Below, one piece after another: positions 1 through 64,000 of a DNA stretch of 64,000 nucleotides. This stretch comes from an uncultured Rhodospirillales bacterium (GTDB taxonomy: Bacteria > Pseudomonadota > Alphaproteobacteria > JAWKYA01): assembly GCA_964397465.1 (NCBI GenBank), contig CAYNIC010000011.1:3503-67502 (forward strand), in the 5' to 3' direction. A program made the translations under genes and the position numbers. How positions within the stretch are numbered: position 1 is the stretch's first letter; every line of letters starts with the position of its first letter. The notes beneath the pieces are model-generated. The model had not been told where the DNA came from, ran no database searches, and worked only from the letters and a program-made list of their open reading frames with translations.

Positions 1-1019
1 CGATGGGGTTGTGCCCGCCGACGGGAACCAGCGATCCGCCCAGATAGGTGATGGAGGCGAGACGATAAAACAAACCCATCTCGCCGAGCGTATCGCCGAG
101 ATAAATGTCGTGCTCCGACGTAAGATCGTCGTGTCGGCTTCGCCGGGCGACCCTAAGACCGGCGTTGATAAATAAATCCGCAACCGCGGCACCGCGTGTC
201 GGATGGCGGGGCGCCACCATGGTCAGGATATGGGGAAAGATTTTTCGCAGGCGCTGATGCGCGGCGATAATAAAATGTTCTTCGCCTTCATGGGTTGACG
301 CCGCCAACCAGAGCGGACGGCCAGCAATCTTGGATTTGAATAACGCAAGCTGGGCGGCATCGACCGGCAAGGGCTCTGCACCGGCCTTAAGGTTGCCGAG
401 GCAGGCGATATTCCGCGCTCCCAAAAGGTCGAGCCGTTTAGCCTGGGTTTCATCCTGAGCCAAACACAAGTCAAACCGCCGTAGCAAATATCGCGCCAAG
501 GATTCTTGTCGCTTCCAGCGCCGAAAGGATGTCTCGGACATACGCCCGTTAAGCAGGATTAATGGCGTTCCGCGACGATGGGTTTCGGCGATCATATTCG
601 GCCATAACTCGGATTCAATCCAGATGGCGAGATCGGGTTGCCAGTGTTCAAGAAAACGCGCGACCCACGGAAGGCGGTCTACCGGAGCAAACTGATGCAA
701 GACGTTGCCCGGCAATCGTCCCGACAAGACCTTTGCCGAGGCGACCGTGCCTGTCGTCAGAACGATAAAAACATCGGGCCGCGAGGCTTGCAGTTTTTTG
801 ATCAAGGCCAGGACGCTCATTGCTTCGCCGACGCTGGCGCCGTGCAGCCAGATCACCGGACCTTCCGGCCGCGGCTGCGTAGCGATGCCGCGACGTTCGG
901 CCAGGCGGCTGACATCTTCTTTGCCGCGCTGCGCTCGGCGCTGCAGCATCAGATCGATCAGAGGGCCGAGGAGTGTCGTTGCCGTCCGCCAGAGGGTTAA
1001 AGAAAACGGTGCTGTCATG
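1..1019 (-). CDS. kdtA: 3-deoxy-D-manno-octulosonic acid transferase (KdtA/WaaA). N-terminus is in the window; the C-terminus runs off the left edge.
   Basis: Translating the minus strand from the ATG at 1019 gives MTAPFSLTLWRTATTLLGPLIDLML...WLHGASVGE, a typical KdtA N-terminus and motif. The ATGA overlap with the upstream acyltransferase stop also supports it. It is not in the ORF track because there is no in-window stop. Confidence 0.8.
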
Positions 1020-1758
1020 AGGCCAGTCGTTTCGCTATCTTGGTTGGTAAGGTTCCGGGCGGCGCCGGTTCGATCGGTGTGGCGCCGACATAACGATCCG
1101 CCGTTTCGGCCTGAGCGTTCATGGTCGCTTCCAGATGCTGACGCAGCGCGGCGATGACGGTGTCGTCGGCGTCAACGGGAACCTCGATCGGATCGCCCCA
1201 AATCATCACGCCGCGAGAAAAGGGCAGGGCGACCAGAAACCGATCCCAGGTGTTCATGACTTTGCGTTTTCTAACGGCGACAGTCGACGGCAGAATGGGA
1301 ACCCGCGCCAACCGGGCAACTCGGATCGCGCCATCGGTTGCTTGCATCCGCGGACCGTGGGGACCATCCGGCGTTACCCCGATGGTTTCGCCGGCGCGCA
1401 GTTTGCGCACCATGGCCTTGACCGCATCCAGCCCGCCGCGACTGGTGGATCCGGCGATGGTATCGATACCAAAATAGGCGACCGTGCGCGCGATCATTAC
1501 CCCGTCACCGTGAGCGGAGATCAACATGTGGAACGGATGCCCGGGAAACCAATTAAACGGCATCATCATCAACCGGCCATGCCAGAAGGTGACGATAAAC
1601 GGCTTGCCTTGATCAAGCAGCTGGCGCGGATGTTCAAAGCCGATGCGGTCCCATCGGGTCGTCGCCATGACCAGTCGGATGTAGAGATGGGCAAGCCAGC
1701 AGGCCAGCCGCCGCAGCCGGTCATTACGCGAGATCTGTTTCAGCAGCTTCTTTATCAT
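1015..1758 (-). CDS. lysophospholipid acyltransferase family protein (DUF374-type, Kdo2-lipid A associated)
   Basis: 247-aa ORF whose stop overlaps the kdtA start (ATGA). The sequence resembles the conserved alphaproteobacterial acyltransferase usually found 5' of kdtA. Confidence 0.7.
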   Translation of the reverse strand: MIKKLLKQISRNDRLRRLACWLAHLYIRLVMATTRWDRIGFEHPRQLLDQGKPFIVTFWHGRLMMMPFNWFPGHPFHMLISAHGDGVMIARTVAYFGIDTIAGSTSRGGLDAVKAMVRKLRAGETIGVTPDGPHGPRMQATDGAIRVARLARVPILPSTVAVRKRKVMNTWDRFLVALPFSRGVMIWGDPIEVPVDADDTVIAALRQHLEATMNAQAETADRYVGATPIEPAPPGTLPTKIAKRLAS

Positions 1759-2016
1759 CGTTGCTCAGTGCAATTCCTAAGGTCGCAGGCCGTGCCAGTA
1801 TGCCCGCCGGTTGTGCCATCGGCTGTGCCCGCCGGTTGTGCCGTGTATCAGCTTTTGGCCGAGGAGGGTATACGCCACGGCGACAACCCGCAGAATTGCT
1901 TAAAAACCAGGCAGATTTGCTAGGGTTATACTGTGTATTCGCGTAGTCAAAGCGGGGTTTTTCTGCTATCGGAAACGGATCGCCGCGGAAGACGGCTGAA
2001 TTTGGGGGAATCATCT

Positions 2017-3198
2017 ATGCGGAAACTGACACGAATTGCCGTGGGGTTGGCCGGTCTGGCCTTTGCCGGCAGCGTCCAAGCTCAAGATATCACCATCGCG
2101 TTGCTTTATGGCAAAACCGGCGCCCTAGAGGCCTATGCCAAGCAAACCGAAATTGGCCTGATGATGGGCCTCGAATATGCGACCAAGGGCACCATGATGG
2201 TGAACGGGCGCAAGATTAAAGTCATCACCAAGGACGATCAGGGCAAGCCCGATATCGCCAAGGCATTGTTGGCCGAAGCCTATACGGATGATAAGGCGGA
2301 CATCGCGATCGGCACCACCTCATCGGGCGCGGCCTTGGCCATGCTGCCGGTGGCGGAAGAAAACAAAAAGATTTTGATCGTCGAGCCGGCGGTGGCCGAT
2401 CAGATCACCGGCGACAAGTGGAACCGCTACATCTTCCGCACCGGACGGAACTCAAGCCAAGACGCGATTTCGAATGCCGTCGCTTTGGGTAAAAAAGGCG
2501 TCACCATCGCCACCCTCGGCCAGGACTATGCCTTCGGCCGCGACGGCGTGGCGGCATTTAAGGAGGCTTTGGCAAAAACGGGTGCGACCCTTGCGGTTGA
2601 AGAATATGCCCCGCAGGCGGCAACCGACTTCACCGCCCCGGCGCAGCGTCTCTTTGATGCGCTGAAGGATAAGCCGGGCCGCAAAATCATCTGGGTGATC
2701 TGGGCCGGCGCGTCGCCGATCCAGAAATTGATGGACCTTAACCCAGGCCGCTACGGCATCGAGTTGGCGTCGGGTGGAAACATTCTTCCGGCCATGGCGG
2801 CGTATAAAAACCTGCCGGGCATGGAAGGCGCGACCTATTACTATTACGAGATCCCAAAGAATACGGTGAATGACTGGCTCGTCGCGGAACACAAAAAACG
2901 CTACAACGAGCCGCCGGATTTCTTTACCGCAGGCGGTATGGCCGCCGGAATCGCCGCCGTCACCGCCATCGAGAAGGCCAAGGGCACTAATACGGAAAAA
3001 CTGATCTCGGCCATGGAAGGCATGGAATTTGACTCGCCGAAGGGCAAGATGAAATTTCGCAAGGAAGATCACCAGGCCCTGCAAAGCATGTATCACTTCA
3101 AAATCAAAAGTGATCCGGCTGTGGCCTGGGGCGTGCCGGAACTCGTCCGTGAATTGAAAATGGGCGATATGGAAATCCCGATTAAGAATAAGCGTTAA
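2017..3198 (+). CDS. ABC transporter substrate-binding protein, branched-chain amino acid (LivK-like) family
   Basis: Signal peptide MRKLTRIAVGLAGLAFAGSVQA starts at the internal Met. Periplasmic-binding-protein type I fold sequence, followed by two ATPases and two permeases. Confidence 0.85.
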   Translation: MRKLTRIAVGLAGLAFAGSVQAQDITIALLYGKTGALEAYAKQTEIGLMMGLEYATKGTMMVNGRKIKVITKDDQGKPDIAKALLAEAYTDDKADIAIGTTSSGAALAMLPVAEENKKILIVEPAVADQITGDKWNRYIFRTGRNSSQDAISNAVALGKKGVTIATLGQDYAFGRDGVAAFKEALAKTGATLAVEEYAPQAATDFTAPAQRLFDALKDKPGRKIIWVIWAGASPIQKLMDLNPGRYGIELASGGNILPAMAAYKNLPGMEGATYYYYEIPKNTVNDWLVAEHKKRYNEPPDFFTAGGMAAGIAAVTAIEKAKGTNTEKLISAMEGMEFDSPKGKMKFRKEDHQALQSMYHFKIKSDPAVAWGVPELVRELKMGDMEIPIKNKR

Positions 3199-3222
3199 CC
3201 TTAAGGCGATGGGTGCCGCGCC

Positions 3223-4017
3223 ATGGCGCCATCCGGCACGGCAGGGTTAACTCCAGGAGCGCAAGTAGAGACGCGCGACGTGACCATCCGATTTGGCGGT
3301 CACGTCGCCGTCGACGCTGTTTCTTGTGCTTTCCATTCCGGAAGCCTGACCGCGATCGTCGGTCCCAACGGCGCCGGGAAGACCACCTATTTTAATCTCA
3401 TCTCGGGTCAGTTGCGCGCCTTCGCCGGGCAGGTTTATCTGCGCGGCGAAGACATCACCAGGTATTCGGCCCCGGTGCGAACCCGCAAGGGCATCGGCCG
3501 GGCGTTTCAGCTGACCAATCTTTTTCCCAATTTGACCGTCATCGAAAACGTGCGTCTTGCGGTGCAGGCGGCTGCGGGCGAAGGATTGGATATGCGCGTG
3601 CCGTGGCAGCGACGCGCGGCACTGATCGATGAAGCGGAAGAAATATTGGCGCGCGTAAACCTGACATCCCGCGCGGCGGTTCTGGCCGCAACCCTGCCCC
3701 ACGGCGATCAGCGAAAGTTGGAAGTCGCGATGCTGATCGCGCTCAAGCCCTCGGTCTTCATGTTTGACGAGCCCACCGCGGGGATGAGCGTGGACGAAGC
3801 ACCGGTGATCTTGGATTTGATCCGCGCCATCAAGGCCGAGGGCGACAAAACGGTTTTACTGGTCGAGCATAAGATGGAGGTGGTGCGTTCGCTGGCGGAC
3901 CGGATTGTCGTGCTGCATAACGGGCAGCTGGTCGCCGACGGCGCACCGGCGGAGGTGATGGCGTCGTCGATCGTGCAGGAAGCCTATCTCGGCACAGGCG
4001 GGGGCGGTCATGATTAA
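3223..4017 (+). CDS. ABC transporter ATP-binding protein (LivG-like)
   Basis: Walker A GPNGAGKTT, ABC signature and Walker B LLVEH are present. Confidence 0.85.
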   Translation: MAPSGTAGLTPGAQVETRDVTIRFGGHVAVDAVSCAFHSGSLTAIVGPNGAGKTTYFNLISGQLRAFAGQVYLRGEDITRYSAPVRTRKGIGRAFQLTNLFPNLTVIENVRLAVQAAAGEGLDMRVPWQRRAALIDEAEEILARVNLTSRAAVLAATLPHGDQRKLEVAMLIALKPSVFMFDEPTAGMSVDEAPVILDLIRAIKAEGDKTVLLVEHKMEVVRSLADRIVVLHNGQLVADGAPAEVMASSIVQEAYLGTGGGGHD

Positions 4018-4747
4018 AGAATCGCCGTCTGCCCTGCTCAGCCTGCGCAATGTCCATACCCACATCGGGCGCTATCATATTTTGCAGGGCGTTGATCTTG
4101 CCGTGCCCGAGGGCGAAGTCACCATGTTGTTGGGACGAAACGGCGCTGGCAAGACCACCGCCTTACGGACCATCATGGGACTGTGGCGCGCCTCAAGAGG
4201 CGAGATAAGTTTTGCCGGACAAAGCATTCATGGCCGGTCGACACCGGAAATCGCCGGTTCCGGGATCGCCTATGTTCCGGAGACCATGGCGGTGTTTGCC
4301 GATCTCAGCGTCAAAGAAAACATGGTGCTGGCGGCGCGCAGCGGTCCGTTAAATACCGAACGGGTGGAATGGATTTTTAATTTTTTTCCGGCGTTGCGTA
4401 AATTCTGGCTGTTTCCGGCCGGAGCTTTGTCTGGCGGGCAAAAGCAAATGCTGTCGATCGCCAGAGCCATGGCCGAGCCGCGGCGATTGATCCTGGTTGA
4501 TGAACCCACCAAGGGTTTGGCGCCGGCCATTATCGACGCCTTGATTGCCGCCTTCCAAGAGTTAAAGCGCGCCCGGACCACGATCCTGCTGGTCGAGCAG
4601 AATTTTCGCATGGCGCGAACGCTTGGCGATTATGTGGTGGTGATGGACGACGGGCGGATCGTGCATCGCGGCGCCATGGAGTCCTTAGCGGCGGATCAGG
4701 ATCTGCAGCGGAGGTTGTTGGGATTAAATTTGGACAGTCATCAATGA
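4010..4747 (+). CDS. ABC transporter ATP-binding protein (LivF-like)
   Basis: GRNGAGKTT Walker A, LSGGQKQ signature, LLVEQ. Overlaps the preceding ATPase gene by 8 nt. Confidence 0.85.
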   Translation: MIKESPSALLSLRNVHTHIGRYHILQGVDLAVPEGEVTMLLGRNGAGKTTALRTIMGLWRASRGEISFAGQSIHGRSTPEIAGSGIAYVPETMAVFADLSVKENMVLAARSGPLNTERVEWIFNFFPALRKFWLFPAGALSGGQKQMLSIARAMAEPRRLILVDEPTKGLAPAIIDALIAAFQELKRARTTILLVEQNFRMARTLGDYVVVMDDGRIVHRGAMESLAADQDLQRRLLGLNLDSHQ

Positions 4748-4760
4748 TGGTGGTGAAGAA

Positions 4761-5792
4761 ATGAGCGCCCATGCGACCATAAAAAGTGCGACCGTAAAAT
4801 CTGCAGCGGTTCCGGTGGCGCGGCGAGACTGGCTGCCGGCGATTTTGCCCGTCGCTCTGGCGCTTTTGGCCTTGCCGTTGATCGGCAATGGCGCAACCTG
4901 GGTTACCTTGACCTTTGCCGGGATCGCCATGGGCATGATGATCTTTCTGATGGCGTCGGGCCTGACGCTGGTCTTTGGTTTGATGGATGTGCTGAACTTT
5001 GGCCATGGCGCCTTCATTGCGGTCGGCGCCTATGTCGCGGCATCGGTGTTGCTTCATTTAAGTGGTTATACCCAGGTTGACTCTCTGTCGAGCAACCTTG
5101 CCGCCACGGCGCTGGCGGCGTCGGCGGCGATCATCGTGACCGCGATCTTAGGTTTGATTTTCGAACGCTTGCTCATTCGTCCGGTCTATGGTCAGCACCT
5201 CAAACAGATTCTGATCACCATGGGTGGGTTCATCGTCGCCGAGCAGGCCTTGCATGCGATCTTCGGCGCGGTGCCGGTGTCCTTGCCGCTGCCCACAAGT
5301 TTTCGCGGATCCTTCAATTTTGGCGACATCACCATCGAGAAATTTCGGTTGGGGGCGATGCTGGTCGGGCTCGCGGTGTTTTTAATGACCAGCGTCATGC
5401 TGACCAAGACCAAAATTGGCTTGCTGGTGCGGGCCGGGGTGGAGAATCCCGAGATGGTGGAGTCACTAGGCTATCGCGTCCGGCGGTTGTTCGTTGCCGT
5501 GTTTGTCGCGGGATCGGCCTTGGCGGGTTTGGGCGGTAGTCTCTGGGCGCTGTACCGCGAAACCGTGACCGCCGCCATGGGCATGGAGATCATGGTGCTG
5601 GTCTTCATCGTAATCATTGTCGGCGGCTTAGGGTCGATCGGCGGCTGCTTCATCGGCTCTTTGTTGGTGGCGCTCCTGGCCAACTATGCCGGATTCTTGG
5701 AGCCGAAGGTAGCGCTCATTTCCAATATTTTGTTGATGGCTTTGGTCTTGATGTGGCGGCCGCAAGGTCTTTATCCGGTGGCAAAACGGTAG
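4761..5792 (+). CDS. branched-chain amino acid ABC transporter permease (LivH-like)
   Basis: Multi-TM hydrophobic 343-aa protein in the Liv-type operon. Confidence 0.85.
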   Translation: MSAHATIKSATVKSAAVPVARRDWLPAILPVALALLALPLIGNGATWVTLTFAGIAMGMMIFLMASGLTLVFGLMDVLNFGHGAFIAVGAYVAASVLLHLSGYTQVDSLSSNLAATALAASAAIIVTAILGLIFERLLIRPVYGQHLKQILITMGGFIVAEQALHAIFGAVPVSLPLPTSFRGSFNFGDITIEKFRLGAMLVGLAVFLMTSVMLTKTKIGLLVRAGVENPEMVESLGYRVRRLFVAVFVAGSALAGLGGSLWALYRETVTAAMGMEIMVLVFIVIIVGGLGSIGGCFIGSLLVALLANYAGFLEPKVALISNILLMALVLMWRPQGLYPVAKR

Positions 5793-5799
5793 GCGTACG

Positions 5800-6879
5800 A
5801 TGTTGGTAAGGCTTCTCTCAGGCGATCTTCCACGCAGCCGGATTTTGGCGCTGCTTCTCATCGCCATCCTTATCGGCCTTGCCTTCGCGCCGTTTCTTTT
5901 TCCCGGCAGCAAGGCGTTGAACGTGGCGGCGAAGATCTGCGTCTTTATCGCGCTGGCGGCGTCCTACGATCTTTTGCTGGGCTATACCGGAATCGTCTCC
6001 TTCGCCCACACTATGTTCTATGGCATCGGCGCCTATGGTGTCGGCATCGCACTATATAGCGCCGAACCCAGTTGGGCGTTGATCGTATTCGGATTTATCG
6101 CCGGCATAGGTGTGGCCGTGCCCTTGGCCCTGGCGATCGGACTTTTATCGCTGCGGGTGAAGGCGATTTTCTTTGCCATGATCACGCTGGCGGTGGCGTC
6201 GGCCTTTGCGGTTCTGGCGTCGCAACTCTCATCGATTACCGGCGGCGAGGATGGGCGGAATTTTCGCGCGCCCGAAATGTTGCGTCCCGCTTTCAAGGTG
6301 ATGGAGACACCTTTGTTCGGCGTCGAGATCAACGGCCGGATCCTTTCCTATTACGTGGTGTTTGTCGGCTGCCTAGTTTTGTTTCTCTTATTGTTGCGCG
6401 TCGTCAATTCGCCCTTTGGCCGGGTTCTGCAAGCCATCCGCGAGAATGCCTTTCGCGCCGAGGCCTTGGGATATAAGACGGTGATCTACCGCACCTTGGC
6501 CAACTGCATTTCCGCAGCGGCCGCGGCGGCGGTAGGGGGGTTATGGGCCTTGTGGCTGCGTCACACCGGGCCGGAAACCACCCTTAGTTTTTCCATCATG
6601 ATGGATATCTTGCTGATGGTGGTGATCGGCGGTATGGGGACACTCTATGGCGCGGTGCTGGGCGCAACCCTGTTTATCTTGGCGCAGAACTATCTTCAGG
6701 CCTTAATGGGATCGGCCAGCAATGCGCTCAGCGATATGCCGGTCTTGGCGGTGTTGTTTCATCCCGATCGATGGCTGCTGTGGCTCGGCATCCTGTTTAT
6801 CCTCAGCGTTTATTTCTTTCCGACCGGTATCGTCGGGCGATTGCGTGACGGTCCAGCCGCCCGGAGGAGGACGCTATGA
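5800..6879 (+). CDS. branched-chain amino acid ABC transporter permease (LivM-like)
   Basis: Multi-TM 359-aa permease, the last gene of the ABC operon. Confidence 0.85.
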   Translation: MLVRLLSGDLPRSRILALLLIAILIGLAFAPFLFPGSKALNVAAKICVFIALAASYDLLLGYTGIVSFAHTMFYGIGAYGVGIALYSAEPSWALIVFGFIAGIGVAVPLALAIGLLSLRVKAIFFAMITLAVASAFAVLASQLSSITGGEDGRNFRAPEMLRPAFKVMETPLFGVEINGRILSYYVVFVGCLVLFLLLLRVVNSPFGRVLQAIRENAFRAEALGYKTVIYRTLANCISAAAAAAVGGLWALWLRHTGPETTLSFSIMMDILLMVVIGGMGTLYGAVLGATLFILAQNYLQALMGSASNALSDMPVLAVLFHPDRWLLWLGILFILSVYFFPTGIVGRLRDGPAARRRTL

Positions 6880-7709
6880 CACCGCAATCTTGCTACGTTA
6901 CAATTTTGGATCGCGAAATACACTACATGGTGTGGGGAAAGCCGGAGGCGCCGCCGGTTGTTCTGTGGCACGGCTTGGCCCGCACATCGCGCGACTTTGA
7001 GGATCTCGCGACACATTTAAGCAATCGTTACTATCTGATCGCACCCGACACGATCGGCCGCGGCCTTAGCGAGTGGTCGCCGCGTCCGGCCGAGGAATAT
7101 TGCCTGGACTTTTATGTGAAGCTGGCCACAGGGTTATGTGATGCGCTGAAGTTGGCGCAGCTGCGCTGGGTCGGAACCTCGATGGGCGGTGCGATCGGCC
7201 TTCGTGCCGCGGCGGGGCCGTTGCGGGATCGCATCACCCACTTAATTCTCAATGACATCGGTCCTGAAATTGCGGTGGCTGCGGTGGCCCGGATTCGATC
7301 CTATGCCGGTAAGCCGCCGTCCTTTGCAAGGCTCAGCGAACTCGAGGCCTATTTCCGAACGATCTATAAGCCCTATGGATTTTTGACCGATGCACAGTGG
7401 CGCCGCTTAACCGAAACCTCGGCGCGGCGGCTTCCCGATGGCCGGATTACACCGCATTATGACCCGCAGATGGTGCAGCAGTTTGAAAACCATCCCGAAG
7501 ATTACCGACAGTGGTCGGCCTACGATGCGATCACCGCAAAGGTTCTCTGCTTGCGCGGCGCCGACAGCGATCTTTTATTGCCCGAGATCGCTCAAGAGAT
7601 GACGCGGCGCGGACCAAAGTGCCACCTGGTCATCGTTCCCGGCTGCGGTCATGCGCCGGCCTTGAATGTCCCGGCGCAGTTCAAGCTGGTTGAGGATTTT
7701 CTGGCTTAA
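6876..7709 (+). CDS. alpha/beta-fold hydrolase
   Basis: Nucleophile elbow GTSMGG and an HG oxyanion region. ATGA overlap with the permease stop. Confidence 0.7.
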   Translation: MTPQSCYVTILDREIHYMVWGKPEAPPVVLWHGLARTSRDFEDLATHLSNRYYLIAPDTIGRGLSEWSPRPAEEYCLDFYVKLATGLCDALKLAQLRWVGTSMGGAIGLRAAAGPLRDRITHLILNDIGPEIAVAAVARIRSYAGKPPSFARLSELEAYFRTIYKPYGFLTDAQWRRLTETSARRLPDGRITPHYDPQMVQQFENHPEDYRQWSAYDAITAKVLCLRGADSDLLLPEIAQEMTRRGPKCHLVIVPGCGHAPALNVPAQFKLVEDFLA

Positions 7710-8047
7710 TACTCGGCCCCGGCTTTGAGCCTCGCCTTTGAGCCTCAAAATGCCGAGAATGATTAACCTCAGGGAAGCCAAGCGAACGATACGGGCCGAC
7801 TCACCAAACAGGTAAATTCCTAAGAGGGGCCGTACCGAGCATGCTGTCCAGACGGCATAGCGGTTCCCGGTCGTCAGGTAGGCTAGGCCGCCGAGCCGTA
7901 ATACCCTGAAAACAGTGTTTTCTCATGCTCATGCCGCGTCTTGGCCGTAATACCGACATATTCCCTTGCAGACTGGAGCACATGCTTACATACATGCAAG
8001 ACGACAGACAGACATCCGACCTATCGAACCTGAGTTCCGGGGGAGCC

Positions 8048-8746
8048 ATGCCGAGTACCATCGCCTTAGTCGATGATGACAAGAATATTTTGACGTCGGT
8101 TGCCATGGCTTTGGAGGCCGAGGGATTTAAGGTCCGCACCTACGCCGATGGCGAAGAGGCGTTGCGCGGATTGTCGGCCAGTCCGGTCGATCTTGCGGTT
8201 CTGGATATTAAGATGCCGCGGATGGATGGCATGGAGCTGTTGAAAAATCTCCGCACTAAGACCGCCATGCCGGTTATTTTCCTGACCTCAAAAGATGACG
8301 AGATTGACGAGTTGTTGGGTCTCAGAATGGGCGCCGACGACTATATCAAGAAGCCATTCTCGCAACGGTTGTTAATCGAGCGTATTCGCGCCTTGTTGCG
8401 CCGCCAAGAAGTAGGAAGCCCCGTTGCCGGAAAACCTTCTGAAGCGATTATTTCACGCGGCGACCTGGTTCTGGATCCGGATCGTCATATGTGCAGCTGG
8501 CGCGGCGAACCGGTCCAATTGACGGTGACCGAGTTCTTGATCTTGAAATCCCTGGCCCAGCGTCCGGGCCACGTCAAAAGTCGCGATCAATTGATGGATG
8601 CGGCCTATGGCGAGCATATCTATGTCGATGATCGGACTATTGATAGCCATATCAAGCGGTTACGGAAAAAGTTTAAAATTGTCGACGACAATTTCTCCCA
8701 TATTGAGACGCTTTATGGGGTCGGGTATCGCTATAAAGAGCAGTAA
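8048..8746 (+). CDS. chvI: two-component response regulator ChvI (OmpR family)
   Basis: Receiver domain (VDDD...D...K) plus OmpR winged-helix C-terminus, immediately followed by the ChvG kinase. Start placed at [11 protein letters not shown]. Confidence 0.85.
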
Positions 8747-8767
8747 TCGTTAGGCGAGCTTGATAAA

Positions 8768-10486
8768 ATGCGGCTTTCCCTGATAAGGAAAGCGATGGCG
8801 GTTTCAGTCAATAATAGTCAAGGTTCTGCAGCGGCTGCTGAAGAGAATTCTTCCGCAGCAACCAGCATGGCTGAGCGCGCCGGCGATAAACCTCTCCCGC
8901 GTCGCCGCCCTCGGATCTCCCCCCTTATTCGTCCGATCTTTGCCGTCAATCTTGTCGCCTTGGGTCTCTTGGGTTTTGGACTCCTATTTCTGGATGATTA
9001 CGAAAAAGGCCTCGTCCGCTCCGAACAAGGAAGCATGCGGACTCAAGCGATTATCATCGCCGGCGCCTTAGGCGAAAGCGCCGTCATCGGCTCGGGATTT
9101 ATTCAGGCCCTTGATCCGGAATCGGCCTCCGCCTTGATTCGCCGGTTGGTGGAGCCGACCAATTTGCGGGCGCGCCTCTACCGCCGCGATGGCGATCTGA
9201 TCGCCGACAGTCGCGTTCTGACCGGTTACGGAAGCGGATCGGTTGAAATCGAAGACTTGCCGCCGCCGGGGACAAATAATCCGTTCCGGCAATTTGTCTT
9301 CATGACGTACGATTTTATTTTGCGCTTGCTGCCCAAACGAAATACGGAACCCAGTGATCGGCAAGTTTTATTGCGGGCCAGTGATTTTGATGAAGTAAGA
9401 CGCGCGCAGAACGGCGAAATTTCCGAACGTCTTCGCCGCCCGCCCGACGGTAGTCTGTTGCTGACGGTGGCGGTGCCGGTGCAACGGTATCGTCAAGTTG
9501 TGGGCGTGCTGCTGTTATCGCAAAACGGCACCCGCATTCAAGATGGGGTTCGCGCCGTACGTTTGGATATCCTGCGAGTTTTCGGAATATCCATGGGCGT
9601 AACCTTATTGTTGTCGCTCTATCTTGCGGGGCGTATCGCGCGGCCGTTGCGCAGGCTTGCCGCCGCCGCCGATCGCGTTCGGGCGGGGCAGGGCCGCTTG
9701 GATGAGCCAATTCCCGATCTTACCCGCCGGGGCGACGAAATCGGCGAGCTATCAGGGGCGTTGCGCGAGATGACGTCGGCCTTGTGGCGCCGCATGGATG
9801 CCATCGAAAGGTTCGCCGCCGATGTGGCCCACGAAATTAAGAATCCTCTGACCTCGGTGCGCAGCGCCATGGAAACGGCGGCGCGGATCGAGGATCCCGA
9901 ACGGGTCAAGAAACTGATGGCGATCGTTTTGGATGACGTCCAGCGGCTTGATCGCTTGATCAGTGACATTTCCGACGCGTCGCGCATCGATGCCGAGTTG
10001 TCGCGCGCGGAATCGGCGCCGATCGATATCGGAAAGATGCTGGAGACTTTGGCTGACGTCTATTCAGAGACCTTGGCCGACGGACCGGTCTTGCGGCTTA
10101 ACCTGGTCGATGTGGATAATCTCGACGTGATCGGGATTGAAAGCCGGTTGGTGCAGGTGTTCCGCAATCTGATCGGCAACGCCATTTCTTTCAGCCCGCC
10201 CAGCGGTGTCATTACCTTGGAGGGAAAACGCGACGGTCGATTCGTTCGGGTGCAAATCAGCGATGAGGGACCGGGAATTCCGGATGACAAATTGGAAAAG
10301 ATTTTTGATCGGTTCTATTCGGCCCGGCCCGAGGGTGAAAAATTCGGGACCCATTCGGGACTAGGCCTAAGCATTTCGAAACAGATCATCGAGGCGCATG
10401 GCGGCCGGTTATGGGCCGAGAACCGGCGCGATACGGGCGGTAATGTCCGCGGCGCGCGGTTTATTGTCCGCTTGCCTGCTGGCTAG
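8768..10486 (+). CDS. chvG: sensor histidine kinase ChvG/ExoS
   Basis: TM helices, HAMP, H-box (AHEIKNPLTSV) and HATPase_c G-boxes. Conserved position after chvI. Confidence 0.85.
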   Translation: MRLSLIRKAMAVSVNNSQGSAAAAEENSSAATSMAERAGDKPLPRRRPRISPLIRPIFAVNLVALGLLGFGLLFLDDYEKGLVRSEQGSMRTQAIIIAGALGESAVIGSGFIQALDPESASALIRRLVEPTNLRARLYRRDGDLIADSRVLTGYGSGSVEIEDLPPPGTNNPFRQFVFMTYDFILRLLPKRNTEPSDRQVLLRASDFDEVRRAQNGEISERLRRPPDGSLLLTVAVPVQRYRQVVGVLLLSQNGTRIQDGVRAVRLDILRVFGISMGVTLLLSLYLAGRIARPLRRLAAAADRVRAGQGRLDEPIPDLTRRGDEIGELSGALREMTSALWRRMDAIERFAADVAHEIKNPLTSVRSAMETAARIEDPERVKKLMAIVLDDVQRLDRLISDISDASRIDAELSRAESAPIDIGKMLETLADVYSETLADGPVLRLNLVDVDNLDVIGIESRLVQVFRNLIGNAISFSPPSGVITLEGKRDGRFVRVQISDEGPGIPDDKLEKIFDRFYSARPEGEKFGTHSGLGLSISKQIIEAHGGRLWAENRRDTGGNVRGARFIVRLPAG

Positions 10487-10489
10487 ACG

Positions 10490-10948
10490 ATGGCGGAGCA
10501 GACTCAACTTCATGGAACCTGTGTGCTGCTTGACGACATAGGTGTTCTTCTTCGCGGTGCATCTGGATCGGGCAAGTCCGACTTGGCCTTGCGATTGATC
10601 GATGGCGGCGCGCTCCTGGTTGCCGATGATCGGGTTGACATTACCCGCGATCAAGACAATCTCTGGGCAAAACCTCCCGAGACCTTGGCGGGAAAGCTTG
10701 AGGTGAGGGGCATAGGAATTGTCGCCATGCCGTTTTATCCTAAGGCCCCGATTCGGCTGATTGTTGATTTGGTGGCGGATCGCGCGGTTGACCGGCTGCC
10801 CCTTGATTTAAGCGTATCCGTGCTCGACATTGCTGTTCCGTGCCTTAGGCTGGATCCTTTCACGGCCTCCGCGCCGGCTAAGATCAGGACGAGGGTCGCC
10901 GCTTTGCTGGAACATCGGTTAAAAATTCTAGATCCATCACGCTTATGA
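10490..10948 (+). CDS. hprK: HPr kinase/phosphorylase, short alphaproteobacterial form (C-terminal domain only)
   Basis: P-loop GASGSGKS. Sits in the conserved chvIG-hprK-rapZ-EIIA-HPr cluster. Confidence 0.8.
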   Translation: MAEQTQLHGTCVLLDDIGVLLRGASGSGKSDLALRLIDGGALLVADDRVDITRDQDNLWAKPPETLAGKLEVRGIGIVAMPFYPKAPIRLIVDLVADRAVDRLPLDLSVSVLDIAVPCLRLDPFTASAPAKIRTRVAALLEHRLKILDPSRL

Positions 10949-11916
10949 CATCATCTCCTTCATCCTCCGCATCATCGAGTAAACCGGTTCCGATCGTTTT
11001 GGTTACCGGCCTTTCGGGTGCGGGGAAATCATCGGCGCTTAAATTGCTGGAAGATATCGGCTATGAGGCGGTGGATAATCTCCCGCTGTTTTTATTGTCG
11101 CGCTTGGTCATGCCGGTTGAAGGTCGCACCCCGAATACGGTGGATGCTCATCCCTTAGCGATCGGCACCGATGTGAGAACGCGGGATTTTGGCATCGAAG
11201 CGTTTCTATCCGAAACCGAGCGCTTACGTAATCTCAGCGGGTTTAATCTTCGCAAAGTGTTTCTGGACTGCGATGTCGATATTCTATGCCGCCGCTATAC
11301 CGAGACCCGGCGCCGGCATCCTTTGGCGCAGGATCGTCCGGTCCGCGACGGTGTGGAGCGTGAACGGGAACTTCTGGCGCCGCTTCGCGATGCGGCGGAT
11401 GTGGTCATTGATACCAGCACCATGACCCTGGGCGAGCTCAAACAAACCCTTATCCGTCATTTCTCGATCCATCGCCCGACAGGTCCGGGCATATTTGTGC
11501 AGTCCTTTTCTTACCGGGGCGGGGTCCCGCGGGACGCGGATCTCGTGTTCGATGTCCGGTTTTTACGCAACCCTCACTATGTTACCGAACTGCAGCCCCT
11601 GACGGGGCAAGATGCCCGGGTCGGAGCCCATATCGCCGCCGATCCCGAATTTGACCGGTTTTTTGCTAACCTCTTAAACCTTTTGCGCCCCCTGCTGCCG
11701 CGGTATTTTGCCGAGGGTAAAAGCTACCTTACCTTGGCGATCGGCTGCACCGGCGGCCGGCATCGATCGGTTTATGTCGCAGAAAAGCTGGCCTCTGCGT
11801 TGCGGAGCGACGGTCAGGCCGTCACCATCCGTCACCGGGATGCCGGACTCAATGACGCGGGAGCGGGCGAGGCGGGATCCGGCTCCATGCAATTAGACTC
11901 GCCGTCCCGTATATAA
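10945..11916 (+). CDS. rapZ: RNase adapter protein RapZ (YhbJ)
   Basis: P-loop GLSGAGKSSAL and a conserved C-terminal RapZ domain. ATGA overlap with hprK. Confidence 0.8.
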   Translation: MTSSPSSSASSSKPVPIVLVTGLSGAGKSSALKLLEDIGYEAVDNLPLFLLSRLVMPVEGRTPNTVDAHPLAIGTDVRTRDFGIEAFLSETERLRNLSGFNLRKVFLDCDVDILCRRYTETRRRHPLAQDRPVRDGVERERELLAPLRDAADVVIDTSTMTLGELKQTLIRHFSIHRPTGPGIFVQSFSYRGGVPRDADLVFDVRFLRNPHYVTELQPLTGQDARVGAHIAADPEFDRFFANLLNLLRPLLPRYFAEGKSYLTLAIGCTGGRHRSVYVAEKLASALRSDGQAVTIRHRDAGLNDAGAGEAGSGSMQLDSPSRI

Positions 11917-11933
11917 TCGCGCTAGGTTTCGCC

Positions 11934-12338
11934 ATGATCGGAATTATTCTTGTTACCCACGGCCGCCTGGCAGACGAACTCAGCTCCGCTCTGCAACATG
12001 TCGTTGGGCCGCAACCCGCCTTGGCGACGGTGTGTATCGGGCCCGAAGACGATATGGACAAGCGGCGCCAAGAAATCATCGACCGCATACGGCAAGTTGA
12101 TGCGGGGCAGGGTGTGGTCCTGCTGACGGACATGTTCGGCGGCACGCCGTCCAATCTGGCGATCTCGGTTATGGAAGGCCGCAAGGTCGAAGTGATTGCC
12201 GGCGTTAATCTGCCGATGTTGGTCAAGCTGGCCAGCGTTCGCGACCATGATGATCTGGCCACCGCGGTCATCAAGGCGCAGGAAGCCGGCCGCAAATATA
12301 TCAATGTGGCCTCCGCCTTTTTGTCCGGCGCTTGTTAG
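11934..12338 (+). CDS. PTS EIIA component, mannose family (EIIA-Ntr-like ManX type)
   Basis: MIGIILVTHGRLA...: EIIA-Man fold with the conserved His in the THG motif. Confidence 0.8.
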   Translation: MIGIILVTHGRLADELSSALQHVVGPQPALATVCIGPEDDMDKRRQEIIDRIRQVDAGQGVVLLTDMFGGTPSNLAISVMEGRKVEVIAGVNLPMLVKLASVRDHDDLATAVIKAQEAGRKYINVASAFLSGAC

Positions 12339-12352
12339 GGTGCGGGGTCGTC

Positions 12353-12661
12353 ATGAGCACAGAGACCACCGGCGGAGCAAAGAATAATCAAGCCGCGTTG
12401 CGGCGCACAGTCATGATCATCAATCAGCGCGGCCTTCATGCACGCGCGGCGGCAAAGTTTGTAAAATTGGCGGGGGAATTTGACGCCGAGGTTGCGGTCG
12501 AGCGCAATGGTACGGCGGTATCGGGGATGTCGATCATGGGATTGATGATGCTGGCAGCGGCTACCGGCTGTGAGATTGAAATTGCCGTCACCGGGCGAGA
12601 AGCGGCATCGGCGCTGGCGGCCCTCTCCAAGCTGGTGAGCGATGGCTTCGACGAACCGTAA
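12353..12661 (+). CDS. ptsH: phosphocarrier protein HPr/NPr
   Basis: NQRGLHARAAAKFV contains the active-site His. GMSIMGLMMLAA is present. Typical alphaproteobacterial N-terminal extension. Confidence 0.8.
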   Translation: MSTETTGGAKNNQAALRRTVMIINQRGLHARAAAKFVKLAGEFDAEVAVERNGTAVSGMSIMGLMMLAAATGCEIEIAVTGREAASALAALSKLVSDGFDEP

Positions 12662-14429
12662 GAAATCTGCCAAATCAACACCGGGCAGTATTACCTTAGG
12701 CGGCTTGGGCGTCTCGGCCGGAATCGCCATCGGGCCGGCCCACCTGGTTGAGGCGGGGTCCGTTCAGGCGCCGGAGTACCGGATCCCCCGCGGCCAGATT
12801 CCAACCGAACTTGCGCGCCTGGATACTGCTGTTGGTGCAGCGCGGCGGCAATTATTCAAATTGAAAGACAAGGCACGGCATCTGCCCGAGACCGCGGCGG
12901 AAGAAATCGGTTTCCTCTTGGACGCCCATCTTTCCATGCTGGGAGATTCCCGGTTGTTGCGCGGGGCAAGGAAGCGGATTGAATCGGAACGGTTCAATGC
13001 CGAGGCCGCCATTGTGCAAGAAATCGCCGTGATCGCCGAAAGCTTCGGCGCGATGGAGGATAGTTACCTTGCCGCCCGGGTCGACGATATTCGCGAGGTG
13101 GGCAATCGTTTGATCCGGACCTTGACGCAAACGCCTTATGCGGTTTTTGCGCATATTCCTGAAGGAACGATTCTCATTGCGGAAGAATTGACCCCGGCGG
13201 ATATGGCCCTGCTGGATCCAAAAAAGGTATTAGGGATTGCCACGGTCTTGGGTGGCGCCGAGGGCCATACGGCAATCATGGCGCGCGCCTTGGGGATCTC
13301 GGCGGTGCTTGGTATTGCCGGCTTGCACGGGAAGATAAAATCCGGCGATCTGATTGTTGTCGACGGTATCAAGGGGCAGGTCATTCTTCGCCCCGAGCCC
13401 GACGTGCTGGCACGGTTCGAGCGATTAAAAGCGAAGCTGGACGCTGCCCAGGCAAAACTGGCGCGGCTGCGCACCTTGCCGGCAGAAACCCGCGACGGCG
13501 TCACGATTTCACTGGTCGCCAATTTGGAACTGCCCCGCGAAGCCGAACGCGCTTTGGATAACGGCGCCATGGGCATCGGCCTGTTGCGGACCGAATTCAT
13601 GTATATGAATCGGGACGATCTTCCCGGAGAGGAAGAGCAGTTTCAAGCTCTGCGCGGTTTGGTGCAGCAGATGGAGGGGCGGCCGGTCACCGTGCGCACC
13701 TTGGATGTGGGCGGTGACAAGCTGGCCTACAGCCTGGATGGCATCGCCAACGAATCGCTTAATCCAGCCTTGGGGCTGCGGGCGATCCGGTTGTCGTTGA
13801 AGGTGCGGAGCCTGTTGGAAAATCAATTTGCCGCAGCGCTTCGCGCCAGCGCCTTTGGCCCAGTCCGGATCTTGCTGCCGATGATCGCCTCGGCGTCGGA
13901 GTTTTTGGAAGCGCGCACTGTTTTGACCGAGGTGGCGCGGCGGCTGCGCCAAGCCAAGGTCGCCATGTCCAATCCCTTGCCGCCCCTCGGTGTGATGATT
14001 GAAGTGCCCAGCGCCGCCTTGTCGGCGGATGTCTTGGCGCGCCACGCCGATTTCTTCGCCATCGGCACCAACGATCTCACCATGTTCACCTTGGCGATCG
14101 ATCGCGCGGATGACCAGGTGGCCTATCTTTATAATCCGCTGCATCCGGCGATCTTGCGGCTTATTCAGTTCACCGCCGCCGCCGCCCGACGGGGAAATAT
14201 ACCCCTGTCGGTTTGCGGGGAGATCGCCGGCGATCCGCGCTATACGGCGTTGCTGATCGGTCTGGGCATTCGCGAGTTGTCGATGACTCCCAGCAACATT
14301 CCCCGGGTCAAGCAACGCTTACGCGCCTTGGATGTGAAGGCGGCCACCCAGCGGGCCCGGCAAATCATGGAGCAATCGGATGGCGGACGGATTGCCGCGT
14401 TGTTGGATGATTTTAACGAGGCTTTGTAG
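12642..14429 (+). CDS. ptsI: phosphoenolpyruvate-protein phosphotransferase (Enzyme I, PtsI/PtsP-type, no GAF domain)
   Basis: EI N-terminal, PEP-utilizing and TIM-barrel domain sequence (GGxxxHxAIxAR, MIEVP, GTNDL). The precise start is uncertain because it overlaps ptsH. Confidence 0.85.
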   Translation: MASTNRKKSAKSTPGSITLGGLGVSAGIAIGPAHLVEAGSVQAPEYRIPRGQIPTELARLDTAVGAARRQLFKLKDKARHLPETAAEEIGFLLDAHLSMLGDSRLLRGARKRIESERFNAEAAIVQEIAVIAESFGAMEDSYLAARVDDIREVGNRLIRTLTQTPYAVFAHIPEGTILIAEELTPADMALLDPKKVLGIATVLGGAEGHTAIMARALGISAVLGIAGLHGKIKSGDLIVVDGIKGQVILRPEPDVLARFERLKAKLDAAQAKLARLRTLPAETRDGVTISLVANLELPREAERALDNGAMGIGLLRTEFMYMNRDDLPGEEEQFQALRGLVQQMEGRPVTVRTLDVGGDKLAYSLDGIANESLNPALGLRAIRLSLKVRSLLENQFAAALRASAFGPVRILLPMIASASEFLEARTVLTEVARRLRQAKVAMSNPLPPLGVMIEVPSAALSADVLARHADFFAIGTNDLTMFTLAIDRADDQVAYLYNPLHPAILRLIQFTAAAARRGNIPLSVCGEIAGDPRYTALLIGLGIRELSMTPSNIPRVKQRLRALDVKAATQRARQIMEQSDGGRIAALLDDFNEAL

Positions 14430-14442
14430 ATCGTGATAGAAT

Positions 14443-15090
14443 CTAGAGATTGTCCGTGCGGGCGATCAAAGTGCCGGCACCGACCATGGCTGACTTAGAG
14501 CGGGCCAAAGAACCGTTCAAGTTAATCGCCCGGCAAGCATCCTCCACCACCACTGCGGCCAGGCCTTCACGGCGCGCATCCAGCGCGGTGTAGGTGACGC
14601 AGAAGTCGGTGGCAAGGCCGGCCAAAAACAACCGGCGAATTCCCCGCTCACGCAGGTAACCGGCAAGACCGGTGGGTGTGCGGCGGTCGTTTTCGTAAAA
14701 AGCCGAATAGCTGTCGATGCCGGGGCGAAAGCCCTTGCGGATGACAAGCTCGGTCTGAGGCAATTTGAGATCTTTGTGAAACTCGGCGCCGTATGTGCCT
14801 TGAACGCAGTGCCGCGGCCACAGGACTTGCTCGCCGTACGGCATAAAGATCGTTTCATACGCCGTCTTATTGGCGTGGCTTGAAGCGAAAGAGCTGTGCT
14901 GTTCCGTGTGCCAGTCTTGAGTCATGATGACGTGTTGAAAGCGCGGGGCGAAATTCATGATCACCGGGATCACTTGATCGCCTTCAGGCACGGCTAAGGC
15001 GCCGCCGGGGCAGAAATCATTCTGAACGTCGACAACCAGAAGAGCGTCACTGTCGCTGTATCGGGTATGCCCATCCATTGTTTCTTTCAC
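14443..15090 (-). CDS. pncA: nicotinamidase/pyrazinamidase (isochorismatase family)
   Basis: LLVVDVQNDFCPGGALAV... is a typical PncA sequence with a catalytic Cys (ATDFCV). Confidence 0.8.
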   Translation of the reverse strand: MKETMDGHTRYSDSDALLVVDVQNDFCPGGALAVPEGDQVIPVIMNFAPRFQHVIMTQDWHTEQHSSFASSHANKTAYETIFMPYGEQVLWPRHCVQGTYGAEFHKDLKLPQTELVIRKGFRPGIDSYSAFYENDRRTPTGLAGYLRERGIRRLFLAGLATDFCVTYTALDARREGLAAVVVEDACRAINLNGSLARSKSAMVGAGTLIARTDNL

Positions 15091-15806
15091 TCCGTTAACG
15101 CCAAGTCGACCATGACAATGCGCGTGTCTTGACCGGCCGTAATGTCAATCTGTGACTCATTTCTAACTTCGATACCATCTCGCGACCGGGCGTCGACGCC
15201 GTTGATCGTGATGCTTCCGCCATCGGCGACCACGTAAGCACCCCGGCCTGGTGCAAAGATATGCTGCACCGTTGATCCGGCACTGAGACTGGCGCCCAGA
15301 ATGGCGGCGTCACAGTGGATGGGAAGCGCGCCAGATCCTGCGTCTGCCGGGCGTCCCGAAGCAAAGGGGACAAGGCCCCTTTTTTTATTCCCTGGAAAGG
15401 CTTTTGTCTCCCAATGCGGCGACATGCCGCGAGCTTGAGGCCGCAGCCAGATTTGGAACAAGGTGGTCGGCGTATCTTCAAAATTATACTCGGCATGAAG
15501 AATGCCTGCGCCGGCGGACATGACCTGCACGTCGCCCGCGGCCGTTCGGCCCTTGTTTCCAAGGTGATCTTGATGCGATACGGCACCGGTGCGTACCACG
15601 GTGATGATCTCCATATCCCGGTGACCGTGGAGGTCAAACCCCTGTCCCGGTGCGATGGTATCGTCATTCCACACCACCAGGGGTCCAAACCCCATACGGT
15701 TCGGATCCCGATAACTGCCGAAGCTAAAATGATGGGTGGCGTTTAGCCACTCGTTGCGGAATTTTCCAAGCTGGTCATAGGGGGTTACGGTGATCATATT
15801 TTCCAT
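15087..15806 (-). CDS. pirin family protein
   Basis: HxH...FxxHPHRGxE-type cupin motifs (HHFSFG, FDLHGHRDMEIITVV). Start placed at MENMITV; the upstream extension lacks support. Confidence 0.8.
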   Translation of the reverse strand: MENMITVTPYDQLGKFRNEWLNATHHFSFGSYRDPNRMGFGPLVVWNDDTIAPGQGFDLHGHRDMEIITVVRTGAVSHQDHLGNKGRTAAGDVQVMSAGAGILHAEYNFEDTPTTLFQIWLRPQARGMSPHWETKAFPGNKKRGLVPFASGRPADAGSGALPIHCDAAILGASLSAGSTVQHIFAPGRGAYVVADGGSITINGVDARSRDGIEVRNESQIDITAGQDTRIVMVDLALTE

Positions 15807-15953
15807 CCTTTCACTGTAGAATATGGGATGAAAGCTGATTTCCGCAAGAGGCCTAGATGAGGATTGCCAAAAACACGAGAGGCGCCGGCTTTTATGGCCG
15901 ACGCCTCTTGAAAGCAAGTTAATGCAATAAGGCGCTAACCGTTGCGTGACGAC

Positions 15954-16691
15954 TTACTTAGGCTGCGTGCCCGCTGCTGCAGGAGGCGTCCCGGCGGCAG
16001 GCTTCGGACCTCCGGCAGGGGTTGAGGGCGTTGCCGCGGCAGGCGGCTTTGTGCCGGACGATTTGGCGGCTTCGCGGGTACGATTGTTCTTTTCAATTTC
16101 GGCAATGACCAGGTTGGCTTTTTTCTGCGCCTCTTCCAGCTGTGCCGGCTTCAATTCACCGAAGGCTTTTTCCCGTGCCGAAATCGCCGGCGGGTAACCC
16201 ACCCGGGCGGCAAGCATGAACCACATAGTGCCTTCGATCTTATCTTCAGGGATGCCGATGGCTTCGTATTTCATAACGCCCGCATTGTACTGCGCATCGA
16301 TATGGTTCGCTCTGGCGGCCTTGGCGAAGTATTGATAGGCCATGGCAGGATCTTCTTTAACGCCTTCGCCGCGGATCAAAAGAATGCCGACATGAAAGGC
16401 GGGATCGCCGCGTAAGGGATCGGTGTCTGCCGCCAACTTGTACCAGGCAAGCGCGGCCACCGGATCGGGTTTTTCAATTCCATATCCGGCCTGCACCATC
16501 TTGGCCAGGTTGAACATCGCCTCGACATTGCCGGCACGGGCAAGCTTCTCAAAAATTTCCAGGGCTTTTTTGTAATCTTTTTGATCTTGCGCCTTGATAC
16601 CGTCGACCACCGTTTGTGCCATCGCGGGCATCGGCACGGCAAAGCCAAGAGCCAATAAGAAAAGAAGAGCAGCGAAAAACCTGCGGACCAT
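15954..16691 (-). CDS. Sel1-repeat (TPR-like) periplasmic protein with Pro/Ala-rich C-terminus
   Basis: Signal peptide MVRRFFAALLFLLALGFAVPMPAMA. Sel1 repeats (A..W...AA..G...AQ..LG). PAAG/PAAA low-complexity tail. Confidence 0.7.
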   Translation of the reverse strand: MVRRFFAALLFLLALGFAVPMPAMAQTVVDGIKAQDQKDYKKALEIFEKLARAGNVEAMFNLAKMVQAGYGIEKPDPVAALAWYKLAADTDPLRGDPAFHVGILLIRGEGVKEDPAMAYQYFAKAARANHIDAQYNAGVMKYEAIGIPEDKIEGTMWFMLAARVGYPPAISAREKAFGELKPAQLEEAQKKANLVIAEIEKNNRTREAAKSSGTKPPAAATPSTPAGGPKPAAGTPPAAAGTQPK

Positions 16692-16814
16692 CAAAATCTC
16701 TCGTCGTGTGGTTGAACCAAAATTCCTGGGGAAGGGTATGCCACAGATCGCATAGCGCTGGCCAGGGGCGTTCCCCGCCTTACGATGGGAAAACGGCAAA
16801 ACCGTGGCGCCGCC

Positions 16815-17894
16815 TTAGGATGGCTGGCGCAAAGGCCCCAGACCCTTGCGGAGCGCCTCTTGACCGACCAGCAGCGATCCCAGCAAAAGAAACGCCCCCA
16901 TCTGGTGCAGGCTTGCCAGGAAAACGGGTACCTGCAGAAGAAGGGTGGTGATGCCCAAGGTAACCTGCAGCACAACCAAGCCAAGGACGCAGCGCCAGGC
17001 CCAAACCGCGCGTAACGGTGGGGATTGACGCCGAATGATCAGAAAGAAGCATAAAATGGCGATGAAACTGAGAAGGGCCAGAATCCGGTGGATGAACTGG
17101 GCAGTGGCGGGATTCTCGAACAGGTTACGCCACAGCGGTTTCAACGCCCATACATCGGGCGGAACGACGGCGTCGTTCATCAACGGAAAAGTATTATAGA
17201 TAAGGCCGGCATCAAGCCCGGCAACCAGCGCGCCGGCCAGCAGGGTTGCGGCCACCAAACCGATGAGCACAAAACTCCATCCTCGAAGTCTGCGGAGATC
17301 GGTGTCACGCGCACTCTGCTGTCCGTAAGGCCACAGCAATCGCAGAGCGGTCAGCAACAATGCGCTATAAATAAGGGCGGCAAGGCCAAGATGAGTTGCC
17401 AGACGATAGGGGCTCACCATCGGATCGTTGACCAATCCGCTTTTGACCATCCACCAGCCGACGCCGGCCTCCGCACCGCCGAGAGCGAAAATGCCCAGCA
17501 ATGGCAAAATGAGGTTGCGCGGGATTTGGCGAGTGATCAAAAAACCCAAAAACGGAATCAAGAACACGATCCCGATCAGCCGCCCCCATAACCGGTGCAG
17601 ATATTCCCAAAAATAAATCTGCTTAAATTCCGCCAGGGACATACCGTGATTGCGTTTCACATATTCCGGCGATTGGCGATAGGCGTCGAACTCCGCCGCC
17701 CAAGCCGTTTCGGATAGCGGCGGCAAGGCGCCGGCGACCGGTTTCCACTCGACGATGGAAAGACCGCTTTCGGTCAACCGCGTCACCGCACCGATGGTCG
17801 CCATGGCCAACACCATCAGGCAGCACACGAGCAACCAGGCGGCGATTCGTCGGTGAGAGGGTGGCACCCCTCCTAAGGAGGCGGATAATGTCAT
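16815..17894 (-). CDS. ctaA: heme A synthase (COX15/CtaA)
   Basis: Eight-TM protein with conserved His residues; the sequence is typical of alphaproteobacterial CtaA. Start ambiguous (17954 or 17894). Confidence 0.75.
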   Translation of the reverse strand: MTLSASLGGVPPSHRRIAAWLLVCCLMVLAMATIGAVTRLTESGLSIVEWKPVAGALPPLSETAWAAEFDAYRQSPEYVKRNHGMSLAEFKQIYFWEYLHRLWGRLIGIVFLIPFLGFLITRQIPRNLILPLLGIFALGGAEAGVGWWMVKSGLVNDPMVSPYRLATHLGLAALIYSALLLTALRLLWPYGQQSARDTDLRRLRGWSFVLIGLVAATLLAGALVAGLDAGLIYNTFPLMNDAVVPPDVWALKPLWRNLFENPATAQFIHRILALLSFIAILCFFLIIRRQSPPLRAVWAWRCVLGLVVLQVTLGITTLLLQVPVFLASLHQMGAFLLLGSLLVGQEALRKGLGPLRQPS

Positions 17895-18030
17895 GCTCAA
17901 ACCTAGGCGCAAGCCAAAGGCTGCGCCAAGCGGCAGGCTGTCGCGGGGCAACAAAGGTGGTTATTCATAGGCGTTTGGTGCAAAATCTGAAGACAAGGAC
18001 AAAAACAACACGCTGTTGCGAGGAAAAAAG

Positions 18031-18375
18031 ATGAAACACGCAAGCAGAGGGGCGGTGATTTTGAGCTTAGTTTGCGGTGCCGCCGCGGCCGCGGAATATA
18101 CGCCATCCGAACTTCAAAGCATGATCGCGGCGGGCAAAACTCCGGATACCTTGACGCCGACCACCGACACAAAAGACGCAAACTTTCCAGTTTGCCGCGC
18201 CATGGTTAATGCGACTATTGGCGCTCTCAGCCATCCGGTTGTTTATCCGGTTGTCGTCGTTGCAGATAACCCATCCACCTACGCCAAGAAGCTGTGGCTC
18301 AATGATGCGGTGATGGTTTTCACCTGCACGGCTGCCGACGGAAAATTCACGACTACGACGGCAAAGTATAAATGA
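18031..18375 (+). CDS. hypothetical secreted protein
   Basis: Signal peptide MKHASRGAVILSLVCGAAAAA. No recognisable domain. Confidence 0.4.
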   Translation: MKHASRGAVILSLVCGAAAAAEYTPSELQSMIAAGKTPDTLTPTTDTKDANFPVCRAMVNATIGALSHPVVYPVVVVADNPSTYAKKLWLNDAVMVFTCTAADGKFTTTTAKYK

Positions 18376-18379
18376 TGAG

Positions 18380-19417
18380 TTACCCTTTAACTTCCCAGGT
18401 ATAGCCCGACCGCAGCAGGGCATTGATGTCGCCGGGCTTGCCTTTGATCTTAGCCTTGGCGGCTTCGCCTTGTTGTTGGACCAGGCGCTCGAAGCTCGGC
18501 GCAGGATCGCAATAGATAACGCCCATGGCGACCGGGAATTCCGGCGGGGTCATGCCGCCCAGCAAAAACGCCAGCGCGCGGTTGGTCTCGTCATGGACCA
18601 GAATATCGGCTTCGGTGACGCCGTTTTCGCCAATCTGGACGACTTCCAACTCGAAGGTGCCGGGTTTTAATCGCAGGCCCTTCTTATTGTCCTTGCCGTA
18701 CAGCATGGGTTTGCCATGTTGCAAATGAAGCTGCATCTCGGCGGCAACGTCCTTGGATGTGAAGTGATCGAAGGCGCCGTCGTTATAAACGATGCAGTTC
18801 TGAAAGATCTCGATCAGGGATGTTCCCTTGTGGGCGTGACCGCGCTTCAATACTTCGGACAGATGCTTTTGCAGGGTGTCGACCGAGCGCGCCACGAACC
18901 GCGCACCGGCGCCGAGAGCAAACAACGCGGCGGAGATCGGCGTCTCAACCGACCCACCCGGCGTCGACGGCGAGCGCGTGCCTTTGCGCGACGTCGGCGA
19001 ATACTGACCCTTGGTCAGACCATAGATCTCGTTGTTGTGCAGCAGCATGGTGATGTCGACGTTGCGGCGCAAGGTGTGCAGCAGATGATTGCCGCCGATC
19101 GACAAGGCGTCGCCGTCGCCGGACACCAACCACACATCCAAGTCCGGCCGCGCCAGCTTTATGCCGGTGGCAAAGGCGGGGGCTCGACCATGGATGGTGT
19201 GAAAGCCGTAGGTCGACATGTAATAGGGAAAGCGCGCGGCGCAGCCGATGCCCGACACGAACACCGTGTTCTCGCGGTTGACATTCATGTCGGCGAGGGT
19301 TTTCTGCACCGCCTTCAAAATCGCGTAGTCGCCGCATCCGGGGCACCATCTGACTTCCTGGTCGGAGGCAAGGTCCTTGGCCGACAAGGGGGCTGCGGGA
19401 GGTGTCATGACATTCAT
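18380..19417 (-). CDS. korB: 2-oxoglutarate:ferredoxin oxidoreductase beta subunit (TPP-binding)
   Basis: CPGCGDY and a TPP-binding GDG...N motif. Directly downstream of korA. Confidence 0.85.
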   Translation of the reverse strand: MNVMTPPAAPLSAKDLASDQEVRWCPGCGDYAILKAVQKTLADMNVNRENTVFVSGIGCAARFPYYMSTYGFHTIHGRAPAFATGIKLARPDLDVWLVSGDGDALSIGGNHLLHTLRRNVDITMLLHNNEIYGLTKGQYSPTSRKGTRSPSTPGGSVETPISAALFALGAGARFVARSVDTLQKHLSEVLKRGHAHKGTSLIEIFQNCIVYNDGAFDHFTSKDVAAEMQLHLQHGKPMLYGKDNKKGLRLKPGTFELEVVQIGENGVTEADILVHDETNRALAFLLGGMTPPEFPVAMGVIYCDPAPSFERLVQQQGEAAKAKIKGKPGDINALLRSGYTWEVKG

Positions 19418-19428
19418 CGCCGGCGTCC

Positions 19429-21312
19429 TTACTTTTTCTGAGCGAGCTGCTGGCGGGCAGCCGCTTCAATTTCGGAAATCTTGAACGGTTGGCCCGTTAC
19501 CTTGGGCAGGCTGACCGCGGGAACGAGATATTCGGCGCGCAGGAGTTTGACCAACTGGCCGTTATTCATTTCTGGAATGAGAATCTTCTCGTAGCCGCGC
19601 AAAAGATCGCCAAGGTTGGCGGGCAGCGGCCAAATATGCCGGAGATGAATATGGGCCACATCCAATCCTTCGGCCAGCATGTTCGATACCGCGCGGTTGA
19701 TCGGACCGAAGGTCGACCCCCAACCGACGATCGCCAGCTTGCCCTTTTCCTTGCCCAGCTCGACGGTTTGGTTCGGGATATCGCGCACCATGCCCAAAAC
19801 TTTATTGTGCCGGGCGTCGGTCATCTTTTGGTGGTTCGCCGCGTCATAAGAAATATTGCCGCTATTGTAGTCGCGCTCGATGCCGCCGATGCGATGCTCT
19901 AACCCAGGCGTCCCCGGAACCGCCCAGGCGCGGGCGAGGGTTTCCGGATCGCGGAGGAACGGATGAAACCCATTGGGTTCGGTGCGGAACTTGACCGGCG
20001 CCGGTTCATACCGATCCATGGACGGGATTAGCCACGGCTCCGACGCATTGGCAAGATAGCCGTCGGTCAGCACCATGATCGGTGTCATGTATTTGACCGC
20101 CAGCTTGGTGGCGAGAATGGCGACTTCGAAACAATCCGACGGAGAGCGGGTGGCGATAACAGCCATCGGCGCATCGCCGTTGCGTCCCCACACCGCTTGG
20201 AACAAGTCCGATTGTTCGGTCTTGGTGGGAAGACCGGTCGACGGTCCGCCGCGCTGGGAATTGACGACCACCAGGGGCAACTCGGTGGCGATCGCCAGGC
20301 CCAAGGCTTCGCCCTTCAGCGCGATGCCCGGACCCGAGCTGGAGGTGACGCCCAGCGCCCCGGCATAGGAGGCGCCGATCGCGGCGCAGATGGCGGCGAT
20401 TTCATCCTCGGCTTGGAAGGTGGTGACGCCGTAATCGCGCAGCCGCGCCAAATGATGCAGCAAGGCGGATGCCGGCGTAATCGGATAACCGGCGAACAAC
20501 ATTTCAAGATTGCATAGGCTGGCGCCCGCAACCAAACCCCAGGCCAGGGCTTCGGTGCCGGTGACGGTGCGGTAAAGACCCGGCGCGATCTTGGCCGACG
20601 GCACCACATAGGCGCCGATCTCGGCCGGCATCTCGGCGGTCTCGCCGAAGGCGTGGCCCGCGTTCAATGCCGCGACATTGGCTTTCGCGACGTCGTCGCG
20701 TTTGGAGAATTTACCTTCCAGCCATTGCAAGGTCGGACCGCGGTCGCGGCCGAACATCCAATAGACCAGACCCAGGGCCCACATGTTTTTGCAGCGCAGG
20801 GCTTCTTTCTGCGACAAGCCGAACGGCTTCACCGATTCAAGCGTCAACCGCGACATATCCAATTTTAAAATGCGATACTTCGCCGCCAGCTCAGGATCCG
20901 AAAACGGATCAGCAGGATAACCGGCCTTGATGAAATTTTTGTCGTTGAACTGACCGATGTCGACGATCAGCACGCCGCCGGGTTTGAGATCTTTCAGATT
21001 CACCTTCAGCGCGGCGGGATTCATCGCGATTAAAACATCCAAGGCATCGCCCGCGGTTTTGATGACGCGGCCGCCGAAATTAATTTGGAACGCGGACACG
21101 CCGTAGGTCGTGCCAACCGGGGCGCGAATCTCGGCCGGGAAATCCGGGAAGGTGGCAAGGTCGTTCCCCGCCAGAGCGGTTGCTTGGGTAAACTGACTCC
21201 CCGTCAGCTGCATGCCGTCGCCGCTATCTCCGGCGAAGCGGATCACCGCCGATTCAAGTGAGCCTCGTTCGCCGTCGCGACGTTTTTCCTGAACCGTGTT
21301 GGTTCCTTCCAT
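19429..21312 (-). CDS. korA: 2-oxoglutarate:ferredoxin oxidoreductase alpha subunit
   Basis: 627-aa pyruvate/2-oxoacid:ferredoxin oxidoreductase alpha domains (domain III/gamma plus the alpha core). Confidence 0.85.
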   Translation of the reverse strand: MEGTNTVQEKRRDGERGSLESAVIRFAGDSGDGMQLTGSQFTQATALAGNDLATFPDFPAEIRAPVGTTYGVSAFQINFGGRVIKTAGDALDVLIAMNPAALKVNLKDLKPGGVLIVDIGQFNDKNFIKAGYPADPFSDPELAAKYRILKLDMSRLTLESVKPFGLSQKEALRCKNMWALGLVYWMFGRDRGPTLQWLEGKFSKRDDVAKANVAALNAGHAFGETAEMPAEIGAYVVPSAKIAPGLYRTVTGTEALAWGLVAGASLCNLEMLFAGYPITPASALLHHLARLRDYGVTTFQAEDEIAAICAAIGASYAGALGVTSSSGPGIALKGEALGLAIATELPLVVVNSQRGGPSTGLPTKTEQSDLFQAVWGRNGDAPMAVIATRSPSDCFEVAILATKLAVKYMTPIMVLTDGYLANASEPWLIPSMDRYEPAPVKFRTEPNGFHPFLRDPETLARAWAVPGTPGLEHRIGGIERDYNSGNISYDAANHQKMTDARHNKVLGMVRDIPNQTVELGKEKGKLAIVGWGSTFGPINRAVSNMLAEGLDVAHIHLRHIWPLPANLGDLLRGYEKILIPEMNNGQLVKLLRAEYLVPAVSLPKVTGQPFKISEIEAAARQQLAQKK

Positions 21313-21573
21313 AACGCAATTCCCTTTCGACCTTATGGCCGCTTAACCAGATTGCCCTTTTAAGGCATTCCCCCAAATTACAACCCGGACCTCAGTCTGT
21401 CGGTTTGCCGGCAATGATTATCCCGTCGGTTTTACCGACAATGGCTATATCGATGTGTCGGCTTTTATGGGGCTTCGTCTACACCCGGCAGCCCCAGGGT
21501 TCAAGCTTTTCACATAAACCTAAGGCCTCAGGATGAATAGTGCAATCCTATCATATAGTTATGCATAATTAGA

Positions 21574-22080
21574 GTGTTACATCTACGGTTAAGAGCTATG
21601 CTTGGGGCAGTTGAAGGATTTTCTTCTATGAATGAAGTTTTGTGTATACCTCTAGCCGCAAGCAAGGTGGCATCCTTAGCTCGGGCGCTTCAACAAGACG
21701 GCTTGCCTGCCGAGGATATTTCCGAGCCTGGCCGCAGCTTCTGGCGATTTGAAAATCCTACGGGCGAAATTGTGGGATTTGGTGGGCTTGAGTTTTATGG
21801 GTCGATGGCCTTGTTGCGCTCGGTTGTCGTGATGCCGCAAGTCCGGCGGCAAGGCATCGGGCAAAAGATCGTGCACCAGCTTTTACGATGCGCCCGGGAC
21901 ATGGGCATTATCGAGATTTATCTTTTGACGACGACGGCGCAGGCATTTTTTGAAGCGCAAGGATTTGAGGCTATCGACCGACGTAATGTGCCGGCGGAGA
22001 TTTTAGCGACACGGCAAGCTGCTCAGCTTTGTCCTGGGTCCGCAATAATTCTTACCAAGACAATTAGCGATATCAGCTAA
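21574..22080 (+). CDS. GNAT family N-acetyltransferase (ArsN2/amino-acid acetyltransferase-like)
   Basis: Acetyl-CoA binding motif VRRQGIGQKIV. Start may be an internal Met (MNEVL). Confidence 0.65.
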   Translation: MLHLRLRAMLGAVEGFSSMNEVLCIPLAASKVASLARALQQDGLPAEDISEPGRSFWRFENPTGEIVGFGGLEFYGSMALLRSVVVMPQVRRQGIGQKIVHQLLRCARDMGIIEIYLLTTTAQAFFEAQGFEAIDRRNVPAEILATRQAAQLCPGSAIILTKTISDIS

Positions 22081-22087
22081 CGCATCT

Positions 22088-23380
22088 TTATCGCCGATTA
22101 ACCACTTCCAGCATTTCCTTGATGCGGGTGAATTTGCGCCGGGGGGCGCCGCTGGGCGCCGCCGCGATTTCGGCGGCATCGATGGTTTGCCAGTCCTGAA
22201 AGGTCACCGGCACAACCTTGCGCTTGATCAAGTGATCCATGAATTTCGCGCGTCCTGGCCGACCTGAGACTGTACCTACATCCGCAACAATATGCTTGGC
22301 GATCAGATCGCCGTCGGCCTTATTCGTGCCGATGACCCCGGTGGGGCCGCGCATCGCCCACCCCGCCGCATAAAGCCGCGGCGAAATCCGCCCTTCGACA
22401 TTGACGGTATGACCATGGGCCAAATCGAACGGCACATCGGCCAGAGGCACGGCGGCATAACCGATGGCGGCGATCACCAAGCCGCAGGGAATTGTGAAGC
22501 TGCCGGACGGATGGGCGGGATCGGTGGTTTCAAACCGCACAGCTTCGACACGATCGCCGCCGACAATTTCCACCGGCCGCGCATAAAAATGAAAATGGAT
22601 GTGCTTGGTTTTATCCTCGGTGTGGGCGGCAAAGTCGCGTAGCGTGGCAAGGTTACGCTCCTTCAATCGCTTCTCGCGATCGGGCAAGTCGCTCGGCACG
22701 TGATCGGGCAGGTCGGCCGGATCGACAACGGGTGATGCATCCACCAGTTCACCCAGTTCGCGCAGCTCCACATTGGTGAACTTCGCTTCCACTGGTCCGC
22801 GGCGCCCGATCAAATGCACGTCGCGGAGCGGACTGGCGTTGATTTGCTCCGCCGCATGAAGCGCCAGATCGGTTGCCGCCATTTCCTCCGGTGTCTTCAC
22901 CAGAATGCGCGCCACATCGACCGCAACGTTGCCGTTGCCGATTACTACCACGCTGGTGGTATCGAGGGGAGGATGAAGATCGCGAAAGTCAGGATGACCG
23001 TTATACCAGCCGACAAAACTGGCCGAACCAAACACGCCGACTTTTTCTTCGCCAGGAATGCCGAGGGGCCGATCGCCCGGTGCACCAACGCTGAGGACGA
23101 CGGCATCGTAAATCTCCAGCAGTTCCGGAATGGATATATCTTTCCCGACTTCGACATTGCCGAAATAACTGACGCGGTCGTGTTGCGCCGTGCGATCAAA
23201 CGCACGGGTGACTTTCTTGGTGGATTGATGATCGGGGGCCACACCGGCGCGGATTAAACCGAAAGGTGTCGGCAAGCGTTCGATCAGATCGATGGTGACG
23301 TCGGGTGCGGCCTCGATCAAAGCTTCAGCGGTGTAAAACCCTGCCGGCCCCGCGCCAATAATGGCCACCGATAAACCCAA
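22088..23380 (-). CDS. ferredoxin-NADP+ reductase, adrenodoxin-reductase (FprA) type
   Basis: VAIIGAGPAGFY FAD Rossmann motif, a second NADPH motif VVVIGNGNVAVD and an FprA-like C-terminus. Confidence 0.8.
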   Translation of the reverse strand: MGLSVAIIGAGPAGFYTAEALIEAAPDVTIDLIERLPTPFGLIRAGVAPDHQSTKKVTRAFDRTAQHDRVSYFGNVEVGKDISIPELLEIYDAVVLSVGAPGDRPLGIPGEEKVGVFGSASFVGWYNGHPDFRDLHPPLDTTSVVVIGNGNVAVDVARILVKTPEEMAATDLALHAAEQINASPLRDVHLIGRRGPVEAKFTNVELRELGELVDASPVVDPADLPDHVPSDLPDREKRLKERNLATLRDFAAHTEDKTKHIHFHFYARPVEIVGGDRVEAVRFETTDPAHPSGSFTIPCGLVIAAIGYAAVPLADVPFDLAHGHTVNVEGRISPRLYAAGWAMRGPTGVIGTNKADGDLIAKHIVADVGTVSGRPGRAKFMDHLIKRKVVPVTFQDWQTIDAAEIAAAPSGAPRRKFTRIKEMLEVVNRR

Positions 23381-23409
23381 AGCTCATCCTCCTCATCTGT
23401 TGTCGTATC

Positions 23410-23739
23410 CTAATTAGACACTTTAACTCCGAAAACAATTATAGCAGCTCCGATCAGGGAAAGTGCCGTACCGGCAAAATCAGTAAGCGTTGGGCGAACG
23501 CCTTCGGCTAACCAAAGCCACCCTAATGATGCGGCAATATATACGCCACCGTATGCTGCATAGGCACGCCCAGCATGGTATGATTCGACCAACGTTAGAA
23601 GATAGGCAAATAGGGCAAGAGACAAAACGCCGGGCACTAGCCACCAGACGGGCTTATCCAGCTTCAGCCAGGCCCAGAAACTGAAACATCCGGCAATCTC
23701 CGCAAGGGCCGCGCCGACATAAGCAAAAATCGTCGTCAT
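23410..23739 (-). CDS. ynfA: YnfA family (UPF0060) small membrane protein
   Basis: 109-aa, 4-TM protein highly similar to YnfA. Confidence 0.75.
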
Positions 23740-23800
23740 TCCTTATCCATAAACGTGGCGATGCCTACCGGGCCTTATACGGATAAGTATAGCACACTCG

Positions 23801-24088
23801 TCAATGCAGCCGGAACTCGGCATTGGCGTGACGAAACTCGGCCGCGGACACGATCGGTTTTTGCGCCAGCCGCACCGAATGAAGCTTGCCGTCGAGATTG
23901 TGAGTCCAAAAATCGAGGAACCCGCGCAAGGCCGGAAACTTCGGGGCCAAATCCAAATCCTGCCAAAGGAAGGTCTGCAAAAGATCCGGATGGTCGGGAA
24001 TATGGTAAAGAATCTCCGCGGTGGTAAGGCGGTATCCCAACAGCAGTTTCTCCGATGCGGTGAGGGAAGTGGTTAATCGCATGCCCAT
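23801..24088 (-). CDS. usg: Usg family protein
   Basis: LLGYRLTTAEILYHIPDHP...LDGKLHSVRLA. Typical location next to groESL in alphaproteobacteria. Confidence 0.6.
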   Translation of the reverse strand: MGMRLTTSLTASEKLLLGYRLTTAEILYHIPDHPDLLQTFLWQDLDLAPKFPALRGFLDFWTHNLDGKLHSVRLAQKPIVSAAEFRHANAEFRLH

Positions 24089-24292
24089 AGCCCGTCTCCT
24101 TTTGCTCGTCCTATCTCTAAAAAGCGTGGCGATGAGATTAGGTTGCCAGGTTTGAGTTAAAAATCAATTATTACAATAGGTTAGCAGCCTGTCAGGACGA
24201 CTGCTGCTAAGCAGGCGCCCCATAATCGCTTTCAGATGGCAAAAGACCTGAGGCCCTGCCCTTGACATCAGGCCCGCAGCAGCTTAAGTGCA

Positions 24293-24319
24293 TTGGCACT
24301 CGGTCAGACAGAGTGCTAA
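24293..24319 (+). promoter_or_regulatory. CIRCE element (HrcA operator) upstream of groES
   Basis: TTGGCACTC-N9-GAGTGCTAA inverted repeat about 105 bp upstream of the groES start. TTGACA (24262-24267) lies upstream. Confidence 0.8.
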
Positions 24320-24425
24320 CAGTCGATCCACAAGGATCGCTAAGGCTTTGATTTCGATCGATATGTCATTTTGACCATTGGCCTGCTCCTGACGGTGCGG
24401 CCTTACGAAAAAGGGAGACCCCGGC

Positions 24426-24743
24426 ATGAAATTCCGTCCGTTACATGATCGCGTCCTGGTTCGCCGCTTAGAGTCCGAAGAGCGGACCGCAGGCGGCATC
24501 ATCATCCCCGACACGGCAAAGGAAAAGCCGATGGAAGGCGAAGTGGTTGCCGTTGGCCCCGGCGGCCGCGACGAAAACGGCAAGCTTCAAGCGCTCGACG
24601 TCAAAGTCGGCGACCGTATCCTGTTCGGCAAATGGTCCGGCACGGAAGTGAAGCTGGACGGCAAAGAACTCATCATCATGAAAGAATCCGACATCATGGG
24701 GGTTATCGAAGGCACCGCCGGTAAGGCCCGGAAGGCAGCTTAA
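24426..24743 (+). CDS. groES: co-chaperonin GroES
   Basis: [14 protein letters not shown]... Confidence 0.95.
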
Positions 24744-24784
24744 TCCCCATCGGTTTTTTCACGACCCTTTTAATTTTCACCTGA

Positions 24785-26443
<1,659 letters not shown>

Positions 26444-26477
26444 TCCACCGCAACTCAGCGTCAATTATTACGGAAAA

Positions 26478-26506
26478 GGCCGCGGTTACTCTGCGGCCTT
26501 TTTTGT
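26478..26506 (+). terminator. rho-independent terminator after groEL
   Basis: GGCCGC-ggttactct-GCGGCC followed by TTTTTTGTTT. Confidence 0.6.
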
Positions 26507-27199
26507 TTGGGCTGTTTATGGCGACGCAAAACTATGCTTAGGTGGTTCGCAGGTCACCACCGCCATGCTTGGGAGTCTGACTTGTCGCCTTCATCCTTTC
26601 TTTCTGAAATCCGTTTGGGTCTGCGCGCCGCCTATCACGGTCTGTGGGGGCGAACCGAGGTAGTGGCGGCGGTGCCTAATGACCGCGGTATGGCGCTGCG
26701 GTCGTTTCTGGGACCGGTGCTGGCGTCACCCTGGTTTTTCTTCGAGCGGTGGATGGCCTATCGCCTGCCGGTGTGGTTGTACATTCCCTATAATCCGCCG
26801 CGGCTGATTTTCCTCGAGATCATTTACGAGCTGCAAAGCTGGGTGATGTTTCCCTTGGTGGTTTTCGCTTTGACCTCCGTCTTGGGCGGGCGGCAAAACT
26901 TCTGGCGGTTTTTGACCCTCACCAATTGGGCGATGCTGGTGTTGCTGCCGTTTACCATTCTGATCAGTCTTCAGGACTGGGTGTTGGTCGGCGGCAGTGG
27001 TCTGGTTTTGATGGTCACATCATTGATCGTGGCGGCGATCGTGCTGGTGGCGTCGTATCGGTTGCTGAAACTCAGTTTGGATGTAACCTGGGGACGCGCC
27101 GCCTTGATGTTTGCCGTCGGAATTTTGGTGTCCGTGACCATGGATCAGATTTTGCCGGGGATCCTGGGTCTGCCCAGCGAAAGCCTCTTTTACGACTAA
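26507..27199 (+). CDS. hypothetical integral membrane protein
   Basis: Several hydrophobic helices and good codon usage. No recognised family. Confidence 0.45.
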   Translation: MGCLWRRKTMLRWFAGHHRHAWESDLSPSSFLSEIRLGLRAAYHGLWGRTEVVAAVPNDRGMALRSFLGPVLASPWFFFERWMAYRLPVWLYIPYNPPRLIFLEIIYELQSWVMFPLVVFALTSVLGGRQNFWRFLTLTNWAMLVLLPFTILISLQDWVLVGGSGLVLMVTSLIVAAIVLVASYRLLKLSLDVTWGRAALMFAVGILVSVTMDQILPGILGLPSESLFYD

Positions 27200-27203
27200 C
27201 TGT

Positions 27204-27503
27204 TTATCGCGCGGTACGGTTCATCATCTGACGAATGACAAAGCGCACCGCCGGCGCCGCGATCATCAGTAGCCGCAGTTGCGGCGGCGTTATCCGCAGA
27301 AAGGCCACGGCGCGCGGCGAGGTCATCAACAAGGTCAGAAACATATCCAATCCCTGCAGCGAGGTTTTGGTCAAGCGCGGATTGTTCTTGAAAAAGCGCA
27401 GGATATCGGCGGCGGATTTGGCGCGTGTAATGCGCGCCGTGAAAGCCTTGCGCAAATCAAAGGCCTTAAAATTAAACCGCGACTTAAACGAGGGCACTAC
27501 CAC
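27204..27503 (-). CDS. hypothetical small basic protein (doubtful)
   Basis: 99-aa ORF in a region otherwise lacking genes. Competing plus-strand ORFs look worse. No domain. Confidence 0.25.
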   Translation of the reverse strand: MVVPSFKSRFNFKAFDLRKAFTARITRAKSAADILRFFKNNPRLTKTSLQGLDMFLTLLMTSPRAVAFLRITPPQLRLLMIAAPAVRFVIRQMMNRTAR

Positions 27504-27592
27504 GAAACCTCACTACCTATGAGACAAGCAGTCTCTTAAATAGTGAGCCGGAGATACTAATTCCAGAGCGAATAACGGCTAAGCTTGAAATC

Positions 27593-28495
27593 TTACCACT
27601 GAAACCCGGCGATTGCCGCGGTGGGAGCTTGCCGCCATTCGTCATAATGTTTGGCCAAGGCGTCGACCGCGGGAGCGGTGCCTTCCTCGATATCCAGCAT
27701 CGCCGCGTGAATGCCGCCGGTGACGAACAGGGAGCTGATGCCCGCGCCGTTGGCGCCGGCGATGTCGGTGCGCAGACTATCGCCGACCGCGATGATGCGA
27801 TTCTTGGCGATCTTGCCGAACAGACCAAAACAGGTTTGGTAAACCGACGGGTAAGGCTTGCCATGCCAGCGCACTTCCCCCGCCAATTCCTCGTAGCGTT
27901 TGGCGATGGCGCCGGCGCAGATCTGCCGCTTGCCGCGATGGATCACCTCCAGATCGGGATTGGCGCAGACCATCGGCAACCTGCGCTTGGCGGCGATCAC
28001 CAAGGCCGGCTCGTAGGTCGCCAGGGCGTCGCCGTCCATGTAGGATCCGGTGTTCAAAATCGCCTCGGCTTTTTCGATGTCGGTGGTCTCGTCAAGATCA
28101 AGCCCCGTCAACATGCCGCGATCCCGCGGCGGACCCATGTGATAGATCCTGCGGCCCAGGTTGGCGTACCATGGATCGCGGCGATCTTTCAGATGCTGCC
28201 AGGTCTCTTCGCCCGAGGTCATGACTTCATGATACAGCGCGCGCGGAATGCCGATCCCGTCCAGCCGCTCTTTCACGTCCTCGGCTCTACGCGGCGCATT
28301 GGACAAAATCACGATATGCTTGTTGTGATCGCGCAGTTTGGTCAGGCAATCGATCACCCCCGGCAAGGGTTTGTCGCCGTCATGGACCACGCCCCAGAGA
28401 TCAAGAATAAATCCATCGTAAGCGTCGGCGATCTGCTGCACGCCGGTCAATAAAGTGGGCCGCTCGGATCGTGCTAGGTTGGTGCTGCTTGTCAT
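27593..28495 (-). CDS. HAD-superfamily class IIA hydrolase (TIGR01459-like)
   Basis: DLWGVVHDG motif I, a later GDSLRTD motif and the typical HAD-IIA length. Confidence 0.8.
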   Translation of the reverse strand: MTSSTNLARSERPTLLTGVQQIADAYDGFILDLWGVVHDGDKPLPGVIDCLTKLRDHNKHIVILSNAPRRAEDVKERLDGIGIPRALYHEVMTSGEETWQHLKDRRDPWYANLGRRIYHMGPPRDRGMLTGLDLDETTDIEKAEAILNTGSYMDGDALATYEPALVIAAKRRLPMVCANPDLEVIHRGKRQICAGAIAKRYEELAGEVRWHGKPYPSVYQTCFGLFGKIAKNRIIAVGDSLRTDIAGANGAGISSLFVTGGIHAAMLDIEEGTAPAVDALAKHYDEWRQAPTAAIAGFQW

Positions 28496-29853
28496 ATGGT
28501 GTTGTCTTCTTCATCGTCTGCCGCAACGGCGCGGGTGGTTTTTCCGAACAAGGGTCCTTGACCAAAATCCGGCTGATAGGGACTTAACGCTTCCAATTCG
28601 TCGTCGCGGGTGATGCCGCCGATCACCAGATCGATCCCCGCCTTGTCCAACAGCGACTTGAACACTTTCGGTTCGCTAAGCGGCGCGGTCTGACGGAGCA
28701 ACGGCAGCAGCGGCGCCGCATCGATGCGGACAAACCTTACATGGGCTGCGGCCAAGGCGTCGGCGTCGATCTCGGGTTCCGGCAGATCGGCGACGGCAAA
28801 GCGGAAGCCGAGTTCGGCCAACCGGGTCAAGGATTCCACCGTGGCGGGCGGCAGGCTTAACAGATCGGCAAAGACGATCGACAACACCAAGGATGCCGCA
28901 AGTCCGGCGTTCTCTTCCATGAAATCGACGAAGGCGGGAAAAAACACCCGATCGTTCAGGGTCGATGCCGACAGGGGACAGAAGAATCCCACGTCGGACA
29001 TCCGTTGCCGCGAGCGGCGAATGACCTGCACGCTGCGGAACAGCCGCATATTGTCGATCGCCGCCATCAGCCCCGCGCGCTTTGCAGCGTCGGTATAGCG
29101 ATCGGCGGCGACCATGCTGCCGTCCTCGGCGCGGATGAGGGCCAGGCACTCTTGATAGCGCAGCTTTCGTTGCGGCAGGCTGACGATCGCGCGCAGCTGC
29201 ACCTCGATCCGGTCGTCGCGCAGGGCGTCGCGCACGGTTTCCAAAATCGCCCGGTCTTCCGACGGCAATGATGCCCAAGACGACCCGCCCAAATCCAAGG
29301 CCGGCTGATCGGCATTACCATCCACCAATCCGCCGGCATAAAGTTGCTCTACCAGCAGCTGCAGCAAACGAACCTCGGCCACCACATCTTCCGCGCGATC
29401 GCCGTTGCCGACGGTCAGCTGCGGCGGTGGAATAATCGCTGCCGGTGGAGATGCCGGAGCCGGTAGCGCAGGCGGCGCCGCGACGGCGGGTACGGTTTCA
29501 ACCAAATCCCGCAGCCGCGATCCCTCGTCCCGCAGCTTGATCATCTCGTCGCTCATTTCCAGCACCGCCCGGCGCAACATACCCATGCGGCGGCGGATCG
29601 CCATTTCGCCGCGGCGGCGCAGCATCACCTCGTGGGTCAAGGCGGCGGACATGAAAAATGTAACACCGATGACCGCGGCCAGGGTGGCATCGATAATCGG
29701 CGCCACCTCGGGCAGTAACAATGCGAGTCCGACACCGATGGCCGCATAGATGAAAACCAGCAAAAGATGGAGGACGCGGGACATGCGGAGGGGGATAACC
29801 TTACGCGGGAGATGAAGGGCCAGAGAATGCCGCGATCTTGGCCGCCCGTGCAA
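28492..29853 (-). CDS. membrane-anchored EAL-domain protein (probably degenerate)
   Basis: N-terminal TM helices, a coiled-coil linker and a C-terminal EAL-like domain (QECLALIRAEDG..., FAVADL..., VIGGITRDDELEAL...FGQGPLF). The catalytic EAL motif is altered to ECL. Confidence 0.6.
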   Translation of the reverse strand: MHGRPRSRHSLALHLPRKVIPLRMSRVLHLLLVFIYAAIGVGLALLLPEVAPIIDATLAAVIGVTFFMSAALTHEVMLRRRGEMAIRRRMGMLRRAVLEMSDEMIKLRDEGSRLRDLVETVPAVAAPPALPAPASPPAAIIPPPQLTVGNGDRAEDVVAEVRLLQLLVEQLYAGGLVDGNADQPALDLGGSSWASLPSEDRAILETVRDALRDDRIEVQLRAIVSLPQRKLRYQECLALIRAEDGSMVAADRYTDAAKRAGLMAAIDNMRLFRSVQVIRRSRQRMSDVGFFCPLSASTLNDRVFFPAFVDFMEENAGLAASLVLSIVFADLLSLPPATVESLTRLAELGFRFAVADLPEPEIDADALAAAHVRFVRIDAAPLLPLLRQTAPLSEPKVFKSLLDKAGIDLVIGGITRDDELEALSPYQPDFGQGPLFGKTTRAVAADDEEDNTI

Positions 29854-29886
29854 ATGATTTTCCCGCTAAACTGTTTTTCTAACCGT

Positions 29887-31335
29887 TTAGCGGGCATCCA
29901 CGCCAATCGCTTGGGTAAGCGAGGTAAAACCATCCCGGGCCAGCAGCGCCGAAACCTCGGATTTCAGGCGCTGAACCAGCCCCGGCCCCTGATAAACCAG
30001 GGCGGTATAAAGCTGCACCAGACTGGCGCCGGCCCGGATTTTCGCATAGGTATCGGCCCCGCTGGCAATCCCGCCGACCCCGATCAACGGCAGCTTGCCC
30101 GCAGTGTCGCGATGAACGGTGCGTAAGAGTTCGGTCGATGGGGCGAACAAGGGTTTGCCGCTAAGACCGCCCTGTTGCGACGCGTGAGAACTGCGCAAAA
30201 ACGAAGGCCGGTCGACGGTGGTGTTACTGATGACCAAGCCATCGGCGCCGTTGCCATCGAGGGCGACACTGATGATGCCGTCCAAGGCGGCGCGGCTTAG
30301 ATCCGGCGCGATCTTGATCAGGATCGGCACGGTTTCGCGCAGTTTCACCTGACGTAACGCGGTCAAAATCGCGCGCAGCTGCGTCTCGCCCTGCAGGTCG
30401 CGGAGGCCCGGCGTGTTGGGCGACGACACATTGATCACGGCAAAATCAACCAAGGGGGCGAGCTGGGTAAACACGGTCACGTAATCGCCCACCGGATCGG
30501 CGGTGTTTTTATTGCAGCCGATATTGACCGCCACGGGACGGCGAATTTCTTTATACTGCCGCATCTCGGCAAGACGGCTTGAGGCCGCTGTGGCGCCGTG
30601 ATTGTTGAACCCAAGACGATTGATCAGGGCGTGATCTTCGTTCAAGCGAAACATCCGCGGCCGCGGATTGCCCGGTTGCGGTTTCGGCGTCAAGCCGCCG
30701 ACTTCGATGAAGCCGAAACCAAACCGCTCCATCGCCGGCACGACCCGCGCATCCTTATCAAATCCGGCGGCAAGACCGATCGGATTGGTGAAACTTTTTC
30801 CCCACACCGAGATCGCAAGATTGGCCGGATCATCGGGCGGATCGGTGCGCCAGGGAAACAATCCGGTCTCCAGCAGACGAAGCGTCAGCCGATGAGCGGT
30901 TTCAGGCGCAAGACAGCGCAGCCAGGTTGTCGCCGTACCATAGATGTCGAAGGATAATGCCGCGTCATCGTTCATCTTCAGCGGCGGAAAAACATGCACA
31001 CCATCGGGACCCAGCGGCAAAGGCTCAACCTTGATCACCGCGGCGGGTGACAGCGGACCATAAAGATGGGGGAACAGATCGCCGCCGCGGGACGATTCCC
31101 ATTTTAACGCCGAGCCTAAACTTGGCGCATTCACCGTCAGCAGCAGAAGATCTTTTTGTCCGGCGCGATGTTTCGCGGCGCTGACTTTAATTTGTACCGC
31201 GGTGGAGAAATGGATAAAGCCGTCGCGTATGTCGTCGGGCGACCCGCGATAAGGCGCGCCGCTTGCGACAGCCGCACGCCATTCCGCCTCATGGGCCATG
31301 TGATAGATGAGCTGGGGTGCGGAAGATGAAGTCAT
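29887..31335 (-). CDS. pyrD: DUF952 domain fused in-frame to dihydroorotate dehydrogenase (quinone), PyrD
   Basis: The N-terminal 120 aa match DUF952 (IYHMAHEAEW...GFIHFS...SRGGDLFPHLYGPL). The PyrD portion starts at about Met121 (coordinate 30975) with class-2 DHODH motifs (NRLGFNN, GGLSG, IGVGGI). There is no stop between the two parts. Confidence 0.8.
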   Translation of the reverse strand: MTSSSAPQLIYHMAHEAEWRAAVASGAPYRGSPDDIRDGFIHFSTAVQIKVSAAKHRAGQKDLLLLTVNAPSLGSALKWESSRGGDLFPHLYGPLSPAAVIKVEPLPLGPDGVHVFPPLKMNDDAALSFDIYGTATTWLRCLAPETAHRLTLRLLETGLFPWRTDPPDDPANLAISVWGKSFTNPIGLAAGFDKDARVVPAMERFGFGFIEVGGLTPKPQPGNPRPRMFRLNEDHALINRLGFNNHGATAASSRLAEMRQYKEIRRPVAVNIGCNKNTADPVGDYVTVFTQLAPLVDFAVINVSSPNTPGLRDLQGETQLRAILTALRQVKLRETVPILIKIAPDLSRAALDGIISVALDGNGADGLVISNTTVDRPSFLRSSHASQQGGLSGKPLFAPSTELLRTVHRDTAGKLPLIGVGGIASGADTYAKIRAGASLVQLYTALVYQGPGLVQRLKSEVSALLARDGFTSLTQAIGVDAR

Positions 31336-31440
31336 GGGTGTTTTCTATCTAGTCCTCAGGGCAAAGGGCAAGGGTTCAATAGGCAGCTTGGCTTTTCTCG
31401 GTATAGGCCGTATACTCGTATCACGGGTAATGGTGATGAT

Positions 31441-32250
31441 ATGAAGTTTTCATTTTTTACGACATCCGTTTTGGCAGCAACTCTATGGCTGTCTATGAGT
31501 GCAGCAGCACAGGCTCAAGCCCCGACGCCGCAGGAATACATTAAGCGTGGTTTTACATACAACGGCTTCACCCGCAATCCGCATGCCCGGGAACCGTGGA
31601 CGGGACTTTACGCCGATGAGTTGCCGCAACCGACACCGGGTGACGTTTGGCTGACCTTGGGGTGGAGCAAAAAGCAAACCTCCAGTACCTGCATTGGCGA
31701 AACCACGACGCCTTTATGCACCCTCGATACCTTTCTTGCCTGCCTTATCCGCGATGACGGCCGACTTTGCGCCAAGGCGGAGGGAACGAAACCAACCCGT
31801 CGCTGGTCAGGACCACCCCCTTATGCGCCTTATCCATCCCAGACTCCTTACCCGGCTTATGCGCCTTATCCCCGCACCGGACTGATGCGGTATAAAGTTG
31901 CCTCGGTTGCGCGGATTACGGCTGAAACCGCCGCCGAATTTCAAGAACAAGATTCAAGCCACCAAGAAAAATCTGGCGATATTCAGTTACGTATTGATTG
32001 GGAAATGTGTGGCCGCGCCGATCGCAATGGTCATCTTTCCGATTGTTGCCAGCCGCCCTACTCTAGTAGTTTTGTAGTTCGCCGCCAGACTTATGGTCAT
32101 TGGATCTTGGTGCGGCATGATCATCCTGACTTAAACGACCGGCTGCGATTTCACCCCGAAACCGAAGATATCCGCTGGTCAGAAGATTATTACCAAGATG
32201 CGCCTTATTGTACGGATATCAAGGCACCAATTCGGCGCCGTAAACCCTAG
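31441..32250 (+). CDS. hypothetical secreted Cys- and Pro/Tyr-rich protein
   Basis: Signal peptide MKFSFFTTSVLAATLWLSMSAAAQA. PYAPYPSQTPYPAYAPYP repeat. GC lower than the core. Confidence 0.5.
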   Translation: MKFSFFTTSVLAATLWLSMSAAAQAQAPTPQEYIKRGFTYNGFTRNPHAREPWTGLYADELPQPTPGDVWLTLGWSKKQTSSTCIGETTTPLCTLDTFLACLIRDDGRLCAKAEGTKPTRRWSGPPPYAPYPSQTPYPAYAPYPRTGLMRYKVASVARITAETAAEFQEQDSSHQEKSGDIQLRIDWEMCGRADRNGHLSDCCQPPYSSSFVVRRQTYGHWILVRHDHPDLNDRLRFHPETEDIRWSEDYYQDAPYCTDIKAPIRRRKP

Positions 32251-32295
32251 CGTTTGGGTTGACGCGGTGGGGCCACAAAAAAACGGAATCTTTCG

Positions 32296-32350
32296 ATATC
32301 GCCATCATCCGCCTTCAGACAGCCGCGCGTCATCCGCCTCATGGCCATGT
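32296..32350 (-). pseudogene. diverged duplicate of the DUF952-pyrD 5' end (gene fragment)
   Basis: About 55 bp, roughly 85% identical to 31270-31335. The minus-strand translation MISPFIYHMA... compares with the real MTSSSAPQLIYHMA... Confidence 0.4.
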
Positions 32351-32385
32351 GGTAGATGAATGGAGAAATCATGAAAGTATGTTCT

Positions 32386-33687
32386 CTAAGGAGATCTCTT
32401 TTTCTGATCTTTGCTCTTAAACTTTAGTTTTGGCTGAGGATGGCGTGAGCCATACATCCATTTAGGGTCTATTATCAACTCAGGTTCTTTTTTGGGAGTC
32501 GCTGGTCTTGGAGGGAGAGAAAGCTGCATCGCTTTATCGCCTTGAGCAATATTTTTTAAATGATTTTTAAATAAGCTAACGTCACCAAAATAGTTTGGAT
32601 AAGCAATTTTCAGATTTGCAATCTTATCTATTTCTACCAAAACAACCTCAACCATTTTTTCATTTTCTCTCAATTCACTTTCAACCCTATTGTAAGACTC
32701 AGTAGCAGCAAGCGCTGTGTAGTAGGGGTCAAGATAGACGTAATTTGTAGCGTAATCATACTTAACAAGAAGGTGTGTTGCCTGAGTATTTTGAAGTTGA
32801 GCAGAGCTTGTTCCCTCGACTGCAAGGCTGACACCTTCCAGCAAATTAACAGCATTCAACACATGTGCTAGTTCCCTTATCTCTTCTCGGCGTTCATTAG
32901 CATTAGGTGTGTTAGGAACCGTCGGGCATTCTTCGTGTTCAGCAAACTCGGCTGACATTAATGTTAACAACCGAAGCCAGTTATGGTCGCCCTTACTATA
33001 TTTAAGTTCTTTTTTAATTATAAGACCTACAGATTCTACGGCTGTTGCCCAGGTATGTTGAAGTTTTGTTCGTATCTGAACTTCTATTTTTTTGCCATCG
33101 AAGGCCGTAGGCCGCTTTCCTTGGTAGCTAAAAATAATGTGGTGACTACGATAGCCATCATCTTTAGGTGAAACAATAAAATCTTTCTCACTGTGAAAAC
33201 TGTTAGAAAGATGATGAGTCAAAATATCGCTAATATTTTTTACGTCAGAAATACTTTTAACAATTGCTCTGCATCCGCCGATATCTTGAATCGTTTGCAG
33301 TTTTAAGCGAGTGAGCCTATTTAACTTGTCGCGAATTGACTGCATTCGTTTAAGTCTAGCCGCTACCAGGCCTTCTTGCTTATTGGCTCGTAGCAATGCT
33401 CTAATTTTACCTCGAATACTTCTCATAGGATAAGCATGAGCTTCCCGCCAGTTGTTAGCTATAAGGAAAGCATCGCGGACCTCGAAAGGTATATCGGTTC
33501 CTTCTGGGTGCAGATTTTTTACAGCAATTATTTTACCCGCCTTCTCTATATCGTTAAGCGAGAATTTAAGGTGTGGATAATCGTTCTCGTCAGCCAAGGA
33601 AGGCTCCAAATTAAGGATATCATCCTCCCAGGAAAAACACTTTTCCCGGGCATCTGAGGCTACTATAAGAAATGGTAGATTAGCCAT
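32386..33687 (-). CDS. RelA/SpoT (alarmone synthetase-like nucleotidyltransferase) domain protein with about 190-aa C-terminal extension; toxSAS-like
   Basis: IQDIGGCRAIV...DDGYRSHHIIF...KIEVQIRTKLQHTWATAVE are signature RelA_SpoT synthetase motifs. GC about 37%, in contrast to the 62% of neighbouring genes. Start placed at MANLPFL. Confidence 0.7.
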   Translation of the reverse strand: MANLPFLIVASDAREKCFSWEDDILNLEPSLADENDYPHLKFSLNDIEKAGKIIAVKNLHPEGTDIPFEVRDAFLIANNWREAHAYPMRSIRGKIRALLRANKQEGLVAARLKRMQSIRDKLNRLTRLKLQTIQDIGGCRAIVKSISDVKNISDILTHHLSNSFHSEKDFIVSPKDDGYRSHHIIFSYQGKRPTAFDGKKIEVQIRTKLQHTWATAVESVGLIIKKELKYSKGDHNWLRLLTLMSAEFAEHEECPTVPNTPNANERREEIRELAHVLNAVNLLEGVSLAVEGTSSAQLQNTQATHLLVKYDYATNYVYLDPYYTALAATESYNRVESELRENEKMVEVVLVEIDKIANLKIAYPNYFGDVSLFKNHLKNIAQGDKAMQLSLPPRPATPKKEPELIIDPKWMYGSRHPQPKLKFKSKDQKKRSP

Positions 33688-33724
33688 GAAATTCCTTTCT
33701 AAGAGATCAAGAATAATCCCTACC

Positions 33725-34345
33725 CTACCTACGCCCTGCATAAGGATCATGTAGAGCAGGTACAGTAACTTGTGACGTAGCGCCGCCGCCGTTGCGTTGG
33801 AAAAGTTTCTCGGCTAACCGCGCGATGCCACCGCCGTCGGGCAAGCTCAACGGGCCCGACTTATCGTGGCTGCGCTTATAGACATAGATGCCCAGAACGC
33901 CCAAAGCGACACTCCAACTGGTCGAGAGGTTGTCGAGGGCCGCAATCACCTCCACGGCAAACGCTGGTTTGATCGCGATCAGATAGGCAACCGCCCCCAT
34001 CTGTCCCAACCAGGTCACGGCGATGATATAACCAAAGGTGGGTCTCATGCGCCGCACGTAAGGATCGTCCGACGCAACCTCGCGGCGGATGGTGCGGTTG
34101 ACTTCGGTCAGTGTAACGGCATCCCGGTCGGCTTCGATCTGCGCCATGGTTTCCAGATGGCGGTTGGCCTCGTTTATTGCTTCGGGCGGAACCTCGCCCT
34201 TGCCGATGGCGTCGGTGACACGGCCTAAGGCGTCGGACGCTGCCTTGGCCAAAGGATGAGAGAGTTTACCAAGGGCAAATCCGACGAGTTTGGCAAGAAC
34301 CGGCAAGCCGATGCCGGCAAGAAGACTGGCAAACATTTTTGTCAC
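33725..34345 (-). CDS. putative holin (3-TM, GTA/phage type)
   Basis: Three predicted TM helices. Gene overlaps the endolysin stop (ATGA). Confidence 0.5.
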   Translation of the reverse strand: MTKMFASLLAGIGLPVLAKLVGFALGKLSHPLAKAASDALGRVTDAIGKGEVPPEAINEANRHLETMAQIEADRDAVTLTEVNRTIRREVASDDPYVRRMRPTFGYIIAVTWLGQMGAVAYLIAIKPAFAVEVIAALDNLSTSWSVALGVLGIYVYKRSHDKSGPLSLPDGGGIARLAEKLFQRNGGGATSQVTVPALHDPYAGRR

Positions 34346-34800
34346 TCCACATTGTTATAGAAAACATGGCGGCCGATGCGGGCCGAGGGGGTGCGGCCGT
34401 GGGACCAATAGGGGCTGATATGGCTTGCGTGGTAATGGGTGGCGCCGTTGGTCGGATCGGCCATGGTGCCGCCAAGCGCCTCGGCGGCGATGAGAAGCGC
34501 CAAACGAAACGCCGCATCGCTTTCATCCACGGTCAGTACCTTGATCCGGTTGGGATCGCCCACGTTCCAGCAGGAAAATTGATAGGCGGCAAGGCAGATC
34601 TCCCGCACCGACCGTGTCCGCTCGATCCCTTCGCGAGCCCGGCGGTTGATGATGACGGCGGCGATCGCGCGCATGCCGGCCTCGCCTTCGCTGCGCGCTT
34701 CGCCCCACAAAGTGCGGGCCAGGATGTCCCGTTCCCGCGCCGGTTCGGCCAAGGCCTGATCGATCCGCACCGCGGCGGGACTCAAAGTGCGACTCATCAT
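34342..34800 (-). CDS. cell-wall hydrolase (SleB/Hydrolase_2-type endolysin)
   Basis: TLWGEARSEGEAGMRAIAAVIINR...NGATHYH is a typical Hydrolase_2 family sequence. Confidence 0.75.
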   Translation of the reverse strand: MMSRTLSPAAVRIDQALAEPARERDILARTLWGEARSEGEAGMRAIAAVIINRRAREGIERTRSVREICLAAYQFSCWNVGDPNRIKVLTVDESDAAFRLALLIAAEALGGTMADPTNGATHYHASHISPYWSHGRTPSARIGRHVFYNNVE

Positions 34801-35108
34801 ACGGCTCCTTGTTTGGGAAACAGGGGAACATCCAGCTTGGCTTCGATGCGCAACAGGTGCGACGTTAACCGCCGCTCTACATCCTTCAGGTAGGCGATCG
34901 AGGCGTAGGATTTCGCCACTTCCAGTTTATAGGCGGCCAAGGTCTCGCGCAGTTGCGCATCCCCGGTGTGACATTGATGACGGAGGTGATCTAGTTTCTC
35001 TTCGCCATCGCGGCGGATGCGCCAGATGAACCAGAACAGACCGGCCAGGGTCGGCAGCTCGACCGCGGTGATCCACCACAACAGGGTCTCGGGCAAAAAG
35101 TTGCTCAT
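34797..35108 (-). CDS. phage membrane protein (N-terminal TM plus coiled coil; spanin/holin-associated?)
   Basis: MSNFLPETLLWWITAVELPTLAGLFWFIW is a TM helix, followed by a helical region. ATGA overlaps on both sides. Confidence 0.4.
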   Translation of the reverse strand: MSNFLPETLLWWITAVELPTLAGLFWFIWRIRRDGEEKLDHLRHQCHTGDAQLRETLAAYKLEVAKSYASIAYLKDVERRLTSHLLRIEAKLDVPLFPKQGAV

Positions 35109-35434
35109 AGGGATGATCCGTTTGCAGAAGGTAAGGTTGGCGCCGGTGCGTGGGTGTCGCTTTGCCAGTTTTTTCCTTCGGTGATGATGCAAGATCGGCT
35201 GGAGGTGAGGCGCGCCACGGCAACCCAACTTGCCGTCATCGGCGCGATGTAAACATCGATGGTCGTGCCCTCCGCCGTGGTGCCGCGGCCTAGACGGATA
35301 AATCCCTTGGCGGGGGCGAGGGCTTGATCAAGCTCCGCCGTCGATCCGCACCGCGGTGCTGCAAGAGTAAGCGACGGCAAGGCAAGGATCATCGCGCCAA
35401 GCGTCAGCCCGGCGATACTGTGACAGTAGCGCAT
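35105..35434 (-). CDS. hypothetical secreted phage protein
   Basis: Signal peptide MRYCHSIAGLTLGAMILALPSLTLA. Placed between terL and the lysis genes. Confidence 0.35.
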   Translation of the reverse strand: MRYCHSIAGLTLGAMILALPSLTLAAPRCGSTAELDQALAPAKGFIRLGRGTTAEGTTIDVYIAPMTASWVAVARLTSSRSCIITEGKNWQSDTHAPAPTLPSANGSSL

Positions 35435-35466
35435 AAAAATTCTCCTCAAGATGGGGTTAGAAAAAC

Positions 35467-36960
35467 CTACGGTTCGAAATCGGTTGCGGCGGCGGTGTTG
35501 GTGGCGCCCGGTCGCCAATCGCGTTTGGTCCGCGGCGCAAAGGCGGCGGCAATTCGCACCGGCTCTGCTGAAATGGCGCCGGCCACCGCATCCAGGGCGT
35601 CATCGGGACGTTTGCGACTGGTCGCCGCGGGCCGCCAGTCGCGCATCTGTTGAATAAACGGTGTCTGCCACAGGCTGCGATGGGCGTATAAGGTTCCCGC
35701 CGCCAAGGGCACATCAAGCGCATCCAAAATGCGTTGGGTTTTGGGTTTGCTGCTGTGGGCTTCGACCACCACGGTTGGAATCTTCGCCTCACTCAAGGCG
35801 TGACGTAAAAGTCCGGGCAAGAACCGGCCGATGCCGTTGGTCTCGATGGTCACTGTGGGCAGATGAAGTCCGCGCAAGAATTCGGCCGCTTGGCGGCAGA
35901 GCTGCGTTGCCTCGTCGACTTGCGGCAAGGCGGTCATGTCGTGGTTCAGATAGGTCAGGCGATGGAGATAGAAATTTCCTATCGCATCGGAAAACACCGC
36001 GGCAATCACGCTGCCGTCGCCCTTTTCCGCGGCGCCAAAGGCCGGATCCCACCAACAGCTCGCCGAGACCAGTCGCGTTTGACCCAACATCAGCACCGGC
36101 ATCCGGTTGGCCTCGCTGTAAACCAACTCGCCGTCATAGGGACGCAAGCGATCGGGGTTGAGACGCGCCGCCGTGACGTTGCTGGGCCGCAGCAACATCT
36201 GCGCCGCGAACTTCGCCTCGCCGCTGCGCCGCCGCATCTTGGCAATCTCGGTTTTGCCATAGCGTTCCGGCCAGATGCTGCGGCCCCGACGATCGAGCAA
36301 CGGCATCTCCATCCGTTTGAAGTTGCCCAGAAACGGTATGTCTTCACCCAATTCGCGCCGCGCTTCGGTGGCATAGATAGAGTAATAACTGTGGGGCGTG
36401 CCGATATAGATCTGGGTTCCGCCCGGCACCAGGATATAGGGAATTTCACTCAACCGGTCGCGCAGGTCCTGACGCTTGGGCGGGGTATCGCAGGTATTGG
36501 GAACCTCCACATCATCGCACAGGATCACATCGGCCCGGCTGCCGGTGACATTGGCCGAGATGCCGCGGCCCAGCATTGACGGATCGCGCAGCTCGCCCGG
36601 TCGTTTGACCGTAAACTGATCCATCGCCCAGGACGAAGTGCGGCGCGGTTTTAATCCCTTGGTAAAGGGATGGCGCTCGATCAGCCGTTTCACATTGCGC
36701 ACCATCTTGCAGGCAAGATCGTGCTCCGCCGCCAGAACCAAGATCCGCAGCATCGGATTCTTGGTAAACAACCAAGCACAGAATAATCCGCAGATGGTCG
36801 ACTTGCCGCTTGACCGAAACGCCAGCAGTACCAGTTCATGATCATGGGCTGCCCACCGGGCCGCCAGCCACCGCGCCATGCGGAGTTGCACCCGCGGTGT
36901 GGTTTGGCCCTGATGCTCGTTCCACATCCAGACGAATTCGGGAAAGCTGGGCGCGGTCAT
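35467..36960 (-). CDS. phage terminase large subunit
   Basis: Walker A LLAFRSSGKST, Walker B ILCDDVE and a C-terminal RNaseH-like nuclease region. Occupies the T7 gp19 position. Confidence 0.85.
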   Translation of the reverse strand: MTAPSFPEFVWMWNEHQGQTTPRVQLRMARWLAARWAAHDHELVLLAFRSSGKSTICGLFCAWLFTKNPMLRILVLAAEHDLACKMVRNVKRLIERHPFTKGLKPRRTSSWAMDQFTVKRPGELRDPSMLGRGISANVTGSRADVILCDDVEVPNTCDTPPKRQDLRDRLSEIPYILVPGGTQIYIGTPHSYYSIYATEARRELGEDIPFLGNFKRMEMPLLDRRGRSIWPERYGKTEIAKMRRRSGEAKFAAQMLLRPSNVTAARLNPDRLRPYDGELVYSEANRMPVLMLGQTRLVSASCWWDPAFGAAEKGDGSVIAAVFSDAIGNFYLHRLTYLNHDMTALPQVDEATQLCRQAAEFLRGLHLPTVTIETNGIGRFLPGLLRHALSEAKIPTVVVEAHSSKPKTQRILDALDVPLAAGTLYAHRSLWQTPFIQQMRDWRPAATSRKRPDDALDAVAGAISAEPVRIAAAFAPRTKRDWRPGATNTAAATDFEP

Positions 36961-37319
36961 GACAGATCATCATCCTCGGCATCATCGTCCGGCACGGTAT
37001 CGTCGGTATCCGCCACCGCATCCCGCGCCCGGGTCAACAGCGACGCCAAGGCATCGTCGCTTTCCGCTTCTTGATGATCCACCGCCCACCGCGCCAGACG
37101 TAACAGCCCATCCAAATGTCCTAGGGCGGATTTGCACGCAGTATGATAGGCGGAAAAACCCTTGGCGGTGTTGTCGCAGGGTGCGGCGACAAACTGGGTA
37201 TAGCTGTCCAAGGCGGTGGCCAATAAAACGGGAAGATCCTGGGCGATTTTTTGCCGGGTGGACTCGAGGCCCTTTTGGGTGCGGTTTTTGCTGGAAAGTT
37301 TTGATACCGAAACTGTCAC
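36957..37319 (-). CDS. hypothetical phage protein with acidic C-terminus (in the position of the terminase small subunit)
   Basis: 120 aa. ATGA overlap with terL. No recognisable motif. Confidence 0.35.
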   Translation of the reverse strand: MTVSVSKLSSKNRTQKGLESTRQKIAQDLPVLLATALDSYTQFVAAPCDNTAKGFSAYHTACKSALGHLDGLLRLARWAVDHQEAESDDALASLLTRARDAVADTDDTVPDDDAEDDDLS

Positions 37320-37354
37320 GTCATGTCCTTTCGAGGGAAAACAAAGGCAAGAAA

Positions 37355-37585
37355 TTATCGGGGCGGCAGTGTGCCGGTGATTCCAGTGGCGATTTTTAGA
37401 AACTGTTCCAGCCGCGCCTCGACCTCAGCCAATCGGGTTTCCAGGGGCAGGGAAGATGCCGGTGAAGAAGGTGATGAATCCGGCGGCGCAATGAAAACCG
37501 CCGAGGCGGTTTCGTCGTTTTTCAGGATATAGTTCTCGTCCTCCCATCGAACGCTAAGACCGCGGTTACTGTAGATATAGGGCAT
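37355..37585 (-). CDS. hypothetical phage protein
   Basis: 76-aa ORF between the tail fiber and the terminase module. Confidence 0.3.
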   Translation of the reverse strand: MPYIYSNRGLSVRWEDENYILKNDETASAVFIAPPDSSPSSPASSLPLETRLAEVEARLEQFLKIATGITGTLPPR

Positions 37586-37594
37586 GGAACCTCC

Positions 37595-40087
37595 TTAAAA
37601 TTCGTAGCCGTTGATATCGAGCCGAAACTGAGCCGTAGTTGTGGACGACCGCCAATACACCTGCTGGGTTGTGTTCAAGATCAGACGAAACTGTCCGGCG
37701 ATCCGCCATCCATCGAAGATGGTACCGCTGGCATTCCCGGCCGCGGTGTAACAGCCGCCGGTGCCGGTGGCGTCGGCGGCAATGGCGATGGTGTCGTTGG
37801 CCGAGGCGGCGGATTGGCCGATGGTTCCGGAGACCACACCCGCGGCCGGCGGCACCGCATTGGCGATGGATTGCACCGTCCAACTGGTGATGCCGGCGAT
37901 GCCGGTAAAGATGGTTTGTGGTGCCTGAATGACGCTGCGGTCGAACTGATAAAACTTCACCAGATTTGATGCGCCGTCATTGCGCGCCGACCCGACCAAG
38001 GCCTTGTAAGTATATCCGCCGGGAAGCATCGGTGTCGTTCCCGACAAGGATATCAATCCCGCCACGGTGGAGGTCGCGGCATTGTAAATGACCCACAACC
38101 GGTACCAGGTGGCGGCGGCTTCAACGCCGCTGTCCAACCCGTTGACGCCGCTGGCGGCGATGTCGACGGTAACCGCAATGTTGCTCAGCATCATCGCGTC
38201 ACCGGCGGCGTCCTTCACCATCAGTTCATCCGCGGCGATGTCGATCTTATTGGCCGGCGACGCGGCATTGACTCCGGCTTTCAGCCGTCGCGCTTGCCCG
38301 GCAAGGGTGAGGGAATGGGTAAAACTTAAAACGCCATTACCATTGGTGCGGAGAACTTGACCGGCCAGGCCGTCGCTGCCGGGAAAAACAAGACCCTTCA
38401 GTTTGATCTTGCCGCTGCCGTTGGGTGAGAGGTCGATGTCGCCGTTCCCGGTACTGACGATTTTCTTGCCATTGACGATCAAATCCCCGCCCAGTTTTGG
38501 CGCCGGATCATCTTCGATCTTCATCAATATCCCGGGGATGCCTTGCGCGCCGGTGTCGCCTTTCATCGCCAGGACATCCCAATAGATCCCGTTGGGCGGC
38601 GTGTGATTGATATGGGCGATTTTGCAGCGATAACTGCTGCCGGCAAGGGTTGCCACATCGCCGATGACATAGGACGTTACCGCCGACCATGCGCCTTTCC
38701 AGGCCAAGGCGCCGTCATTGCCGGCAAGGCCGTCCACGGCGACCAAGGCCCATTGCGGCGTGGTTGCCGTAAGACCGATGCGGCTTGGCGTGATGCCTTG
38801 ATGATCGACGGCGGCGATATAGGTTGCGCCGCTGGCATCATGGCGGACGACATCGCCGCGTTTGTAGGATGTCGTCATTTCCCACGCGGCCATCCAAGCG
38901 AATCCAAGCTCGGTCAAGGGCAAGGGTACAACCGTAACCGACTTGCCGGTCCACACCATCCATCGTGCGGCATAGGAGGGCGACGTCAGATCAACGGGGG
39001 TGCCGCCGCCGCTGGCGTCGGTTGTTCCCGCCTGGGCGATGTCGCCGGCGGCGAAACCGCTGCCGCCCGCCAGTTGGGGATTGGCCCCGGCTTTGTTGTA
39101 AACGTATCCGTGGCTGTGGGTTGGAAGTTCCGCCAAGGTTAGACTGTGTTTCTCTTCGCCGAAACTTGCGCCCAGTTGGCGAAGAGTAAGACCGGCACCT
39201 TGTCCTGCACCGACGATGGCACGGCCGCGCAAGTCGGGAAGTTTGACTGTGTCGTGCAAAAGCCACGTCTCGCTTCCCTGGTTAGGCGGCAAGGTGCGGA
39301 GGATGGAAAACAGGTTTTCATAGGCGCCATGGGCATGATCCGCTCCGCTTGAGGCGTCGCCCAAGGTTTTGCCATCGAGCTCCAGCCATCCGTCGGGCGC
39401 CATGCCGCCAAGGAGGCCGCCGAGAAACGGATGAATGGTGCCGACCGGTATCGCCGCCGCGACCTGACTGTTAAGGGCGTTCAAGCTGGCGGTGACACCG
39501 TTTAATGCCGCGGTACTGGCGGCGCCCAAGGTGGATCGTCCCGCTGCGGGATTTCCTGCCGCCAATAATGTCTCGCCAAATCCCGACACCGCCAGGTTTC
39601 CCGGCGGGGTGGCGATAATGGCCGTGGGCCGCCCCTCCGCATCAAAGCCCAGCGCTCGCCCGGCGCGAAGCGGCGCCAAGGGCAAGGTCATATCGACGTC
39701 GCTGTCGAACGGCGCCTTGGCAAGGGCATCGCCGGTCAAAGCCTGAACCTGCTGCACGCCCAAGGTCAAACGATCCAGTTCTTCATTCACCACTGCGGCG
39801 CGAAAGGATTCGCCATCGATGAAATCGGTGGTGCGGCTGATCGGCATGGCGCGGCTGATGGTCACCCGGCATCCGGCGGGCGGCGGAATAAAAAATACCA
39901 CATCACCGCCGCTGCTATTTCCGATGCCGGTAACCGTATAGGTGTTGATCGGCGCCCATTGGTCGTTCAACGCGACCTTTAAATCATCGCCGTTCAGAAT
40001 GGGGAAGTCGTAAGCAAAGGCCGTGACGGCGCCGGTGCCCCAATGCTGAAGGCGTGGCCGGACATCGCCGATGAGAAGATCGGACAT
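37595..40087 (-). CDS. phage tail fiber protein with tail-collar domain
   Basis: VKLPDLRGRAIVGAGQG is the phage Tail_Collar motif. 830 aa, Gly/Ala-rich and beta-rich. Confidence 0.8.
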   Translation of the reverse strand: MSDLLIGDVRPRLQHWGTGAVTAFAYDFPILNGDDLKVALNDQWAPINTYTVTGIGNSSGGDVVFFIPPPAGCRVTISRAMPISRTTDFIDGESFRAAVVNEELDRLTLGVQQVQALTGDALAKAPFDSDVDMTLPLAPLRAGRALGFDAEGRPTAIIATPPGNLAVSGFGETLLAAGNPAAGRSTLGAASTAALNGVTASLNALNSQVAAAIPVGTIHPFLGGLLGGMAPDGWLELDGKTLGDASSGADHAHGAYENLFSILRTLPPNQGSETWLLHDTVKLPDLRGRAIVGAGQGAGLTLRQLGASFGEEKHSLTLAELPTHSHGYVYNKAGANPQLAGGSGFAAGDIAQAGTTDASGGGTPVDLTSPSYAARWMVWTGKSVTVVPLPLTELGFAWMAAWEMTTSYKRGDVVRHDASGATYIAAVDHQGITPSRIGLTATTPQWALVAVDGLAGNDGALAWKGAWSAVTSYVIGDVATLAGSSYRCKIAHINHTPPNGIYWDVLAMKGDTGAQGIPGILMKIEDDPAPKLGGDLIVNGKKIVSTGNGDIDLSPNGSGKIKLKGLVFPGSDGLAGQVLRTNGNGVLSFTHSLTLAGQARRLKAGVNAASPANKIDIAADELMVKDAAGDAMMLSNIAVTVDIAASGVNGLDSGVEAAATWYRLWVIYNAATSTVAGLISLSGTTPMLPGGYTYKALVGSARNDGASNLVKFYQFDRSVIQAPQTIFTGIAGITSWTVQSIANAVPPAAGVVSGTIGQSAASANDTIAIAADATGTGGCYTAAGNASGTIFDGWRIAGQFRLILNTTQQVYWRSSTTTAQFRLDINGYEF

Positions 40088-40111
40088 GAGAGTGTCTCCT
40101 TATAGAGGCGC

Positions 40112-40603
40112 TTAACGGATCAGGGATATTTGCTGAATGGCGTAGTGGGTTCCGGTGTCCAGCAGGCTGCGGCCGATGGCGTTCGCCGGCGACAAGCGAC
40201 GCTCGCGGTCCAAAATCTTGGCGCGCTGCTGCGTTTGGGCGATTGCGGCGCCGTTGTCGGCGAGGTCAGCATCCCGTTTGGCCAAGGCTTGTTCCGTCGC
40301 GTCGGCATGACGCGATTGCATCGCCTGTTGCAAGGCCGCCGTACTGCCGCCGTCATCATTGATGCCGCGCGCCGCCGCACTGGTGCGGGCGCCGCCCAAC
40401 TCGCGGCGTAACCCAAGGCGCCGGGTCGCTTGATCGGTCTCGAAGTTGTCGGCGATCAGCGAGCGTCGCCGCTGCAAGGACGCCAGTTGCTGCTGGGCAG
40501 CGAGGCTTTGCGCTTTCGCTTCGGCCCGGCGGGCGGGAAGATTCAGCGCCGTTTGGGCTGCTGTGGCGGCAAGCTGTGGAAGTAACGGGGTTGACGCGGC
40601 CAT
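40112..40603 (-). CDS. hypothetical virion protein (T7 gp13/gp14 position)
   Basis: 163-aa Ala/Gln-rich protein between the tubular protein B gene and the tail fiber gene. One-nt overlap coupling. Confidence 0.4.
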   Translation of the reverse strand: MAASTPLLPQLAATAAQTALNLPARRAEAKAQSLAAQQQLASLQRRRSLIADNFETDQATRRLGLRRELGGARTSAAARGINDDGGSTAALQQAMQSRHADATEQALAKRDADLADNGAAIAQTQQRAKILDRERRLSPANAIGRSLLDTGTHYAIQQISLIR

Positions 40604-42534
40604 CAGTCATTCACCTTAAGTTCGCAGTTGACGGAAAGAAGCGTGAAGGAAAAAGGATTGCTTTGGGTAATGCGCCACAGCGGTTCCAGCGCGCCGCGAT
40701 GCCAGCCCAAGGCCCGCACCGTGACATCGCCGGTATAGGCCGCCGGCGGTGAGTCAAGATTGACGCCGCCGATCGTCTGCAACGGAACCAATCTTGGTCC
40801 GCGGCCCACATCAACCATCAAGGCGGGGGTGTCTTTGATGCGGAAGGTGGCGCGGATCAGCCGCAAGGGCTCACCCTGAAGTTCTCCGTTGTCCGACGGC
40901 GGCAGGGGCTCGATGCTGTGGGTAAAGGCAAGACCTACTTCGATGCGGGTGGCGGTGGCGGCCAGAGAAATCACCCCGCCTTTGACCTTATAAAGGCCGA
41001 GCGGCCGGCCATCGGCGATGACCGTCACCCATTTGTCGTTGAGATGGGACAGCCCGCCCCAAATCGATTGGGCTTGTTCGGTTTCGCCCAACAAGGCGGC
41101 ATCACTGTTAAGTTGCGGATCAAATTTTTCGATCCGAAAATCGGCAAAACGTTTGGCCAAGGCATAGACGTCGCCGCCCACCACGGCGACGGCATGAAAC
41201 TCGCCGTCGGTTTCCAACCGCGTCCAGGCGGTGACATTCTCCGAGCGATAAAGGGTAAGGGCGCCGAGGCCGCCGTCGCTCATCACCACGTAAAGCACCC
41301 GCGACTTATCGGCGTAATCCATGTCGATCGGATCCGTCACCAGATGCGGAGCCAGCACCGAGAGGTCGCGGGCTTGGTAAGCCGCCTCGGCATCGGTATA
41401 AAGAAGTTCGCGAATTTGCCGGCCGCTGCGCGCGGCAAACAGGGTTGCGCCTTCAACCGCGCGGGGTGGTACGGTGCGATCAGGGTGTGAGCCGACGGTG
41501 GTTTGCCGTTTCGCCTGGACCGTGGCGGGAGATAACGGCTCGCCGGTGATCTGCCACTCGCCGCCGGTGGTCAAAACAAACAGCGTCAGACCGGAATGCA
41601 TCCCGCGAATGGCGTCGACCTGTTCCGACAACAATCCGAACTCGATCGCATCGTCATCCTCGCCGATGCCAAGATCAAAGTTGAACAGATCCGAAGTCCG
41701 CGACATCCAGATCCGGTTGGGGATCGACCGGGCGCCGCCGAACACCAACCGGTCTTGGGCGAAGGCGACGCTGGCGGGCCAGCCGCGATAGGGTGAAAAC
41801 GCCTGCTCGGACCAATCGGTGATGGCGGTGGTGTTGGGCAAGGACAGGGCCAGCGTCACCTTCACCGCCGTTGCCGAGGTGACCTCGATGATGGCGACAT
41901 CCTGGTTGGGCAGGCGTAAGTATGCGCCCAGCTGCGCCGGATCAAACACCGGTGCCGATGCGGTCAAGGTAATGGTGCCAGAGGTGCCGCTGGGCGTTAA
42001 GGTCACGGTATCTCCGGCGAAACGATAGAACGGATGATAGCGGCGTTTGGTTGTCGTATTGGCGACAAAGGTTAGATCCGCCAAAACCCAGGTTTGCGGC
42101 CCTAGACGGGTGAGGGTCTTTGGCGCAACATCGGGATGACAAATAAACAACGTGTCCGCACTTTGCGCCCAAGTCAGACGCTTGATCTGATCCGCCGTCC
42201 ACGGCGTGGCCACGGTGGCGATGACCGCATCATGGTGCAGGATGGTGATCTGCTGATGGGTGACGACCAACAGATAAGTCTGCTCGGCATTAAAGGCGAA
42301 ACCGATCAGACGGCCGGAGCCCGCGGCGATGGCGATATGACGCAGGCCAGGCCGGCGCGTCACGCCTCCGGTCGGCTGCACCAAAATATTGCGCAGTTTT
42401 TTTGCGGCGTTGCTGTACGACGCAAGATCGCCCCGGCCGTAAAGATCGCTCGATACTTCGCCGGCGGTGAAATTATTTTTGAGAACCCGCATGCGTCCCA
42501 TCTCAGCCTCCTCCAGTCCAGCCGGTAAGATCAA
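40603..42534 (-). CDS. tail tubular protein B (T7 gp12-like)
   Basis: N-terminus MRVLKNNFTAGEVSS...VQPTGGVTRRPGL parallels gp12 (NLKGGISQQP...GLQKRPP). Size 643 aa. Synteny after the tubular protein A gene. Confidence 0.65.
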   Translation of the reverse strand: MILPAGLEEAEMGRMRVLKNNFTAGEVSSDLYGRGDLASYSNAAKKLRNILVQPTGGVTRRPGLRHIAIAAGSGRLIGFAFNAEQTYLLVVTHQQITILHHDAVIATVATPWTADQIKRLTWAQSADTLFICHPDVAPKTLTRLGPQTWVLADLTFVANTTTKRRYHPFYRFAGDTVTLTPSGTSGTITLTASAPVFDPAQLGAYLRLPNQDVAIIEVTSATAVKVTLALSLPNTTAITDWSEQAFSPYRGWPASVAFAQDRLVFGGARSIPNRIWMSRTSDLFNFDLGIGEDDDAIEFGLLSEQVDAIRGMHSGLTLFVLTTGGEWQITGEPLSPATVQAKRQTTVGSHPDRTVPPRAVEGATLFAARSGRQIRELLYTDAEAAYQARDLSVLAPHLVTDPIDMDYADKSRVLYVVMSDGGLGALTLYRSENVTAWTRLETDGEFHAVAVVGGDVYALAKRFADFRIEKFDPQLNSDAALLGETEQAQSIWGGLSHLNDKWVTVIADGRPLGLYKVKGGVISLAATATRIEVGLAFTHSIEPLPPSDNGELQGEPLRLIRATFRIKDTPALMVDVGRGPRLVPLQTIGGVNLDSPPAAYTGDVTVRALGWHRGALEPLWRITQSNPFSFTLLSVNCELKVND

Positions 42535-43114
42535 ATCCGCCGGCGGTTTCTTCCTGGGCGTCGATCAGACGGGCGCGGCGAAATTCTTCCTCGGCGGCAC
42601 GGGCCAAGGCTTCGGCCCGGGATGAATTCTCGGTCAAAGGAATGCAGAACTCGGCCGCCAGGCGCGCGATCAGCACATGATCAAAGAACGGCGGAAAATC
42701 CGCTTCGCCGGGGCGAAAAATATAGGTCAGGATCACTTCATCGGCGTGGGCGTGAAGCCGCCGCTCGGCGATGCGGTAGGTAAGCCCGCGCCCGCGACGG
42801 CCGTTACCGGCGGAAAGGGCGCGAAGATAATCGCCGGGCAATTGAAACGCATAGGCATAGTCGGCGGGGGGCGAGGCCGCCAAGGGCGCAAGCCGCCGTT
42901 GCGCCGTGGCGAAATTCCACGGATGGGCGGAGAGCAGGGCGTCCCGCGTCGACGGATAAAGCAGGCTGGCCACCTCGGCGGCAGCGGAGCCTTCGTCAAA
43001 TCCTAAAATAGGCGCGGCGCCGATTTTCACCAGCGCTCGGGCACAAAGTTGAATGGCGCTCAGAGCCATGGCTCGTTGCCTTTCCCATAAAAAAGCTCCG
43101 CGGCGATGAACCAT
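42503..43114 (-). CDS. tail tubular protein A (T7 gp11-like)
   Basis: 203 aa. MALSAIQLCARALVKIGAAPILGFDEGSAAAEVASLLY...HPWNFA parallels the gp11 N-terminal pattern. Confidence 0.6.
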   Translation of the reverse strand: MVHRRGAFLWERQRAMALSAIQLCARALVKIGAAPILGFDEGSAAAEVASLLYPSTRDALLSAHPWNFATAQRRLAPLAASPPADYAYAFQLPGDYLRALSAGNGRRGRGLTYRIAERRLHAHADEVILTYIFRPGEADFPPFFDHVLIARLAAEFCIPLTENSSRAEALARAAEEEFRRARLIDAQEETAGGFDLTGWTGGG

Positions 43115-43152
43115 CGCCGGCGGAGCCGATCACAACAGAGAAAATAGATTTA

Positions 43153-43410
43153 TTAGTCGGTGTTCACGCTGCCGACGGCGGTCATGTCGGCGACATCGAC
43201 CGTGCCGTTCTGGCTGGAAGCGATCAGAAGAATGCCGGCGCCGCCGTTGACATTGGCGAGAATCATATCGCCTTTGCGCAGCATATCTACGGCGGGATTA
43301 AAATAGCCGTTGGTATCGACGATGTCGGCGGTATCGGTCGAGGCATAATGCCAAAGGGTAAAGCCGTTGGCATAGGCCAGCACCGAAAGGTTTCTGGCAA
43401 GATAGGCCAT
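43153..43410 (-). CDS. hypothetical phage protein
   Basis: 85-aa ORF between the capsid and tubular A genes. Confidence 0.35.
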   Translation of the reverse strand: MAYLARNLSVLAYANGFTLWHYASTDTADIVDTNGYFNPAVDMLRKGDMILANVNGGAGILLIASSQNGTVDVADMTAVGSVNTD

Positions 43411-43448
43411 GAAGATCTCCTTTATCTCTTTAAGCTAAGGGTGAAATT

Positions 43449-44273
43449 TTACGCTTCGCTGCACGGCAGGGTGACAAGACCGGTGCCATCGACCAGCACC
43501 GCGCCCAAGGACAGCGAGCAGCTGACGAACCACGCGGCCCGATCGTTGTGATAGGCGATGTCGGTGTTGACTTCCGATCCCACCGCGAGGGCAAGGGCGG
43601 TCTTGTGCCACCAATGGCACAGGCGGTGACCATTGCCGTCGAGGCCAAGGCCGGAATGGGGCATCCACAAGGTTCCCAGCCAGCGCTTGGCCTGGGTGCC
43701 GCGCCAGGGCAGATCGTCGCTGCCGACATAATCGGCATTGGCGAATTCCTGGATCATCAAGAGATCGGACCATTGTTTCCATCCCACCACGGCGTAACGA
43801 TCTCCGTCATCGGGCACATCGTTGCCGCCCAGGATGCCGAAGGCCTCCAGCACCTTTTGTTTGGTGAGACCGCCGCTAACCGTCGGAGTCAGATTGGCCG
43901 AGGTGTTCATCTGCGCCAAAATCAGCTCGTCGGTTTTGCGGCCCAAGGCATAGGCGCCGGCATTGGCCACCACCGCCCGCTCTTCGTTCTCGGTCTTAAG
44001 TTCGTCCAGGGCGTCCACCCATTCGCCGGCATAGTAATCCGACAGAAAACATTCGATCGGCGCGTGATCGATGTTCATCACCGGCACCTTGCCGTGTCGC
44101 GCTTTGGTCGAAGCGCTGCCCTTGCCGACTTTTTGAAACACGGTGGAGGCGCCTTTAACGCTGCCCTTGGCGCGAACGCAAGGGCGGAGCTTGGCGCCCG
44201 TACGCTGATAGGCTTCGTGAACTTCCTTTTCGAACTGCTTGATGAAAGCAGCATCAATGGAGGGTTTATTCAT
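43449..44273 (-). CDS. major capsid protein (T7-like podovirus type)
   Basis: 274 aa. Position between scaffold and tail tubular genes. Weak pattern similarity to gp10. Confidence 0.6.
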   Translation of the reverse strand: MNKPSIDAAFIKQFEKEVHEAYQRTGAKLRPCVRAKGSVKGASTVFQKVGKGSASTKARHGKVPVMNIDHAPIECFLSDYYAGEWVDALDELKTENEERAVVANAGAYALGRKTDELILAQMNTSANLTPTVSGGLTKQKVLEAFGILGGNDVPDDGDRYAVVGWKQWSDLLMIQEFANADYVGSDDLPWRGTQAKRWLGTLWMPHSGLGLDGNGHRLCHWWHKTALALAVGSEVNTDIAYHNDRAAWFVSCSLSLGAVLVDGTGLVTLPCSEA

Positions 44274-44394
44274 GGTGATCCTTTCAGAAAAAATAAACGG
44301 TTGAGTCCGGCCACGGGTTATCCGCGCAGGGGCGGGCTTGCAGCCGGATGAAGGAAAAAGACGGGCCGCCGCAACGGTTGTCCGTAATTAAGAC

Positions 44395-45132
44395 TTATGA
44401 ACTGGGGTAAAGACGGCGGAAGCCCTCGCTGACCTCGGCCACAAAGGCGGGGTCTTTGTGCTTCCAATAGCGGGGATCGCGCATCATCTTGGTCAGATCC
44501 TCTTCGGTTAAACTTGCAACCGCGGTGCCGCCACCGCCAAGCCGCGGCGGCGATCCGCTTTGCATCATGGCGTGAAGCGCCAGAACGCCGTCGCTGGTCG
44601 AGGCCAAGGCGTCGAACACGTCGCGCGGCAGGTGGGCCGTGCCCCAGGCGTTGAGTTGCCGGGCGATTTCGCGCCATGCCGTATCGCCGCCGAAATGGGC
44701 GATCAGTCGCTCGCGCTGTTTTTGCGCCTCGAATTCCGACGCCAGATCGGTGATCGCCGGCAGCATGCGTTCGCCGGCGAGATCGTAAACCAGCTGAGCT
44801 TGGCGCGGCGTGAAGTGGGCCGCGTGCAGGCGACCGTTGACATCCGGATCAATGTCCAGAAAATCGGTGCTAAGATTGATCTCGTAAGCATCGGGTGTGT
44901 CGGGGATACCGAGCGCCCGGCGGAAGGCTGCGGTCTCCGTCTCGTCGGCATCATCTCGCGGCACCCGCACCATGGTCGATAGTTTTCGCTCCAGCTCCAA
45001 ATAGGATCGCGCCAGTTTCGCCACATCGGGCGCGCCGGTTTGCGGGTCCAAAAATTTCTGGGGAATTTGCACCGTGTCGGATGAAGGGGCGGCGGGCGTA
45101 TCCGATGGTGTGGTCAGTAAACTCTCGGTCAT
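44395..45132 (-). CDS. capsid scaffolding protein (probable)
   Basis: Acidic, helical protein starting MTESLLTT. Position between portal and capsid. The long N-terminal extension of the ORF is Arg/Pro-rich and not credible. Confidence 0.45.
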   Translation of the reverse strand: MTESLLTTPSDTPAAPSSDTVQIPQKFLDPQTGAPDVAKLARSYLELERKLSTMVRVPRDDADETETAAFRRALGIPDTPDAYEINLSTDFLDIDPDVNGRLHAAHFTPRQAQLVYDLAGERMLPAITDLASEFEAQKQRERLIAHFGGDTAWREIARQLNAWGTAHLPRDVFDALASTSDGVLALHAMMQSGSPPRLGGGGTAVASLTEEDLTKMMRDPRYWKHKDPAFVAEVSEGFRRLYPSS

Positions 45133-45136
45133 GGCA

Positions 45137-46669
45137 TTATCCTTTTGTCGACGAAAGGGTTTGCGCCTCAACAGAGGCAGGTAAAATTTCAGAAGAAATC
45201 GCTGCTGGAACATCGGGACGTAACAGGCTCGCCGGCAGGTCCAGCATCTTGGCGGCCCATCTGGCGGCGGCCGGCGCATCCAAGGTCGCGGCGGCGTCCG
45301 GCCCCAACTGCTTGGCGATGTCCAGCCACGACAAGGCGCCTTGCGCCTCCAACTGGGCTTGCCGCCGCGCCAAGGGCGATCGGTATTGCAAGGTGATGGT
45401 GCGACCATCCAAGGTCAGGTTCGGCAATTCGCCGCGCCGGGATAAAATCGCCAAGGCCCGCGCCACCAACGGCGTCAAAAGTTCGGCCTGCAGCCGGCCG
45501 TAGGTTGCGCCCAATAACCGCGCGGTCTCCGCCGCCCGGTGCAGAACTTCGGTTGCGGTCATGCCCGGCGTCGCCACACTTGCCAGGCGGTCGGTCAGCA
45601 GACTGGAGCGGATCGCTTGCCGTAGGGTGGCAAGAGTCAAATCCGAGACATTGAAATTTCCCGGCACCTGCAAGGGCGTCAGGCCCGATGAGCCGACCGC
45701 CTTGGGAATGATGGTGCCCGGCACCAACCTCACCGTCGCCGGATTTAAAACACCGTCGTCATCGGCCTGCCAAATGCCGGTGACGGCGATGGCGGCGTTT
45801 TTCAGCGTCAACTCAACCACCTTGTTGGCGGTTTTGATATCGGGCAATGCCTTCATCACCGGCGAGCGGCCATAGGCCTCGCCCGGCGCTTTCATCCAGC
45901 GAAACGACAAAAAGGGCGATTGATCCAATCGCGCCTTGGCCAAAAGATGCGGGCCGTTGAATTTCTCCGCACCGCCTTCCAACACCGCGACGTAATCGTA
46001 ACCGTTGCCGGTCTCGCGGGGGACCACCGCTTCGATCACCGTGTAAAGACGATCGCTGTCGGTTGCGGCGGAAGCGGGAATCTCCGCTGCGGGAAAGCGG
46101 CTGTGCAGTTGCAGCCGGCTCAACCGATTGCGACGATAGGCGATATCCAACCTTCCCTCGGCGCCTTCCTCCAACACCACATCCCACAACGGCACGGCGG
46201 CAAAGCGAAAGGCGCTGGGTTGTCCCGGGGCGGTTTCTTCAAAGGACAAACAAGCCGTGCCCGACACCACCAAATCCAGAAAGCATTGATGAATCTCCAC
46301 CGCAAAATTCGAGCGATCGAAATGCTGCTGCAGAATCTCGGCGGCGCGATCGAGTTTCGGCGCCAGGTCGCCGTGCAGGTGTTCGGGAATTTCCCGGCCG
46401 GGGGCAAAGCCGAACCATCTGGCCCAGGGCGGCGTCAGTTCAGCCAGCAAACTGGCCGCCAATTGATCCACCGCATCGGGGGCGGTGCCGTCGAACAACC
46501 GCTCGCGGCTGGCGGCGGATAGACTGGAGGGCCCCGCTCCGGCAAAGGGCGTCTCATCCCGCGACGGCAAACTGTAGGCATAGCAGTCGCGCCACACCGA
46601 CTCCCAGGCGCTGCGCTGCATCTTGGCGCGGTGAAACCGGGCCATCACGCTTTCCGGCGTCATGATCAC
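45137..46669 (-). CDS. portal (head-to-tail connector) protein, T7 gp8-like
   Basis: 510 aa. N-terminal VMARFHRAKMQRSAWESVWRDCYAYSLPSR parallels the gp8 N-terminus. Position 5' of scaffold. Confidence 0.75.
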   Translation of the reverse strand: MIMTPESVMARFHRAKMQRSAWESVWRDCYAYSLPSRDETPFAGAGPSSLSAASRERLFDGTAPDAVDQLAASLLAELTPPWARWFGFAPGREIPEHLHGDLAPKLDRAAEILQQHFDRSNFAVEIHQCFLDLVVSGTACLSFEETAPGQPSAFRFAAVPLWDVVLEEGAEGRLDIAYRRNRLSRLQLHSRFPAAEIPASAATDSDRLYTVIEAVVPRETGNGYDYVAVLEGGAEKFNGPHLLAKARLDQSPFLSFRWMKAPGEAYGRSPVMKALPDIKTANKVVELTLKNAAIAVTGIWQADDDGVLNPATVRLVPGTIIPKAVGSSGLTPLQVPGNFNVSDLTLATLRQAIRSSLLTDRLASVATPGMTATEVLHRAAETARLLGATYGRLQAELLTPLVARALAILSRRGELPNLTLDGRTITLQYRSPLARRQAQLEAQGALSWLDIAKQLGPDAAATLDAPAAARWAAKMLDLPASLLRPDVPAAISSEILPASVEAQTLSSTKG

Positions 46670-46983
46670 TCTCCCAATAAAATTTTGCGGGCGGGGATAA
46701 GGCGCGCCGATTTGCCGGCGGTAATGGCAGGCTGCTCCAGCACGCCGGTCAGTCCGGTTTTGACGGTGGTGGCAAGGCCGCGGCGAATCCGGCGGTGCGG
46801 GTGAAGATCTTCCTTCACCGCGGCGGATAGGGGCGGCGGTGCCGGAACCGGCGGTGGGGTGGGGGCGATAAAGCGGCTGGCCATCAAGGATCTCCCTGAA
46901 GCAGGTGGAACGAACGGGACAAAGGGTGGAAAAAACAAAACCCGCCGCGGTTTCCCGGGGCGGGTGAGAAGAGGCGGAGTCAT
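46666..46983 (-). CDS. hypothetical phage protein (first gene of structural operon)
   Basis: Pro-rich small ORF. ATGA overlap with the portal gene. Start may be the internal MASRF. Confidence 0.3.
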   Translation of the reverse strand: MTPPLLTRPGKPRRVLFFPPFVPFVPPASGRSLMASRFIAPTPPPVPAPPPLSAAVKEDLHPHRRIRRGLATTVKTGLTGVLEQPAITAGKSARLIPARKILLGE

Positions 46984-46998
46984 GGCCTCATGTGTTCC

Positions 46999-47027
46999 TA
47001 TATAGTTCTCTTTTCAGTTCCTGTCAA
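46999..47027 (-). promoter_or_regulatory. consensus sigma70-type promoter reading into the structural operon
   Basis: On the minus strand: TTGACA, a 17-nt spacer, then TATATA. Confidence 0.5.
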
Positions 47028-47109
47028 CGGTATTTTTTCTTAAAAAATGAAAAAGAAGCTGGCCGCCTGTGGGCAAGGTTTCCTTCCGGCTGAATCCCCA
47101 GCGTCTATT

Positions 47110-47562
47110 TCAAGAACGGCTTACCCGACCCGCGGGATTTAAAAGACGTCCCGCGTTCCTGTCCGTCAGGGATAAAAATAACCGCCATGGGGTCCAAATA
47201 AATCGGCGCCGCAGGTGCAAAATATTTTTTACCACGGCAACGCAGGTCATCGGCCGCAGCAGGTTAAGACAAGATCGATGGCGCCGCGGGGTGCGGGTCA
47301 TCGGCATCATCACGGGAATCGGCACCGCACCCTTTGCGGTATAGAATCGAATCATCTCCGCAACGGAGTAGGGAGGAAGGAGTTTGATCATCAGACGGCC
47401 GCACAGGGGATCCACCATGATCCATCCGCTGGCGATTCGATAAAGGATAAAGCAATGGCGGAAGCCTCGTTTCAACAGATAAAACCATGGAAATTCCAGC
47501 TCGCCGCGAAATACCACGATCGCCGTAACCCCGCGGCGCGGACGATCAGAGTCGGCGGTCAT
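47110..47562 (-). CDS. hypothetical protein (early/regulatory region of element)
   Basis: 150 aa starting MTADSDRP. ATGA overlap with the upstream gene. The longer 244-aa ORF has an Arg-rich, non-credible extension. Confidence 0.4.
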   Translation of the reverse strand: MTADSDRPRRGVTAIVVFRGELEFPWFYLLKRGFRHCFILYRIASGWIMVDPLCGRLMIKLLPPYSVAEMIRFYTAKGAVPIPVMMPMTRTPRRHRSCLNLLRPMTCVAVVKNILHLRRRFIWTPWRLFLSLTDRNAGRLLNPAGRVSRS

Positions 47563-47924
47563 CGGACGATTCCCTTGGCCCGCAGCGGCGGCGTCAAACG
47601 CTCTAACGCTTCGCGCCACAGCTTGGCGAAGTTCGCCTCTTCGCCCCGGGCATAGGGCGACGGAGCGCGGCCCATGCGGCCGTAGTGCATCAGGATTTTG
47701 ACATGAGCCCGGCGCAGGCGCCGTCGCTCGACCAGCCGCACCAGCTCGCGCACCACGTCGTCGGGCTCGCAGGGTTTGGGGGTGGATTTTCCCGCCTCGA
47801 ACCGGGCGCCGTCGGCGCGGGCGGTCAGGCAGGCGACGCACCAAAACCAGCAGGCTAAACTCGTCGGGAAAGGCTCCCCAATCGTTGTTCCCTTGCCGGT
47901 GGTGATAAGCTTCAACTGGCCCAT
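47559..47924 (-). CDS. hypothetical protein, possible Cro/CII-like regulator
   Basis: 121 aa, divergently transcribed from the repressor gene. Cys cluster CWFWCVAC. Confidence 0.4.
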   Translation of the reverse strand: MGQLKLITTGKGTTIGEPFPTSLACWFWCVACLTARADGARFEAGKSTPKPCEPDDVVRELVRLVERRRLRRAHVKILMHYGRMGRAPSPYARGEEANFAKLWREALERLTPPLRAKGIVR

Positions 47925-47969
47925 GGCTTTGCTCCCTTGAAGGGCTTTTTTCTCTCGCGGTAAACGAGT

Positions 47970-47984
47970 GTTCTATTATTGTTC
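47970..47984 (+). promoter_or_regulatory. alphaproteobacterial LexA-type SOS box (GTTC-N7-GTTC)
   Basis: GTTCtattattGTTC lies in the divergent intergenic region between the regulator gene and the repressor gene. A TTCAC-N7-GTGAA palindrome sits at 48058-48074. Confidence 0.5.
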
Positions 47985-48084
47985 GCTATTAGAGGGAGAG
48001 TCTATATGCACAAATACCCATGTCAAGCCTGAATCAGAATTTGATCCTAGTGACATTTTTCACCTGAATTGTGAAGGTGTTCCC

Positions 48085-48717
48085 ATGTTGAGACATGCGG
48101 ATATATGGCGGGGGATTGACCGTTTGGCTGCGACACATAATTTGTCGCCCTCGGGCTTGGCTCGAAAGTCAGGATTGGATCCCACCACCTTTAACAAATC
48201 AAAACGGGTTGCCCGGGATGGCAAGCCGCGTTGGCCGACGACGGAAAGCCTGGCGAAGATTCTGTCGGCCACCGGCGCCGGCATGAACGAATTCGTCTCA
48301 TTGATGAGCGAGACTCCCGGCACCTCGGTAACCCAGCGGATCCCGGTCATCGGCTATACCCAAGCGGGTCAGGCCGGTTACTTCGACGACGCCGGTTATC
48401 CCGCGGGCAAGGGCTGGGACGAGGTGGAGTTCCCCGATGTCGGCGATCCTCACGTTTATGCGCTGGAGATCAACGGCGACAGCATGATGCCGGTTTATCG
48501 CGACGGCGACGTGGTTGTGGTCTCGCCCCAGGCGCAGATCCGCCGCAACGACCGGGTGGTGCTGAAGACCGTCGAGGGCGAGGTGATGGCCAAGGTGCTC
48601 AGCCGCCGGTCGGCCAAGAAGATCGATCTGCATTCGCTCAACACCGATTTCCCCGATCGCAGCCTGGACAGCGACGACGTGCTGTGGATCGCGCGGATTA
48701 TCTGGGCCAGCCAATAG
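48085..48717 (+). CDS. phage repressor, HTH plus S24 (LexA-like) peptidase domain
   Basis: N-terminal HTH region (SPSGLARKSGLDPTTFNK). C-terminal S24 domain with GDSM and a following Lys (ALEINGDSMMPVYRDGDVVVV...K). Confidence 0.8.
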   Translation: MLRHADIWRGIDRLAATHNLSPSGLARKSGLDPTTFNKSKRVARDGKPRWPTTESLAKILSATGAGMNEFVSLMSETPGTSVTQRIPVIGYTQAGQAGYFDDAGYPAGKGWDEVEFPDVGDPHVYALEINGDSMMPVYRDGDVVVVSPQAQIRRNDRVVLKTVEGEVMAKVLSRRSAKKIDLHSLNTDFPDRSLDSDDVLWIARIIWASQ

Positions 48718-48731
48718 TCTTAGCGCCGATT

Positions 48732-48874
48732 GATTCCGCGATTCCTGTCGCAAGATTCCATTCCTTAAATGCCGGAGTCCGACTCTTCTCCTAACTTGGG
48801 TATGAAGAGTCGAGATTGCTGTCGATTAGGAATCCTTGAATCGCCCCCGAATCTTCAATGAATCTTTCTGAATC
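48732..48874 (+). promoter_or_regulatory. cluster of 11 GANTC (CcrM methylation) motifs in 143 bp
   Basis: gattc x3, gagtc, gactc, gagtc, then gaatc x5. Also contains a GACTCTTC/GAAGAGTC inverted repeat. Confidence 0.6.
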
Positions 48875-48952
48875 CCATTTCGGAGGCGACTAGCTGGCGC
48901 CGGTTGCGTAGCCGGCCTAGGATCGGTCGCCACCTTTAAAGAAAGATCCGCC

Positions 48953-49813
48953 ATGGCGAAGAGTCTAAGTAACGAGGATAATTGTCAGACCTTCGTCGAT
49001 GGCCGGTGGATCGCGGGCAATCCGCCGCTGATGCATGCTATGACCCATGCGGTGTGGTTGGGATCGGTGGTGTTCGACGGCGCGCGGGCCTTCGACGGCG
49101 TGGCGCCCGATCTTGATCTTCATTGCCATCGGGTCGTCAATTCGGCATCGGTGTTGGGCTTGGCGCCGACCCTGACCGCGACGGCGATCGAAGATCTGGC
49201 GCGGGACGGCATCAAAAGATTTGCGCCGAACACCCCGCTCTATATCCGGCCGATGTTCTTTGCCGAGGACGGGATGCTGGCGCCCGATCCCGCCACCACC
49301 AAATTCGCCCTGGTGATGTGGGAGGATCCCTTGCCGGCGCCGACCGGATTTTCCGCAATTGTCACACCGATGCGGCGCCCGCCGCCCGAAGCGGCGCCTT
49401 CGGAAGCCAAAGCGTCTTGTCATTATCCCAATCTGGGTCGCGCGGTGCGCTGGGCAAAGGAACGCGGCTTTGACAACGGCGTGGTATTGGATCCCGCCGG
49501 CAAGATCGCCGAATTCGCTTCATCGAATATTTTCTTCGTGCAGGACGGGGTGGTGGTGACGCCGGCGGCCAACGGCACTTTCCTGAATGGCGTCACGCGG
49601 CGCCGCGTGTTATCGCTGTTGCGCGCTGATGGCGTGAAGGTTGAGGAACGGGTAGTTGACCCGTCAGAGCTTGATCGCGCGTCCGAAGTTTTCTCCACCG
49701 GCAACTATGCCAAGGTCATGCCGGTGACGCGGATGAACGATCGCAGCCTGCAGCCGGGACCGCTGTTCCGCCGCGCCCGCGAGCTCTATTGGGGTTATGC
49801 ACATGGGAAGTAA
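48953..49813 (+). CDS. class IV aminotransferase (branched-chain amino acid / D-amino acid aminotransferase family)
   Basis: Fold-type IV PLP enzyme pattern (FxxDG...Y...R..F, conserved E...K region). 286 aa. Confidence 0.75.
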   Translation: MAKSLSNEDNCQTFVDGRWIAGNPPLMHAMTHAVWLGSVVFDGARAFDGVAPDLDLHCHRVVNSASVLGLAPTLTATAIEDLARDGIKRFAPNTPLYIRPMFFAEDGMLAPDPATTKFALVMWEDPLPAPTGFSAIVTPMRRPPPEAAPSEAKASCHYPNLGRAVRWAKERGFDNGVVLDPAGKIAEFASSNIFFVQDGVVVTPAANGTFLNGVTRRRVLSLLRADGVKVEERVVDPSELDRASEVFSTGNYAKVMPVTRMNDRSLQPGPLFRRARELYWGYAHGK

Positions 49814-49829
49814 CGTATGAGAGGGAGTT

Positions 49830-50627
49830 ATGCCTTACGTACAGCGAGATAAAAAAGGAATTGTAACAGGGTTATTTGAACATAAATTACCAGAGGCTAC
49901 TATGGAATTTCTGGAAAAAGACGATCCGGAAATTAAAGACTTTTATGATCGATTTCCACTATCGCCTCAGATGATAGAGGCGCTTCGCCCTAAATCTACA
50001 AAAGAGTTACTCGAACAGCATCAAAAAATTGAAAAAGAATATAATCAACTTATAGAAGACCATAAAGCACTTCAAAATCTCATTATATCTTTATTAGGTG
50101 TATGGGCGGAAATGGAGACTAGCTTTGCTGGCTTACTAAATGTTCTTTTAACAGGAAGTAGAGAAAAATTGGCGTTTGCACTTTACTTTTCTATTCGAAA
50201 TTTTCAAACGCAAATGACGGTAATTCAAACACTTGGTGAAGTGCTTTTTCCTTCCGAAGAAAATTCAAAAAAAGTGTATAAAGAATGGGAGTCAGTTTTT
50301 AATAAAATTAAAAAGGAAGTACCTGAAATTCGAAACAGAATCGCTCACGGGCATATAGTCCAGTTCTTGCACGAGAAGAAACATATACGTGTTTTGCCGC
50401 CATTTTTTGATTTCATTAAAATAGAAAAAAGCAACGCAAAAGCTGAATTACCTGGAGTTGGACAAAACGAAATATACAAAAGTATAAAGGTAATAGGCCT
50501 AACTTCTCAGTTTGCCAATCGCTTGTCGCTTATTTTTAAGCGTTCTTTTGAAGGCGAGGCATTAGCACTTAAAGAAATTGATTTGGAGCTCAAAAGTTAT
50601 AAGGAAAATTTCAAAAATTTAAGATAA
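49830..50627 (+). CDS. hypothetical protein with HEPN-like Rx4H motif (Abi-like)
   Basis: AT-rich (about 35% GC). All-helical protein. EIRNRIAHGH matches the HEPN R-x4-6-H motif. Confidence 0.5.
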   Translation: MPYVQRDKKGIVTGLFEHKLPEATMEFLEKDDPEIKDFYDRFPLSPQMIEALRPKSTKELLEQHQKIEKEYNQLIEDHKALQNLIISLLGVWAEMETSFAGLLNVLLTGSREKLAFALYFSIRNFQTQMTVIQTLGEVLFPSEENSKKVYKEWESVFNKIKKEVPEIRNRIAHGHIVQFLHEKKHIRVLPPFFDFIKIEKSNAKAELPGVGQNEIYKSIKVIGLTSQFANRLSLIFKRSFEGEALALKEIDLELKSYKENFKNLR

Positions 50628-50765
50628 CAGATGATATAAACATCAGCACCGCCATACGTCGTGTCAATGTCCTGAGATCGACTATCCGCCGGTGCCCTTC
50701 AGCAATAAACCCTTTGCCAGCCTCAGCCCGCTTAAGTAGCATTGCGCGGAAGGGATTTTCGTCTC

Positions 50766-51779
50766 ATGACGCTAAATTATCTCGAACTGATTATCGGCAG
50801 TCTGTGCTTAATCATCATCGGCTTCTGCGCCGGTGTTGTTATCCATGCCGGCGAGATCATTCCCTATCAGCCGCTGATCGTCGGTTTGATCGCGCTGGGC
50901 GGCGCGGTGATCGCCTATGTCGGAACGCTGAGGGCATCCCACGCCCATCTGCAGGTCGCCGAGAAGAACATCAAGCATCAGCAAGAGCAGAAGGCGCTGG
51001 ACTCTATCAACGAGAAACAGGAAATCGCGTCCTTTGCGCAAAAGCTGCTGCTGGAAATATTCAATTATCTGGTGGCGACAAGCCTTCTTTCCCGGGACCA
51101 GGCCATCGATGAAAAATGGCTCAACCTCTTGACCCTGAAAGACATGATAGAGCGATATGTCACCAGGATGGAGGACGCCTCGGATAAATTCATGAAACTG
51201 GACATTAACAACTCCAGCCGAATTCATCTGATCATTCGCGGCTTGAAAAACATCCTGCCCGAGGCGGAGACGATCCAAAATATAAATCAGCTGATGAAAA
51301 CCGGCGACAATGGCGCGATCTGCGCCCAGTATATCAACCGCACCTATGAATATATCGGGACATTCTTGAACGAGAACGTTACGGTACATGACATCCTTAA
51401 CGACTTGGATGTCATCTCCAAGGGCAATGTGGATCAATCAAGGGCGTATTCGATCTTGACGACGGATCTGAGAAAAATCATCAACGAGAATCTGAGGCTT
51501 ATTCAATCCGCCGTCACCGCGGGCCGCTATCTCGAGATCGATTATCCGCCGGGGCGCCGGGTGGTGGCGCCGCATATTTTGGGGCGCACCAGCAGTGGCG
51601 AGCTGGTGCTCAGCGTCTATCAAGTCAACGGCGCCAGTGATGCTGGCGAGACGGTGGGGTGGAAGACTTTCCATCTCGATCGCATTTTGGGCGTAAGGGT
51701 GTTGGATAAACGCTTTTCACCGCAGGGCGATTACAATCCCCACGATCCGAAAATACCCGAAGTTATCGTCAAGGTATAA
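50766..51779 (+). CDS. membrane-anchored protein with C-terminal WYL domain
   Basis: Two N-terminal TM helices. The C-terminus RRVVAPHILGRTSSGELVLSVYQVNG...WKTFHLDRILGVRVLDKRF matches the WYL consensus (..P..L....wYL.......R.FrLdRI..v.vL...F). Confidence 0.5.
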   Translation: MTLNYLELIIGSLCLIIIGFCAGVVIHAGEIIPYQPLIVGLIALGGAVIAYVGTLRASHAHLQVAEKNIKHQQEQKALDSINEKQEIASFAQKLLLEIFNYLVATSLLSRDQAIDEKWLNLLTLKDMIERYVTRMEDASDKFMKLDINNSSRIHLIIRGLKNILPEAETIQNINQLMKTGDNGAICAQYINRTYEYIGTFLNENVTVHDILNDLDVISKGNVDQSRAYSILTTDLRKIINENLRLIQSAVTAGRYLEIDYPPGRRVVAPHILGRTSSGELVLSVYQVNGASDAGETVGWKTFHLDRILGVRVLDKRFSPQGDYNPHDPKIPEVIVKV

Positions 51780-51806
51780 GCGCCGCAGCGCGCCTGTTGC
51801 AGGTGC

Positions 51807-51885
51807 GGATCACTGATCAACAGTTTTCATCGCAGCTAAAGGACCATCTACGCGATGTGATTGTCACTCCCATCAGCTCTGCAAA
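51807..51885 (+). repeat. about 80-bp direct repeat, copy 1 (about 75% identical to 53179-53257)
   Basis: gcggatcactgatcaacagtttt...gtcactcccatcagc versus gcggataactggtcaacagttttt...gtcgctcccatcactgc. Confidence 0.45.
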
Positions 51886-51903
51886 TAGGTCTATACGGTT
51901 CAA

Positions 51904-52623
51904 TTAATTTGTCGTTTGAAAGCCACGAATCGCCCAGAGTATTGACCATCCAAATATAAAGATAATCGTTGGGGGAATGATAAACATACCCAGGATAAAT
52001 AATAAACTTTTGTCAGCTATAGATCGATATTCTTTGGCATGGTTTTTTGCGGCATCAATTTTGTCTAACCGGCTTACTTTAGATTTGTAGATTTCTGCAG
52101 GGTTACGGCCGCAAGGAAGATCTATGATCTGTCTTGATTTTTCTGCCAGATTCTTATTCAGAATATTTCTAGCATCTTGAATAGATAATGACCTAAAATC
52201 AACAATAGTAACCCAAGCTTCTCGTTTAAAAGCTTCCACTATAGCTTCCAGCTGTTCATCAGATAATTTTTCAAAGTCAAACTTAGTTTGGGATGACGGA
52301 TTTTGTTTCTCCGTTTGTCGTTCTGGTGGGGGAAAATTTGATTCTTGTATTTGATTAAGATCTATCCAGCCGTTCTCCATAAAATAGAAGATAGGCTCAG
52401 TGCGGCATTTAGTTCTATAATACTTTCCTACTTCCGGTTCAGGCAGAGAGTCTGTCTCTGATTGTAGAAAAGATATTTCGCGATCTGCTTCTGCAGAACG
52501 CCTTATATTATTAGTATATTCCGATTTCAATTCGGTTAATACCAGCCAAGCTACCAGCGAAACCCATATTGCACTAATTATCAGCCATAAACGAAAAAGC
52601 CCTCTTCCAAATCTAGACATCAT
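51904..52623 (-). CDS. hypothetical membrane protein (N- and C-terminal TM helices)
   Basis: 239 aa, AT-rich. Last gene of a three-gene minus-strand cassette. Confidence 0.45.
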   Translation of the reverse strand: MMSRFGRGLFRLWLIISAIWVSLVAWLVLTELKSEYTNNIRRSAEADREISFLQSETDSLPEPEVGKYYRTKCRTEPIFYFMENGWIDLNQIQESNFPPPERQTEKQNPSSQTKFDFEKLSDEQLEAIVEAFKREAWVTIVDFRSLSIQDARNILNKNLAEKSRQIIDLPCGRNPAEIYKSKVSRLDKIDAAKNHAKEYRSIADKSLLFILGMFIIPPTIIFIFGWSILWAIRGFQTTN

Positions 52624-52813
52624 ACTTTAGGCACTCTTCTGCAGAAGCAACTTCAGATTTTAATTTTGAATAATCTATATTTTCACCCCAAGGTTTATCG
52701 TCTCGAGCGTTCTTTAAGGCGTCGCTGCAAAGATCTTTATTGCTCAAATTCGTAAATGGATATGAATAGAATTTTGGTGGGTAGTCTGGAATAGTAACTT
52801 TCACACATTTCAT
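52613..52813 (-). CDS. hypothetical small protein
   Basis: 66 aa. Overlaps neighbouring genes, which suggests translational coupling. Confidence 0.3.
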   Translation of the reverse strand: MKCVKVTIPDYPPKFYSYPFTNLSNKDLCSDALKNARDDKPWGENIDYSKLKSEVASAEECLKYDV

Positions 52814-53046
52814 TGTTTGATCTTTCCATTATTTTTTATAATTTGGTTGGGATCGAATCCCTCCGCCACAAGAAGTGAGCTAAGTTGTTCACCAAAACTT
52901 TTACTGTCTTCATATGCGAAGAGAGGCTTTTGAGTCTTATCAGATACAGATATATAAACGCGCCCTTGACCCGCATGCTCAAAATCAAAGTTGTAGCCAA
53001 GGTCATGGAGCGCAATGAGCATTCTGGCGTTGTTTGTATTGCTCAT
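52810..53046 (-). CDS. hypothetical small protein
   Basis: 78 aa, first gene of the AT-rich cassette. Confidence 0.3.
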   Translation of the reverse strand: MSNTNNARMLIALHDLGYNFDFEHAGQGRVYISVSDKTQKPLFAYEDSKSFGEQLSSLLVAEGFDPNQIIKNNGKIKQ

Positions 53047-53178
53047 TAGGTTATGCTTCCCTTTTATTTCTATTTAAAAGGGTATCATTAAATATATATA
53101 ATTTTAAATAGTTTTAAAAACACCTGACTTTTCAGTATCTTCTGCCTAGAAATCATTTTTAGCGCATTGTGTGGTTGC

Positions 53179-53257
53179 GGATAACTGGTCAACAGTTTTT
53201 ACCGAAATTGAAAGCCATCCGCGCGAAGTGACGGTCGCTCCCATCACTGCGCGGATT
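53179..53257 (+). repeat. about 80-bp direct repeat, copy 2
   Basis: See copy 1 (51807-51885). Lies upstream of the minus-strand cassette. Confidence 0.45.
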
Positions 53258-53284
53258 TAACCGGCGTCTCAGGTCAACCCGGCG

Positions 53285-53494
53285 CTAACACGTCGCGTAG
53301 GTCGGGCTTTGCGCCGCCTCAAACACAAACATCACTTCCGACGGAATAATGTCATGGGGCAACTGGCCCTTTTCCTGTGCTGCTTTCAACACAAGATCCT
53401 TCACATCGCGTCGCATCGTGCTGTTGAGGGTTTGAAAACCGCCGACCCCATAAGGGCCAACTGTTTTTCCGTGGTATTTGATAAATACGTTCAT
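53285..53494 (-). CDS. hypothetical small protein
   Basis: 69 aa beginning MNVFIKYHGKTVGPYG. The upstream part of the ORF is AT-rich and unlikely to be coding. Confidence 0.3.
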   Translation of the reverse strand: MNVFIKYHGKTVGPYGVGGFQTLNSTMRRDVKDLVLKAAQEKGQLPHDIIPSEVMFVFEAAQSPTYATC

Positions 53495-53803
53495 CGTAAC
53501 TCCCTCCCGCAGTAAACGGTTGTCCCCGTTTCCCGGTATTTTTTTAAGTGCAGTTACTTTTTTTCTAGGCCATATCGCGCGTTTAAGGGCGCCTCGGCCG
53601 TATGATATCCGATCTAGAATACGCAGCATTATAGGCACTGCATGATCGGGTCCACAAGCAAAGATCGTAAGCTCATGATTACGTTGAGCAATAAAAATAG
53701 TCGGGCGACGTTTTATTAACCAATTATTTTTTCTGAAGAAAAATAGCGTGGCCATACGCTAATTTTAGCGACGTAAATACCTCGGAAATACTTGGTTTTT
53801 ACG

Positions 53804-54181
53804 TTACGAGCCGACAATCACCACCACATAGCCGTCGGGATCACGCAGCCAGCACTCATGGTGGCCGGCATTGGGGTTAAAGCGGCGTTCCTCGATGATC
53901 TCGATCTTCAATCCCTTGGCGCGTTTGATCACCGCATCGATAGCGTCGGTGTGAAACCACAACAAAACGCCATAGCCGTGGGGCGCCGCATCGGGATCGC
54001 CCAAATTGGGATGATCGTGATCACCCCAATGATGGAGCTGCAGGATCATCTCGCCGGTTGCCGGATCGATCAGTTGTTCGTACTCATCCCCGCCATGACC
54101 GCTGATGCAGCCGAGAAGTTTTTGATACCAGCGGCTGCTGGCGGGAACGTCTTTGACGGCGATCAGTGGTTGCGGTTTCAT
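53804..54181 (-). CDS. VOC (glyoxalase/bleomycin-resistance) family protein
   Basis: 125 aa with a VOC fold pattern and metal-binding His/Glu. Confidence 0.75.
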   Translation of the reverse strand: MKPQPLIAVKDVPASSRWYQKLLGCISGHGGDEYEQLIDPATGEMILQLHHWGDHDHPNLGDPDAAPHGYGVLLWFHTDAIDAVIKRAKGLKIEIIEERRFNPNAGHHECWLRDPDGYVVVIVGS

Positions 54182-57009
54182 GTCTTGTCCTCGATCGATG
54201 ATGTCTCATGTGGCGCTCGCTCGTGCACAAAAAATTCCCGCACGGCGGTGACCGCCTCGGCCAACCCAAGCCGCGAGATCGCAACGCCTTCGGGAAAGGC
54301 GGTGGTAAGGCGGCTGGGCAGCCGTGAATCAAGCAACACAAACACACCGCGATCGGTGGTGCGGCGGATCAACCGCCCGAAGGCTTGGCGCAGTCGCAGC
54401 CGGGTCAGCATATCGGCATAGGCCGCCTTGCCGCCGGGAAAAACCTCGGCCCGCGCCTTGTACAAAATATCCGGCCGCGGCCACGGCACCCGGTCGAACA
54501 CCACCAGACGCAAGGAACGCCCCGGTACATCGACGCCGTCGCGCACCGCATCGGTCCCGAGTAGACAGGCGTCTTCCTCGGCACGGAAAATATCGATCAA
54601 GGTGGCGGTGTCGACGCCGTCGACGTGTTGCGCGTAGAGGGGAATATTTGCTGCCTCCAACGGCGCTGCGATCCGCGCTTGTACCTCGCGCAGTCGGCTG
54701 ATGGCGGTGAACAGGCCAAGCCCGCCGCCGTGGGAGGCTTCGAACAGGGCGCGATAGGCCGCCGCCATCTGTCCCGGATCCTTGCCATCGATGTTTTTCA
54801 CGATCAGCACCCGGGTTTGACGGGGATAATCAAAGGGTGAGGGCACGCGAACCAGCAAGGCCGGCCTGGCGAGATGCCGCGTGCCGGTACGCGCCTCGGC
54901 GGCGATCCAATCTTCATCAACGCGGCCGGTGCGATCGGCCAAGGTCGCCGAGGTAATCACCCCGCCATGGACGCCGGCTTCGATCGCCTGGGCGAAGGGC
55001 TGCATCGGATCGCGCCAATGACGGTAAAGACCGATGTCGATGTCGCGGCCCTCGATCCGGTCGACCGCGCACCAATCGACGAACTCGGGCGGCGTTTCGC
55101 TGCGCAGACTTTTGAGCATCGATCGCCAGGCGGCGATGGGGGCAAGGGCTCGGTGGCTAAGCCCGCGCACCACCGCTTCGATGCGGATGCGGGTCGCGAC
55201 GTCGATCTCGCCGGCCTCGCTGCCGGTCAGCCGCGCGGCGATGGCGGTGCGAAGCTGGGTCAAAGGTTCCTCCAACCGCGCCAAGGCAAGATCAAGCGCC
55301 GTCGCCGCCTCCAGCAGGCCGTCAACCGGATCGGTGGTGGGCGCTTCGAGGCCATAAGGACCATCCCGATCGGCGACCCGGGCGTAAACCTGGGTGCGAA
55401 TATGCGCCAGGAATACTTCGGTCGGTCCGCGCGGTGCATCGTCGGCCAGGCGTTTGATCCACCCGTCACCGGGAAGCGCGCGGGCGGAGTCCAGCGCATT
55501 GCTCAACGCCACCTCCGCCGCGGTATTGCCGGCGGCAAGATCTTCGGCGCGGCGCTTCAAGCCGCGGGCACGGCCCCGTCCACCCTCGGCACCCAACAAC
55601 CAGCGGCGAAGTTCGGCGGCTTCGATTCCGGAGAGCGCGGCCGAGAAGGCGCTATCGGCGGCATCAAACAAATGATGACCTTCATCGAACACGATCCGTG
55701 TCGGCAATTGACCGTCTTCGCCGCGCGTCGCACTGATCAAGGTGAGGGCATGGTTCGCCACCACCAGTTTCGCCCGGGCGGCCCTGCGGATGGTGCGCTC
55801 GATGAAACACTTATTATAGTGCGGGCAGGCGGCGTGGATGCATTCGCCGCGTCGATCGGCCAGGCTAAGGCTGCGCCGTGTTCCCAAGAGATGCACCAAC
55901 CATCCGGGAAAATCACCGCCGATCAAATCACCGTTGCGCGTCGCGCCGGCCCAGCGGGTGATAAGACCCAAAGCCACCGCATCGGAGACGCGGCCGCCGG
56001 GTCCAAGCGAGATCAATCCGCGCACCGCCTCTTCCAAATTCAGCAGGCACAGATAATTCTCTCGGCCCTTGCGCACCACGGCGCGCAAGGATTTTTCCAC
56101 CGGATCGGGGTAAAGCCGATCAAGCTCGCTATCCAATTGGTGTTGCAGGTTGCGGGTAAAGGTCGACAGCCACACTGTGCCGTCGTTCTTCTCCGCCCAC
56201 AGACTGGCGGGGGCGATATAGCCCAAGGTCTTGCCGACACCGGTGCCGGCTTCGGCCAGGATCACCGTCGGTGCCGCCAGGGCCGGCGGCGGTTGAAACG
56301 CGGCGCTTAACGCTGCGGCGTAGTCGGCTTGCGGCGCACGCACCTCCGCATCCTTGCCCAGCAGCTCGGCCAGGCGCCGCGTGGCCTCGATCGGGGAAAC
56401 ACCGATCTGTCCGGGCGGCGGGGGCGGTTCGTGCTCGGCGATCTCGGGCAGACGGCGCCATACTTCAAATCCGGAGACATGTCCCGACGGTGCTGCATCG
56501 GCGGGTGAAGATTTCACCCGGCCGTGATCCAGCGCTTGAAGGACCCAGGGTCCCCAACTCCACCCGCCGCGCTCCATGGCGGCGGCAAGATCGATCATGT
56601 CGCGCCGCTCGGCAAAGGAGTGAGTTTGCGCCAATTCGGTTAAGAGCAGGCGCGTAATCTCGATCAAGCTTAAGGCTTCGCGTGCAGGCGTCGACGGCGG
56701 CGGCTGCTTCATCGCCATGGCCAATCCCCGCGGTGTCGACAAGGCGAAGTTGGCGGGACGCACGAAGGCGAAGAGTTCCAAAACATCAAGCGCGGGAAAA
56801 CTGTCGATCCCCAACCGCCGGGCTGTCGCCAGGCGGTGGCATAGAATGGGGACGAGGCCGGCATCAACTCTTAATGCGGCGTCGCCATGGCTGAGGGCTT
56901 CGATCGTTCCGTCGGAAGATAACAGCACGGCATCCCGCGCCGAGGCCACCAAGACAGGTGCATCGGGCAAAGATATATCAGGGGAAGGGACGTGGTCTGG
57001 CGCGCGCAT
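54178..57009 (-). CDS. DinG/Rad3-family ATP-dependent DNA helicase with N-terminal extension
   Basis: AEAGTGVGKTLGYIAPA Walker A, a DEAD_2-type VFDEGHHL motif and a C-terminal helicase_C_2 region. 943 aa. ATGA overlap with the VOC gene. Confidence 0.8.
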   Translation of the reverse strand: MRAPDHVPSPDISLPDAPVLVASARDAVLLSSDGTIEALSHGDAALRVDAGLVPILCHRLATARRLGIDSFPALDVLELFAFVRPANFALSTPRGLAMAMKQPPPSTPAREALSLIEITRLLLTELAQTHSFAERRDMIDLAAAMERGGWSWGPWVLQALDHGRVKSSPADAAPSGHVSGFEVWRRLPEIAEHEPPPPPGQIGVSPIEATRRLAELLGKDAEVRAPQADYAAALSAAFQPPPALAAPTVILAEAGTGVGKTLGYIAPASLWAEKNDGTVWLSTFTRNLQHQLDSELDRLYPDPVEKSLRAVVRKGRENYLCLLNLEEAVRGLISLGPGGRVSDAVALGLITRWAGATRNGDLIGGDFPGWLVHLLGTRRSLSLADRRGECIHAACPHYNKCFIERTIRRAARAKLVVANHALTLISATRGEDGQLPTRIVFDEGHHLFDAADSAFSAALSGIEAAELRRWLLGAEGGRGRARGLKRRAEDLAAGNTAAEVALSNALDSARALPGDGWIKRLADDAPRGPTEVFLAHIRTQVYARVADRDGPYGLEAPTTDPVDGLLEAATALDLALARLEEPLTQLRTAIAARLTGSEAGEIDVATRIRIEAVVRGLSHRALAPIAAWRSMLKSLRSETPPEFVDWCAVDRIEGRDIDIGLYRHWRDPMQPFAQAIEAGVHGGVITSATLADRTGRVDEDWIAAEARTGTRHLARPALLVRVPSPFDYPRQTRVLIVKNIDGKDPGQMAAAYRALFEASHGGGLGLFTAISRLREVQARIAAPLEAANIPLYAQHVDGVDTATLIDIFRAEEDACLLGTDAVRDGVDVPGRSLRLVVFDRVPWPRPDILYKARAEVFPGGKAAYADMLTRLRLRQAFGRLIRRTTDRGVFVLLDSRLPSRLTTAFPEGVAISRLGLAEAVTAVREFFVHERAPHETSSIEDKT

Positions 57010-57116
57010 GGCGGCGGAGTATAGGCGAGATTCATCCGTCTTGGACGGTTAATCTCATGGCGCAGGGAGGGGTAGTGTTGAGGTGAGGTTGCCGAGATAT
57101 CGGCGCCGCCGATAGG

Positions 57117-57386
57117 TTAAGGCGGCTTGTTAAAATCCATCTGATTGTTGTTGGACGACTGATTGGTCTTCAAATCGCCGCGTGCCGGACGGACGGTTTC
57201 ATCCTGGGTCGGGGTCGGCGCGGGCCGTAGAGACGGCGGCTTGTGATCCCGGGGCGTCGGCTGAGTGAGGCCCAAAAGCTGATCCAAATTGTCCGCAGCT
57301 CTACCGGCGGACGCAAGGCTGATCATCAACGCAAAAGCGCCGATGCCGCACAGGACCAGTCCACGGATAGAGAGCCTCAGGAGCAT
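57117..57386 (-). CDS. hypothetical small secreted/membrane protein
   Basis: MLLRLSIRGLVLCGIGAFALMISLASAG hydrophobic N-terminus, then a Pro-rich region. Confidence 0.35.
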   Translation of the reverse strand: MLLRLSIRGLVLCGIGAFALMISLASAGRAADNLDQLLGLTQPTPRDHKPPSLRPAPTPTQDETVRPARGDLKTNQSSNNNQMDFNKPP

Positions 57387-57644
57387 GCCCACCTCGTCAG
57401 GGCACCGGCTTAATTCAATAAAACCAGCACCCAAAGTTCATTCATATCTCTTAAAACATGCGCTTTGTAAGGGAAAAAAGCAAACTAACAGTATTAGATA
57501 AAATTAGAGTAAATAAAACGGTTCAGCAAGGGTGATCTATTTGAATAATCAGGAAATTCTTGTCTAACGGACGTTTAAAGGCGAAGCGGCTTTGTTGTGG
57601 AAACGAAACATTGTTGCGCGCTAAATTTTTCACGATGAGGGGAA

Positions 57645-57685
57645 TAAACAAACGGGCACCCTTAAAGGATGCCCGTTTGTTGTTT
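57645..57685 (-). terminator. hairpin plus T-tract terminator downstream of the Sel1 gene pair
   Basis: ACGGGCA...TGCCCGT stem. T-rich on both strands. Confidence 0.5.
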
Positions 57686-57702
57686 AGCCGATCATCGAAG
57701 GT

Positions 57703-57737
57703 CTAGTCGGCTCTTGTGATCCGCCCTTCGACCTTGG
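57703..57737 (+). repeat. 35-bp exact direct repeat of the 3' end of the 5'-nucleotidase gene (copy A)
   Basis: ctagtcggctcttgtgatccgcccttcgaccttgg is identical to 59308-59342. Confidence 0.75.
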
Positions 57738-57739
57738 TC

Positions 57740-58366
57740 TTACTCTCCGCAGTCACGATAGGTGGATTCGCGGCACTTTTCGGCCATGGCCTTGGCTTCA
57801 CTGACTTGCTGAGGCGTTAAGTCTGACTCCGTAGCGGTGAGAATTTTCTGTGCCAGATTGGCAATATCAGAATTGGTTGCCGTTTCGCTGGCTATCGAGG
57901 TCCACATATAGGTGCGAACATCATCGCGAGGAACGCCCTTTGCGGCAGAATACAACAAGCCAAGTTGTATTTGTCCCAAGGCATATCCTTGCACCGCCGC
58001 CAGCTTAAACCATTTTCGTGCTTCTTGATAATTCGGCACGACGCCGTCACCTTGGCGATAAATAACGCCGATCGTAACCTGCACGGTAGGATGATGGGCT
58101 TGTTTGTTGGCGAGACTGAACCACTTGGCGGCTGCAGCATGATCCCGCGTCACACCTTCGCCTCGATAATACATCGTGCCCAAGGTAATTGAAGCTTGAT
58201 CCATGCCACCTTCAGCCAAGGGCTTGAGAATGGAAAGTGCCGTGGCATAATCTTTGCGGTCGTAAGCGGCTTTGCCGTCTTGCAAAGGGCCAGTCGCTGC
58301 AGGGGCGGCAAAAATGAATCCCCCCAGAATTATCACGGTCAACCGATAGGCCATTCTCCTTTTCAT
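57740..58366 (-). CDS. Sel1-repeat protein (secreted)
   Basis: Signal peptide, then Sel1 repeats (GTMYYRGEGV, AAKWF..AA.QG). C-terminal CRESTYRDCGE. Confidence 0.7.
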   Translation of the reverse strand: MKRRMAYRLTVIILGGFIFAAPAATGPLQDGKAAYDRKDYATALSILKPLAEGGMDQASITLGTMYYRGEGVTRDHAAAAKWFSLANKQAHHPTVQVTIGVIYRQGDGVVPNYQEARKWFKLAAVQGYALGQIQLGLLYSAAKGVPRDDVRTYMWTSIASETATNSDIANLAQKILTATESDLTPQQVSEAKAMAEKCRESTYRDCGE

Positions 58367-58370
58367 GAGC

Positions 58371-59096
58371 TCATTCCCCGCAGTCTTGATAGTCGGGATG
58401 GCGGCACTTCAGCAGCATGATGTTAGCTTCAGCAAGTTGCGACGGCGAAAGCCGCTGCTTTAAAGCTGGGTAATTTTTCGCTGCATTAGAATCTTTATCG
58501 GCGCTAAGACTGAACCACATATAGGCACGGGCGAGATTGGATTTAACACCATAGCCATCACGATAGATCACGCCGAGATTATTTTGTGCCTGGGCGTCGC
58601 TCTGCTTTGCGGACAACAAAAACCATTTCCGCGCCTCTACATAGTTTTTGGGCGTGCCTTGGCCCAGCCAATGCATCTGGGCGACCTGGAATTGAGCGTC
58701 GGGATTACCCCATAAGGCGGCCAGGCGAAACCACTTCAAAGCTTCCCGATAATCTTGGGGAACACCGGTCCCGTTTTTGTATAGCACCCCCAGATTGCTC
58801 TGCGCCATTACGTTTCCTGTTTCGGCGGCCAGGGTGTACCATCGGATGGCTTCGTTATAATCTTGTGGCACACCTTCGCCATTGCTGTAGGCACGGCCAA
58901 GATTATACTGCGCCATGGCATCACTTGTTTGCGCCAAGGTTCGCCAAATGGAGACAGCGGTTTGGAAATCACCCCGTTGAGAAGCAGCATAGGCCTCTTC
59001 CATCGGTGTCGCTGCTAAGCCGGGACGTGCGAGAAAAACAAGCGCGATTAAATATACAAAAGTAATCAACATCCGCCGCTGAAGACGTTTTGTCAT
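58371..59096 (-). CDS. Sel1-repeat protein (secreted), tandem paralog
   Basis: Sel1 repeats. C-terminal CRHPDYQDCGE. Start ambiguous (59156 or 59096). Confidence 0.7.
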   Translation of the reverse strand: MTKRLQRRMLITFVYLIALVFLARPGLAATPMEEAYAASQRGDFQTAVSIWRTLAQTSDAMAQYNLGRAYSNGEGVPQDYNEAIRWYTLAAETGNVMAQSNLGVLYKNGTGVPQDYREALKWFRLAALWGNPDAQFQVAQMHWLGQGTPKNYVEARKWFLLSAKQSDAQAQNNLGVIYRDGYGVKSNLARAYMWFSLSADKDSNAAKNYPALKQRLSPSQLAEANIMLLKCRHPDYQDCGE

Positions 59097-59261
59097 GTCG
59101 ATGTCGGGTGTAGCGGAGCGAAAAGCTGTTCTCATCCTGACCCCTTGACAATGCACTTGCCATTAACAAACGTATATCGAGTAAAATATTATAGTATGCT
59201 ACTATAAATTATAAGATCAAGAAAAGCGTTTTTAAGAGGTGATAACTTCGCAGTAACAAAA

Positions 59262-59295
59262 AGGCACCGTGGTTGCGGTGCCCTTTAGTCATGCC
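59262..59295 (-). terminator. rho-independent terminator of the 5'-nucleotidase gene
   Basis: GGCACCG-tggttg-CGGTGCC with a T-run on the minus strand. Confidence 0.6.
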
Positions 59296-59307
59296 ATCAG
59301 TATAAGC

Positions 59308-59342
59308 CTAGTCGGCTCTTGTGATCCGCCCTTCGACCTTGG
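59308..59342 (+). repeat. 35-bp direct repeat copy B (equals the last 10 codons plus stop of the 5'-nucleotidase gene)
   Basis: Identical to 57703-57737. Encodes ...VEGRITRAD*. Confidence 0.75.
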
Positions 59343-60945
59343 GCTCGACCGCGCCGCCTTGCTGCGATTTGATGTAATCGCGCAGCACGTCTTCAAGATT
59401 GGCGCCGCCGTCGCGAACGTCGGTCGCCTTGGTCTTGAACATGGCGTAACCGTCACCACCAGTGCGAACGAAATCATTGGTGACAATGCGATAGCTGGCT
59501 TTGGTGTCGAGCGGTTTGTAGCTGCCGTCGGCTTGGCGGATCTCCACCTTGGTGATGCGCTTGCCGGCGGGCTGTTTGGCCGACCAGGTATAGCGGGCGC
59601 CGGCAACCTGGGCGAAACGTCCGGTGCCTTCGTTCTTGGCATCCTCAGCCTTGCTGACGCCGTTTTCCAACGCGGCCCACAACTCGGCACCCGTTAGTTT
59701 GAAAGTCGAGACAGTATTGGAGAACGGAAGAACCTCCAGCACGTTGCCAAAAGTAATCTGACCTTTGGGAATGCTGGTGCGGATGCCGCCGCCGTTTTGG
59801 ATGGCGACTTGCGTGCCTTCGTTCTTGGTCTTCCACAGCAAACTGTCGGCGATCAAATTGCCGAGATTGCATTCGACGTGACGGCAAACGGCGCGATCAC
59901 CGTTCAGCTCGACCTTGGCTTCGCCGACGGCCTGGGTGCGCAGCTCGGCCAAGGGCTTCGCCATCTCGTTGACCATGGCCTGGACGGCGGCATCTTGAGG
60001 AACGGATGAATCCAGCAAGATCGGGTTGCCTTCCCATTTCGTCAGCACGCCGTTGTTGTCGAAGGTCGCATCCAAGTGACCCAGGAAGATGCTGGCGTAA
60101 TAAGCCTGCACGATCAGCGATGGGGCGCCCGATGGTTGCTTGACCACGATCGGATATTTGCCTTCCGCCGCCGCATCGGTATTCGACAATAGCGTGTGGC
60201 TGTGGCCGCCGACGAAAATGTCGACGCCGTCGACCGTCTTCGCCAATTTTTCGTCCTCGGCTTCGCCGATATGGGACAGCACGATGATCTTGTTGATCTT
60301 GGCCGCCTTCATTTTATTGACCTCGGCTTGCAAGGTCTGCTTCAGCGGCAAGAACTTCACCTTACCCGGGCTGGCCAGGGTTGGCGTATCGGGCGTGACC
60401 AAGCCGATGACACCAATGGATTGGCCGCCGACCTCGATCACCATGCTGGGCGCAAACCGCCGTTGCAGGGAGGGTTCTTGATCGACATTGACGTTGGCGG
60501 TCAGGAGCGGCGGCTGCAACCCGTCAAAAAACTTGGCAATTTCAGGCACACCGTCGTCAAACTCGTGGTTGCCGAAGATGATGGCGTCATAGCCCATACG
60601 ATTGACGAACGGCTTGAGGGCGTCGCCTTTGGCCTTGGTATAGAAGAGCGATCCTTGGAAGCGATCGCCGGCATCCAGCACCAAGACGTTGGGGGCGCTG
60701 GCGCGAAGTTCCTGAATCTTGGAATAGATCCGCGCATAACCGCCAAAGCATTTTTTGTCGGTCGCGTCCTTCGGTGTGCAGTAGCTGCCCGAGCGCGTGA
60801 CTTGGTCCACCCGCGCGTGAACGTCATTGGTGTGCAGAATACGAAGTGTATAGTCCTGGGCGCCGGCACTCATAGAGATGCTGAAGGCGCCGATAGATAA
60901 AGCCAAAGTCGCCGGTGCGACCGCAGCGCGTAATAAAGTAAACAT
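59308..60945 (-). CDS. bifunctional 5'-nucleotidase/UDP-sugar hydrolase-family metallophosphoesterase (periplasmic)
   Basis: Signal peptide. Calcineurin-like motifs (ILHTNDVHAR, GDRFQGS, GNHEFD). 5'-nucleotidase C-terminal domain. Confidence 0.8.
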   Translation of the reverse strand: MFTLLRAAVAPATLALSIGAFSISMSAGAQDYTLRILHTNDVHARVDQVTRSGSYCTPKDATDKKCFGGYARIYSKIQELRASAPNVLVLDAGDRFQGSLFYTKAKGDALKPFVNRMGYDAIIFGNHEFDDGVPEIAKFFDGLQPPLLTANVNVDQEPSLQRRFAPSMVIEVGGQSIGVIGLVTPDTPTLASPGKVKFLPLKQTLQAEVNKMKAAKINKIIVLSHIGEAEDEKLAKTVDGVDIFVGGHSHTLLSNTDAAAEGKYPIVVKQPSGAPSLIVQAYYASIFLGHLDATFDNNGVLTKWEGNPILLDSSVPQDAAVQAMVNEMAKPLAELRTQAVGEAKVELNGDRAVCRHVECNLGNLIADSLLWKTKNEGTQVAIQNGGGIRTSIPKGQITFGNVLEVLPFSNTVSTFKLTGAELWAALENGVSKAEDAKNEGTGRFAQVAGARYTWSAKQPAGKRITKVEIRQADGSYKPLDTKASYRIVTNDFVRTGGDGYAMFKTKATDVRDGGANLEDVLRDYIKSQQGGAVEPKVEGRITRAD

Positions 60946-61130
60946 GATTTTTTCCCCTCATCTTAAGGCCGCATCCCCTCTCGGTCGGCCTCGCGTGTGC
61001 CGACCCTAGCAGCCTTTAAAGAGGTCGTCACCCCAACTCCAATCTCGGCTTTGATCTGGGCTCTGATCTGGGTCGTGATCACGGAACTTCATTTTGCCGC
61101 GTTAAGGCGGGTTGCGAGGTTGCGCCGACC

Positions 61131-61810
61131 GTGTTAGACACCGCCCAACTGGGTCGATTGCAGGCGCTTTGCCTTGGCGTCTCGCCGTTTTTTTTGGGGC
61201 GTTGTGCCGCTTTCAGGCCCAAAGACACCAAATGTGGGGATAAGTCGGACGTGGCTGCCGAAGGCTCGGGTTCAAACGCTATAGCGCGCCGATATGCGGC
61301 GGCATTATTCGATCTTGCGGGTGACCGTAAGGTCCTGGACGCTGTGGCTGCGGATCTTAAGGCCTTAAAGGCAGCTTTGGGGACAAGCGAGGATCTGCGA
61401 CGCCTGGTCGCAAGCCCGATGATTTCCCGGGCCGACCAAGCCAAGGCGGTGGATGCCTTGGCGGTACGGGCCAAGGCCCACGACCTGACCCGGAATTTTT
61501 TGGGCCTTCTGGCCCGGAACCGTCGCTTGGGTACCCTGAATGCGACGATCAACGGATTTCTGGCCAAATTGGCCGAGGCTCGCGGTGAAGAAACCGCTGA
61601 AGTAACAACAGCAAAGCCGCTCTCCGACGCGCAACGCGCTATGGTAACGGCCAGCTTGAAACAGGCAGTCGGCCGCGCCGTAACGGTGACGGAAACTGTC
61701 GACCCCGCCATTCTTGGCGGGCTGATCGTTAAGGTGGGCAGTCGAATGGTCGACGGTTCGCTGAAGTCGAAACTGCAAAGACTCGAACGCGCGATGAAAG
61801 GGAACGGCTG

Positions 61811-61811
<1 letters not shown>
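61131..61811 (+). CDS. atpH: F0F1 ATP synthase delta subunit (true start probably internal, near 61250)
   Basis: OSCP/delta family sequence ([13 protein letters not shown]...). Immediately precedes atpA with an ATGA overlap. Confidence 0.8.
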
Positions 61812-63340
<1,529 letters not shown>

Positions 63341-63363
63341 CCGGTAGAGGAAGAGATCAGCCG

Positions 63364-64000
63364 ATGAGTCTGAAGGACCTGCGCAACCGGATCAAAACCA
63401 CCAAGTCGACGCGGCGGATCACCTCGGCGATGAAGATGGTGTCGGCGGCCAAGCTGCGCCGGGCGCAGGACTTGGCCGAGGCGGCGCGTCCTTATGCAAC
63501 CCGGATGGAGCGGATGCTGGGCTCGCTGGCTGGTGGATTGAAAGGTGCGGCGGGTGCGCCGAAGCTTTTGGCCGGCACCGGTAAAAGCGATACGCATCTT
63601 TTGGTTCTCATCACCTCTGATCGCGGTTTGTGCGGCGGCTTCAACAGCACCATCGTGCGGTGGACGCGGCGCCGGGTGCGCGAATTGGAAGGCGCCGGGC
63701 AGAAAGTTCAGATCTATGGCATCGGCCGCAAGGCGGGTCAGATTCTGCGCCGCGATTTAGGCCGGCTGTTTGTGGCCTCCAAGGAAGAAGTCTCGAAGCC
63801 AGCACCCAGCTTTGCCGCAGCATCGGCGATCGCCGAAGAAATTCGCGCCATGTTCGACGCCGGGCAGTTCGATACTTGCACGGTCGTCTACAACAAATTC
63901 GTCTCGGCGTTGACGCAGGTCACCACGCCGCAGCAGCTGATCCCGTTTGCACCGCCTGCCGAAGAGACGGGCAAAAAAGGCGGCGCGGTTGCAGCTGTCG
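63364..64000 (+). CDS. atpG: F0F1 ATP synthase gamma subunit (5' part, runs off the window)
   Basis: MSLKDLRNRIKTTKSTRRITSAMKMVSAAKLRRAQ is the typical AtpG N-terminus. Confidence 0.9.
   Translation, partial: MSLKDLRNRIKTTKSTRRITSAMKMVSAAKLRRAQDLAEAARPYATRMERMLGSLAGGLKGAAGAPKLLAGTGKSDTHLLVLITSDRGLCGGFNSTIVRWTRRRVRELEGAGQKVQIYGIGRKAGQILRRDLGRLFVASKEEVSKPAPSFAAASAIAEEIRAMFDAGQFDTCTVVYNKFVSALTQVTTPQQLIPFAPPAEETGKKGGAVAAV

Follow-up and report, generated by a model that had tools for sequence, protein, structure and literature searches.

The locus described here raises the question of what an intact, AT-rich open reading frame (ORF) with RelA/SpoT-type synthetase motifs does directly behind the lysis genes of a phage-derived cluster, and how it came to be there. 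The original prediction had read the ORF as a fused toxSAS toxin-antitoxin of the CapRel type. CapRel is a single-protein anti-phage toxin-antitoxin that senses a phage protein and then stops translation (PMC9712102, PMC11578894). Its member CapRel-SJ46 comes from Salmonella phage SJ46 and E. coli prophages (PDB 7ZTB, 9ERV; Zhang et al. 2022, 2024; PMC9712102, PMC11578894). We analyzed the gene within the whole 64-kb stretch of DNA that surrounds it (the window) by a combination of profile, sequence and structure comparisons.

Gene model and family membership

The intact ORF occupies positions 32386-33750 of the minus strand and encodes 454 aa when read from its most upstream ATG. It carries the motifs DIGGCRAIV, DDGYRSHHIIF and IEVQIRTKLQHTWA, the three RelA/SpoT synthetase motifs on which the original prediction was based, and these lie in a protein that matches the Pfam family RelA_SpoT (residues 132-236, E 5.8e-20). 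The probable start, as read from the sequence, is an internal ATG at 33687 (M22), which would give a protein of 433 aa. This start is preferred because it is preceded by a Shine-Dalgarno sequence, whereas the ATG at 33750 has none and overlaps the 3' end of the holin gene, and because the homologues begin near M22. The public JGI gene call at this locus is a truncated model of 319 aa, which needs correction. The gene and its putative ribosome-binding site are as follows.

32386..33687, minus strand: CapRel-like fused toxSAS gene; 433 aa when counted from M22, the probable start, with the stop codon TAG at 32386-32388; the longest ORF extends to 33750
33693..33696, minus strand: Shine-Dalgarno sequence AGGA, 5 nt upstream of the start codon at 33687, read from the sequence

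The encoded protein is a member of the CapRel family. It matches the PADLOC family PDC-S33 with an E value of 2.9e-104 (residues 59-402, model positions 4-342 of 349), a family that CapRel-SJ46 itself matches at E 4.9e-86 and that was named in no paper found by our literature search. A full-length match was also obtained to phrog_4773 (E 4e-82, positions 9-348 of 353). The best sequence matches in the PDB were the CapRel entries 7ZTB and 9ERV (E 5e-33, query 60-398 against chain 11-365), and BLASTP against CapRel-SJ46 gave 31% identity over 365 aligned positions. The original prediction had proposed a structural comparison with CapRel as a check, and a Foldseek search with the AF2 model (pLDDT 76, pTM 0.70) ranked CapRel first, with 7ZTB and 9ERV as the top matches over ~360 columns. 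Full-length homology, PADLOC and PHROG families, the conserved residues described below and the predicted fold thus all support the reading as a CapRel-type fused toxSAS. The protein, related to CapRel over its full length, thus extends a known family by a new member.

The second-best structural matches were RelP and RelQ, and together with the Pfam RelA_SpoT match and weak matches to the NCBIfam models GTPPhKinYjbM and spoT_relA they could be taken to indicate a housekeeping or stress small alarmone synthetase (SAS), that is, a RelQ/RelP-like (p)ppGpp synthetase whose regulatory C-terminus is unusual. However, both NCBIfam scores fall far below the curated cut-offs (61.4 bits against 320 for GTPPhKinYjbM; 44.5 against 499 for spoT_relA), and the housekeeping SAS structures align over only ~180-200 columns, matching the synthetase half, whereas the C-terminal half is CapRel-like. 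RelA_SpoT was the only domain found in a Pfam search of the whole protein, with TGS, ACT and HD domains absent, and the C-terminal half and tail gave no TGS, ACT or other Pfam domain at E <= 10. A C-terminal half folding as TGS or ACT, or homologues that are routinely housekeeping genes, had been named in advance as observations that would speak against a toxSAS. Neither was found, the homologues not being syntenic housekeeping genes. Foreign base composition and absence from syntenic relatives (see below) argue in the same direction, and we consider a housekeeping synthetase extremely improbable.

Domain architecture and conserved residues

The protein is divided into an N-terminal synthetase domain, an antitoxin/sensor region that includes a pseudo-zinc-finger domain (pZFD), and a tail.

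32992..33576, minus strand: toxSYNTH (RelA/SpoT nucleotidyltransferase) domain, residues ~38-232, based on Pfam and the SJ46 alignment; pLDDT 80-97
32542..32991, minus strand: antitoxin/sensor region, residues 233-382, with anchor-1 helices, pZFD and anchor-2 helices
32590..32601, minus strand: YPNY, the YxxY autoinhibition motif, whose tyrosines Y363 and Y366 correspond to Y352 and Y355 of SJ46
32389..32541, minus strand: C-terminal tail, residues 383-433, with a Pro-rich linker, conserved W410 and a polybasic end

In CapRel-SJ46, R79 and R116 stack ATP and Y155 is the G-loop tyrosine (PMC9712102). These residues align with R111, R140 and Y179, all three of which are invariant among 32 homologues. 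The SJ46 residues A77, V338, L339, A351, Y352 and Y355 correspond to A110, V349, L350, A362, Y363 and Y366, which are invariant or nearly so in the same 32 sequences. The exception is SJ46 A341, a tested interface residue, which is replaced by E352, an invariant Glu across the subfamily. At the N-terminus, the protein has ~36 extra variable residues relative to CapRel-SJ46.

The C-terminal domain had been described in the original prediction as lacking an obvious zinc-finger Cys pattern and, on that ground, as possibly a different sensor domain. The first observation is correct, no Cys pattern being visible in the protein sequence. Nevertheless, the pZFD of CapRel-SJ46 is likewise devoid of cysteines (PMC9712102), so the idea of a different sensor is not supported by this feature. 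In addition, a profile built from the C-terminal half alone matched only CapRel (residues 212-367, E 8.9e-11), and the AF2 model has a beta-beta-alpha-beta pZFD (strands 305-311, 316-322 and 346-352, helix 325-339) together with C-terminal helices. We therefore rejected a different sensor domain, the region being homologous to the CapRel pZFD and anchors by both profile and predicted fold. The Pfam search of the C-terminal half and tail returned spurious sub-threshold matches to RuvX and MethyltransfD12.

The sequence AYPNYFG is common to the protein and to CapRel-SJ46. Among the 32 homologues A362, P364, N365, Y366, F367 and G368 are invariant and Y363 is conserved in at least 90%, making the YxxY block, with a pairwise identity of 0.91, the most conserved stretch outside the catalytic motifs. 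The most variable folded blocks are parts of the anchor-1/pZFD region. The same pattern of a conserved YxxY and a variable anchor-1/pZFD has been reported for CapRel (PMC9712102).

Beyond YPNYFG, all 32 aligned subfamily members continue for 47-70 aa with a net basic charge, and the tail contains a W-L-R-x-x-R-F-P motif between the Pro-rich linker and the polybasic end. Of the best 150 representatives, ~47, or about one third, align through it. It has no match in Pfam or the PDB, and with a pLDDT of 43-60 in the AF2 model it is probably disordered. Judged from these alignments, the ~50-aa Pro-rich basic tail, which is absent from CapRel-SJ46, defines a sizeable CapRel subclade of which we found no description in the literature surveyed. 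The tail could act as a tether to tRNA or the ribosome, as a second autoinhibitory latch, or as a second sensor. A bolder proposal, which we hold only tentatively and consider rather doubtful, is that the tail is a functional module altering this CapRel subclade and that, moreover, the promoter-less copy described here may have become part of the lysis operon of its carrier, a podovirus-type, GTA-like element that is inherited vertically. If such wiring is real, expression would be tied to induction of the element and would not be constitutive.

Insertion site and the phage-derived carrier

The gene lies at the junction between the last gene of a phage-derived cluster and pyrD, the dihydroorotate dehydrogenase (DHODH) locus, within a short segment of foreign DNA.

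32376..33724, no strand assigned: AT-rich inserted DNA, ~1.35 kb, essentially the ORF alone, delimited by the GC profile and by relatives; the left border is uncertain by ~60 nt
33725..34345, minus strand: holin gene (GTA_holin_3TM), last conserved gene of the phage-derived cluster (Pfam E 2.6e-11, PHROG holin)
32300..32372, minus strand: decayed duplicate of the DUF952-DHODH 5' end, from alignment, with repeats D3, D5 and D13 spaced ~1050 nt

The GC content of the CapRel-like ORF is 40.3% (GC3 34.5%; single 100-nt windows lie between 31% and 48%), as compared to a mean of 57.4% for the window and 58.6-64.5% for the adjoining holin, endolysin and TerL genes. The contrast claimed in the original prediction is thus real, although its figures of 37% within 62% were slightly exaggerated. 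Its placement of the ORF directly after a holin gene was accurate, the holin itself being preceded by the genes for an endolysin (Hydrolase_2) and the large terminase.

On the other side, the duplicate translates as '..FIYHMA..' against 'LIYHMAHEAEW' of DHODH and has decayed with frameshifts; from its alignment, it shows where the holin gene and pyrD originally met and where the insertion ends on its downstream side. In two relatives (L007 and L009) the holin gene is followed by DHODH without a CapRel-like gene between them, and none of 77 related syntenic elements carries the gene at this position, which identifies it as a lineage-specific insertion. No tRNA gene that could have served as an attachment site is present in the 64-kb window. 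There is no adjoining gene for a separate cognate antitoxin: the holin gene lies upstream, and the decayed DHODH 5' fragment followed by a convergent secreted-protein gene lies downstream.

The original prediction had also regarded the gene as a candidate phage moron. Foreign GC content and presence/absence polymorphism agree with that reading, but neither of the two further moron attributes, an own promoter and terminator, was detected in the insert (37 nt upstream, ~13 nt downstream) by a crude sigma-70 consensus scan, which may miss alphaproteobacterial promoters. The lack of a detected promoter, a composition that departs strongly from that of the host and the truncated public annotation would also suit a non-functional relic, an insertion that has stayed intact by chance and was never expressed. 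This we consider highly unlikely: the 433-codon frame is uninterrupted and has a good Shine-Dalgarno sequence, and all of the listed family-invariant residues are present (by definition, the query being among the sequences compared), while the adjoining DHODH 5' duplicate, by contrast, has already decayed.

Several other interpretations of the surroundings were tried and rejected. A mobile cassette with conserved non-coding flanks or inverted repeats was dismissed, as the homologues share no upstream sequence, and the repeats around the gene in the window belong to the duplicated 5' end of DHODH and do not represent the ends of a transposon. A candidate partner gene, sec269, was discarded since no homologue of it adjoins any other CapRel homologue. 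As a separate observation, the loci of three homologues (L001, L003 and L006) share downstream similarity, which consists of a small convergent ORF and an IS1595 transposase that are absent from the window.

The carrier is a 16-kb podovirus-like cluster of structural and lysis genes, among them that of the major head protein (43449-44273), without integrase or replication genes. It is syntenic in 77 alphaproteobacterial genomes and keeps the same chromosomal position beside pyrD in divergent Alphaproteobacteria; its cultured carriers include Geminicoccus (L022, L028). It looks like a vertically inherited, non-autonomous and apparently domesticated phage-derived cluster and not an ordinary prophage. 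Our literature search found no paper on a conserved podovirus-type element in Alphaproteobacteria, and the carrier may be of more interest than the CapRel-like gene. Homologues of the gene turn up in mobile or accessory settings, which supports the reading as a foreign insertion. Their neighbors include IS1595 transposases and an MmeI restriction-modification gene; a position within a split terminase gene, another at the edge of a prophage and solitary chromosomal insertions were also observed, and 12 IMG/VR viral contigs carry a homologue.

A conserved, apparently domesticated carrier, together with an interval of only 37 nt between the holin stop and the start codon at 33687 in which no promoter or terminator was detected, might suggest that the gene serves the cluster and is expressed only on cluster induction, and does not act as a general host sentinel. 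In such a role, it might bring about late shutdown of host translation or the exclusion of related superinfecting elements. Yet the cluster evidently does not need a CapRel-like gene, as 0 of 77 related clusters have one. The occurrence of homologues in unrelated contexts, including the solitary chromosomal insertions and the IS1595 units, also speaks against a function for the carrier, and the negative promoter result comes from a crude sigma-70 consensus that may miss alphaproteobacterial promoters. We thus regard a carrier-serving role as unlikely.

Proposed mechanism and comparison with known systems

As a whole, the locus is best explained as a horizontally acquired fused toxSAS toxin-antitoxin of the CapRel family that is autoinhibited, triggered by a phage protein and pyrophosphorylates tRNA, and we consider this explanation likely. 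The comparisons above establish the family, the domain architecture, the conserved functional residues, the foreign origin and the site of insertion, whereas autoinhibition, the tRNA substrate, the phage-protein trigger and the defense function are inferred by homology. At rest, the C-terminal pZFD would fold back onto the N-terminal RelA/SpoT-type nucleotidyltransferase, and YPNY (Y363, Y366) would sit between R111 and R140 in the site for ATP, the pyrophosphate donor, and so keep the enzyme off. A protein of an infecting phage, by analogy either the major capsid protein or an unrelated small protein, would bind to the variable anchor-1/pZFD surface and keep the protein open. The open enzyme would then use ATP to pyrophosphorylate tRNAs at their 3'-CCA ends, blocking aminoacylation and translation and thereby aborting the infection.

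The gene was acquired horizontally as little more than the ORF itself, and it entered between pyrD and the holin gene of the resident phage-derived cluster. Since it has no recognizable promoter of its own, transcription would probably come from upstream, either as read-through from the lysis operon or starting at an unrecognized promoter. A sentinel would be expected to need constitutive expression, and the failure to find a sigma-70-like promoter upstream is a point against the explanation; were transcription confined to that of the lysis genes, the gene could have another role.

The choice of tRNA as the predicted substrate follows from the architecture. Donor-site inhibition by a pZFD with YXXY, in cis or in trans, goes with the tRNA-targeting class of toxSAS, whereas (pp)pApp-producing toxSAS enzymes are neutralized at the acceptor site by Tis1-like domains (PMC11782079). 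The pZFD/YxxY architecture of the protein therefore points to tRNA pyrophosphorylation and not to (pp)pApp synthesis. Killing through (pp)pApp production and ATP depletion, in the manner of FaRel/Tas1, would be compatible with the synthetase fold and catalytic motifs, as these are common to all toxSAS enzymes, and at 31% identity to CapRel-SJ46 the substrate is not readable from sequence. On the other hand, a pZFD with YPNY in cis is of the tRNA-targeting and not the Tis1-like type (PMC11782079), no Tis1-like immunity or antitoxin gene adjoins, and the nearest relative of known structure pyrophosphorylates tRNA, which makes (pp)pApp synthesis improbable. For the preferred tRNA-targeting mechanism, both substrate and trigger could nonetheless differ from those of CapRel-SJ46, given the 31% identity to this sole characterized relative.

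Among known systems, RelQ and RelP (YjbM/YwaC; PDB 5DEC, 6EWZ, 6FGK) share the synthetase fold and catalytic motifs with the protein, but they are (p)ppGpp-making enzymes encoded by housekeeping genes of the chromosome and have no C-terminal antitoxin/sensor domain, and their alignment covers ~115-135 residues by sequence and ~180-200 by structure. Systems of the FaRel/Tas1 type rely on a Tis1-like immunity domain, usually encoded by an adjoining gene, in place of the cis pZFD with YXXY found here. FaRel2/ATfaRel2 and PhRel/ATphRel (Phrann gp29/gp30), which have tRNA targets and are associated with phages or prophages (PMC11782079, PMC9712102), combine, as the protein does, a toxSYNTH toxin with a pZFD whose YXXY blocks the ATP donor site. 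In these systems, however, toxin and antitoxin are separate genes acting in trans, while here they are fused with no adjoining antitoxin ORF; proteins of these systems were not among the PDB sequence matches at E <= 1.

The closest counterpart is CapRel-SJ46. The two proteins differ by their 31% identity, by the ~36 extra N-terminal residues, the ~50-aa tail and the Glu at the A341 position, and by the host, which is an alphaproteobacterium and not an enterobacterium. Like CapRel-SJ46, the protein described here is a single polypeptide with an N-terminal toxSYNTH domain, C-terminal anchors and a cysteine-less pZFD, co-linear over SJ46 residues 11-365, with the equivalents of R79, R116, Y155 and AYPNYFG kept; both belong to PADLOC PDC-S33 and PHROG 4773, and both are carried on phage-derived DNA. 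The comparison adds an alphaproteobacterial member on phage-derived DNA to a family whose characterized members come from enterobacterial prophages, and it makes the protein, which retains the autoinhibition motif and the ATP-site residues at this level of identity, a suitable candidate in which to look for triggers among hosts with few characterized defense systems.

CapRel family membership and fold

The AT-rich reading frame at 32386..33750 (reverse strand; 454 aa at its longest) had been predicted to encode a RelA/SpoT synthetase, and its translation contains all three RelA/SpoT motifs and a Pfam RelA_SpoT domain (residues 132-236, E = 5.8e-20). The first ATG, at 33750, lacks a Shine-Dalgarno sequence and overlaps the 3' end of the holin gene, whereas the ATG at 33687 (M22) has AGGA 5 nt ahead of it and yields an N-terminus that agrees with homologues. 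The start was therefore corrected to 33687, and from here on residues are numbered on the resulting 433-aa protein. In the public JGI record of this locus the gene is called from M115 of that protein, at a length of only 319 aa, and a spurious opposite-strand 73-aa gene covers the missing N-terminal part.

PADLOC matched a single model, PDC-S33, over nearly the whole protein (E = 2.9e-104). Residues 12-366 of CapRel-SJ46, the characterised fused toxSAS toxin-antitoxin of Salmonella phage SJ46, were rebuilt from the PDB alignment and also match PDC-S33 (E = 4.9e-86), which therefore represents the CapRel family. PHROG 4773 matched at full length (E = 4e-82). In a PDB sequence search the top matches were 7ZTB and 9ERV (E = 5e-33), which are CapRel-SJ46 alone and with Bas11 Gp54 bound; the alignment is co-linear (query 60-398 versus chain 11-365) and includes the C-terminal domain, whereas housekeeping SAS enzymes matched over about 115-135 residues only. 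BLASTP against CapRel-SJ46 gave 31% identity over 365 aligned positions.

Since the synthetase domain could supply most of a full-length score, the C-terminal half was searched separately. As a single sequence its sole match was CapRel, at a marginal E of 0.015, and a profile built from 23 subfamily C-terminal halves matched CapRel residues 212-367 (E = 8.9e-11) and nothing else. The suggestion that the C-terminus might be a different sensor domain was thus not borne out; CapRel's own domain has no cysteines, so the missing zinc-finger Cys pattern is no sign of a different sensor.

An AlphaFold2 model from 32 homologues (mean pLDDT 76, pTM 0.70) has a confident synthetase core followed by a beta-beta-alpha-beta unit (strands 305-311, 316-322 and 346-352; helix 325-339) and then helices; this topology is that of the CapRel pseudo-zinc-finger domain (pseudo-ZFD) (PMC9712102). 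Foldseek against the PDB placed 7ZTB_B, 9ERV_A and 7ZTB_A on top (E = 2.8e-19 to 3.8e-18; about 356-360 columns; target-normalised TM 0.63-0.64; rmsd 8.6-10 A), with RelP and RelQ next at about 180-200 columns. This rmsd would fit a modelled domain arrangement different from the open crystal form. The profile, alignment and structure matches agree with the fused toxSAS architecture of the original prediction, and we are confident that the protein belongs to the CapRel family and shares its architecture.

Functional residues and predicted activity

Residues with a described function in CapRel-SJ46 were mapped onto the protein through the PDB alignment and the 32-homologue alignment.

Residues of CapRel-SJ46 (PMC9712102), their counterparts here, and conservation among 32 homologues
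R79, R116 (ATP stacking): R111, R140; invariant
Y155 (G-loop): Y179; invariant
A77, V338, L339, A351 (interface scaffold): A110, V349, L350, A362; invariant or at least 90%
Y352-x-x-Y355 (autoinhibition motif): Y363-P-N-Y366; Y366 invariant, Y363 at least 90%
A341 (interface scaffold): E352, differing from CapRel-SJ46; Glu invariant in the subfamily

The sequence AYPNYFG around the autoinhibition motif is common to both proteins. Block-wise conservation is highest, at 0.91, in the YxxY block and, at 0.77-0.94, in the catalytic motifs, and among folded blocks it is lowest in parts of the pseudo-ZFD and of the anchor-1 helices that flank it (0.35-0.40); the same pattern in CapRel has been explained by an arms race over the sensing surface (PMC9712102).

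In toxSAS enzymes that pyrophosphorylate tRNA, pseudo-ZFD/YXXY antitoxin elements block the ATP donor site, in a clean dichotomy with (pp)pApp-making toxSAS, whose acceptor site is blocked by Tis1-like domains (PMC11782079). The protein has the pseudo-ZFD/YXXY type, so tRNA modification is the more likely predicted activity, and synthesis of (pp)pApp is improbable. At rest, the YPNY motif of the pseudo-ZFD would block the ATP site; binding of a phage protein to the variable sensor surface would open the enzyme, which would then pyrophosphorylate tRNA 3' ends and arrest translation. By this comparison with CapRel, the gene probably acts as a CapRel-type fused toxin-antitoxin, with the activity, trigger and defence role that we infer here.

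Insertion site and carrier cluster

The features of the locus are as follows.
33725-48717, reverse strand: carrier cluster (about 16 kb), its structural and lysis genes T7/phiKMV-like
47968-48717, forward strand: S24 repressor, at the end of the carrier cluster
31441-32250, forward strand: sec269, encoding a secreted 269-aa protein (53% GC)
29887-31335, reverse strand: DHODH (pyrD), 482 aa including a fused N-terminal DUF952 domain
31262-31335 and 32300-32372: duplicated 5' end of DUF952-DHODH (about 75 nt)

As originally noted, the gene directly follows the holin of a lysis module: the large terminase (TerL), a TM protein, a Hydrolase_2 endolysin and a GTA_holin_3TM holin precede it in turn on the same strand. 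Its AT-richness also held, although the GC values first given were slightly overstated: the gene has 40.3% GC (GC3 34.5%), against 58.6-64.5% for holin, endolysin and large terminase and a window mean of 57.4%. The AT-rich DNA begins no more than about 60 nt from the stop codon of the holin (33725-33727) and ends about 13 nt past the CapRel stop, so that the insert, about 1.35 kb long, consists of little more than the ORF. At its end, the old junction can be recognised by a decayed copy of the DUF952-DHODH start (32372 to about 32300). A scan of the insert edges detected neither a sigma-70-like promoter nor a terminator. The position after the holin and the lack of a detected promoter would favour a role that depends on induction of the carrier, which we consider improbable, and it is very unlikely that the gene is an unexpressed relic.

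The two DUF952-DHODH 5' copies bracket a separate insertion of about 1.05 kb carrying sec269, and the distal copy has decayed with frameshifts. We rejected sec269 as a partner gene because it is not associated with CapRel homologues elsewhere; it had no match in Pfam, PHROG or NCBIfam. In two related carrier loci, L007 (13010-14161) and L009 (13588-14682), the DHODH ORF is 364-383 aa long and lacks the DUF952 extension, and the tblastn match in a third, L063, is long enough to include it.

We compared the cluster with 77 alphaproteobacterial loci (L007-L083) having a related large terminase (TerL identity 44-61%). The order S24 repressor, portal, scaffold, major head protein, tail tubular A/B, tail protein, TerL, TM protein, endolysin and holin is kept among them, and none carries a CapRel-like gene past the holin, which upholds the view of the gene as foreign to its carrier and moron-like. 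DHODH directly follows the cluster in 10 of the 77, as in the window; in some loci further host genes (GroEL, a HAD hydrolase, an EAL protein) come next with the order unchanged, and the repressor end of the L083 cluster (Ferrovibrio) borders on a DinG-like helicase. In or beside the window cluster, no integrase or replication gene was found. Given the conserved synteny, the host-gene neighbours and this lack, the carrier appears to be no ordinary prophage but a podovirus-like cluster that is non-autonomous, has long been resident and is inherited vertically, which suggests a domesticated, possibly GTA-like podovirus-type element; our literature search found no description of it. In two loci (L030 and L073) the module order is permuted, with repressor, TerL and lysis genes ahead of portal, head and tail genes. 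L083 has apparently lost the region between portal and TerL, which indicates decay of the cluster in some lineages.

Relatives and comparison with CapRel-SJ46

Close CapRel relatives (43-52% identity) occur as accessory genes in a variety of mobile settings. At three independent loci the homologue is followed by a small convergent ORF of about 45-55 aa (conserved '..RFIxAAREAxxDExGKxFEQ..') and then an IS1595 transposase:
L001 (also L002), 9245-10439
L006, 9255-9617
L098, 8248-9305

This suggests that an IS1595-type unit carries the homologue along as a passenger; the window has neither the small ORF nor the transposase. The L006 homologue also lies at the edge of a prophage early region. At another prophage locus (L003, 7413-10346) a 50%-identical homologue lies between two large-terminase fragments (Terminase_6N, 169 aa; Terminase_6N/6C, 259 aa), flanked by lower-GC DNA (about 80 nt upstream and about 300 nt downstream) and with weak IS1595-like fragments upstream, an arrangement that may be a disruptive insertion or intron-like. 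The homologue adjoins an MmeI-type restriction-modification gene in L100 and is solitary amid metabolic genes in L097 and L099. IMG/VR holds 12 viral contigs with relatives (35-44% identity). In all sampled homologue loci, gene GC is 8-12 points under the surroundings. These varied contexts and lowered GC are unlike the pattern of chromosomal housekeeping SAS genes, making a housekeeping role most improbable, and fit a horizontally mobile defence gene.

The protein differs from CapRel-SJ46 at both ends: its N-terminus bears about 36 variable residues, and YPNYFG is followed by 65 residues, against about 17 in CapRel-SJ46. The extra tail (383-433) comprises a Pro-rich linker, a conserved Trp in a W-L-R-x-x-R-F-P-like motif and a polybasic end, and is predicted to be disordered (pLDDT 43-60). 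It matched nothing in Pfam or the PDB, and no description of it was found in the toxSAS literature examined. All 32 aligned relatives have a tail of 47-70 residues past YPNYFG with net positive charge. An exhaustive search of cluster representatives (E <= 1e-30) returned 1,052. Among the best 150, the alignments of about 47 extend through the tail; for the remoter representatives the alignment ends near residue 377-385, and these proteins are 340-375 aa long, like CapRel-SJ46. The gene itself adds a member to the already known CapRel family; modestly new angles on it are the subclade that bears the tail, the repeated linkage to IS1595 and the unusual nature of the carrier.

Follow-up and report, generated by a model that had tools for sequence, protein, structure and literature searches.

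It is well established that LexA can control phage-derived elements, and a LexA box alone is an ordinary feature. Host LexA acts directly on phage promoters in coliphage 186 (tum), CTXphi (PrstA) and the Bacillus phage GIL01. The pyocins of Pseudomonas aeruginosa are under PrtR/PrtN control. Late gene expression in phage lambda is controlled at PR'-tR' with the antiterminator Q. The known alphaproteobacterial gene transfer agents (GTAs) are HK97-like and siphovirus-derived. Terminators in the Caulobacter GTA are read through by GafYZ anti-termination (PMC11150451), and a LexA input to the Rhodobacter capsulatus GTA is cited in PMC6473078. The direct repeat GTTCN7GTTC has been published as the operator bound by LexA in Caulobacter, and comparative genomics assigns it the same role in other alphaproteobacteria, where it is found in both orientations (PMC9578287, PMC12700426, PMC6473078).

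The region described here is a 160-bp gap in a 64-kb window (the whole stretch of DNA that was analysed) and appears to be the head-end control region of a T7-like cluster situated between pyrD and a host HTH-S24 gene. It is bordered on one side by an ORF of 121 aa on the minus strand and on the other by the S24 gene on the plus strand. Two motifs are found in the gap: a direct repeat, GTTC-N7-GTTC, with the sequence GTTCtattattGTTC (47970-47984), and a palindrome, TTCAC-N7-GTGAA, with the sequence TTCACctgaattGTGAA (48059-48075). Both had been reported in the first-pass annotation, which placed the direct repeat between the S24 gene and the divergent small gene. Both are present as exact matches, and the placement is as claimed.

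The locus shares features with each of the systems above. As in coliphage 186, CTXphi and GIL01, the host SOS repressor would keep a phage switch gene off, with a small early gene as the target. Unlike these phages, the cluster has no lysogeny, replication or integration modules; it occupies a fixed chromosomal position and has diverged together with a host gene. The pyocin PrtR/PrtN arrangement, in which a self-cleaving HTH gene of the S24 type is divergent from a small regulator gene and heads a phage-derived structural and lysis cluster, has a parallel here, but in the present case S24 is a core gene, widespread and also present where the cluster is absent, and the conserved operator is LexA-type. 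The GTAs of Rhodobacter capsulatus and Caulobacter crescentus (GafA, GafYZ) likewise consist of a vertically inherited structural and lysis cluster with small dedicated regulators at its head, terminators to be read through, an SOS input and a GTA-type holin domain. The present cluster differs from them in being T7-like (Head-tail_con portal, T7 scaffold, tail tubular proteins A and B), and in having a direct LexA-type box, and it shows no homology to GafA or GafYZ. Its late region resembles lambda PR'-tR', having a strong promoter, an intrinsic terminator ~60-110 nt further on that precedes the whole late operon and a small regulator gene just upstream. Unlike in lambda, no Q homologue is detectable. 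The direct repeat itself has the same tetramers, the same N7 spacing in either orientation and the same placement, at or just past the promoter core, as the SOS boxes of Caulobacter crescentus, Rhodobacter and rhizobia. Whereas those boxes are on DNA-repair genes, this one is on the first gene of a phage-derived particle cluster, and its binding by LexA is predicted from sequence.

Gene content and inheritance of the T7-like cluster

The cluster (33725-46669, minus strand) encodes structural, packaging and lysis proteins. These are a portal (Head-tail_con, E-value: 5e-122), a scaffold, a capsid, tail tubular proteins A and B, a gp14-like protein, a fibre of 830 aa, a large terminase, a cell-wall hydrolase and a holin of the GTA_holin_3TM type. 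A small ORF of 72 aa (46666-46884, minus strand) immediately precedes the portal gene; it is also called on contigs L169 and L170, and its product has the same C-terminus (...LLGE) as in relatives. No replication, RNA polymerase, integrase or lysogeny genes were detected in the cluster. Its GC content (0.61) is close to that of both pyrD (0.60) and S24 (0.61). Insertion at an attachment site was considered and rejected, as there is no tRNA gene in the interval 28-54 kb and no direct repeat of at least 11 nt is common to both cluster borders.

Three further observations concern this part of the window. Only the 163-aa gp14-like gene lies between the tail tubular B and fibre genes (37595-42534), and nothing corresponding to gp15 and gp16, the large internal core proteins of T7, is seen. 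It is therefore questionable how DNA could be ejected, if it is ejected at all. At the tail end of the cluster (32386-33750, minus strand) is a gene with a GC content of 0.40 that encodes a 454-aa RelA/SpoT-domain protein. This protein matches the PADLOC candidate defence family PDC-S33 (E-value: 3e-104), and the gene looks like a later insertion. Beyond the S24 gene, downstream of a class IV aminotransferase gene, a low-GC (0.43) island (49830-53800) contains unannotated genes, one of which (50742-51779) has weak matches to WYL and AbiEii-like models.

The cluster loci compared here include species representatives (L002-L048) and viral contigs (L089-L168). Synteny of the cluster is retained in 30 species loci, and a viral collection gave 155 hits, mostly to proviral segments of ~12-13.5 kb. 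The S24 gene is divergent from the 121-aa gene in 31/31 loci from a search centred on S24 and in 28/29 loci (those with enough upstream sequence) from a search centred on the 121-aa protein. Pairwise distances between portal proteins follow those between S24 proteins closely (Mantel r = 0.895, p <= 0.0005, 48 loci). The portal is at best 35-36% identical to those of cultured phages, compared to 52-60% for orthologues in bacterial genomes. This combination of a fixed site, co-divergence with S24, a lack of replication and integration genes and only distant cultured phages suggests a domesticated, GTA-like pattern. A search of the literature yielded no paper in which such a conserved T7-like cluster is described for these bacteria.

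The S24 gene and the neighbouring palindrome

The S24 gene (48085-48717, plus strand) encodes an HTH-S24 protein of 210 aa. The start codon is the ATG at 48085 and not the GTG at 47968, based on Pfam coverage, hundreds of 210-aa homologues and the gene calls on near-identical contigs. The protein has the conserved domain PF00717 (Peptidase_S24, 81.7 bits), a weak N-terminal match to HTH_26 (18.2 bits, under the cut-off of 22) and a match to the transcriptional-repressor family PHROG 4 that spans residues 12-209. Residues A94, G95, S133 and K170 are invariant in 24 S24 sequences and align with A84-G85, S119 and K156 of LexA. With these residues, the protein is probably a RecA-responsive, self-cleaving regulator. 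It is not LexA, as it scores only 32 bits against the LexA model TIGR00498 (cut-off 111).

Homologues of this protein are very common in other genomes. More than 8000 were found at 65-72% identity, nearly all of them 210 aa in length, and when one genome per species is counted the family is present in at least 598 species, with 58-72% identity and a near-constant length. T7-like genes adjoin S24 in 30 of 80 species loci. In 42 of the 50 element-free loci, S24 is directly divergent from pyrD, with a gap of 105-2047 bp (Pfam check). In the window, this usual divergent neighbour is a DUF952-PyrD gene (29887-31335, minus strand) that lies 16.75 kb from S24 and forms the far border of the insertion. 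Because S24 adjoins pyrD where there is no element and the cluster is located between them in the window, the cluster fills the pyrD-S24 gap. DUF952 and dihydroorotate dehydrogenase are fused in the window as a single 482-aa ORF; in Tardiphaga (L055, 8328-9925) they are separate adjacent genes.

This distribution bears on the role of the S24 protein, which the first-pass annotation had taken to be a self-cleaving, LexA-like repressor belonging to the element. In its strongest form, this alternative would make S24 a dedicated CI- or PrtR-like repressor that binds the palindrome or another local site and is removed by RecA-stimulated self-cleavage, as in prtR/prtN of the pyocin clusters. The near-constant divergence of S24 from the 121-aa gene (31/31 and 28/29 loci) would be expected of such a repressor, but it is equally explained by one old insertion followed by vertical descent, and a core gene that occurs in at least 598 species and sits near pyrD in 42/50 loci without the element is not the element's own repressor. 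The invariant Ala-Gly, Ser and Lys residues and the matches to PHROG transcriptional-repressor families also fit this explanation, as does a TTCCTA/ATAGGAA element that precedes S24 and is repeated ahead of the -35 in both leftward promoters; yet no operator can be defined, and the palindrome is neither conserved nor more frequent than chance. A dedicated S24 repressor is accordingly considered unlikely.

The evidence on the palindrome (48059-48075) is as follows. The window contains 112 perfect inverted repeats with 5-bp arms and a 7-nt loop, and 93% of 160-bp windows have at least one inverted repeat with 5-bp arms (loop of 0-15 nt). Shuffled versions of this intergenic region reach the observed inverted-repeat count in 38% of trials. 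Only the right arm, GTGAA, falls within the conserved S24 leader (...TGTGAAGGTGTTCCCATG), and the left arm is lost in relatives, being TGAAC in L081 and TTATC in L086. In many loci this variable slot is occupied by small, unrelated GC palindromes that show no covariation, and RNAalifold detected no consensus RNA structure at positions -46 to +3 of 32 loci. The palindrome had been read as operator-like; with chance-level frequency, a lost left arm and no consensus across the 32 loci, it was rejected both as an operator and as an RNA structure and is treated as a chance feature.

A different part of the S24 leader is conserved. The block cagaatttGATCCTAgtgac (48035-48054) is the local form of the TTCCTA/ATAGGAA element, which is conserved before S24 genes with or without the cluster and has the form TATAATTCCTAT in Hyphomicrobiales-type loci. 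In the leftward promoters, the complement, ATAGGAA, is found again at a distance of 8 or 18 nt upstream of the -35. The leader also has GTTC within conserved TGTTCC elements. No operator for S24 was definable.

The earlier proposal of two layers of DNA-damage control is therefore retained in part. The LexA-type box on the cluster promoter is conserved (see below), and the S24 protein has the cleavage residues expected of a self-cleaving regulator, but it is neither LexA nor element-borne and is tied to the element only by adjacency. A second, RecA-dependent layer of control through S24 is possible. With respect to annotation, the adjacent "phage repressor" gene should be corrected to a core alphaproteobacterial S24 regulator with pyrD as its usual neighbour.

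The direct-repeat box and its conservation

The direct repeat, box 1 (47970-47984), has the form GTTC-N7-GTTC on the plus strand; in the direction of the 121-aa gene it is GAACAATAATAGAAC. It is located at approximately +8 to +22 of a leftward sigma-70-type promoter for the 121-aa gene (47999-48026, minus strand), which has the -35 TTGACA (48026-48021), a 16-nt spacer and the -10 TAGACT (48004-47999). With 10/12 matches in a promoter scan, this is the only strong sigma-70-type promoter in the gap. The promoter block is retained in L081 and L086, and in most related loci the -35, which reads GTCAA on the plus strand, is anchored at a distance of 62-65 nt upstream of the S24 ATG. Box 1 begins 14 nt past the -10 of TTGACA-16-TAGACT and does not lie over it. 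In other clades, the box as read from the sequences abuts or overlaps the predicted -10.

The number of boxes in the window is at the chance level (2 observed versus 1.83 expected from shuffles), so the count alone is uninformative. Both copies are in the two AT-rich promoter regions that head the phage-like cluster: box 2 is ~1 kb from box 1, in the next AT-rich intergenic region of the cluster. Comparison with related loci was used to assess the site itself. An exact box in the same slot, in either orientation, is present in 39 of 64 non-redundant related loci (pooled) and missing from 25, counts that are not fully independent as the loci share phylogeny. In controls, an exact box is found in 0.3% of shuffled regions and in 0.5% of random 130-nt windows of the same loci, giving an enrichment of ~100-fold across the 64 loci; the corresponding values for a box with one mismatch are 7% and 8%. 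Over 1.31 Mb of loci, GTTC-N7-GTTC has a background rate of 0.028 per kb. When the slot was scanned in 31 T7-type loci, the window included (40-170 nt upstream of the S24 ATG), 10 had an exact box and 11 had a one-mismatch box. Azospirillum oryzae COC8 (L002) has both the cluster and a one-mismatch box. A separate search of viral contigs, seeded by the 121-aa protein, found an exact box in 27/31 non-redundant intergenic regions.

The sites are conserved in their tetramers and not in their spacers. Among the 39 exact sites, 38 are distinct sequences, with the spacer free to vary. The GAAC reading is on the S24 strand in 33 of them and is reversed in 6, including that of the window. The pooled consensus is GAACAWAACARGAACAT, with the extended form GAACA-N6-GAACA. 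In closer relatives, tetramers and flank are retained while the adjoining sequence diverges: L081, whose 121-aa protein is 86% identical, has box 1 intact at 15/15 positions together with 22 nt of flank, and L086 (72% identical) has both tetramers intact and an altered spacer.

Taken by itself, the window count (2 versus 1.83) would allow box 1 to be a functionless chance match in AT-rich intergenic DNA. This explanation is disfavoured and hardly credible given the ~100-fold enrichment of the slot over 64 loci, the preservation of tetramers despite spacer changes and the fact that the second box covers a -10 hexamer. The S24 loci that are without the T7-like cluster have no box, with the exceptions of Acidocella L073 and the truncated contig L031. 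The presence of the box is thus associated with the leftward promoter of the 121-aa gene and not with S24.

A conserved direct repeat is not exclusive to LexA. OmpR/PhoB-type response regulators also bind direct repeats with an 11-bp period, which is the period of this site, and a winged-helix response regulator, the 121-aa protein or the S24 protein might be the binder; GTTC is also found inside the conserved TGTTCC of the S24 leader. This explanation is very unlikely, however, because the positions that are conserved coincide exactly with the two GAAC(A) tetramers, spaced by N7, that make up the published alphaproteobacterial LexA operator, and the site tolerates inversion and has a freely varying spacer. 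Box 1 is thus predicted to be, very probably, a genuine host LexA binding site, where the reading of GTTC-N7-GTTC as the LexA motif of this particular host draws on knowledge of the alphaproteobacteria as a class. Homologues and synteny place the organism in the alphaproteobacteria. The description of the direct repeat as an alphaproteobacterial LexA-type element, made in the first-pass annotation, is borne out by its conservation in the slot (39/64 versus 0.3-0.5% in controls) and its position on the 121-aa gene promoter.

A tblastn search with E. coli RecA, LexA, SSB and RuvA identified no host SOS genes in the window or in any of the loci compared (2.3 Mb of sequence). Its sole match was a phage SSB in viral contig L117. 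CtrA control of the region was also considered and rejected, as the only TTAA-N7-TTAA of the window (32556) is outside the control regions.

Late promoter, leader terminator and proposed switch

Box 2 (46994-47008, minus strand; GAAC-TATATAG-GAAC) encloses the -10 of a predicted late promoter (46999-47027, minus strand). This promoter has the -35 TTGACA (47027-47022), a 17-nt spacer and the -10 TATATA (47004-46999). Box 2 is kept in three relatives, one of them with a changed spacer: it is conserved in L081, and in L086 the spacer is AATAATA and both GAAC tetramers are intact. The TTGACA-N17 layout is also found upstream of the small-ORF/portal operon in distant loci. With the exception of L079, the distant loci examined have the late promoter without an exact box, and a conserved element, (A)TAGGAAAAAA, is located upstream of its -35.

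Between the late promoter and the operon is a hairpin that resembles an intrinsic terminator (46930-46965, minus strand). It consists of 7 bp, a mismatch, 3 bp and a GAAA loop, followed by UUUGUUUUUU. The leader RNA has a predicted folding energy of -32.4 kcal/mol (z = -2.8). A comparable hairpin and T-run are present in the leaders of L001, L018, L042, L045 and L048 and in those of most viral-contig loci examined. A conserved leader motif, ...TTGCGyCC, accompanies the terminators of the distant loci and is missing from the clade of the window. The region 46500-48300 has no match to known RNA families in Rfam. The order of promoter and then leader terminator implies that read-through or activation is required for expression of the operon.

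The candidate for this step is the product of the 121-aa gene (47559-47924, minus strand), as it is the first product of the promoter with the LexA-type box. This protein is all-helical, belongs to no known family and may be an early or late-gene regulator. It has no match in Pfam, PHROG, NCBIfam or PADLOC, or among 50,697 phage records. Its AlphaFold2 model is confident (pLDDT 83.6) and has four helices but no recognisable regulator fold. A Foldseek search of the PDB returned best hits with E-values above 3, and the best structural match, to the Q21 antiterminator, is not significant (TM 0.42, E-value: 7). A homologue is encoded by the 44-kb viral contig L117 (9965-10384), between the primase/helicase-SSB and terminase-portal modules. 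This contig is without an S24 gene and without a T7-type portal.

The 150-aa gene (47110-47562, minus strand) is predicted to be co-transcribed with the 121-aa gene and is syntenic in 30/80 species loci and 79/80 viral-contig loci. Its product has no family match and only 9 close homologues were found; the structural model (pLDDT 56) was too poor for a structure search. The invariant motifs FRHCF, DPLCG, RSC and MTCVAVVKNIL, which include conserved Cys and His residues, point to an enzymatic or metal-binding role more than to a classical regulator.

The switch proposed for this region has three steps. In the undamaged cell, LexA would shut off the leftward promoter from which the 121-aa and 150-aa genes are expressed; in this lineage it would do the same to the next leftward promoter, the -10 of which is inside the second exact box. 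Upon DNA damage, active RecA would stimulate self-cleavage of LexA, and the 121-aa protein would be made. This protein would then activate the late promoter or permit read-through of the leader terminator, turning on the portal, capsid, tail, terminase and lysis genes. The motifs, with their positions, conservation and enrichment, are direct observations, whereas binding by LexA, induction by damage and the role of the 121-aa protein as late regulator are inferred. Overall, it is likely that the early promoter is kept off by host LexA, as is the late promoter in this lineage, that DNA damage frees both and that the 121-aa product drives the late operon past its leader terminator.

A wider and more tentative reading can be offered. 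The region may be the SOS-operated switch of an undescribed type of T7-derived (podovirus-type), GTA-like particle cluster that was fixed long ago between pyrD and S24 and has since been passed on by vertical descent in Azospirillum, Defluviicoccus, Telmatospirillum, Terasakiella, Magnetovibrio and Acetobacteraceae-type lineages, and such clusters might be a source of the particles with ~10 kb of DNA from Azospirillum sp. B510 and A. lipoferum. Mitomycin C-induced particles of this kind have been described for Azospirillum sp. B510 and A. lipoferum 4B; the B510 genome paper reported no prophage of matching size, and a later study tentatively proposed RcGTA-like regions (PMC2818188, PMC3899980). 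The T7-like cluster could be another candidate source of these particles.

Through comparison over dozens of genera, what began as a 15-nt match becomes an operator that can be tested, with defined promoters. If particles are made, the cluster would represent a podovirus-derived equivalent of the gene transfer agents that arose from siphoviruses, with a DNA-damage trigger acting through a direct LexA site and a likely read-through step, both of which could be tested in culturable hosts such as Azospirillum oryzae and Defluviicoccus vanus.

Follow-up and report, generated by a model that had tools for sequence, protein, structure and literature searches.

A conserved, dense array of GANTC sites upstream of a branched-chain aminotransferase gene in an uncultured Rhodospirillales bacterium, a putative methylation-sensitive control module

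In alphaproteobacteria, the pentamer GANTC is the target of the adenine methylase CcrM. In the stretch of DNA analysed here, 64,000 nucleotides from an uncultured Rhodospirillales bacterium (henceforth the window), eleven of these pentamers are packed into 143 nucleotides, at positions 48732-48874, in the intergenic space between an S24/HTH gene that ends at 48717 and a class IV aminotransferase gene that starts at 48953. We propose that this array is a putative upstream control module, working at the level of DNA and sensitive to its methylation, and we place the probability of this reading at about 0.45. The cluster would be the version, proper to the lineage of the window, of a genus-specific cis-regulatory DNA element with a fixed length of 111 nucleotides, here extended by three sites to 48874, placed just upstream of the aminotransferase promoter and having the GANTC pentamers as its probable working units.

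A pattern search recovers the same number, types and order of sites that a preliminary description had listed: GATTC at 48732, 48740 and 48754, GAGTC at 48775 and 48807, GACTC at 48781, and GAATC at 48830, 48838, 48849, 48860 and 48870. That description put the number expected by chance at about 0.6; we find 0.3-0.5, namely 0.52 per 143 nucleotides from base composition and 0.28 from the density in the rest of the window. Shuffling the 143-mer 100,000 times gave 0.54 sites on average and never more than 6, the Poisson probability of at least 11 sites is about 2e-14, and the second-densest 143-nucleotide stretch in the 64 kb holds 4. The window as a whole has about half the expected number of GANTC (141 observed against 276 +/- 15 in dinucleotide shuffles, log2 observed/expected about -1), a depletion that matches the pattern found by SMRT metagenomics in Rhodospirillales with all four GANTC variants methylated (PMC8919816). 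GGNCC and TGNCA are depleted in the window as strongly, and the depletion is not unique to GANTC. The array combines what is looked for in cooperatively bound repeats, a short conserved core, unrelated spacers and regular spacing: its repeats have only their pentamers in common, which is the signature of an array of binding sites and not of duplication.

Comparison with close relatives (aminotransferase protein, AT4, 88-98% identical, found through 90% protein clusters) delimits the core of the element, 111 nucleotides at 48732-48842 on the + strand. It has this length in all 9 distinct variants, which align without a gap and vary at 22 of the 111 columns. Core identity to the window is 0.85-0.99; in the flanking genes, the 4-fold sites of the most distant pairs are down to 0.63-0.74, and the DNA on both sides is unalignable and variable in length. 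The core, changing more slowly than synonymous sites and set between such flanks, is under purifying selection. Variation is concentrated outside the pentamers, with 1 of 35 columns variable in GANTC and 21 of 76 elsewhere (Fisher p = 0.0017), or 11 of 65 elsewhere when a variable linker is left out (p = 0.05). Much of the remaining core sequence is equally invariant, TGCTGTCGATTAG and CTTCTCCTA for example, so that there is more to the element than a row of methylation sites. Its G+C content is 47%, compared with 57% for the window.

Seven GANTC sites are kept in the core (48732, 48740, 48754, 48781, 48807, 48830 and 48838), the one at 48754 being lost in a single lineage (L214, where it reads GATTT). 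They are laid out as N3-spaced pairs and N6 steps, with a rough dyad symmetry about a central GACTC/GAGTC palindrome. Along the + strand, the left arm, GATTC-N3-GATTCCTGTCGCA (48732-48752), is an imperfect inverted repeat of the right arm (helix 1 of RNAalifold, columns 1-21 with 89-111); it is followed, in the alignment of the variants, by the third GATTC with a conserved ATTCCTTAAA (48754-48769), then by an 11-nucleotide linker (48770-48780, variable columns 39-49), fixed in length and variable in sequence, in which the GAGTC at 48775 is found only in the window lineage and in L216. Next comes the central hairpin or palindrome, C-GACTCTTC ... GAAGAGTC-G (48780-48812), where the fold of 48770-48822 has z = -3.8. 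An inverted repeat of 8 bp had been noticed there; it is real and it is longer, 9 bp, CGACTCTTC at 48780-48788 and GAAGAGTCG at 48804-48812, with a loop of 15 nucleotides. An inner stem, CCTA/TGGG (48790-48793 and 48797-48800), closes on an apical loop that varies between lineages (48794-48796), and all 3 substitutions in the central loop region of 16 nucleotides are confined to these three positions. The core ends with 29 nucleotides, ATTGCTGTCGATTAGGAATCCTTGAATC (48814-48842), which are the same in all variants and hold the right arm and the GAATC-N3-GAATC pair. Read along the core, the central bases of the pentamers follow an order, T, T, T, then C, G, then A, A, something that CcrM itself would not need.

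Three lineages have acquired further GANTC sites beside the core, independently of one another: that of the window and L216; that of L217, L225, L229 and L232; and L231. Between them, the added sites show every one of the four possible central bases, and their spacing returns repeatedly to 8 and 11 bp (Poisson probabilities 1.7e-4 and 3.6e-3). The extension in the window, found only in its lineage and in L216, consists of three more GAATC at steps of 11, 11 and 10 bp (48849-48874, + strand), the Poisson probability of at least 3 sites in 51 nucleotides being 1.7e-4, and the five right-hand GAATC are helically phased (R = 0.88 at 10-10.5 bp, p about 0.02). Distant relatives, with S24 proteins at most 72% identical, lack the element: none of 80 GTDB loci has more than 4 GANTC per 150 nucleotides, and the orthologous spacers have 0-1. 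What they have upstream of the aminotransferase gene is a different, canonical promoter and no array, which argues that control by the array is not ancestral to this gene. As judged from this distribution, the element appears to be young, confined to one genus in which lineages are still adding sites.

Between the array and the aminotransferase gene, all close relatives keep the motif CTGGCG-N18-TA[GA][GA]AT with its 18-nucleotide spacing, the sequence of the spacer differing. From this conservation we infer the promoter of the gene, which in the window would lie at 48894-48923 on the + strand, with a -35-like CTGGCG (48894-48899), a spacer of 18 nucleotides and a -10-like TAGGAT (48918-48923); a generic sigma-70 scan reports no + strand promoter at 48894-48923. 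The gap between the end of the last GANTC and the promoter-like motif is 18-19 bp in four independent lineages, which differ in the sequence that fills it; in the window it is 19 bp, counted to the putative -35. Over all lineages the distance takes the values 7, 18-19 and 25 bp, that of 7 bp, one helical turn less, being found in L214.

Upstream of the array, the 210-residue regulator (48085-48717, + strand; Pfam Peptidase_S24 5.5e-23, with a weak HTH_26 match) is LexA/CI-like and had been taken for a phage-like repressor. The intergenic setting of the array and the identity of its aminotransferase neighbour were correctly described; the repressor is the part of the description that has to be revised: the S24 protein has more than 8000 homologues, the best of them outside the genus 72% identical (Azospirillaceae), and its gene is present in all 80 fetched GTDB loci with conserved neighbours; it is a widely conserved alphaproteobacterial chromosomal gene and not a private prophage repressor. 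Downstream, the class IV (branched-chain amino acid) aminotransferase of 286 residues (48953-49813, + strand; Pfam Aminotran_4 1.1e-45; NCBIfam NF009896 401.7 bits, cutoff 262) adjoins the S24 gene in 37 of 80 distant loci and is likely the regulated gene. The array sits in a conserved block made of orf121, the S24 gene and the aminotransferase gene, where orf121 is the last gene of a phage-like element; it ends at 47924, about 0.8 kb from the array, and the portal gene of that element ends at 46669. Beyond the aminotransferase gene lies a variable, low-GC insertion hotspot (49830-53800 here), different or absent in close relatives; relatives without any downstream island, such as L217, retain the element. 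The gene content of the window is Rhodospirillales-like. GC skew shows neither a sign change nor an inflection within it, and a replication origin was rejected on that account.

How might such a module work? A DNA-binding factor that reads GANTC would occupy the array cooperatively; GcrA with RNA polymerase is a candidate, as is another protein, either sensitive to methylation or blocking it. Acting from the site nearest the promoter, about 19 bp ahead of the -35, this factor could tune the transcription of the aminotransferase gene and of the variable genes that follow, and the tuning would depend on whether the DNA is fully methylated, hemimethylated or unmethylated, a state that itself depends on replication. 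The scheme presumes CcrM, methylated sites, the promoter proposed above, a binding factor and a direction of regulation; it builds on the sites themselves, their conservation, their recurrent gain and their spacing, all observed in this analysis. All alphaproteobacterial orders but Rickettsiales and Magnetococcales have kept CcrM by vertical descent (PMC3973325). There are precedents, too, for its sites controlling single promoters through one to a few GANTC: multi-GANTC promoters of Caulobacter are controlled by methylation, as is P169 with its four sites (PMC5172544), and regions upstream of ctrA have up to 5-6 GANTC per 300 bp (PMC8116508).

A methylation-sensitive promoter or operator had been put forward before any comparative data were at hand. 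It is now strengthened by them and stands as the best-supported reading, in part only: the GANTC columns are the most conserved, sites were gained three times independently and the spacing of 18-19 bp recurs, but none of the 11 sites matches, on either strand, the Caulobacter GcrA activation motif YGAKTCK (motif from PMC7987155). This mismatch is weak evidence against a GcrA-type promoter, because the motif is not required in Brevundimonas (PMC7987155). Also to be counted against the methylation reading are the ordered central base, the invariant non-GANTC sequence of the core, the variable distance between the core and the promoter-like motif, the equal depletion of GGNCC and TGNCA, the lack of an array in distant relatives, and the sense strand, which is predicted to fold unusually well as RNA.

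Among known systems, the promoters controlled by CcrM and GcrA in Caulobacter and its relatives (ctrA P1, ftsZ, mipZ) resemble the present case in that intergenic GANTC sites are concentrated directly upstream of a promoter, here a putative one, in an alphaproteobacterial genome that otherwise avoids them (PMC3973325, PMC8116508, PMC7987155). The density here is several-fold higher, however, the 111-bp core having 7 conserved sites and the full 143-bp array of the window 11, and the sites lie upstream of the putative -35, not within the core promoter. They are also part of a dyad-symmetric element of fixed length with much invariant non-GANTC sequence, limited to one genus and placed before a metabolic gene. 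In Gammaproteobacteria, clusters of Dam GATC sites occur at oriC and at the dnaA promoter, with SeqA, and in the pap and agn43 switches; DNA-binding proteins read their hemimethylated, unmethylated and fully methylated states, and helical phasing matters. The likeness lies in the local cluster of methylase target sites, the readout being known for Dam and proposed here, whereas methylase, motif and phylum differ and the element, judging from GC skew, is not at a replication origin. A further parallel is with arrays of short repeats that are bound cooperatively, such as parC with ParR, the heptads of omega protein or the direct repeats of OmpR/PhoB-type regulators: here too a short core, unrelated spacers, direct and inverted orientations and steps of about one helical turn abut a putative promoter. 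The neighbouring S24 regulator has upstream boxes of its own that do not match the array, and we rejected it as the array's reader. A weight matrix built on its box, TTCCTAGTGCA, from 43 distinct relatives recovers the regulator's own site at 48040 with 18.7 bits, while the best score in the array is 2.1 bits, rank 223 in the window.

The main rival comes from folding models. The element could act as RNA: the S24 transcript would contain, in its 3' untranslated region or between cistrons, a long imperfect hairpin of the sense strand that is processed there, stabilises the transcript, serves as an atypical terminator or insulator, or binds a protein; GAUUC and GAAUC would then mainly be stem segments that pair with each other. 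We hold this to be unlikely. In its favour, the + strand at 48726-48860 folds at -42 kcal/mol (z = -3.5, with none of 200 shuffles as good), as against z = -0.8 for the - strand; with mononucleotide shuffles z is -3.9, and among 160 control windows from the 64 kb a single one scores -3.5 or lower (about the 99th percentile). In the RNAalifold model a 20-bp stem (columns 1-21 with 89-111) closes a structure that includes the central hairpin, and the inner CCUA/UGGG stem is fully paired on the + strand only. Variable columns avoid pairs (5 of 22 paired, 61% expected, p about 2e-4), the three central-loop changes all falling in the apical loop, and the element begins 13-15 nucleotides past the S24 stop codon in most lineages, in a space where no + strand terminator is predicted between the genes. 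Yet there is no compensatory pair, and 30 of 34 pairs never vary, among 9 variants that are very similar in sequence; one-sided changes keep the pair as G-U in 4 sequences and break it in 5. Covariation, in these same closely related sequences, exceeds neither shuffled nor slid controls. A known RNA family was rejected, cmscan against Rfam giving no match in 47000-50000 at E values up to 1, and in no lineage does a U-tract follow the stem. Sets of GATTC and GAATC are, moreover, self-complementary by construction, and a dyad-symmetric protein site predicts conserved inverted repeats equally well. The hairpin also leaves unexplained the independent gains of unpaired GANTC downstream and their fixed distance to the promoter-like motif.

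Palindromic intergenic repeats are of many kinds, ERIC, RIME, REPIN, Correia elements and MITEs among them. The element might be the relic, perhaps domesticated, of a palindromic mobile or recombination element (a MITE, a REP/RIME-like sequence, a transposon end, an att-like site or plasmid iterons), the pentamer being a former transposase, recombinase or Rep site and its identity with a CcrM site incidental. In favour of this, the element is an imperfect palindrome of about 110 nucleotides right after a stop codon, with G+C below its surroundings and an insertion hotspot downstream, and arrays of GATTC/GAATC at about 10-11 bp do occur in metagenomes as ends of hAT transposons (L187, L210) or at a putative phage or plasmid origin beside an AAA_25 protein (L185, L188). 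We nevertheless find this origin improbable. The element is single-copy in the sequence available: short-word blastn of the spacer against the window and 80 related loci, a search for second copies or a MITE, returned only chance matches of 11-16 nucleotides, and comparison with plasmid and phage collections gave none. Terminal inverted repeats with a target duplication were not found, flanking 10-mers and 15-mers being at chance level and one flanking inverted repeat overlapping conserved C-terminal codons of the S24 gene; no integrase, transposase or rep gene lies nearby. A link to the low-GC island was rejected as well, since the element and the island ends have no repeat in common, and close relatives with another island or none at all still carry the element. 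A neutral relic, finally, would decay like 4-fold sites, whereas this element is under purifying selection at one orthologous locus.

A variant of the explanation by methylation control, with the opposite methylation outcome, brings in MucR. The array would be a nucleation or occlusion site for a MucR/H-NS-like silencer, its GANTC sites kept hypomethylated, and the aminotransferase gene would be silenced along with the genes behind it that came by horizontal transfer. In Caulobacter, Sinorhizobium and Brucella, MucR protects the GANTC sites of the promoters it targets against CcrM, and in such promoters (P169 with its four GANTC, P1149 and P2901 of C. crescentus, with equivalents in S. meliloti and B. 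abortus) methylation state is coupled to transcription (PMC5172544; bioRxiv 10.1101/2024.03.01.583015). Those promoters are like ours in having several GANTC (here 7-11) in relatively AT-rich DNA near accessory genes, as the lower G+C of the core and the insertion hotspot downstream would have it. They differ in having 1-4 sites and no defined architecture, whereas the present element keeps to a strict grammar and its length is conserved. No fixed motif is shared by MucR targets, which are AT-rich, so that a gapless element of 111 nucleotides, an invariant 29-mer and a grammar of 8 and 11 bp go unexplained, and L217, which has no island, still has the element. We regard silencing of this kind as rather improbable.

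That the array is a boundary, a packaging (pac/cos) site or an attachment site of the adjacent T7-like phage-like element, the other suggestion of the preliminary description, is very improbable and close to refuted. A podovirus-like structural cluster does lie 0.8-2 kb upstream, and T7-type genome ends carry arrays of short repeats, but the array falls inside the conserved block, with a host-type S24 gene standing between it and the cluster; 36-46 other genomes with the same T7-like cluster beside S24 have spacers with 0-1 GANTC and no array, no tRNA gene or integrase is present, and similarity to phage records is nil. As for a chance event or a simple GAATC satellite without function, nothing turned up in its favour and it is already refuted by a Poisson figure of the order of 1e-14, by the lack of any tandem repeat according to TRF even at a minimum score of 30, by spacers that are mutually unrelated, by the absence of a second cluster in the 64 kb and by conservation above the synonymous rate in 9 variants.

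Several other candidates were considered. All variants have a possible micro-ORF that starts with the ATG at 48802 (M-K/E/Q-S-R-D-C-C-R-L-G-I-L-E-S...); a leader peptide was rejected, as the ten codons of the invariant 29-mer have no synonymous change, the tails are unequal and a proper ribosome-binding site is missing, which places the constraint on nucleotides, not on a peptide. Inspection by eye found no convincing match to CtrA, IHF, sigma-54, FixK or Pho boxes, and no small DNA-binding gene that might encode a cognate protein is consistently adjacent in the loci of relatives. Scans for a pattern of similar spacing gave 100 matches in viral contigs, mostly tandem repeats, and 26 in metagenome contigs, about the number expected by chance; none is homologous to the element. 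The metagenome matches comprise satellites, hAT transposon ends, a putative phage or plasmid origin and an array downstream of glmS.

The importance of the element is limited by its narrow distribution and by its uncultured hosts. Should it turn out to be RNA, it would be an unclassified structured element. If it is a module for methylation-sensitive control, no natural CcrM target denser than this conserved and architecturally strict array of 7-11 sites would have been described, the literature consulted giving 4 sites for P169 and up to 5-6 per 300 bp upstream of ctrA. One may go further and imagine a dedicated platform for reading methylation at many sites, a cooperative array of CcrM sites with fixed geometry, bound by GcrA or by a new m6A-sensitive protein and switching metabolic and accessory genes together. 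This stronger version is improbable; if true, passage of the replication fork or escape from methylation would result in a sharp, possibly bistable switch, an alphaproteobacterial counterpart of GATC/SeqA or pap-type switches that arose de novo in one genus. A young element to which sites are still being added would show how such a control region is built, and it would be a small natural target on which to study how clustered m6A is read in Alphaproteobacteria, whether by GcrA, by MucR-like occluders or by something new.

Eleven GANTC sites, the target of the CcrM adenine methylase, crowd into 48732-48874, in the order GATTC (three times), GAGTC, GACTC, GAGTC and GAATC (five times). Reading of the sequence and a GANTC scan bear out the count given in the preliminary description. 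In 143 nt, base composition predicts 0.52 sites and the density in the rest of the window 0.28; 100,000 shuffles of the 143-mer reached a maximum of 6, every other 143-nt stretch of the window has at most 4, and the Poisson probability of the observed count is approximately 2e-14. The cluster is genuine, well past chance expectation. Satellite repeats had been proposed as a test that might refute it; when run with TRF, this test found no tandem repeat at the array, and the sequence common to the array repeats is limited to the pentamers. The central inverted repeat that had been described also exists, but it is 9 bp long, not 8. As a whole, the window is depleted in GANTC, with 141 sites versus 276 +/- 15 in dinucleotide shuffles. 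The observed/expected ratio of 0.67 (second-order Markov) is third lowest among 16 comparable palindromes, following GGNCC and TGNCA. This agrees with Rhodospirillales metagenome-assembled genomes, in which methylation covers all four GANTC variants and the motif occurs at less than half its expected frequency (PMC8919816). The similar depletion of GGNCC (0.56, z = -9.2) and TGNCA (0.66) across the window hints at additional restriction-modification or methylation pressure on this genome.

The left part of the cluster is a conserved element. Close relatives were taken from protein clusters built at 90% identity for each flanking gene, that of an HTH/peptidase-S24 protein (48085-48717, 210 aa, upstream of the array) and that of a class IV aminotransferase (48953-49813, downstream, a branched-chain aminotransferase equivalog in NCBIfam), with 12 and 17 members, respectively. 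All complete close-relative spacers obtained contain the same core (48732-48842), 111 nt long in 9/9 distinct variants without insertion or deletion, with the layout GATTC-N3-GATTCCTGTCGCAA-GATTCCATTCCTTAAA-[11-nt linker]-GACTCTTCTCCTA[NNN]TGGGTATGNAGAGTC-GNG-ATTGCTGTCGATTAGGAATCCTTGAATC. Its seven GANTC sites are conserved, save one lost in L214 (GATTT). The 22 variable columns are clustered: they fall in the N3 spacer separating the first two sites, at two positions within CTGTCGCAA, in the 11-nt linker, in the 3-nt apical loop and at three further positions, and the final 29 nt show no variation. The core is under purifying selection, since identity at 4-fold degenerate sites in the flanking genes falls to 63-74% between the window and its most distant variants (L211, L217), while spacer DNA beyond the core is unalignable, the distance from stop codon to core ranging from 13 to 38 nt. 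The core is limited to a genus-level group, because the nearest outgroup, with an S24 protein 72% identical, does not have it. Among 80 GTDB loci from distant relatives, GANTC density never exceeds 4 per 150 nt, with 0-1 site in the spacer from S24 to the aminotransferase gene. Four metagenomic contigs that encode the identical aminotransferase match the window at 100% identity. One variant, L232, is L217-like in its left part and extension and L211-like in its linker and central hairpin, which suggests recombination among element variants inside the genus.

Within the core, GANTC columns are the most conserved part (1/35 vary, versus 21/76 of the others, p = 0.0017; with the linker left out, 1/35 versus 11/65, p = 0.05). 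The central base of the sites follows the order T,T,T / C,G / A,A along the core, and the left and right halves of the core are therefore inverted repeats. Further sites were gained beside the core in three lineages: one GAGTC within the linker, plus three downstream GAATC, in the window and L216; a GATTC and a GACTC in L217, L225, L229 and L232; several in the truncated L231. The probabilities of such gains at the background rate are 1.7e-4 and 3.6e-3. Start-to-start steps of gained sites are recurrently 8 and 11 bp, as within the core, and in the window the five sites furthest to the right show helical phasing (R = 0.88). All close relatives have in common, downstream of the core, CTGGCG-N18-TA[GA][GA]AT, read as a putative aminotransferase promoter: in the window a -35-like CTGGCG (48894-48899) is paired with a -10-like TAGGAT (48918-48923), 29 nt ahead of the ATG. 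In four independent lineages the last GANTC, core or gained, ends 18-19 bp upstream of the -35-like hexamer, with unrelated sequences in between; L214 (7 bp) and L211 (25 bp) depart from this spacing. In L231 (1-90) the terminal GGAATCCTTGAATC unit is present twice, and its TTGAAT stands 15 nt upstream of a -10-like TATGCT, the kind of hexamer found in distant relatives, so that there the array itself may provide a -35 element.

Pentamer constraint, gains, spacing and phasing fit a DNA array read by a promoter-contacting protein. The likeliest mechanism, to which we give a probability of about 0.45, is a methylation-sensitive protein-binding array that would modulate the putative aminotransferase promoter. 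Against it, YGAKTCK fits 0/11 sites, much non-GANTC core sequence is equally without variation, and the sites have their ordered central base. The main alternative, an unlikely one, is that the sense strand functions as an RNA hairpin. It folds at -42 kcal/mol over 48726-48860 (z = -3.5, a value reached by only 1/160 control windows; antisense z = -0.8), RNAalifold predicts a 20-bp closing stem, a central hairpin and an inner CCUA/UGGG stem with a variable apical loop, and substitutions are rarer in paired columns (5/22, p ~2e-4). However, no pair shows compensatory changes, 30/34 pairs being constant; where only one partner has changed, pairing is kept in four sequences and broken in five. 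Rfam gives no match, the stem is not followed by a U-tract, and a hairpin by itself leaves the gained sites and their distance to the promoter unaccounted for. For these reasons the RNA reading is placed second; both readings could hold together. A palindromic element, mobile or relic, finds no support in copy number in available sequence, in the ends of the element or in its rate of change.

Similarly spaced arrays elsewhere proved unrelated: they are satellites, hAT transposon ends or a putative origin beside an AAA_25 protein, and their one lesson is that arrays of this kind usually serve as protein-binding sites. Among these metagenome loci, L201 (1960-2040) has seven GATTCC at steps of ~10.5 bp directly 3' of a glmS-like gene, in L185 and L188 GGGGATTC repeats separate an AAA_25 gene from a GIY-YIG gene, and L187 and L210 have GATTC/GAATC subterminal repeats of hAT transposons.

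The array had also been viewed as a boundary or packaging site of a phage-like element, beside a phage-like repressor gene. Synteny contradicts the former: the array is internal to a conserved block and does not mark the edge of the phage-like cluster, because the order portal-...-orf150-orf121 (minus strand), S24, aminotransferase recurs in the 80 GTDB loci (orf121 in 45, portal gene in 36, aminotransferase gene in 37). As for the latter, the S24 gene is not private to a prophage; it has thousands of homologues at ~60-72% identity in Azospirillaceae, Kiloniellaceae and other Rhodospirillales-type genomes. Nor does the array contain the S24 regulator's own conserved upstream boxes. DNA-level conservation across orders (L005-L084) extends over the 100 nt before the S24 start codon (47985-48087), in the order TCCTATGTCAA, GTTCCTAGTGCA and AAGACAATGTTCCC, the last touching the ATG; there is no obvious Shine-Dalgarno sequence, and the conservation is unusually strong for a promoter or leader region. 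In several distant relatives (L005, L006, L024, L037, L045, L050, L072), whose S24-aminotransferase spacers measure 315-560 nt, this spacer appears by eye to encode an extra small ORF, absent from the window lineage; a tyrosine/arginine-rich motif seems common to the products.

The neighbouring cluster (33725-47924, minus strand) is T7-like (podovirus) and structural, with, in order, genes for holin-like, large terminase, tail fibre, tail tubular B and A, major head, scaffold and portal proteins, then small ORFs including orf150 and orf121, its last gene. Its scanned ORFs include no integrase, replication, RNA polymerase or internal-core genes, and it has no tRNA gene. It adjoins S24 in 36-46/80 alphaproteobacterial genomes of several orders; in genomes without it, pyrD (29887-31335 in the window) adjoins S24. 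Rather than an ordinary prophage, it resembles a vertically maintained element that may have been domesticated (GTA- or tailocin-like). The 64 kb contain just two copies of GTTC-N7-GTTC, the alphaproteobacterial LexA-type box, one directly upstream of the small-ORF and portal operon (46994-47008) and one in the divergent orf121/S24 promoter region (47970-47984). A box lies within 220 nt upstream of S24 in 15/45 loci with orf121 versus 1/34 without (background 0.002 per 220 nt), and it is identical in every close relative with sequence extending that far upstream. This distribution suggests SOS control of the phage-like cluster. Immediately 3' of the aminotransferase gene is a low-GC (37-49%) insertion (49830-53800), with a 265-aa ORF, a 337-aa ORF with a weak WYL-like C-terminus and a 239-aa membrane-like ORF. 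At this position close relatives have other genes or none (none in L217, a SocA_Panacea-type gene in L214), which makes the interval up to the glyoxalase and DinG-like helicase genes a variable-insertion hotspot. A second low-GC insert (~45% G+C, 32386-33750), between pyrD and the phage-like cluster, encodes a RelA/SpoT-domain protein matching the PADLOC candidate defence family PDC-S33 (E = 2.9e-104) and phrog_4773.

CcrM is vertically conserved across Alphaproteobacteria except Rickettsiales and Magnetococcales, and GANTC, under-represented overall, is enriched between genes (PMC3973325). Methylated GANTC is bound by GcrA, which activates some promoters (PMC7987155, PMC8116508); MucR shields GANTC in target promoters, P169 having four sites (PMC5172544; bioRxiv 10.1101/2024.03.01.583015). 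Upstream regions of ctrA have up to 5-6 GANTC per 300 bp (PMC8116508); the window array is denser than these or P169. Clusters of methylase sites in regulatory DNA are an already known class, of which the present element is probably a further variant, and the window cluster is the most expanded form of this conserved, genus-specific 111-nt element rich in CcrM sites, a short distance 5' of the putative aminotransferase promoter.

Follow-up and report, generated by a model that had tools for sequence, protein, structure and literature searches.

The locus described here lies in a 64-kb window, the whole stretch of DNA analysed, from an uncultured Rhodospirillales bacterium, and raises the question of whether two adjacent genes, one encoding a HEPN-like protein (gene 1) and the other a membrane-anchored protein with a WYL-like domain (gene 2), constitute a functional module. 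In the preliminary description, both genes were placed in one AT-rich segment of 2 kb and about 35% GC, bordered directly downstream by high-GC core genes, and were interpreted as a sensor-effector defence module. The analyses reported below point to a different explanation, namely that two unrelated genes, a HEPN-type gene 1 and a native TM-WYL gene 2, have probably been juxtaposed by a recent insertion and do not form a module. Base composition does not bear out a 2-kb AT-rich segment: the interval 49814-51800 has an overall GC content of 45%, and its AT-rich part is confined to positions 49820-50691 (872 bp, 35.6% GC). Gene 1 (49830..50627, + strand, 265 aa) has 34.2% GC and a GC3 of 27%, whereas gene 2 (50766..51779, + strand, 337 aa) demonstrates near-host values of 51.9 and 69%, respectively; those of the neighbouring aminotransferase gene are 61.8 and 73%. 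Downstream, a second AT-rich block (approximately 51876-53161, 36.7% GC) precedes the high-GC core genes.

Comparison with relatives revealed that the AT-rich stretch carrying gene 1 is a strain-specific insertion of 872 bp (49820..50691, hereafter insertion a). It begins 6 nt past the aminotransferase stop codon and, according to the junction alignment, separates this codon from the upstream region proper to gene 2. In the relatives L001 and L002, BLASTN and junction alignments showed the stop codon with GTTATG running directly into TGCCCTTC, with no intervening DNA. The order aminotransferase, gene 2, a 69-aa gene and glyoxalase, without gene 1, was found in five of five related lineages, where gene 2 shares 96, 87, 73 and 44% identity with the copy studied here and is pseudogenised in the remaining case. 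A metagenome scan contributed one gene 2 pseudogene locus, while scans of GTDB genomes yielded no match to the gene 2 alignment and, for the aminotransferase, only homologues of at most 60% identity, none in synteny. Insertion a leaves no space for a second gene beside gene 1, whose own ribosome-binding site (GAGGGAG, 49821-49827) lies inside it. Neither target-site duplications nor terminal inverted repeats were seen in the junction alignment, and the insertion lacks the hallmarks of a mobile element (recombinase, target-site duplication, terminal repeats, tRNA target). No tRNA gene and no match to any Rfam family were found within the 64-kb window. A promoter-like site (TTGCCA-17-TAGCAT, 50714..50742, + strand; 9/12 consensus matches) falls in the ancestral conserved region upstream of gene 2, and the same stretch occurs in L001, which has no gene 1; the site constitutes weak evidence, since the number of promoter-like sites in the region does not exceed the shuffled expectation. 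Gene 1 may be regarded as a horizontally acquired, promoterless single-gene cassette, transcribed probably by read-through from the aminotransferase gene.

Such a cassette could nevertheless have entered into a partnership with its new neighbour, the membrane WYL protein sensing infection and activating or licensing the HEPN RNase, comparable to the modulation of Cas13d by WYL1. The two genes are adjacent and co-oriented, with 138 nt and no visible terminator-like site between them, and one case in which a WYL accessory protein acts on a HEPN RNase is already known (PMC5935466). Moreover, the right end of insertion a resembles the first codons of the WYL domain of gene 2 over 22 nt (20/22 identical), which hints at some shared history. 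Against such a pair, the HEPN-like and TM-WYL gene families do not co-occur in any other lineage examined of either: gene 1 is absent from five of five other gene 2 lineages, while neither WYL nor TM-WYL neighbours were encountered in any of the six informative contexts of gene 1 relatives, which stand as solo genes. Such a lack of co-occurrence had been named in the preliminary description itself as an outcome that would refute the pair. The distance in GC3 (27% vs 69%) likewise indicates different compositional origins, and gene 2 is kept by purifying selection where gene 1 is absent, its intact copies in those lineages having dN/dS ratios of 0.08-0.11 overall and at most 0.24 per domain. 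The sensor-effector pair is thus largely refuted by the co-occurrence test and must be considered highly improbable, and gene 2 is native to its lineage and under purifying selection.

The protein encoded by gene 1 is a soluble helical protein, without any hydrophobic segment in the Kyte-Doolittle profile, whose start codon is backed by an N-terminus, MP[YF]V[QK]R, shared across its family. The sequence EIRNRIAHGH, in which the preliminary description had recognised the Rx4H motif of HEPN RNases, withstood comparison with homologues: the putative catalytic residues R168, N169 and H173 (codons R168-N169-R-I-A-H173 at 50331..50348, + strand) are conserved in at least 90% of 150 aligned sequences, together with E96, R128, W153, R187 and G209, in an alignment with a mean column identity of just 15%. 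The AlphaFold2 model of gene 1 reached a pLDDT of 93.9 with this 150-sequence alignment, compared with 43 from the single sequence. In the model, a small alpha/beta domain (about residues 1-55) is followed by helix 57-108, which contains the near-invariant E96, while helix 144-172 terminates in the motif, with H173 as the first non-helical residue and a beta-hairpin (residues 175-189) starting one position beyond H173. A conserved acidic residue in the N-terminal helix is characteristic of HEPN domains (PMC3710099). In sequence and model, gene 1 thus possesses both the conserved motif and an acidic residue in an N-terminal helix.

Profile searches placed gene 1 in an undescribed family. A full HMMER search of 1.84 billion representatives recovered 201 clusters (50% identity) of remote relatives at E ≤ 1e-3; a word-indexed search of 5.8 billion proteins returned gene 1 alone, a sensitivity artefact in view of the HMMER result. 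Gene 1 itself has DUF6548 as its best Pfam match (E = 0.0026) and matches no HEPN family. Among 150 family members scanned against 24,736 Pfam models, sub-threshold matches were obtained to HEPN_RiboL-PSP (24 members), HEPN_MAE_28990 (7), HEPN_Cthe2314 (6), Csx1_HEPN (3), DUF4145 (2), HEPN_Swt1 (2) and Abi_C (1), and members also matched PADLOC models, namely RTasHEPN (12) as well as Csx1 and CARF_HEPN. The strongest of the HEPN matches, to HEPN_RiboL-PSP (E = 2.3e-4), scored 21.5 bits against a cut-off of 28.4, and in no member scanned did a HEPN match attain its family's curated threshold; gene 1 is therefore assigned to a new HEPN-like family and not to a named one.

These figures leave some room for a rather unlikely alternative, according to which gene 1 is no HEPN nuclease at all, and encodes a helical, coiled-coil protein derived from a phage or mobile element, with R-N-x3-H-G serving binding or structure. 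It draws on the curated thresholds that were not reached, on the fact that DUF6548, a family of unknown function for which no relevant literature was found, is the commonest weak Pfam match (26 of the 150 members), and on the extent of the HEPN similarity, which in the matches inspected aligns on the motif helix and is limited to some 35-50 residues around the motif. Fold searches with the model likewise retrieved generic helical bundles only, with no match to solved HEPN domains, and PDB sequence searches with the family returned noise. It is opposed by the way in which the weak matches, drawn from 24,736 Pfam models, fall on some seven HEPN families independent of one another and also on numerous HEPN models of PADLOC, by the near-invariance of R, N and H among 150 sequences of such low overall identity, and by the position of the motif, which in the predicted structure is that of HEPN domains. 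Hence the earlier HEPN assignment holds as far as the motif, the sub-threshold family matches and the helix-end position are concerned, but not at the level of curated thresholds, and on sequence and model gene 1 is best described as HEPN-like at the superfamily level.

The relatives of gene 1 occupy varied positions. One stands alone in a P22-like phage, another, named "Abi-like protein" in UniRef, is located between plsC-like and miaB genes in Microvirga terricola, a third sits in a riboflavin operon, flanked by ribE-like and ribBA genes, and PemK and an IS element lie close to a fourth. At four of the five loci compared, both flanks exceed the gene in GC content. The alpha/beta N-terminal domain (~55 aa) is present in about half of the family members. 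Searches of phage and plasmid collections with gene 1 (tblastn) gave no match, and neither gene 1 nor P0007 had a match when viral contigs were scanned with them; the alignment of the family diverges too strongly for pattern scans. If HEPN proteins at large are a guide, the gene 1 product most likely forms a dimer in which two R-N-x3-H motifs would make up a metal-independent RNase site, and it would work alone as an effector of the Abi or toxin type, with the N-terminal alpha/beta domain and the long coiled helix as candidate sensing or autoinhibitory parts.

Gene 2 starts at ATG 50766, as do all its homologues (P0002-P0006); TTG 50742, proposed by the ORF finder, is an artefact. Its product can be divided into a 2-TM hairpin, a middle domain of ~180 aa with helical character, and a WYL-like domain. 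The two N-terminal TM helices of the preliminary description were recovered as two hydrophobic segments (about residues 6-28 and 34-55; 50781..50930, + strand) in a Kyte-Doolittle profile with a window of 19, whose means exceed 1.6 at centres 10-25 and 40-48 and rise to 2.86; this predicted TM region is strongly conserved in the homologue alignment. The claim of a WYL C-terminus (residues 241-337; 51486..51779, + strand; profile match at 241-312) stood in part. It agrees with the PADLOC WYL models PDLC01652 (E = 4.3e-7) and PDLC01457 (E = 0.0033) and with the WYL-containing tail of the PADLOC AbiEii model (E = 3.9e-5), but the Pfam match to PF13280, although covering model positions 1-70 of 70, remained below the cut-off (E = 0.015; 15.7 vs 21.8 bits). 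PF13280 is also matched by three of the four WYL-bearing homologues (best E = 6e-4) and is the only family to recur. The WYL-like region contains the basic residues R, R, K, H and R (...PGRRVVAPH...WKTFHLDRI...). No HTH or other DNA-binding domain was matched in gene 2, PDB sequence searches with its family gave no match above noise, and a literature search on TM-WYL proteins found nothing relevant. The homologue P0006 lacks the WYL domain, which suggested a recent addition; this possibility was rejected, and the domain is taken to be ancestral, because a decayed WYL remnant persists downstream in L004. At the superfamily level, judging from profile and hydrophobicity data, gene 2 encodes a protein with two TM segments and, at its C-terminus, a WYL-like domain. 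It would represent a lineage-specific inner-membrane protein. The WYL-like domain, on the cytoplasmic side, would most likely bind a ligand of nucleic-acid origin, and the helical domain may couple this event to the 2-TM hairpin, uniting sensor and membrane output in one protein.

Among the conserved neighbours of gene 2 are a CI/LexA-type S24 repressor, a 943-aa helicase of the Helicase_C_2 family and a cluster of phage-like structural genes in which a GTA-type holin also occurs. These neighbours, the fixed chromosomal position and the host-like codon composition of the gene, and the sensing of ssDNA by CapW-type WYL-domain repressors, as reported in PMC11662680, make it possible, albeit unlikely, that gene 2 has no defence role and acts as a membrane regulator linked to DNA damage or prophages. 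Its WYL domain would then sense ssDNA as in CapW, and its TM part would act on division, on the envelope or on release of particles from the adjacent phage-like cluster. In two sister lineages, however, gene 2 survives as a truncated copy or a pseudogene with all of its neighbours retained, a pattern that fits an accessory or conflict gene, and its best WYL profile matches are to models from defence contexts.

The second AT-rich block (insertion b, 51876..53161, - strand, 36.7% GC) is absent from every relative compared and is composed of a tight operon of three ORFs on the - strand, at 52810-53046 (78 aa), 52613-52813 (66 aa) and 51904-52623 (239 aa). None has a match in Pfam, PADLOC, NCBIfam or PHROGs; the 239-aa protein, for which no homologue was found, carries a hydrophobic segment at both ends. 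Insertion b is flanked by an imperfect direct repeat of ~86 nt (left copy 51790..51875, right copy 53162..53246), detected as repeat families D1 and D8 and in the junction alignments, which represents a duplication of the intergenic/terminator stretch that separates gene 2 from the 69-aa gene, the right copy including a conserved terminator-like hairpin, ATCCGCGC...GCGCGGAT. A reading of this repeat as an integron cassette with attC sites was dropped because the repeat is a duplicated terminator region, single-copy in relatives, and no integrase was seen. The similar GC contents of the two insertions (35.6 and 36.7%), their restriction to this strain and their location on either side of gene 2 might suggest one foreign system of single origin, either interrupted by gene 2 or integrated on both sides of it. 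We find this very unlikely: the junctions are separate and of unlike kind (no duplication vs the ~86-nt repeat), gene 1 and the insertion b genes lie on opposite strands, and the solo relatives of gene 1 have no similar small-gene neighbours. Two AT-rich insertions around gene 2 in one strain could reflect a hotspot with functional clustering. As a long shot, gene 2 might found a class of membrane-anchored WYL sensor-effectors made of one protein, in which ligand binding by the WYL domain sets off a membrane output, and mark a small defence hotspot with two captured cassettes, where a solo HEPN RNase has already come or is now coming under its control in a nascent partnership, the 22-nt identity being a recombination footprint.

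Under the preferred explanation of unrelated genes brought together by insertion, the proposed defence system does not hold, and the locus therefore does not belong in lists of candidate HEPN-WYL modules. Of interest instead is a HEPN-like family that lacks annotation and numbers at least 201 clusters, found in phages and as solo, co-oriented insertions in housekeeping operons (riboflavin, upstream of miaB and after the aminotransferase). As a candidate single-gene Abi system or toxin it is amenable to study, and it may help to show how cassettes with no promoter of their own are spread when no recombinase is in sight. Should gene 2 prove to be a sensor-effector, WYL biology would reach past transcription factors and nuclease accessories.

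Among known systems, gene 2 shares with the wHTH-WYL-WCX factors CapW, BrxR, PafBC and DriD the C-terminal WYL match and presumed ligand sensing (PMC4012209), but it has a 2-TM hairpin and an uncharacterised helical domain in place of the HTH. WYL fusions listed in 2014 involve wHTH, Cas3, exoRNase, Mrr, HNH, SF1 helicase, AbiGII-like nucleotidyltransferase, BRCT and TerB (PMC4012209), and the 2-TM-WYL arrangement is not in that list; the same paper notes a membrane-associated CARF. By analogy, gene 2 would resemble Cam1 (CARF-TM), Csx23, Cap15 and PycTM in joining a ligand-binding domain on the cytoplasmic side with a small TM module. The logic of those proteins is that of a sensor domain joined to a TM part in a single-protein effector. 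They differ from gene 2 in that its sensor is WYL, and not a CARF, SAVED or cNMP-binding domain, and in that gene 2 has no signal-generating cyclase or CRISPR neighbour, membrane disruption here being putative. With Cas13d-WYL1 the locus has in common a HEPN-type gene adjoining a WYL-domain gene, but a CRISPR context is lacking, the two genes adjoin in this strain alone as the result of an insertion, and the WYL protein is membrane-anchored and older at the locus than the HEPN gene. Like the HepT toxin of HEPN-MNT (HepT-MntA) type II/VII TA systems, gene 1 encodes a small, putative HEPN-type RNase toxin on mobile DNA. Its product is roughly double the size of HepT-type proteins, and neither gene 1 nor its relatives have an adjacent MNT nucleotidyltransferase, to which no ORF in either neighbourhood gave a match, or any conserved partner. 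Finally, with respect to stand-alone HEPN Abi proteins and toxins (HEPN_RiboL-PSP PF18735, HEPN_MAE_28990 PF18737, Abi_C PF14355 and DUF4145 PF13643), gene 1 differs in the family-specific beta-hairpin straight after the motif, the 52-residue helix, the N-terminal alpha/beta domain and the absence of a threshold-level family match, but it resembles them in R-N-x3-H at the end of a long helix, in the acidic residue (E96) of the N-terminal helix, in its all-helical character and, as a family, in the occurrence of single genes in phages and at variable or inserted positions.

The interval 49814-51800 follows a gene for a class IV aminotransferase (48953-49813; Pfam Aminotran_4, E=1e-45) and contains two plus-strand open reading frames, gene 1 (49830-50627, 265 aa) and gene 2 (50766-51779, 337 aa), which the preliminary description had read as a possible two-gene HEPN and membrane-anchored (TM) WYL defence module on a 2-kb segment of about 35% GC. 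Gene 1 begins 17 nt past the aminotransferase stop codon, and its start is backed by the ribosome-binding site GAGGGAG and by an N-terminus, MP[YF]V[QK]R, common to the whole family. For gene 2, the TTG at 50742 proposed by the ORF finder was rejected, since all homologues begin at the ATG at 50766 (MTLNYLEL...). The GC content of the whole interval is in fact 45%, with 34.2% in gene 1 (GC3 27%), 51.9% in gene 2 (GC3 69%) and 61.8% in the aminotransferase gene (GC3 73%). The high GC3 of gene 2 indicates that its lower overall GC stems from amino-acid composition and not from foreign origin. A second AT-rich block (~51876-53161, 36.7% GC) lies just beyond the end of the interval.

Contigs of related bacteria were retrieved through gene 2 homologues by exact-sequence look-ups. 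The homologue P0003 (96% identical to gene 2) is encoded on a 25.8-kb contig that shares with the window the phage-like genes, S24 repressor, aminotransferase, gene 2, a 69-aa gene, glyoxalase and helicase, and the same gene order was found around P0004, P0005 and P0006 (87, 73 and 44% identity, respectively). A fifth gene 2 lineage, L105, came from a metagenome scan. Gene 1 and the downstream AT-rich block are absent from all five lineages, and BLASTN together with junction alignment bounded two insertions in the window. The first, insertion a (49820-50691, 872 bp), carries gene 1 and lies between ...stop-(C/G)(G/T)TATG and TGCCCTTCAGC...; neither target-site duplication nor terminal repeats were seen at its junctions, the ends of the 872-bp cassette are not recognisable, and the 64 nt that follow gene 1 within it look, by eye, far less AT-rich than the gene. 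Its right end (50674-50695, across the junction) matches 51534-51555, the first codons of the gene 2 WYL domain (...EIDYPP...), at 20 of 22 nt, a score reached by none of 100 shuffles; the match could be the footprint of a recombination event or have arisen by chance. Besides the source genome contig (JGI 3300013121, 623 kb), only two short contigs, both 100% identical to the window, carry an identical copy of gene 1.

Insertion b, the strain-specific block downstream of gene 2, holds a compact minus-strand operon in which three ORFs of 78, 66 and 239 aa overlap, the last with a hydrophobic segment at both ends. Searches of Pfam, PADLOC, NCBIfam and PHROGs gave no match for any of the three, and no homologue of the 239-aa protein turned up among 5.8 billion proteins. 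The insertion is surrounded by an imperfect direct duplication of ~86 nt (51790-51875 and 53162-53246; copies only about 78% identical), corresponding to the intergenic terminator region that separates gene 2 from the 69-aa gene. The latter (53285-53494, minus strand; MNVFIKYHGKTVGPYG...), convergent with gene 2 and present in all relatives, encodes a protein without a family match; the 156-aa ORF called mechanically at 53285-53755 (minus strand) is an over-extension of it.

Genes 1 and 2 were found together neither in the five other gene 2 lineages nor in six loci of the gene 1 family, an outcome that the preliminary description itself had named as refuting a module. That they adjoin here is an accident of insertion in this strain. 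The data support the domain-level interpretation but not the module, and the original observation is partly confirmed. In the intact WYL-bearing lineages, all without gene 1, dN/dS of gene 2 was 0.08-0.11 for the whole gene and did not exceed 0.24 in any of its TM, helical and WYL parts. Gene 2 is therefore functional, with no need of gene 1. In L004 (3388-4363), the most distant lineage, the gene 2 protein is cut to 273 aa, and what is left of the WYL C-terminus, decayed and out of frame, lies downstream (FYRDHIIHIALLNKKFSL*PSYNPRDPE...), indicating that the WYL domain is ancestral. In L105 (191-1008), gene 2 is broken into two ORFs of 109 and 137 aa. Some lineages can thus dispense with gene 2. 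Every neighbouring gene is intact in both L004 and L105.

The gene 1 family recurs as solo, often co-oriented cassettes inserted in host operons or housekeeping arrays, and the window follows the same pattern. The closest relative (P0007, 35% identity) is encoded in a P22-like phage genome, with an HNH gene on one side and a NusG-like gene on the other. P0020, named 'Abi-like protein' by UniRef, is a single gene (7001-7825 of locus L102) between a plsC-like acyltransferase gene and the miaB-phoH-ybeY-corC-lnt array of Microvirga terricola. P0166, found on 24 contigs, separates a Lum_binding (ribE-like) gene from ribBA in a riboflavin operon (loci L106-L109; 7001-7792 in L106). Three further relatives have an IS element and a gene for a PemK toxin nearby (P0159), lie close to a TacA-like antitoxin gene (P0012) or stand amid small unknown genes (P0010). 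No WYL, TM-WYL or recurrent partner gene was found near these six loci, and at four of five loci the family gene is lower in GC than both flanks. Judging from family knowledge, gene 1 would most likely act on its own, as an RNase toxin of HEPN type or as an effector of abortive infection.

The two N-terminal TM segments proposed for gene 2 were borne out by two strongly hydrophobic segments (centres 10-25 and 40-48; Kyte-Doolittle 19-residue means, maximum 2.86), the second followed by a basic stretch, which under the positive-inside rule suggests a cytoplasmic C-terminal part. The C-terminus, assigned as WYL-like, matched PADLOC WYL models (E=4.3e-7 and E=0.0033). Pfam PF13280 aligned with it end to end at 15.7 bits, under the cut-off of 21.8, and recurred in three of four WYL-bearing homologues (best E=6e-4). 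The C-terminus also matched the tail of a PADLOC AbiEii model (E=3.9e-5), in agreement with the AbiGII-like nucleotidyltransferase-WYL fusion among those of PMC4012209. PDB sequence searches gave no match, and the helical middle domain matched nothing. By analogy with its family, gene 2 would most likely be a membrane-anchored WYL ligand sensor with a membrane output.

A DNA-damage or prophage-linked role is a serious alternative, favoured by the conserved neighbours of gene 2, among them an S24 repressor of CI/LexA type, a helicase of the Helicase_C_2 family and a phage-like structural cluster that includes a GTA-type holin, and by the ssDNA sensing reported for CapW-type WYL repressors (PMC11662680). 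The phage-like cluster (~32386-47924, minus strand) encodes portal, T7-type scaffold and capsid, a nozzle-like protein, a fibre with CBM_5_12 and a GTA_holin_3TM holin, is divergent from the CI-like HTH-S24 repressor gene (47968-48717, plus strand), and is syntenic in all relatives seen. In the part covered, neither an integrase nor replication genes were recognised; a defective prophage and a GTA-like element are both possible readings of the cluster. At its edge, a 454-aa RelA_SpoT (alarmone synthetase) protein (32386-33750, minus strand) adjoins the holin.

The Rx4H motif attributed to gene 1 is present as EIRNRIAHGH (R168, H173). A word-indexed search returned only gene 1 itself; exhaustive HMMER search of 1.84 billion cluster representatives recovered 201 relatives at E<=1e-3 (59 at E<=1e-10), mostly of 200-280 aa and about half without the first ~65 residues. 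In a 150-sequence alignment (mean column identity 15%), E96, R128, W153, R168, N169, H173, R187 and G209 are at least 90% conserved. The family reached no curated HEPN profile threshold, but its weak matches are heavily concentrated on HEPN families: sub-threshold Pfam matches comprised HEPN_RiboL-PSP (24 of 150 members), HEPN_MAE_28990 (7), HEPN_Cthe2314 (6), Csx1_HEPN (3), DUF4145 (2), HEPN_Swt1 (2) and Abi_C (1), together with DUF6548 of unknown function (26), and PADLOC matches included RTasHEPN (12), PD-T4-2_B (11) and numerous Csx1, Csm6 and CARF_HEPN models. The weak HEPN alignments inspected span 35-50 residues around the motif helix. The AlphaFold2 model built on this alignment (pLDDT 93.9, pTM 0.79) comprises three short strands and two helices (residues 1-52), a 52-residue helix (57-108), helices 113-121, 125-139 and 144-172, a beta-hairpin (175-189) and helices 195-203, 212-240 and 246-264, with the R-N-x3-H motif ending helix 144-172. 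From these HEPN-centred matches, the conserved motif and its place at the helix end, we place gene 1 in a HEPN-like family not described before, with putative RNase activity; this family and the unusual TM-WYL architecture of gene 2 are what is new here, and the novelty is modest. The motif closing helix 144-172 agrees with HEPN domains as described by Anantharaman et al., who also report a beta-hairpin directly after the motif in Csx1.
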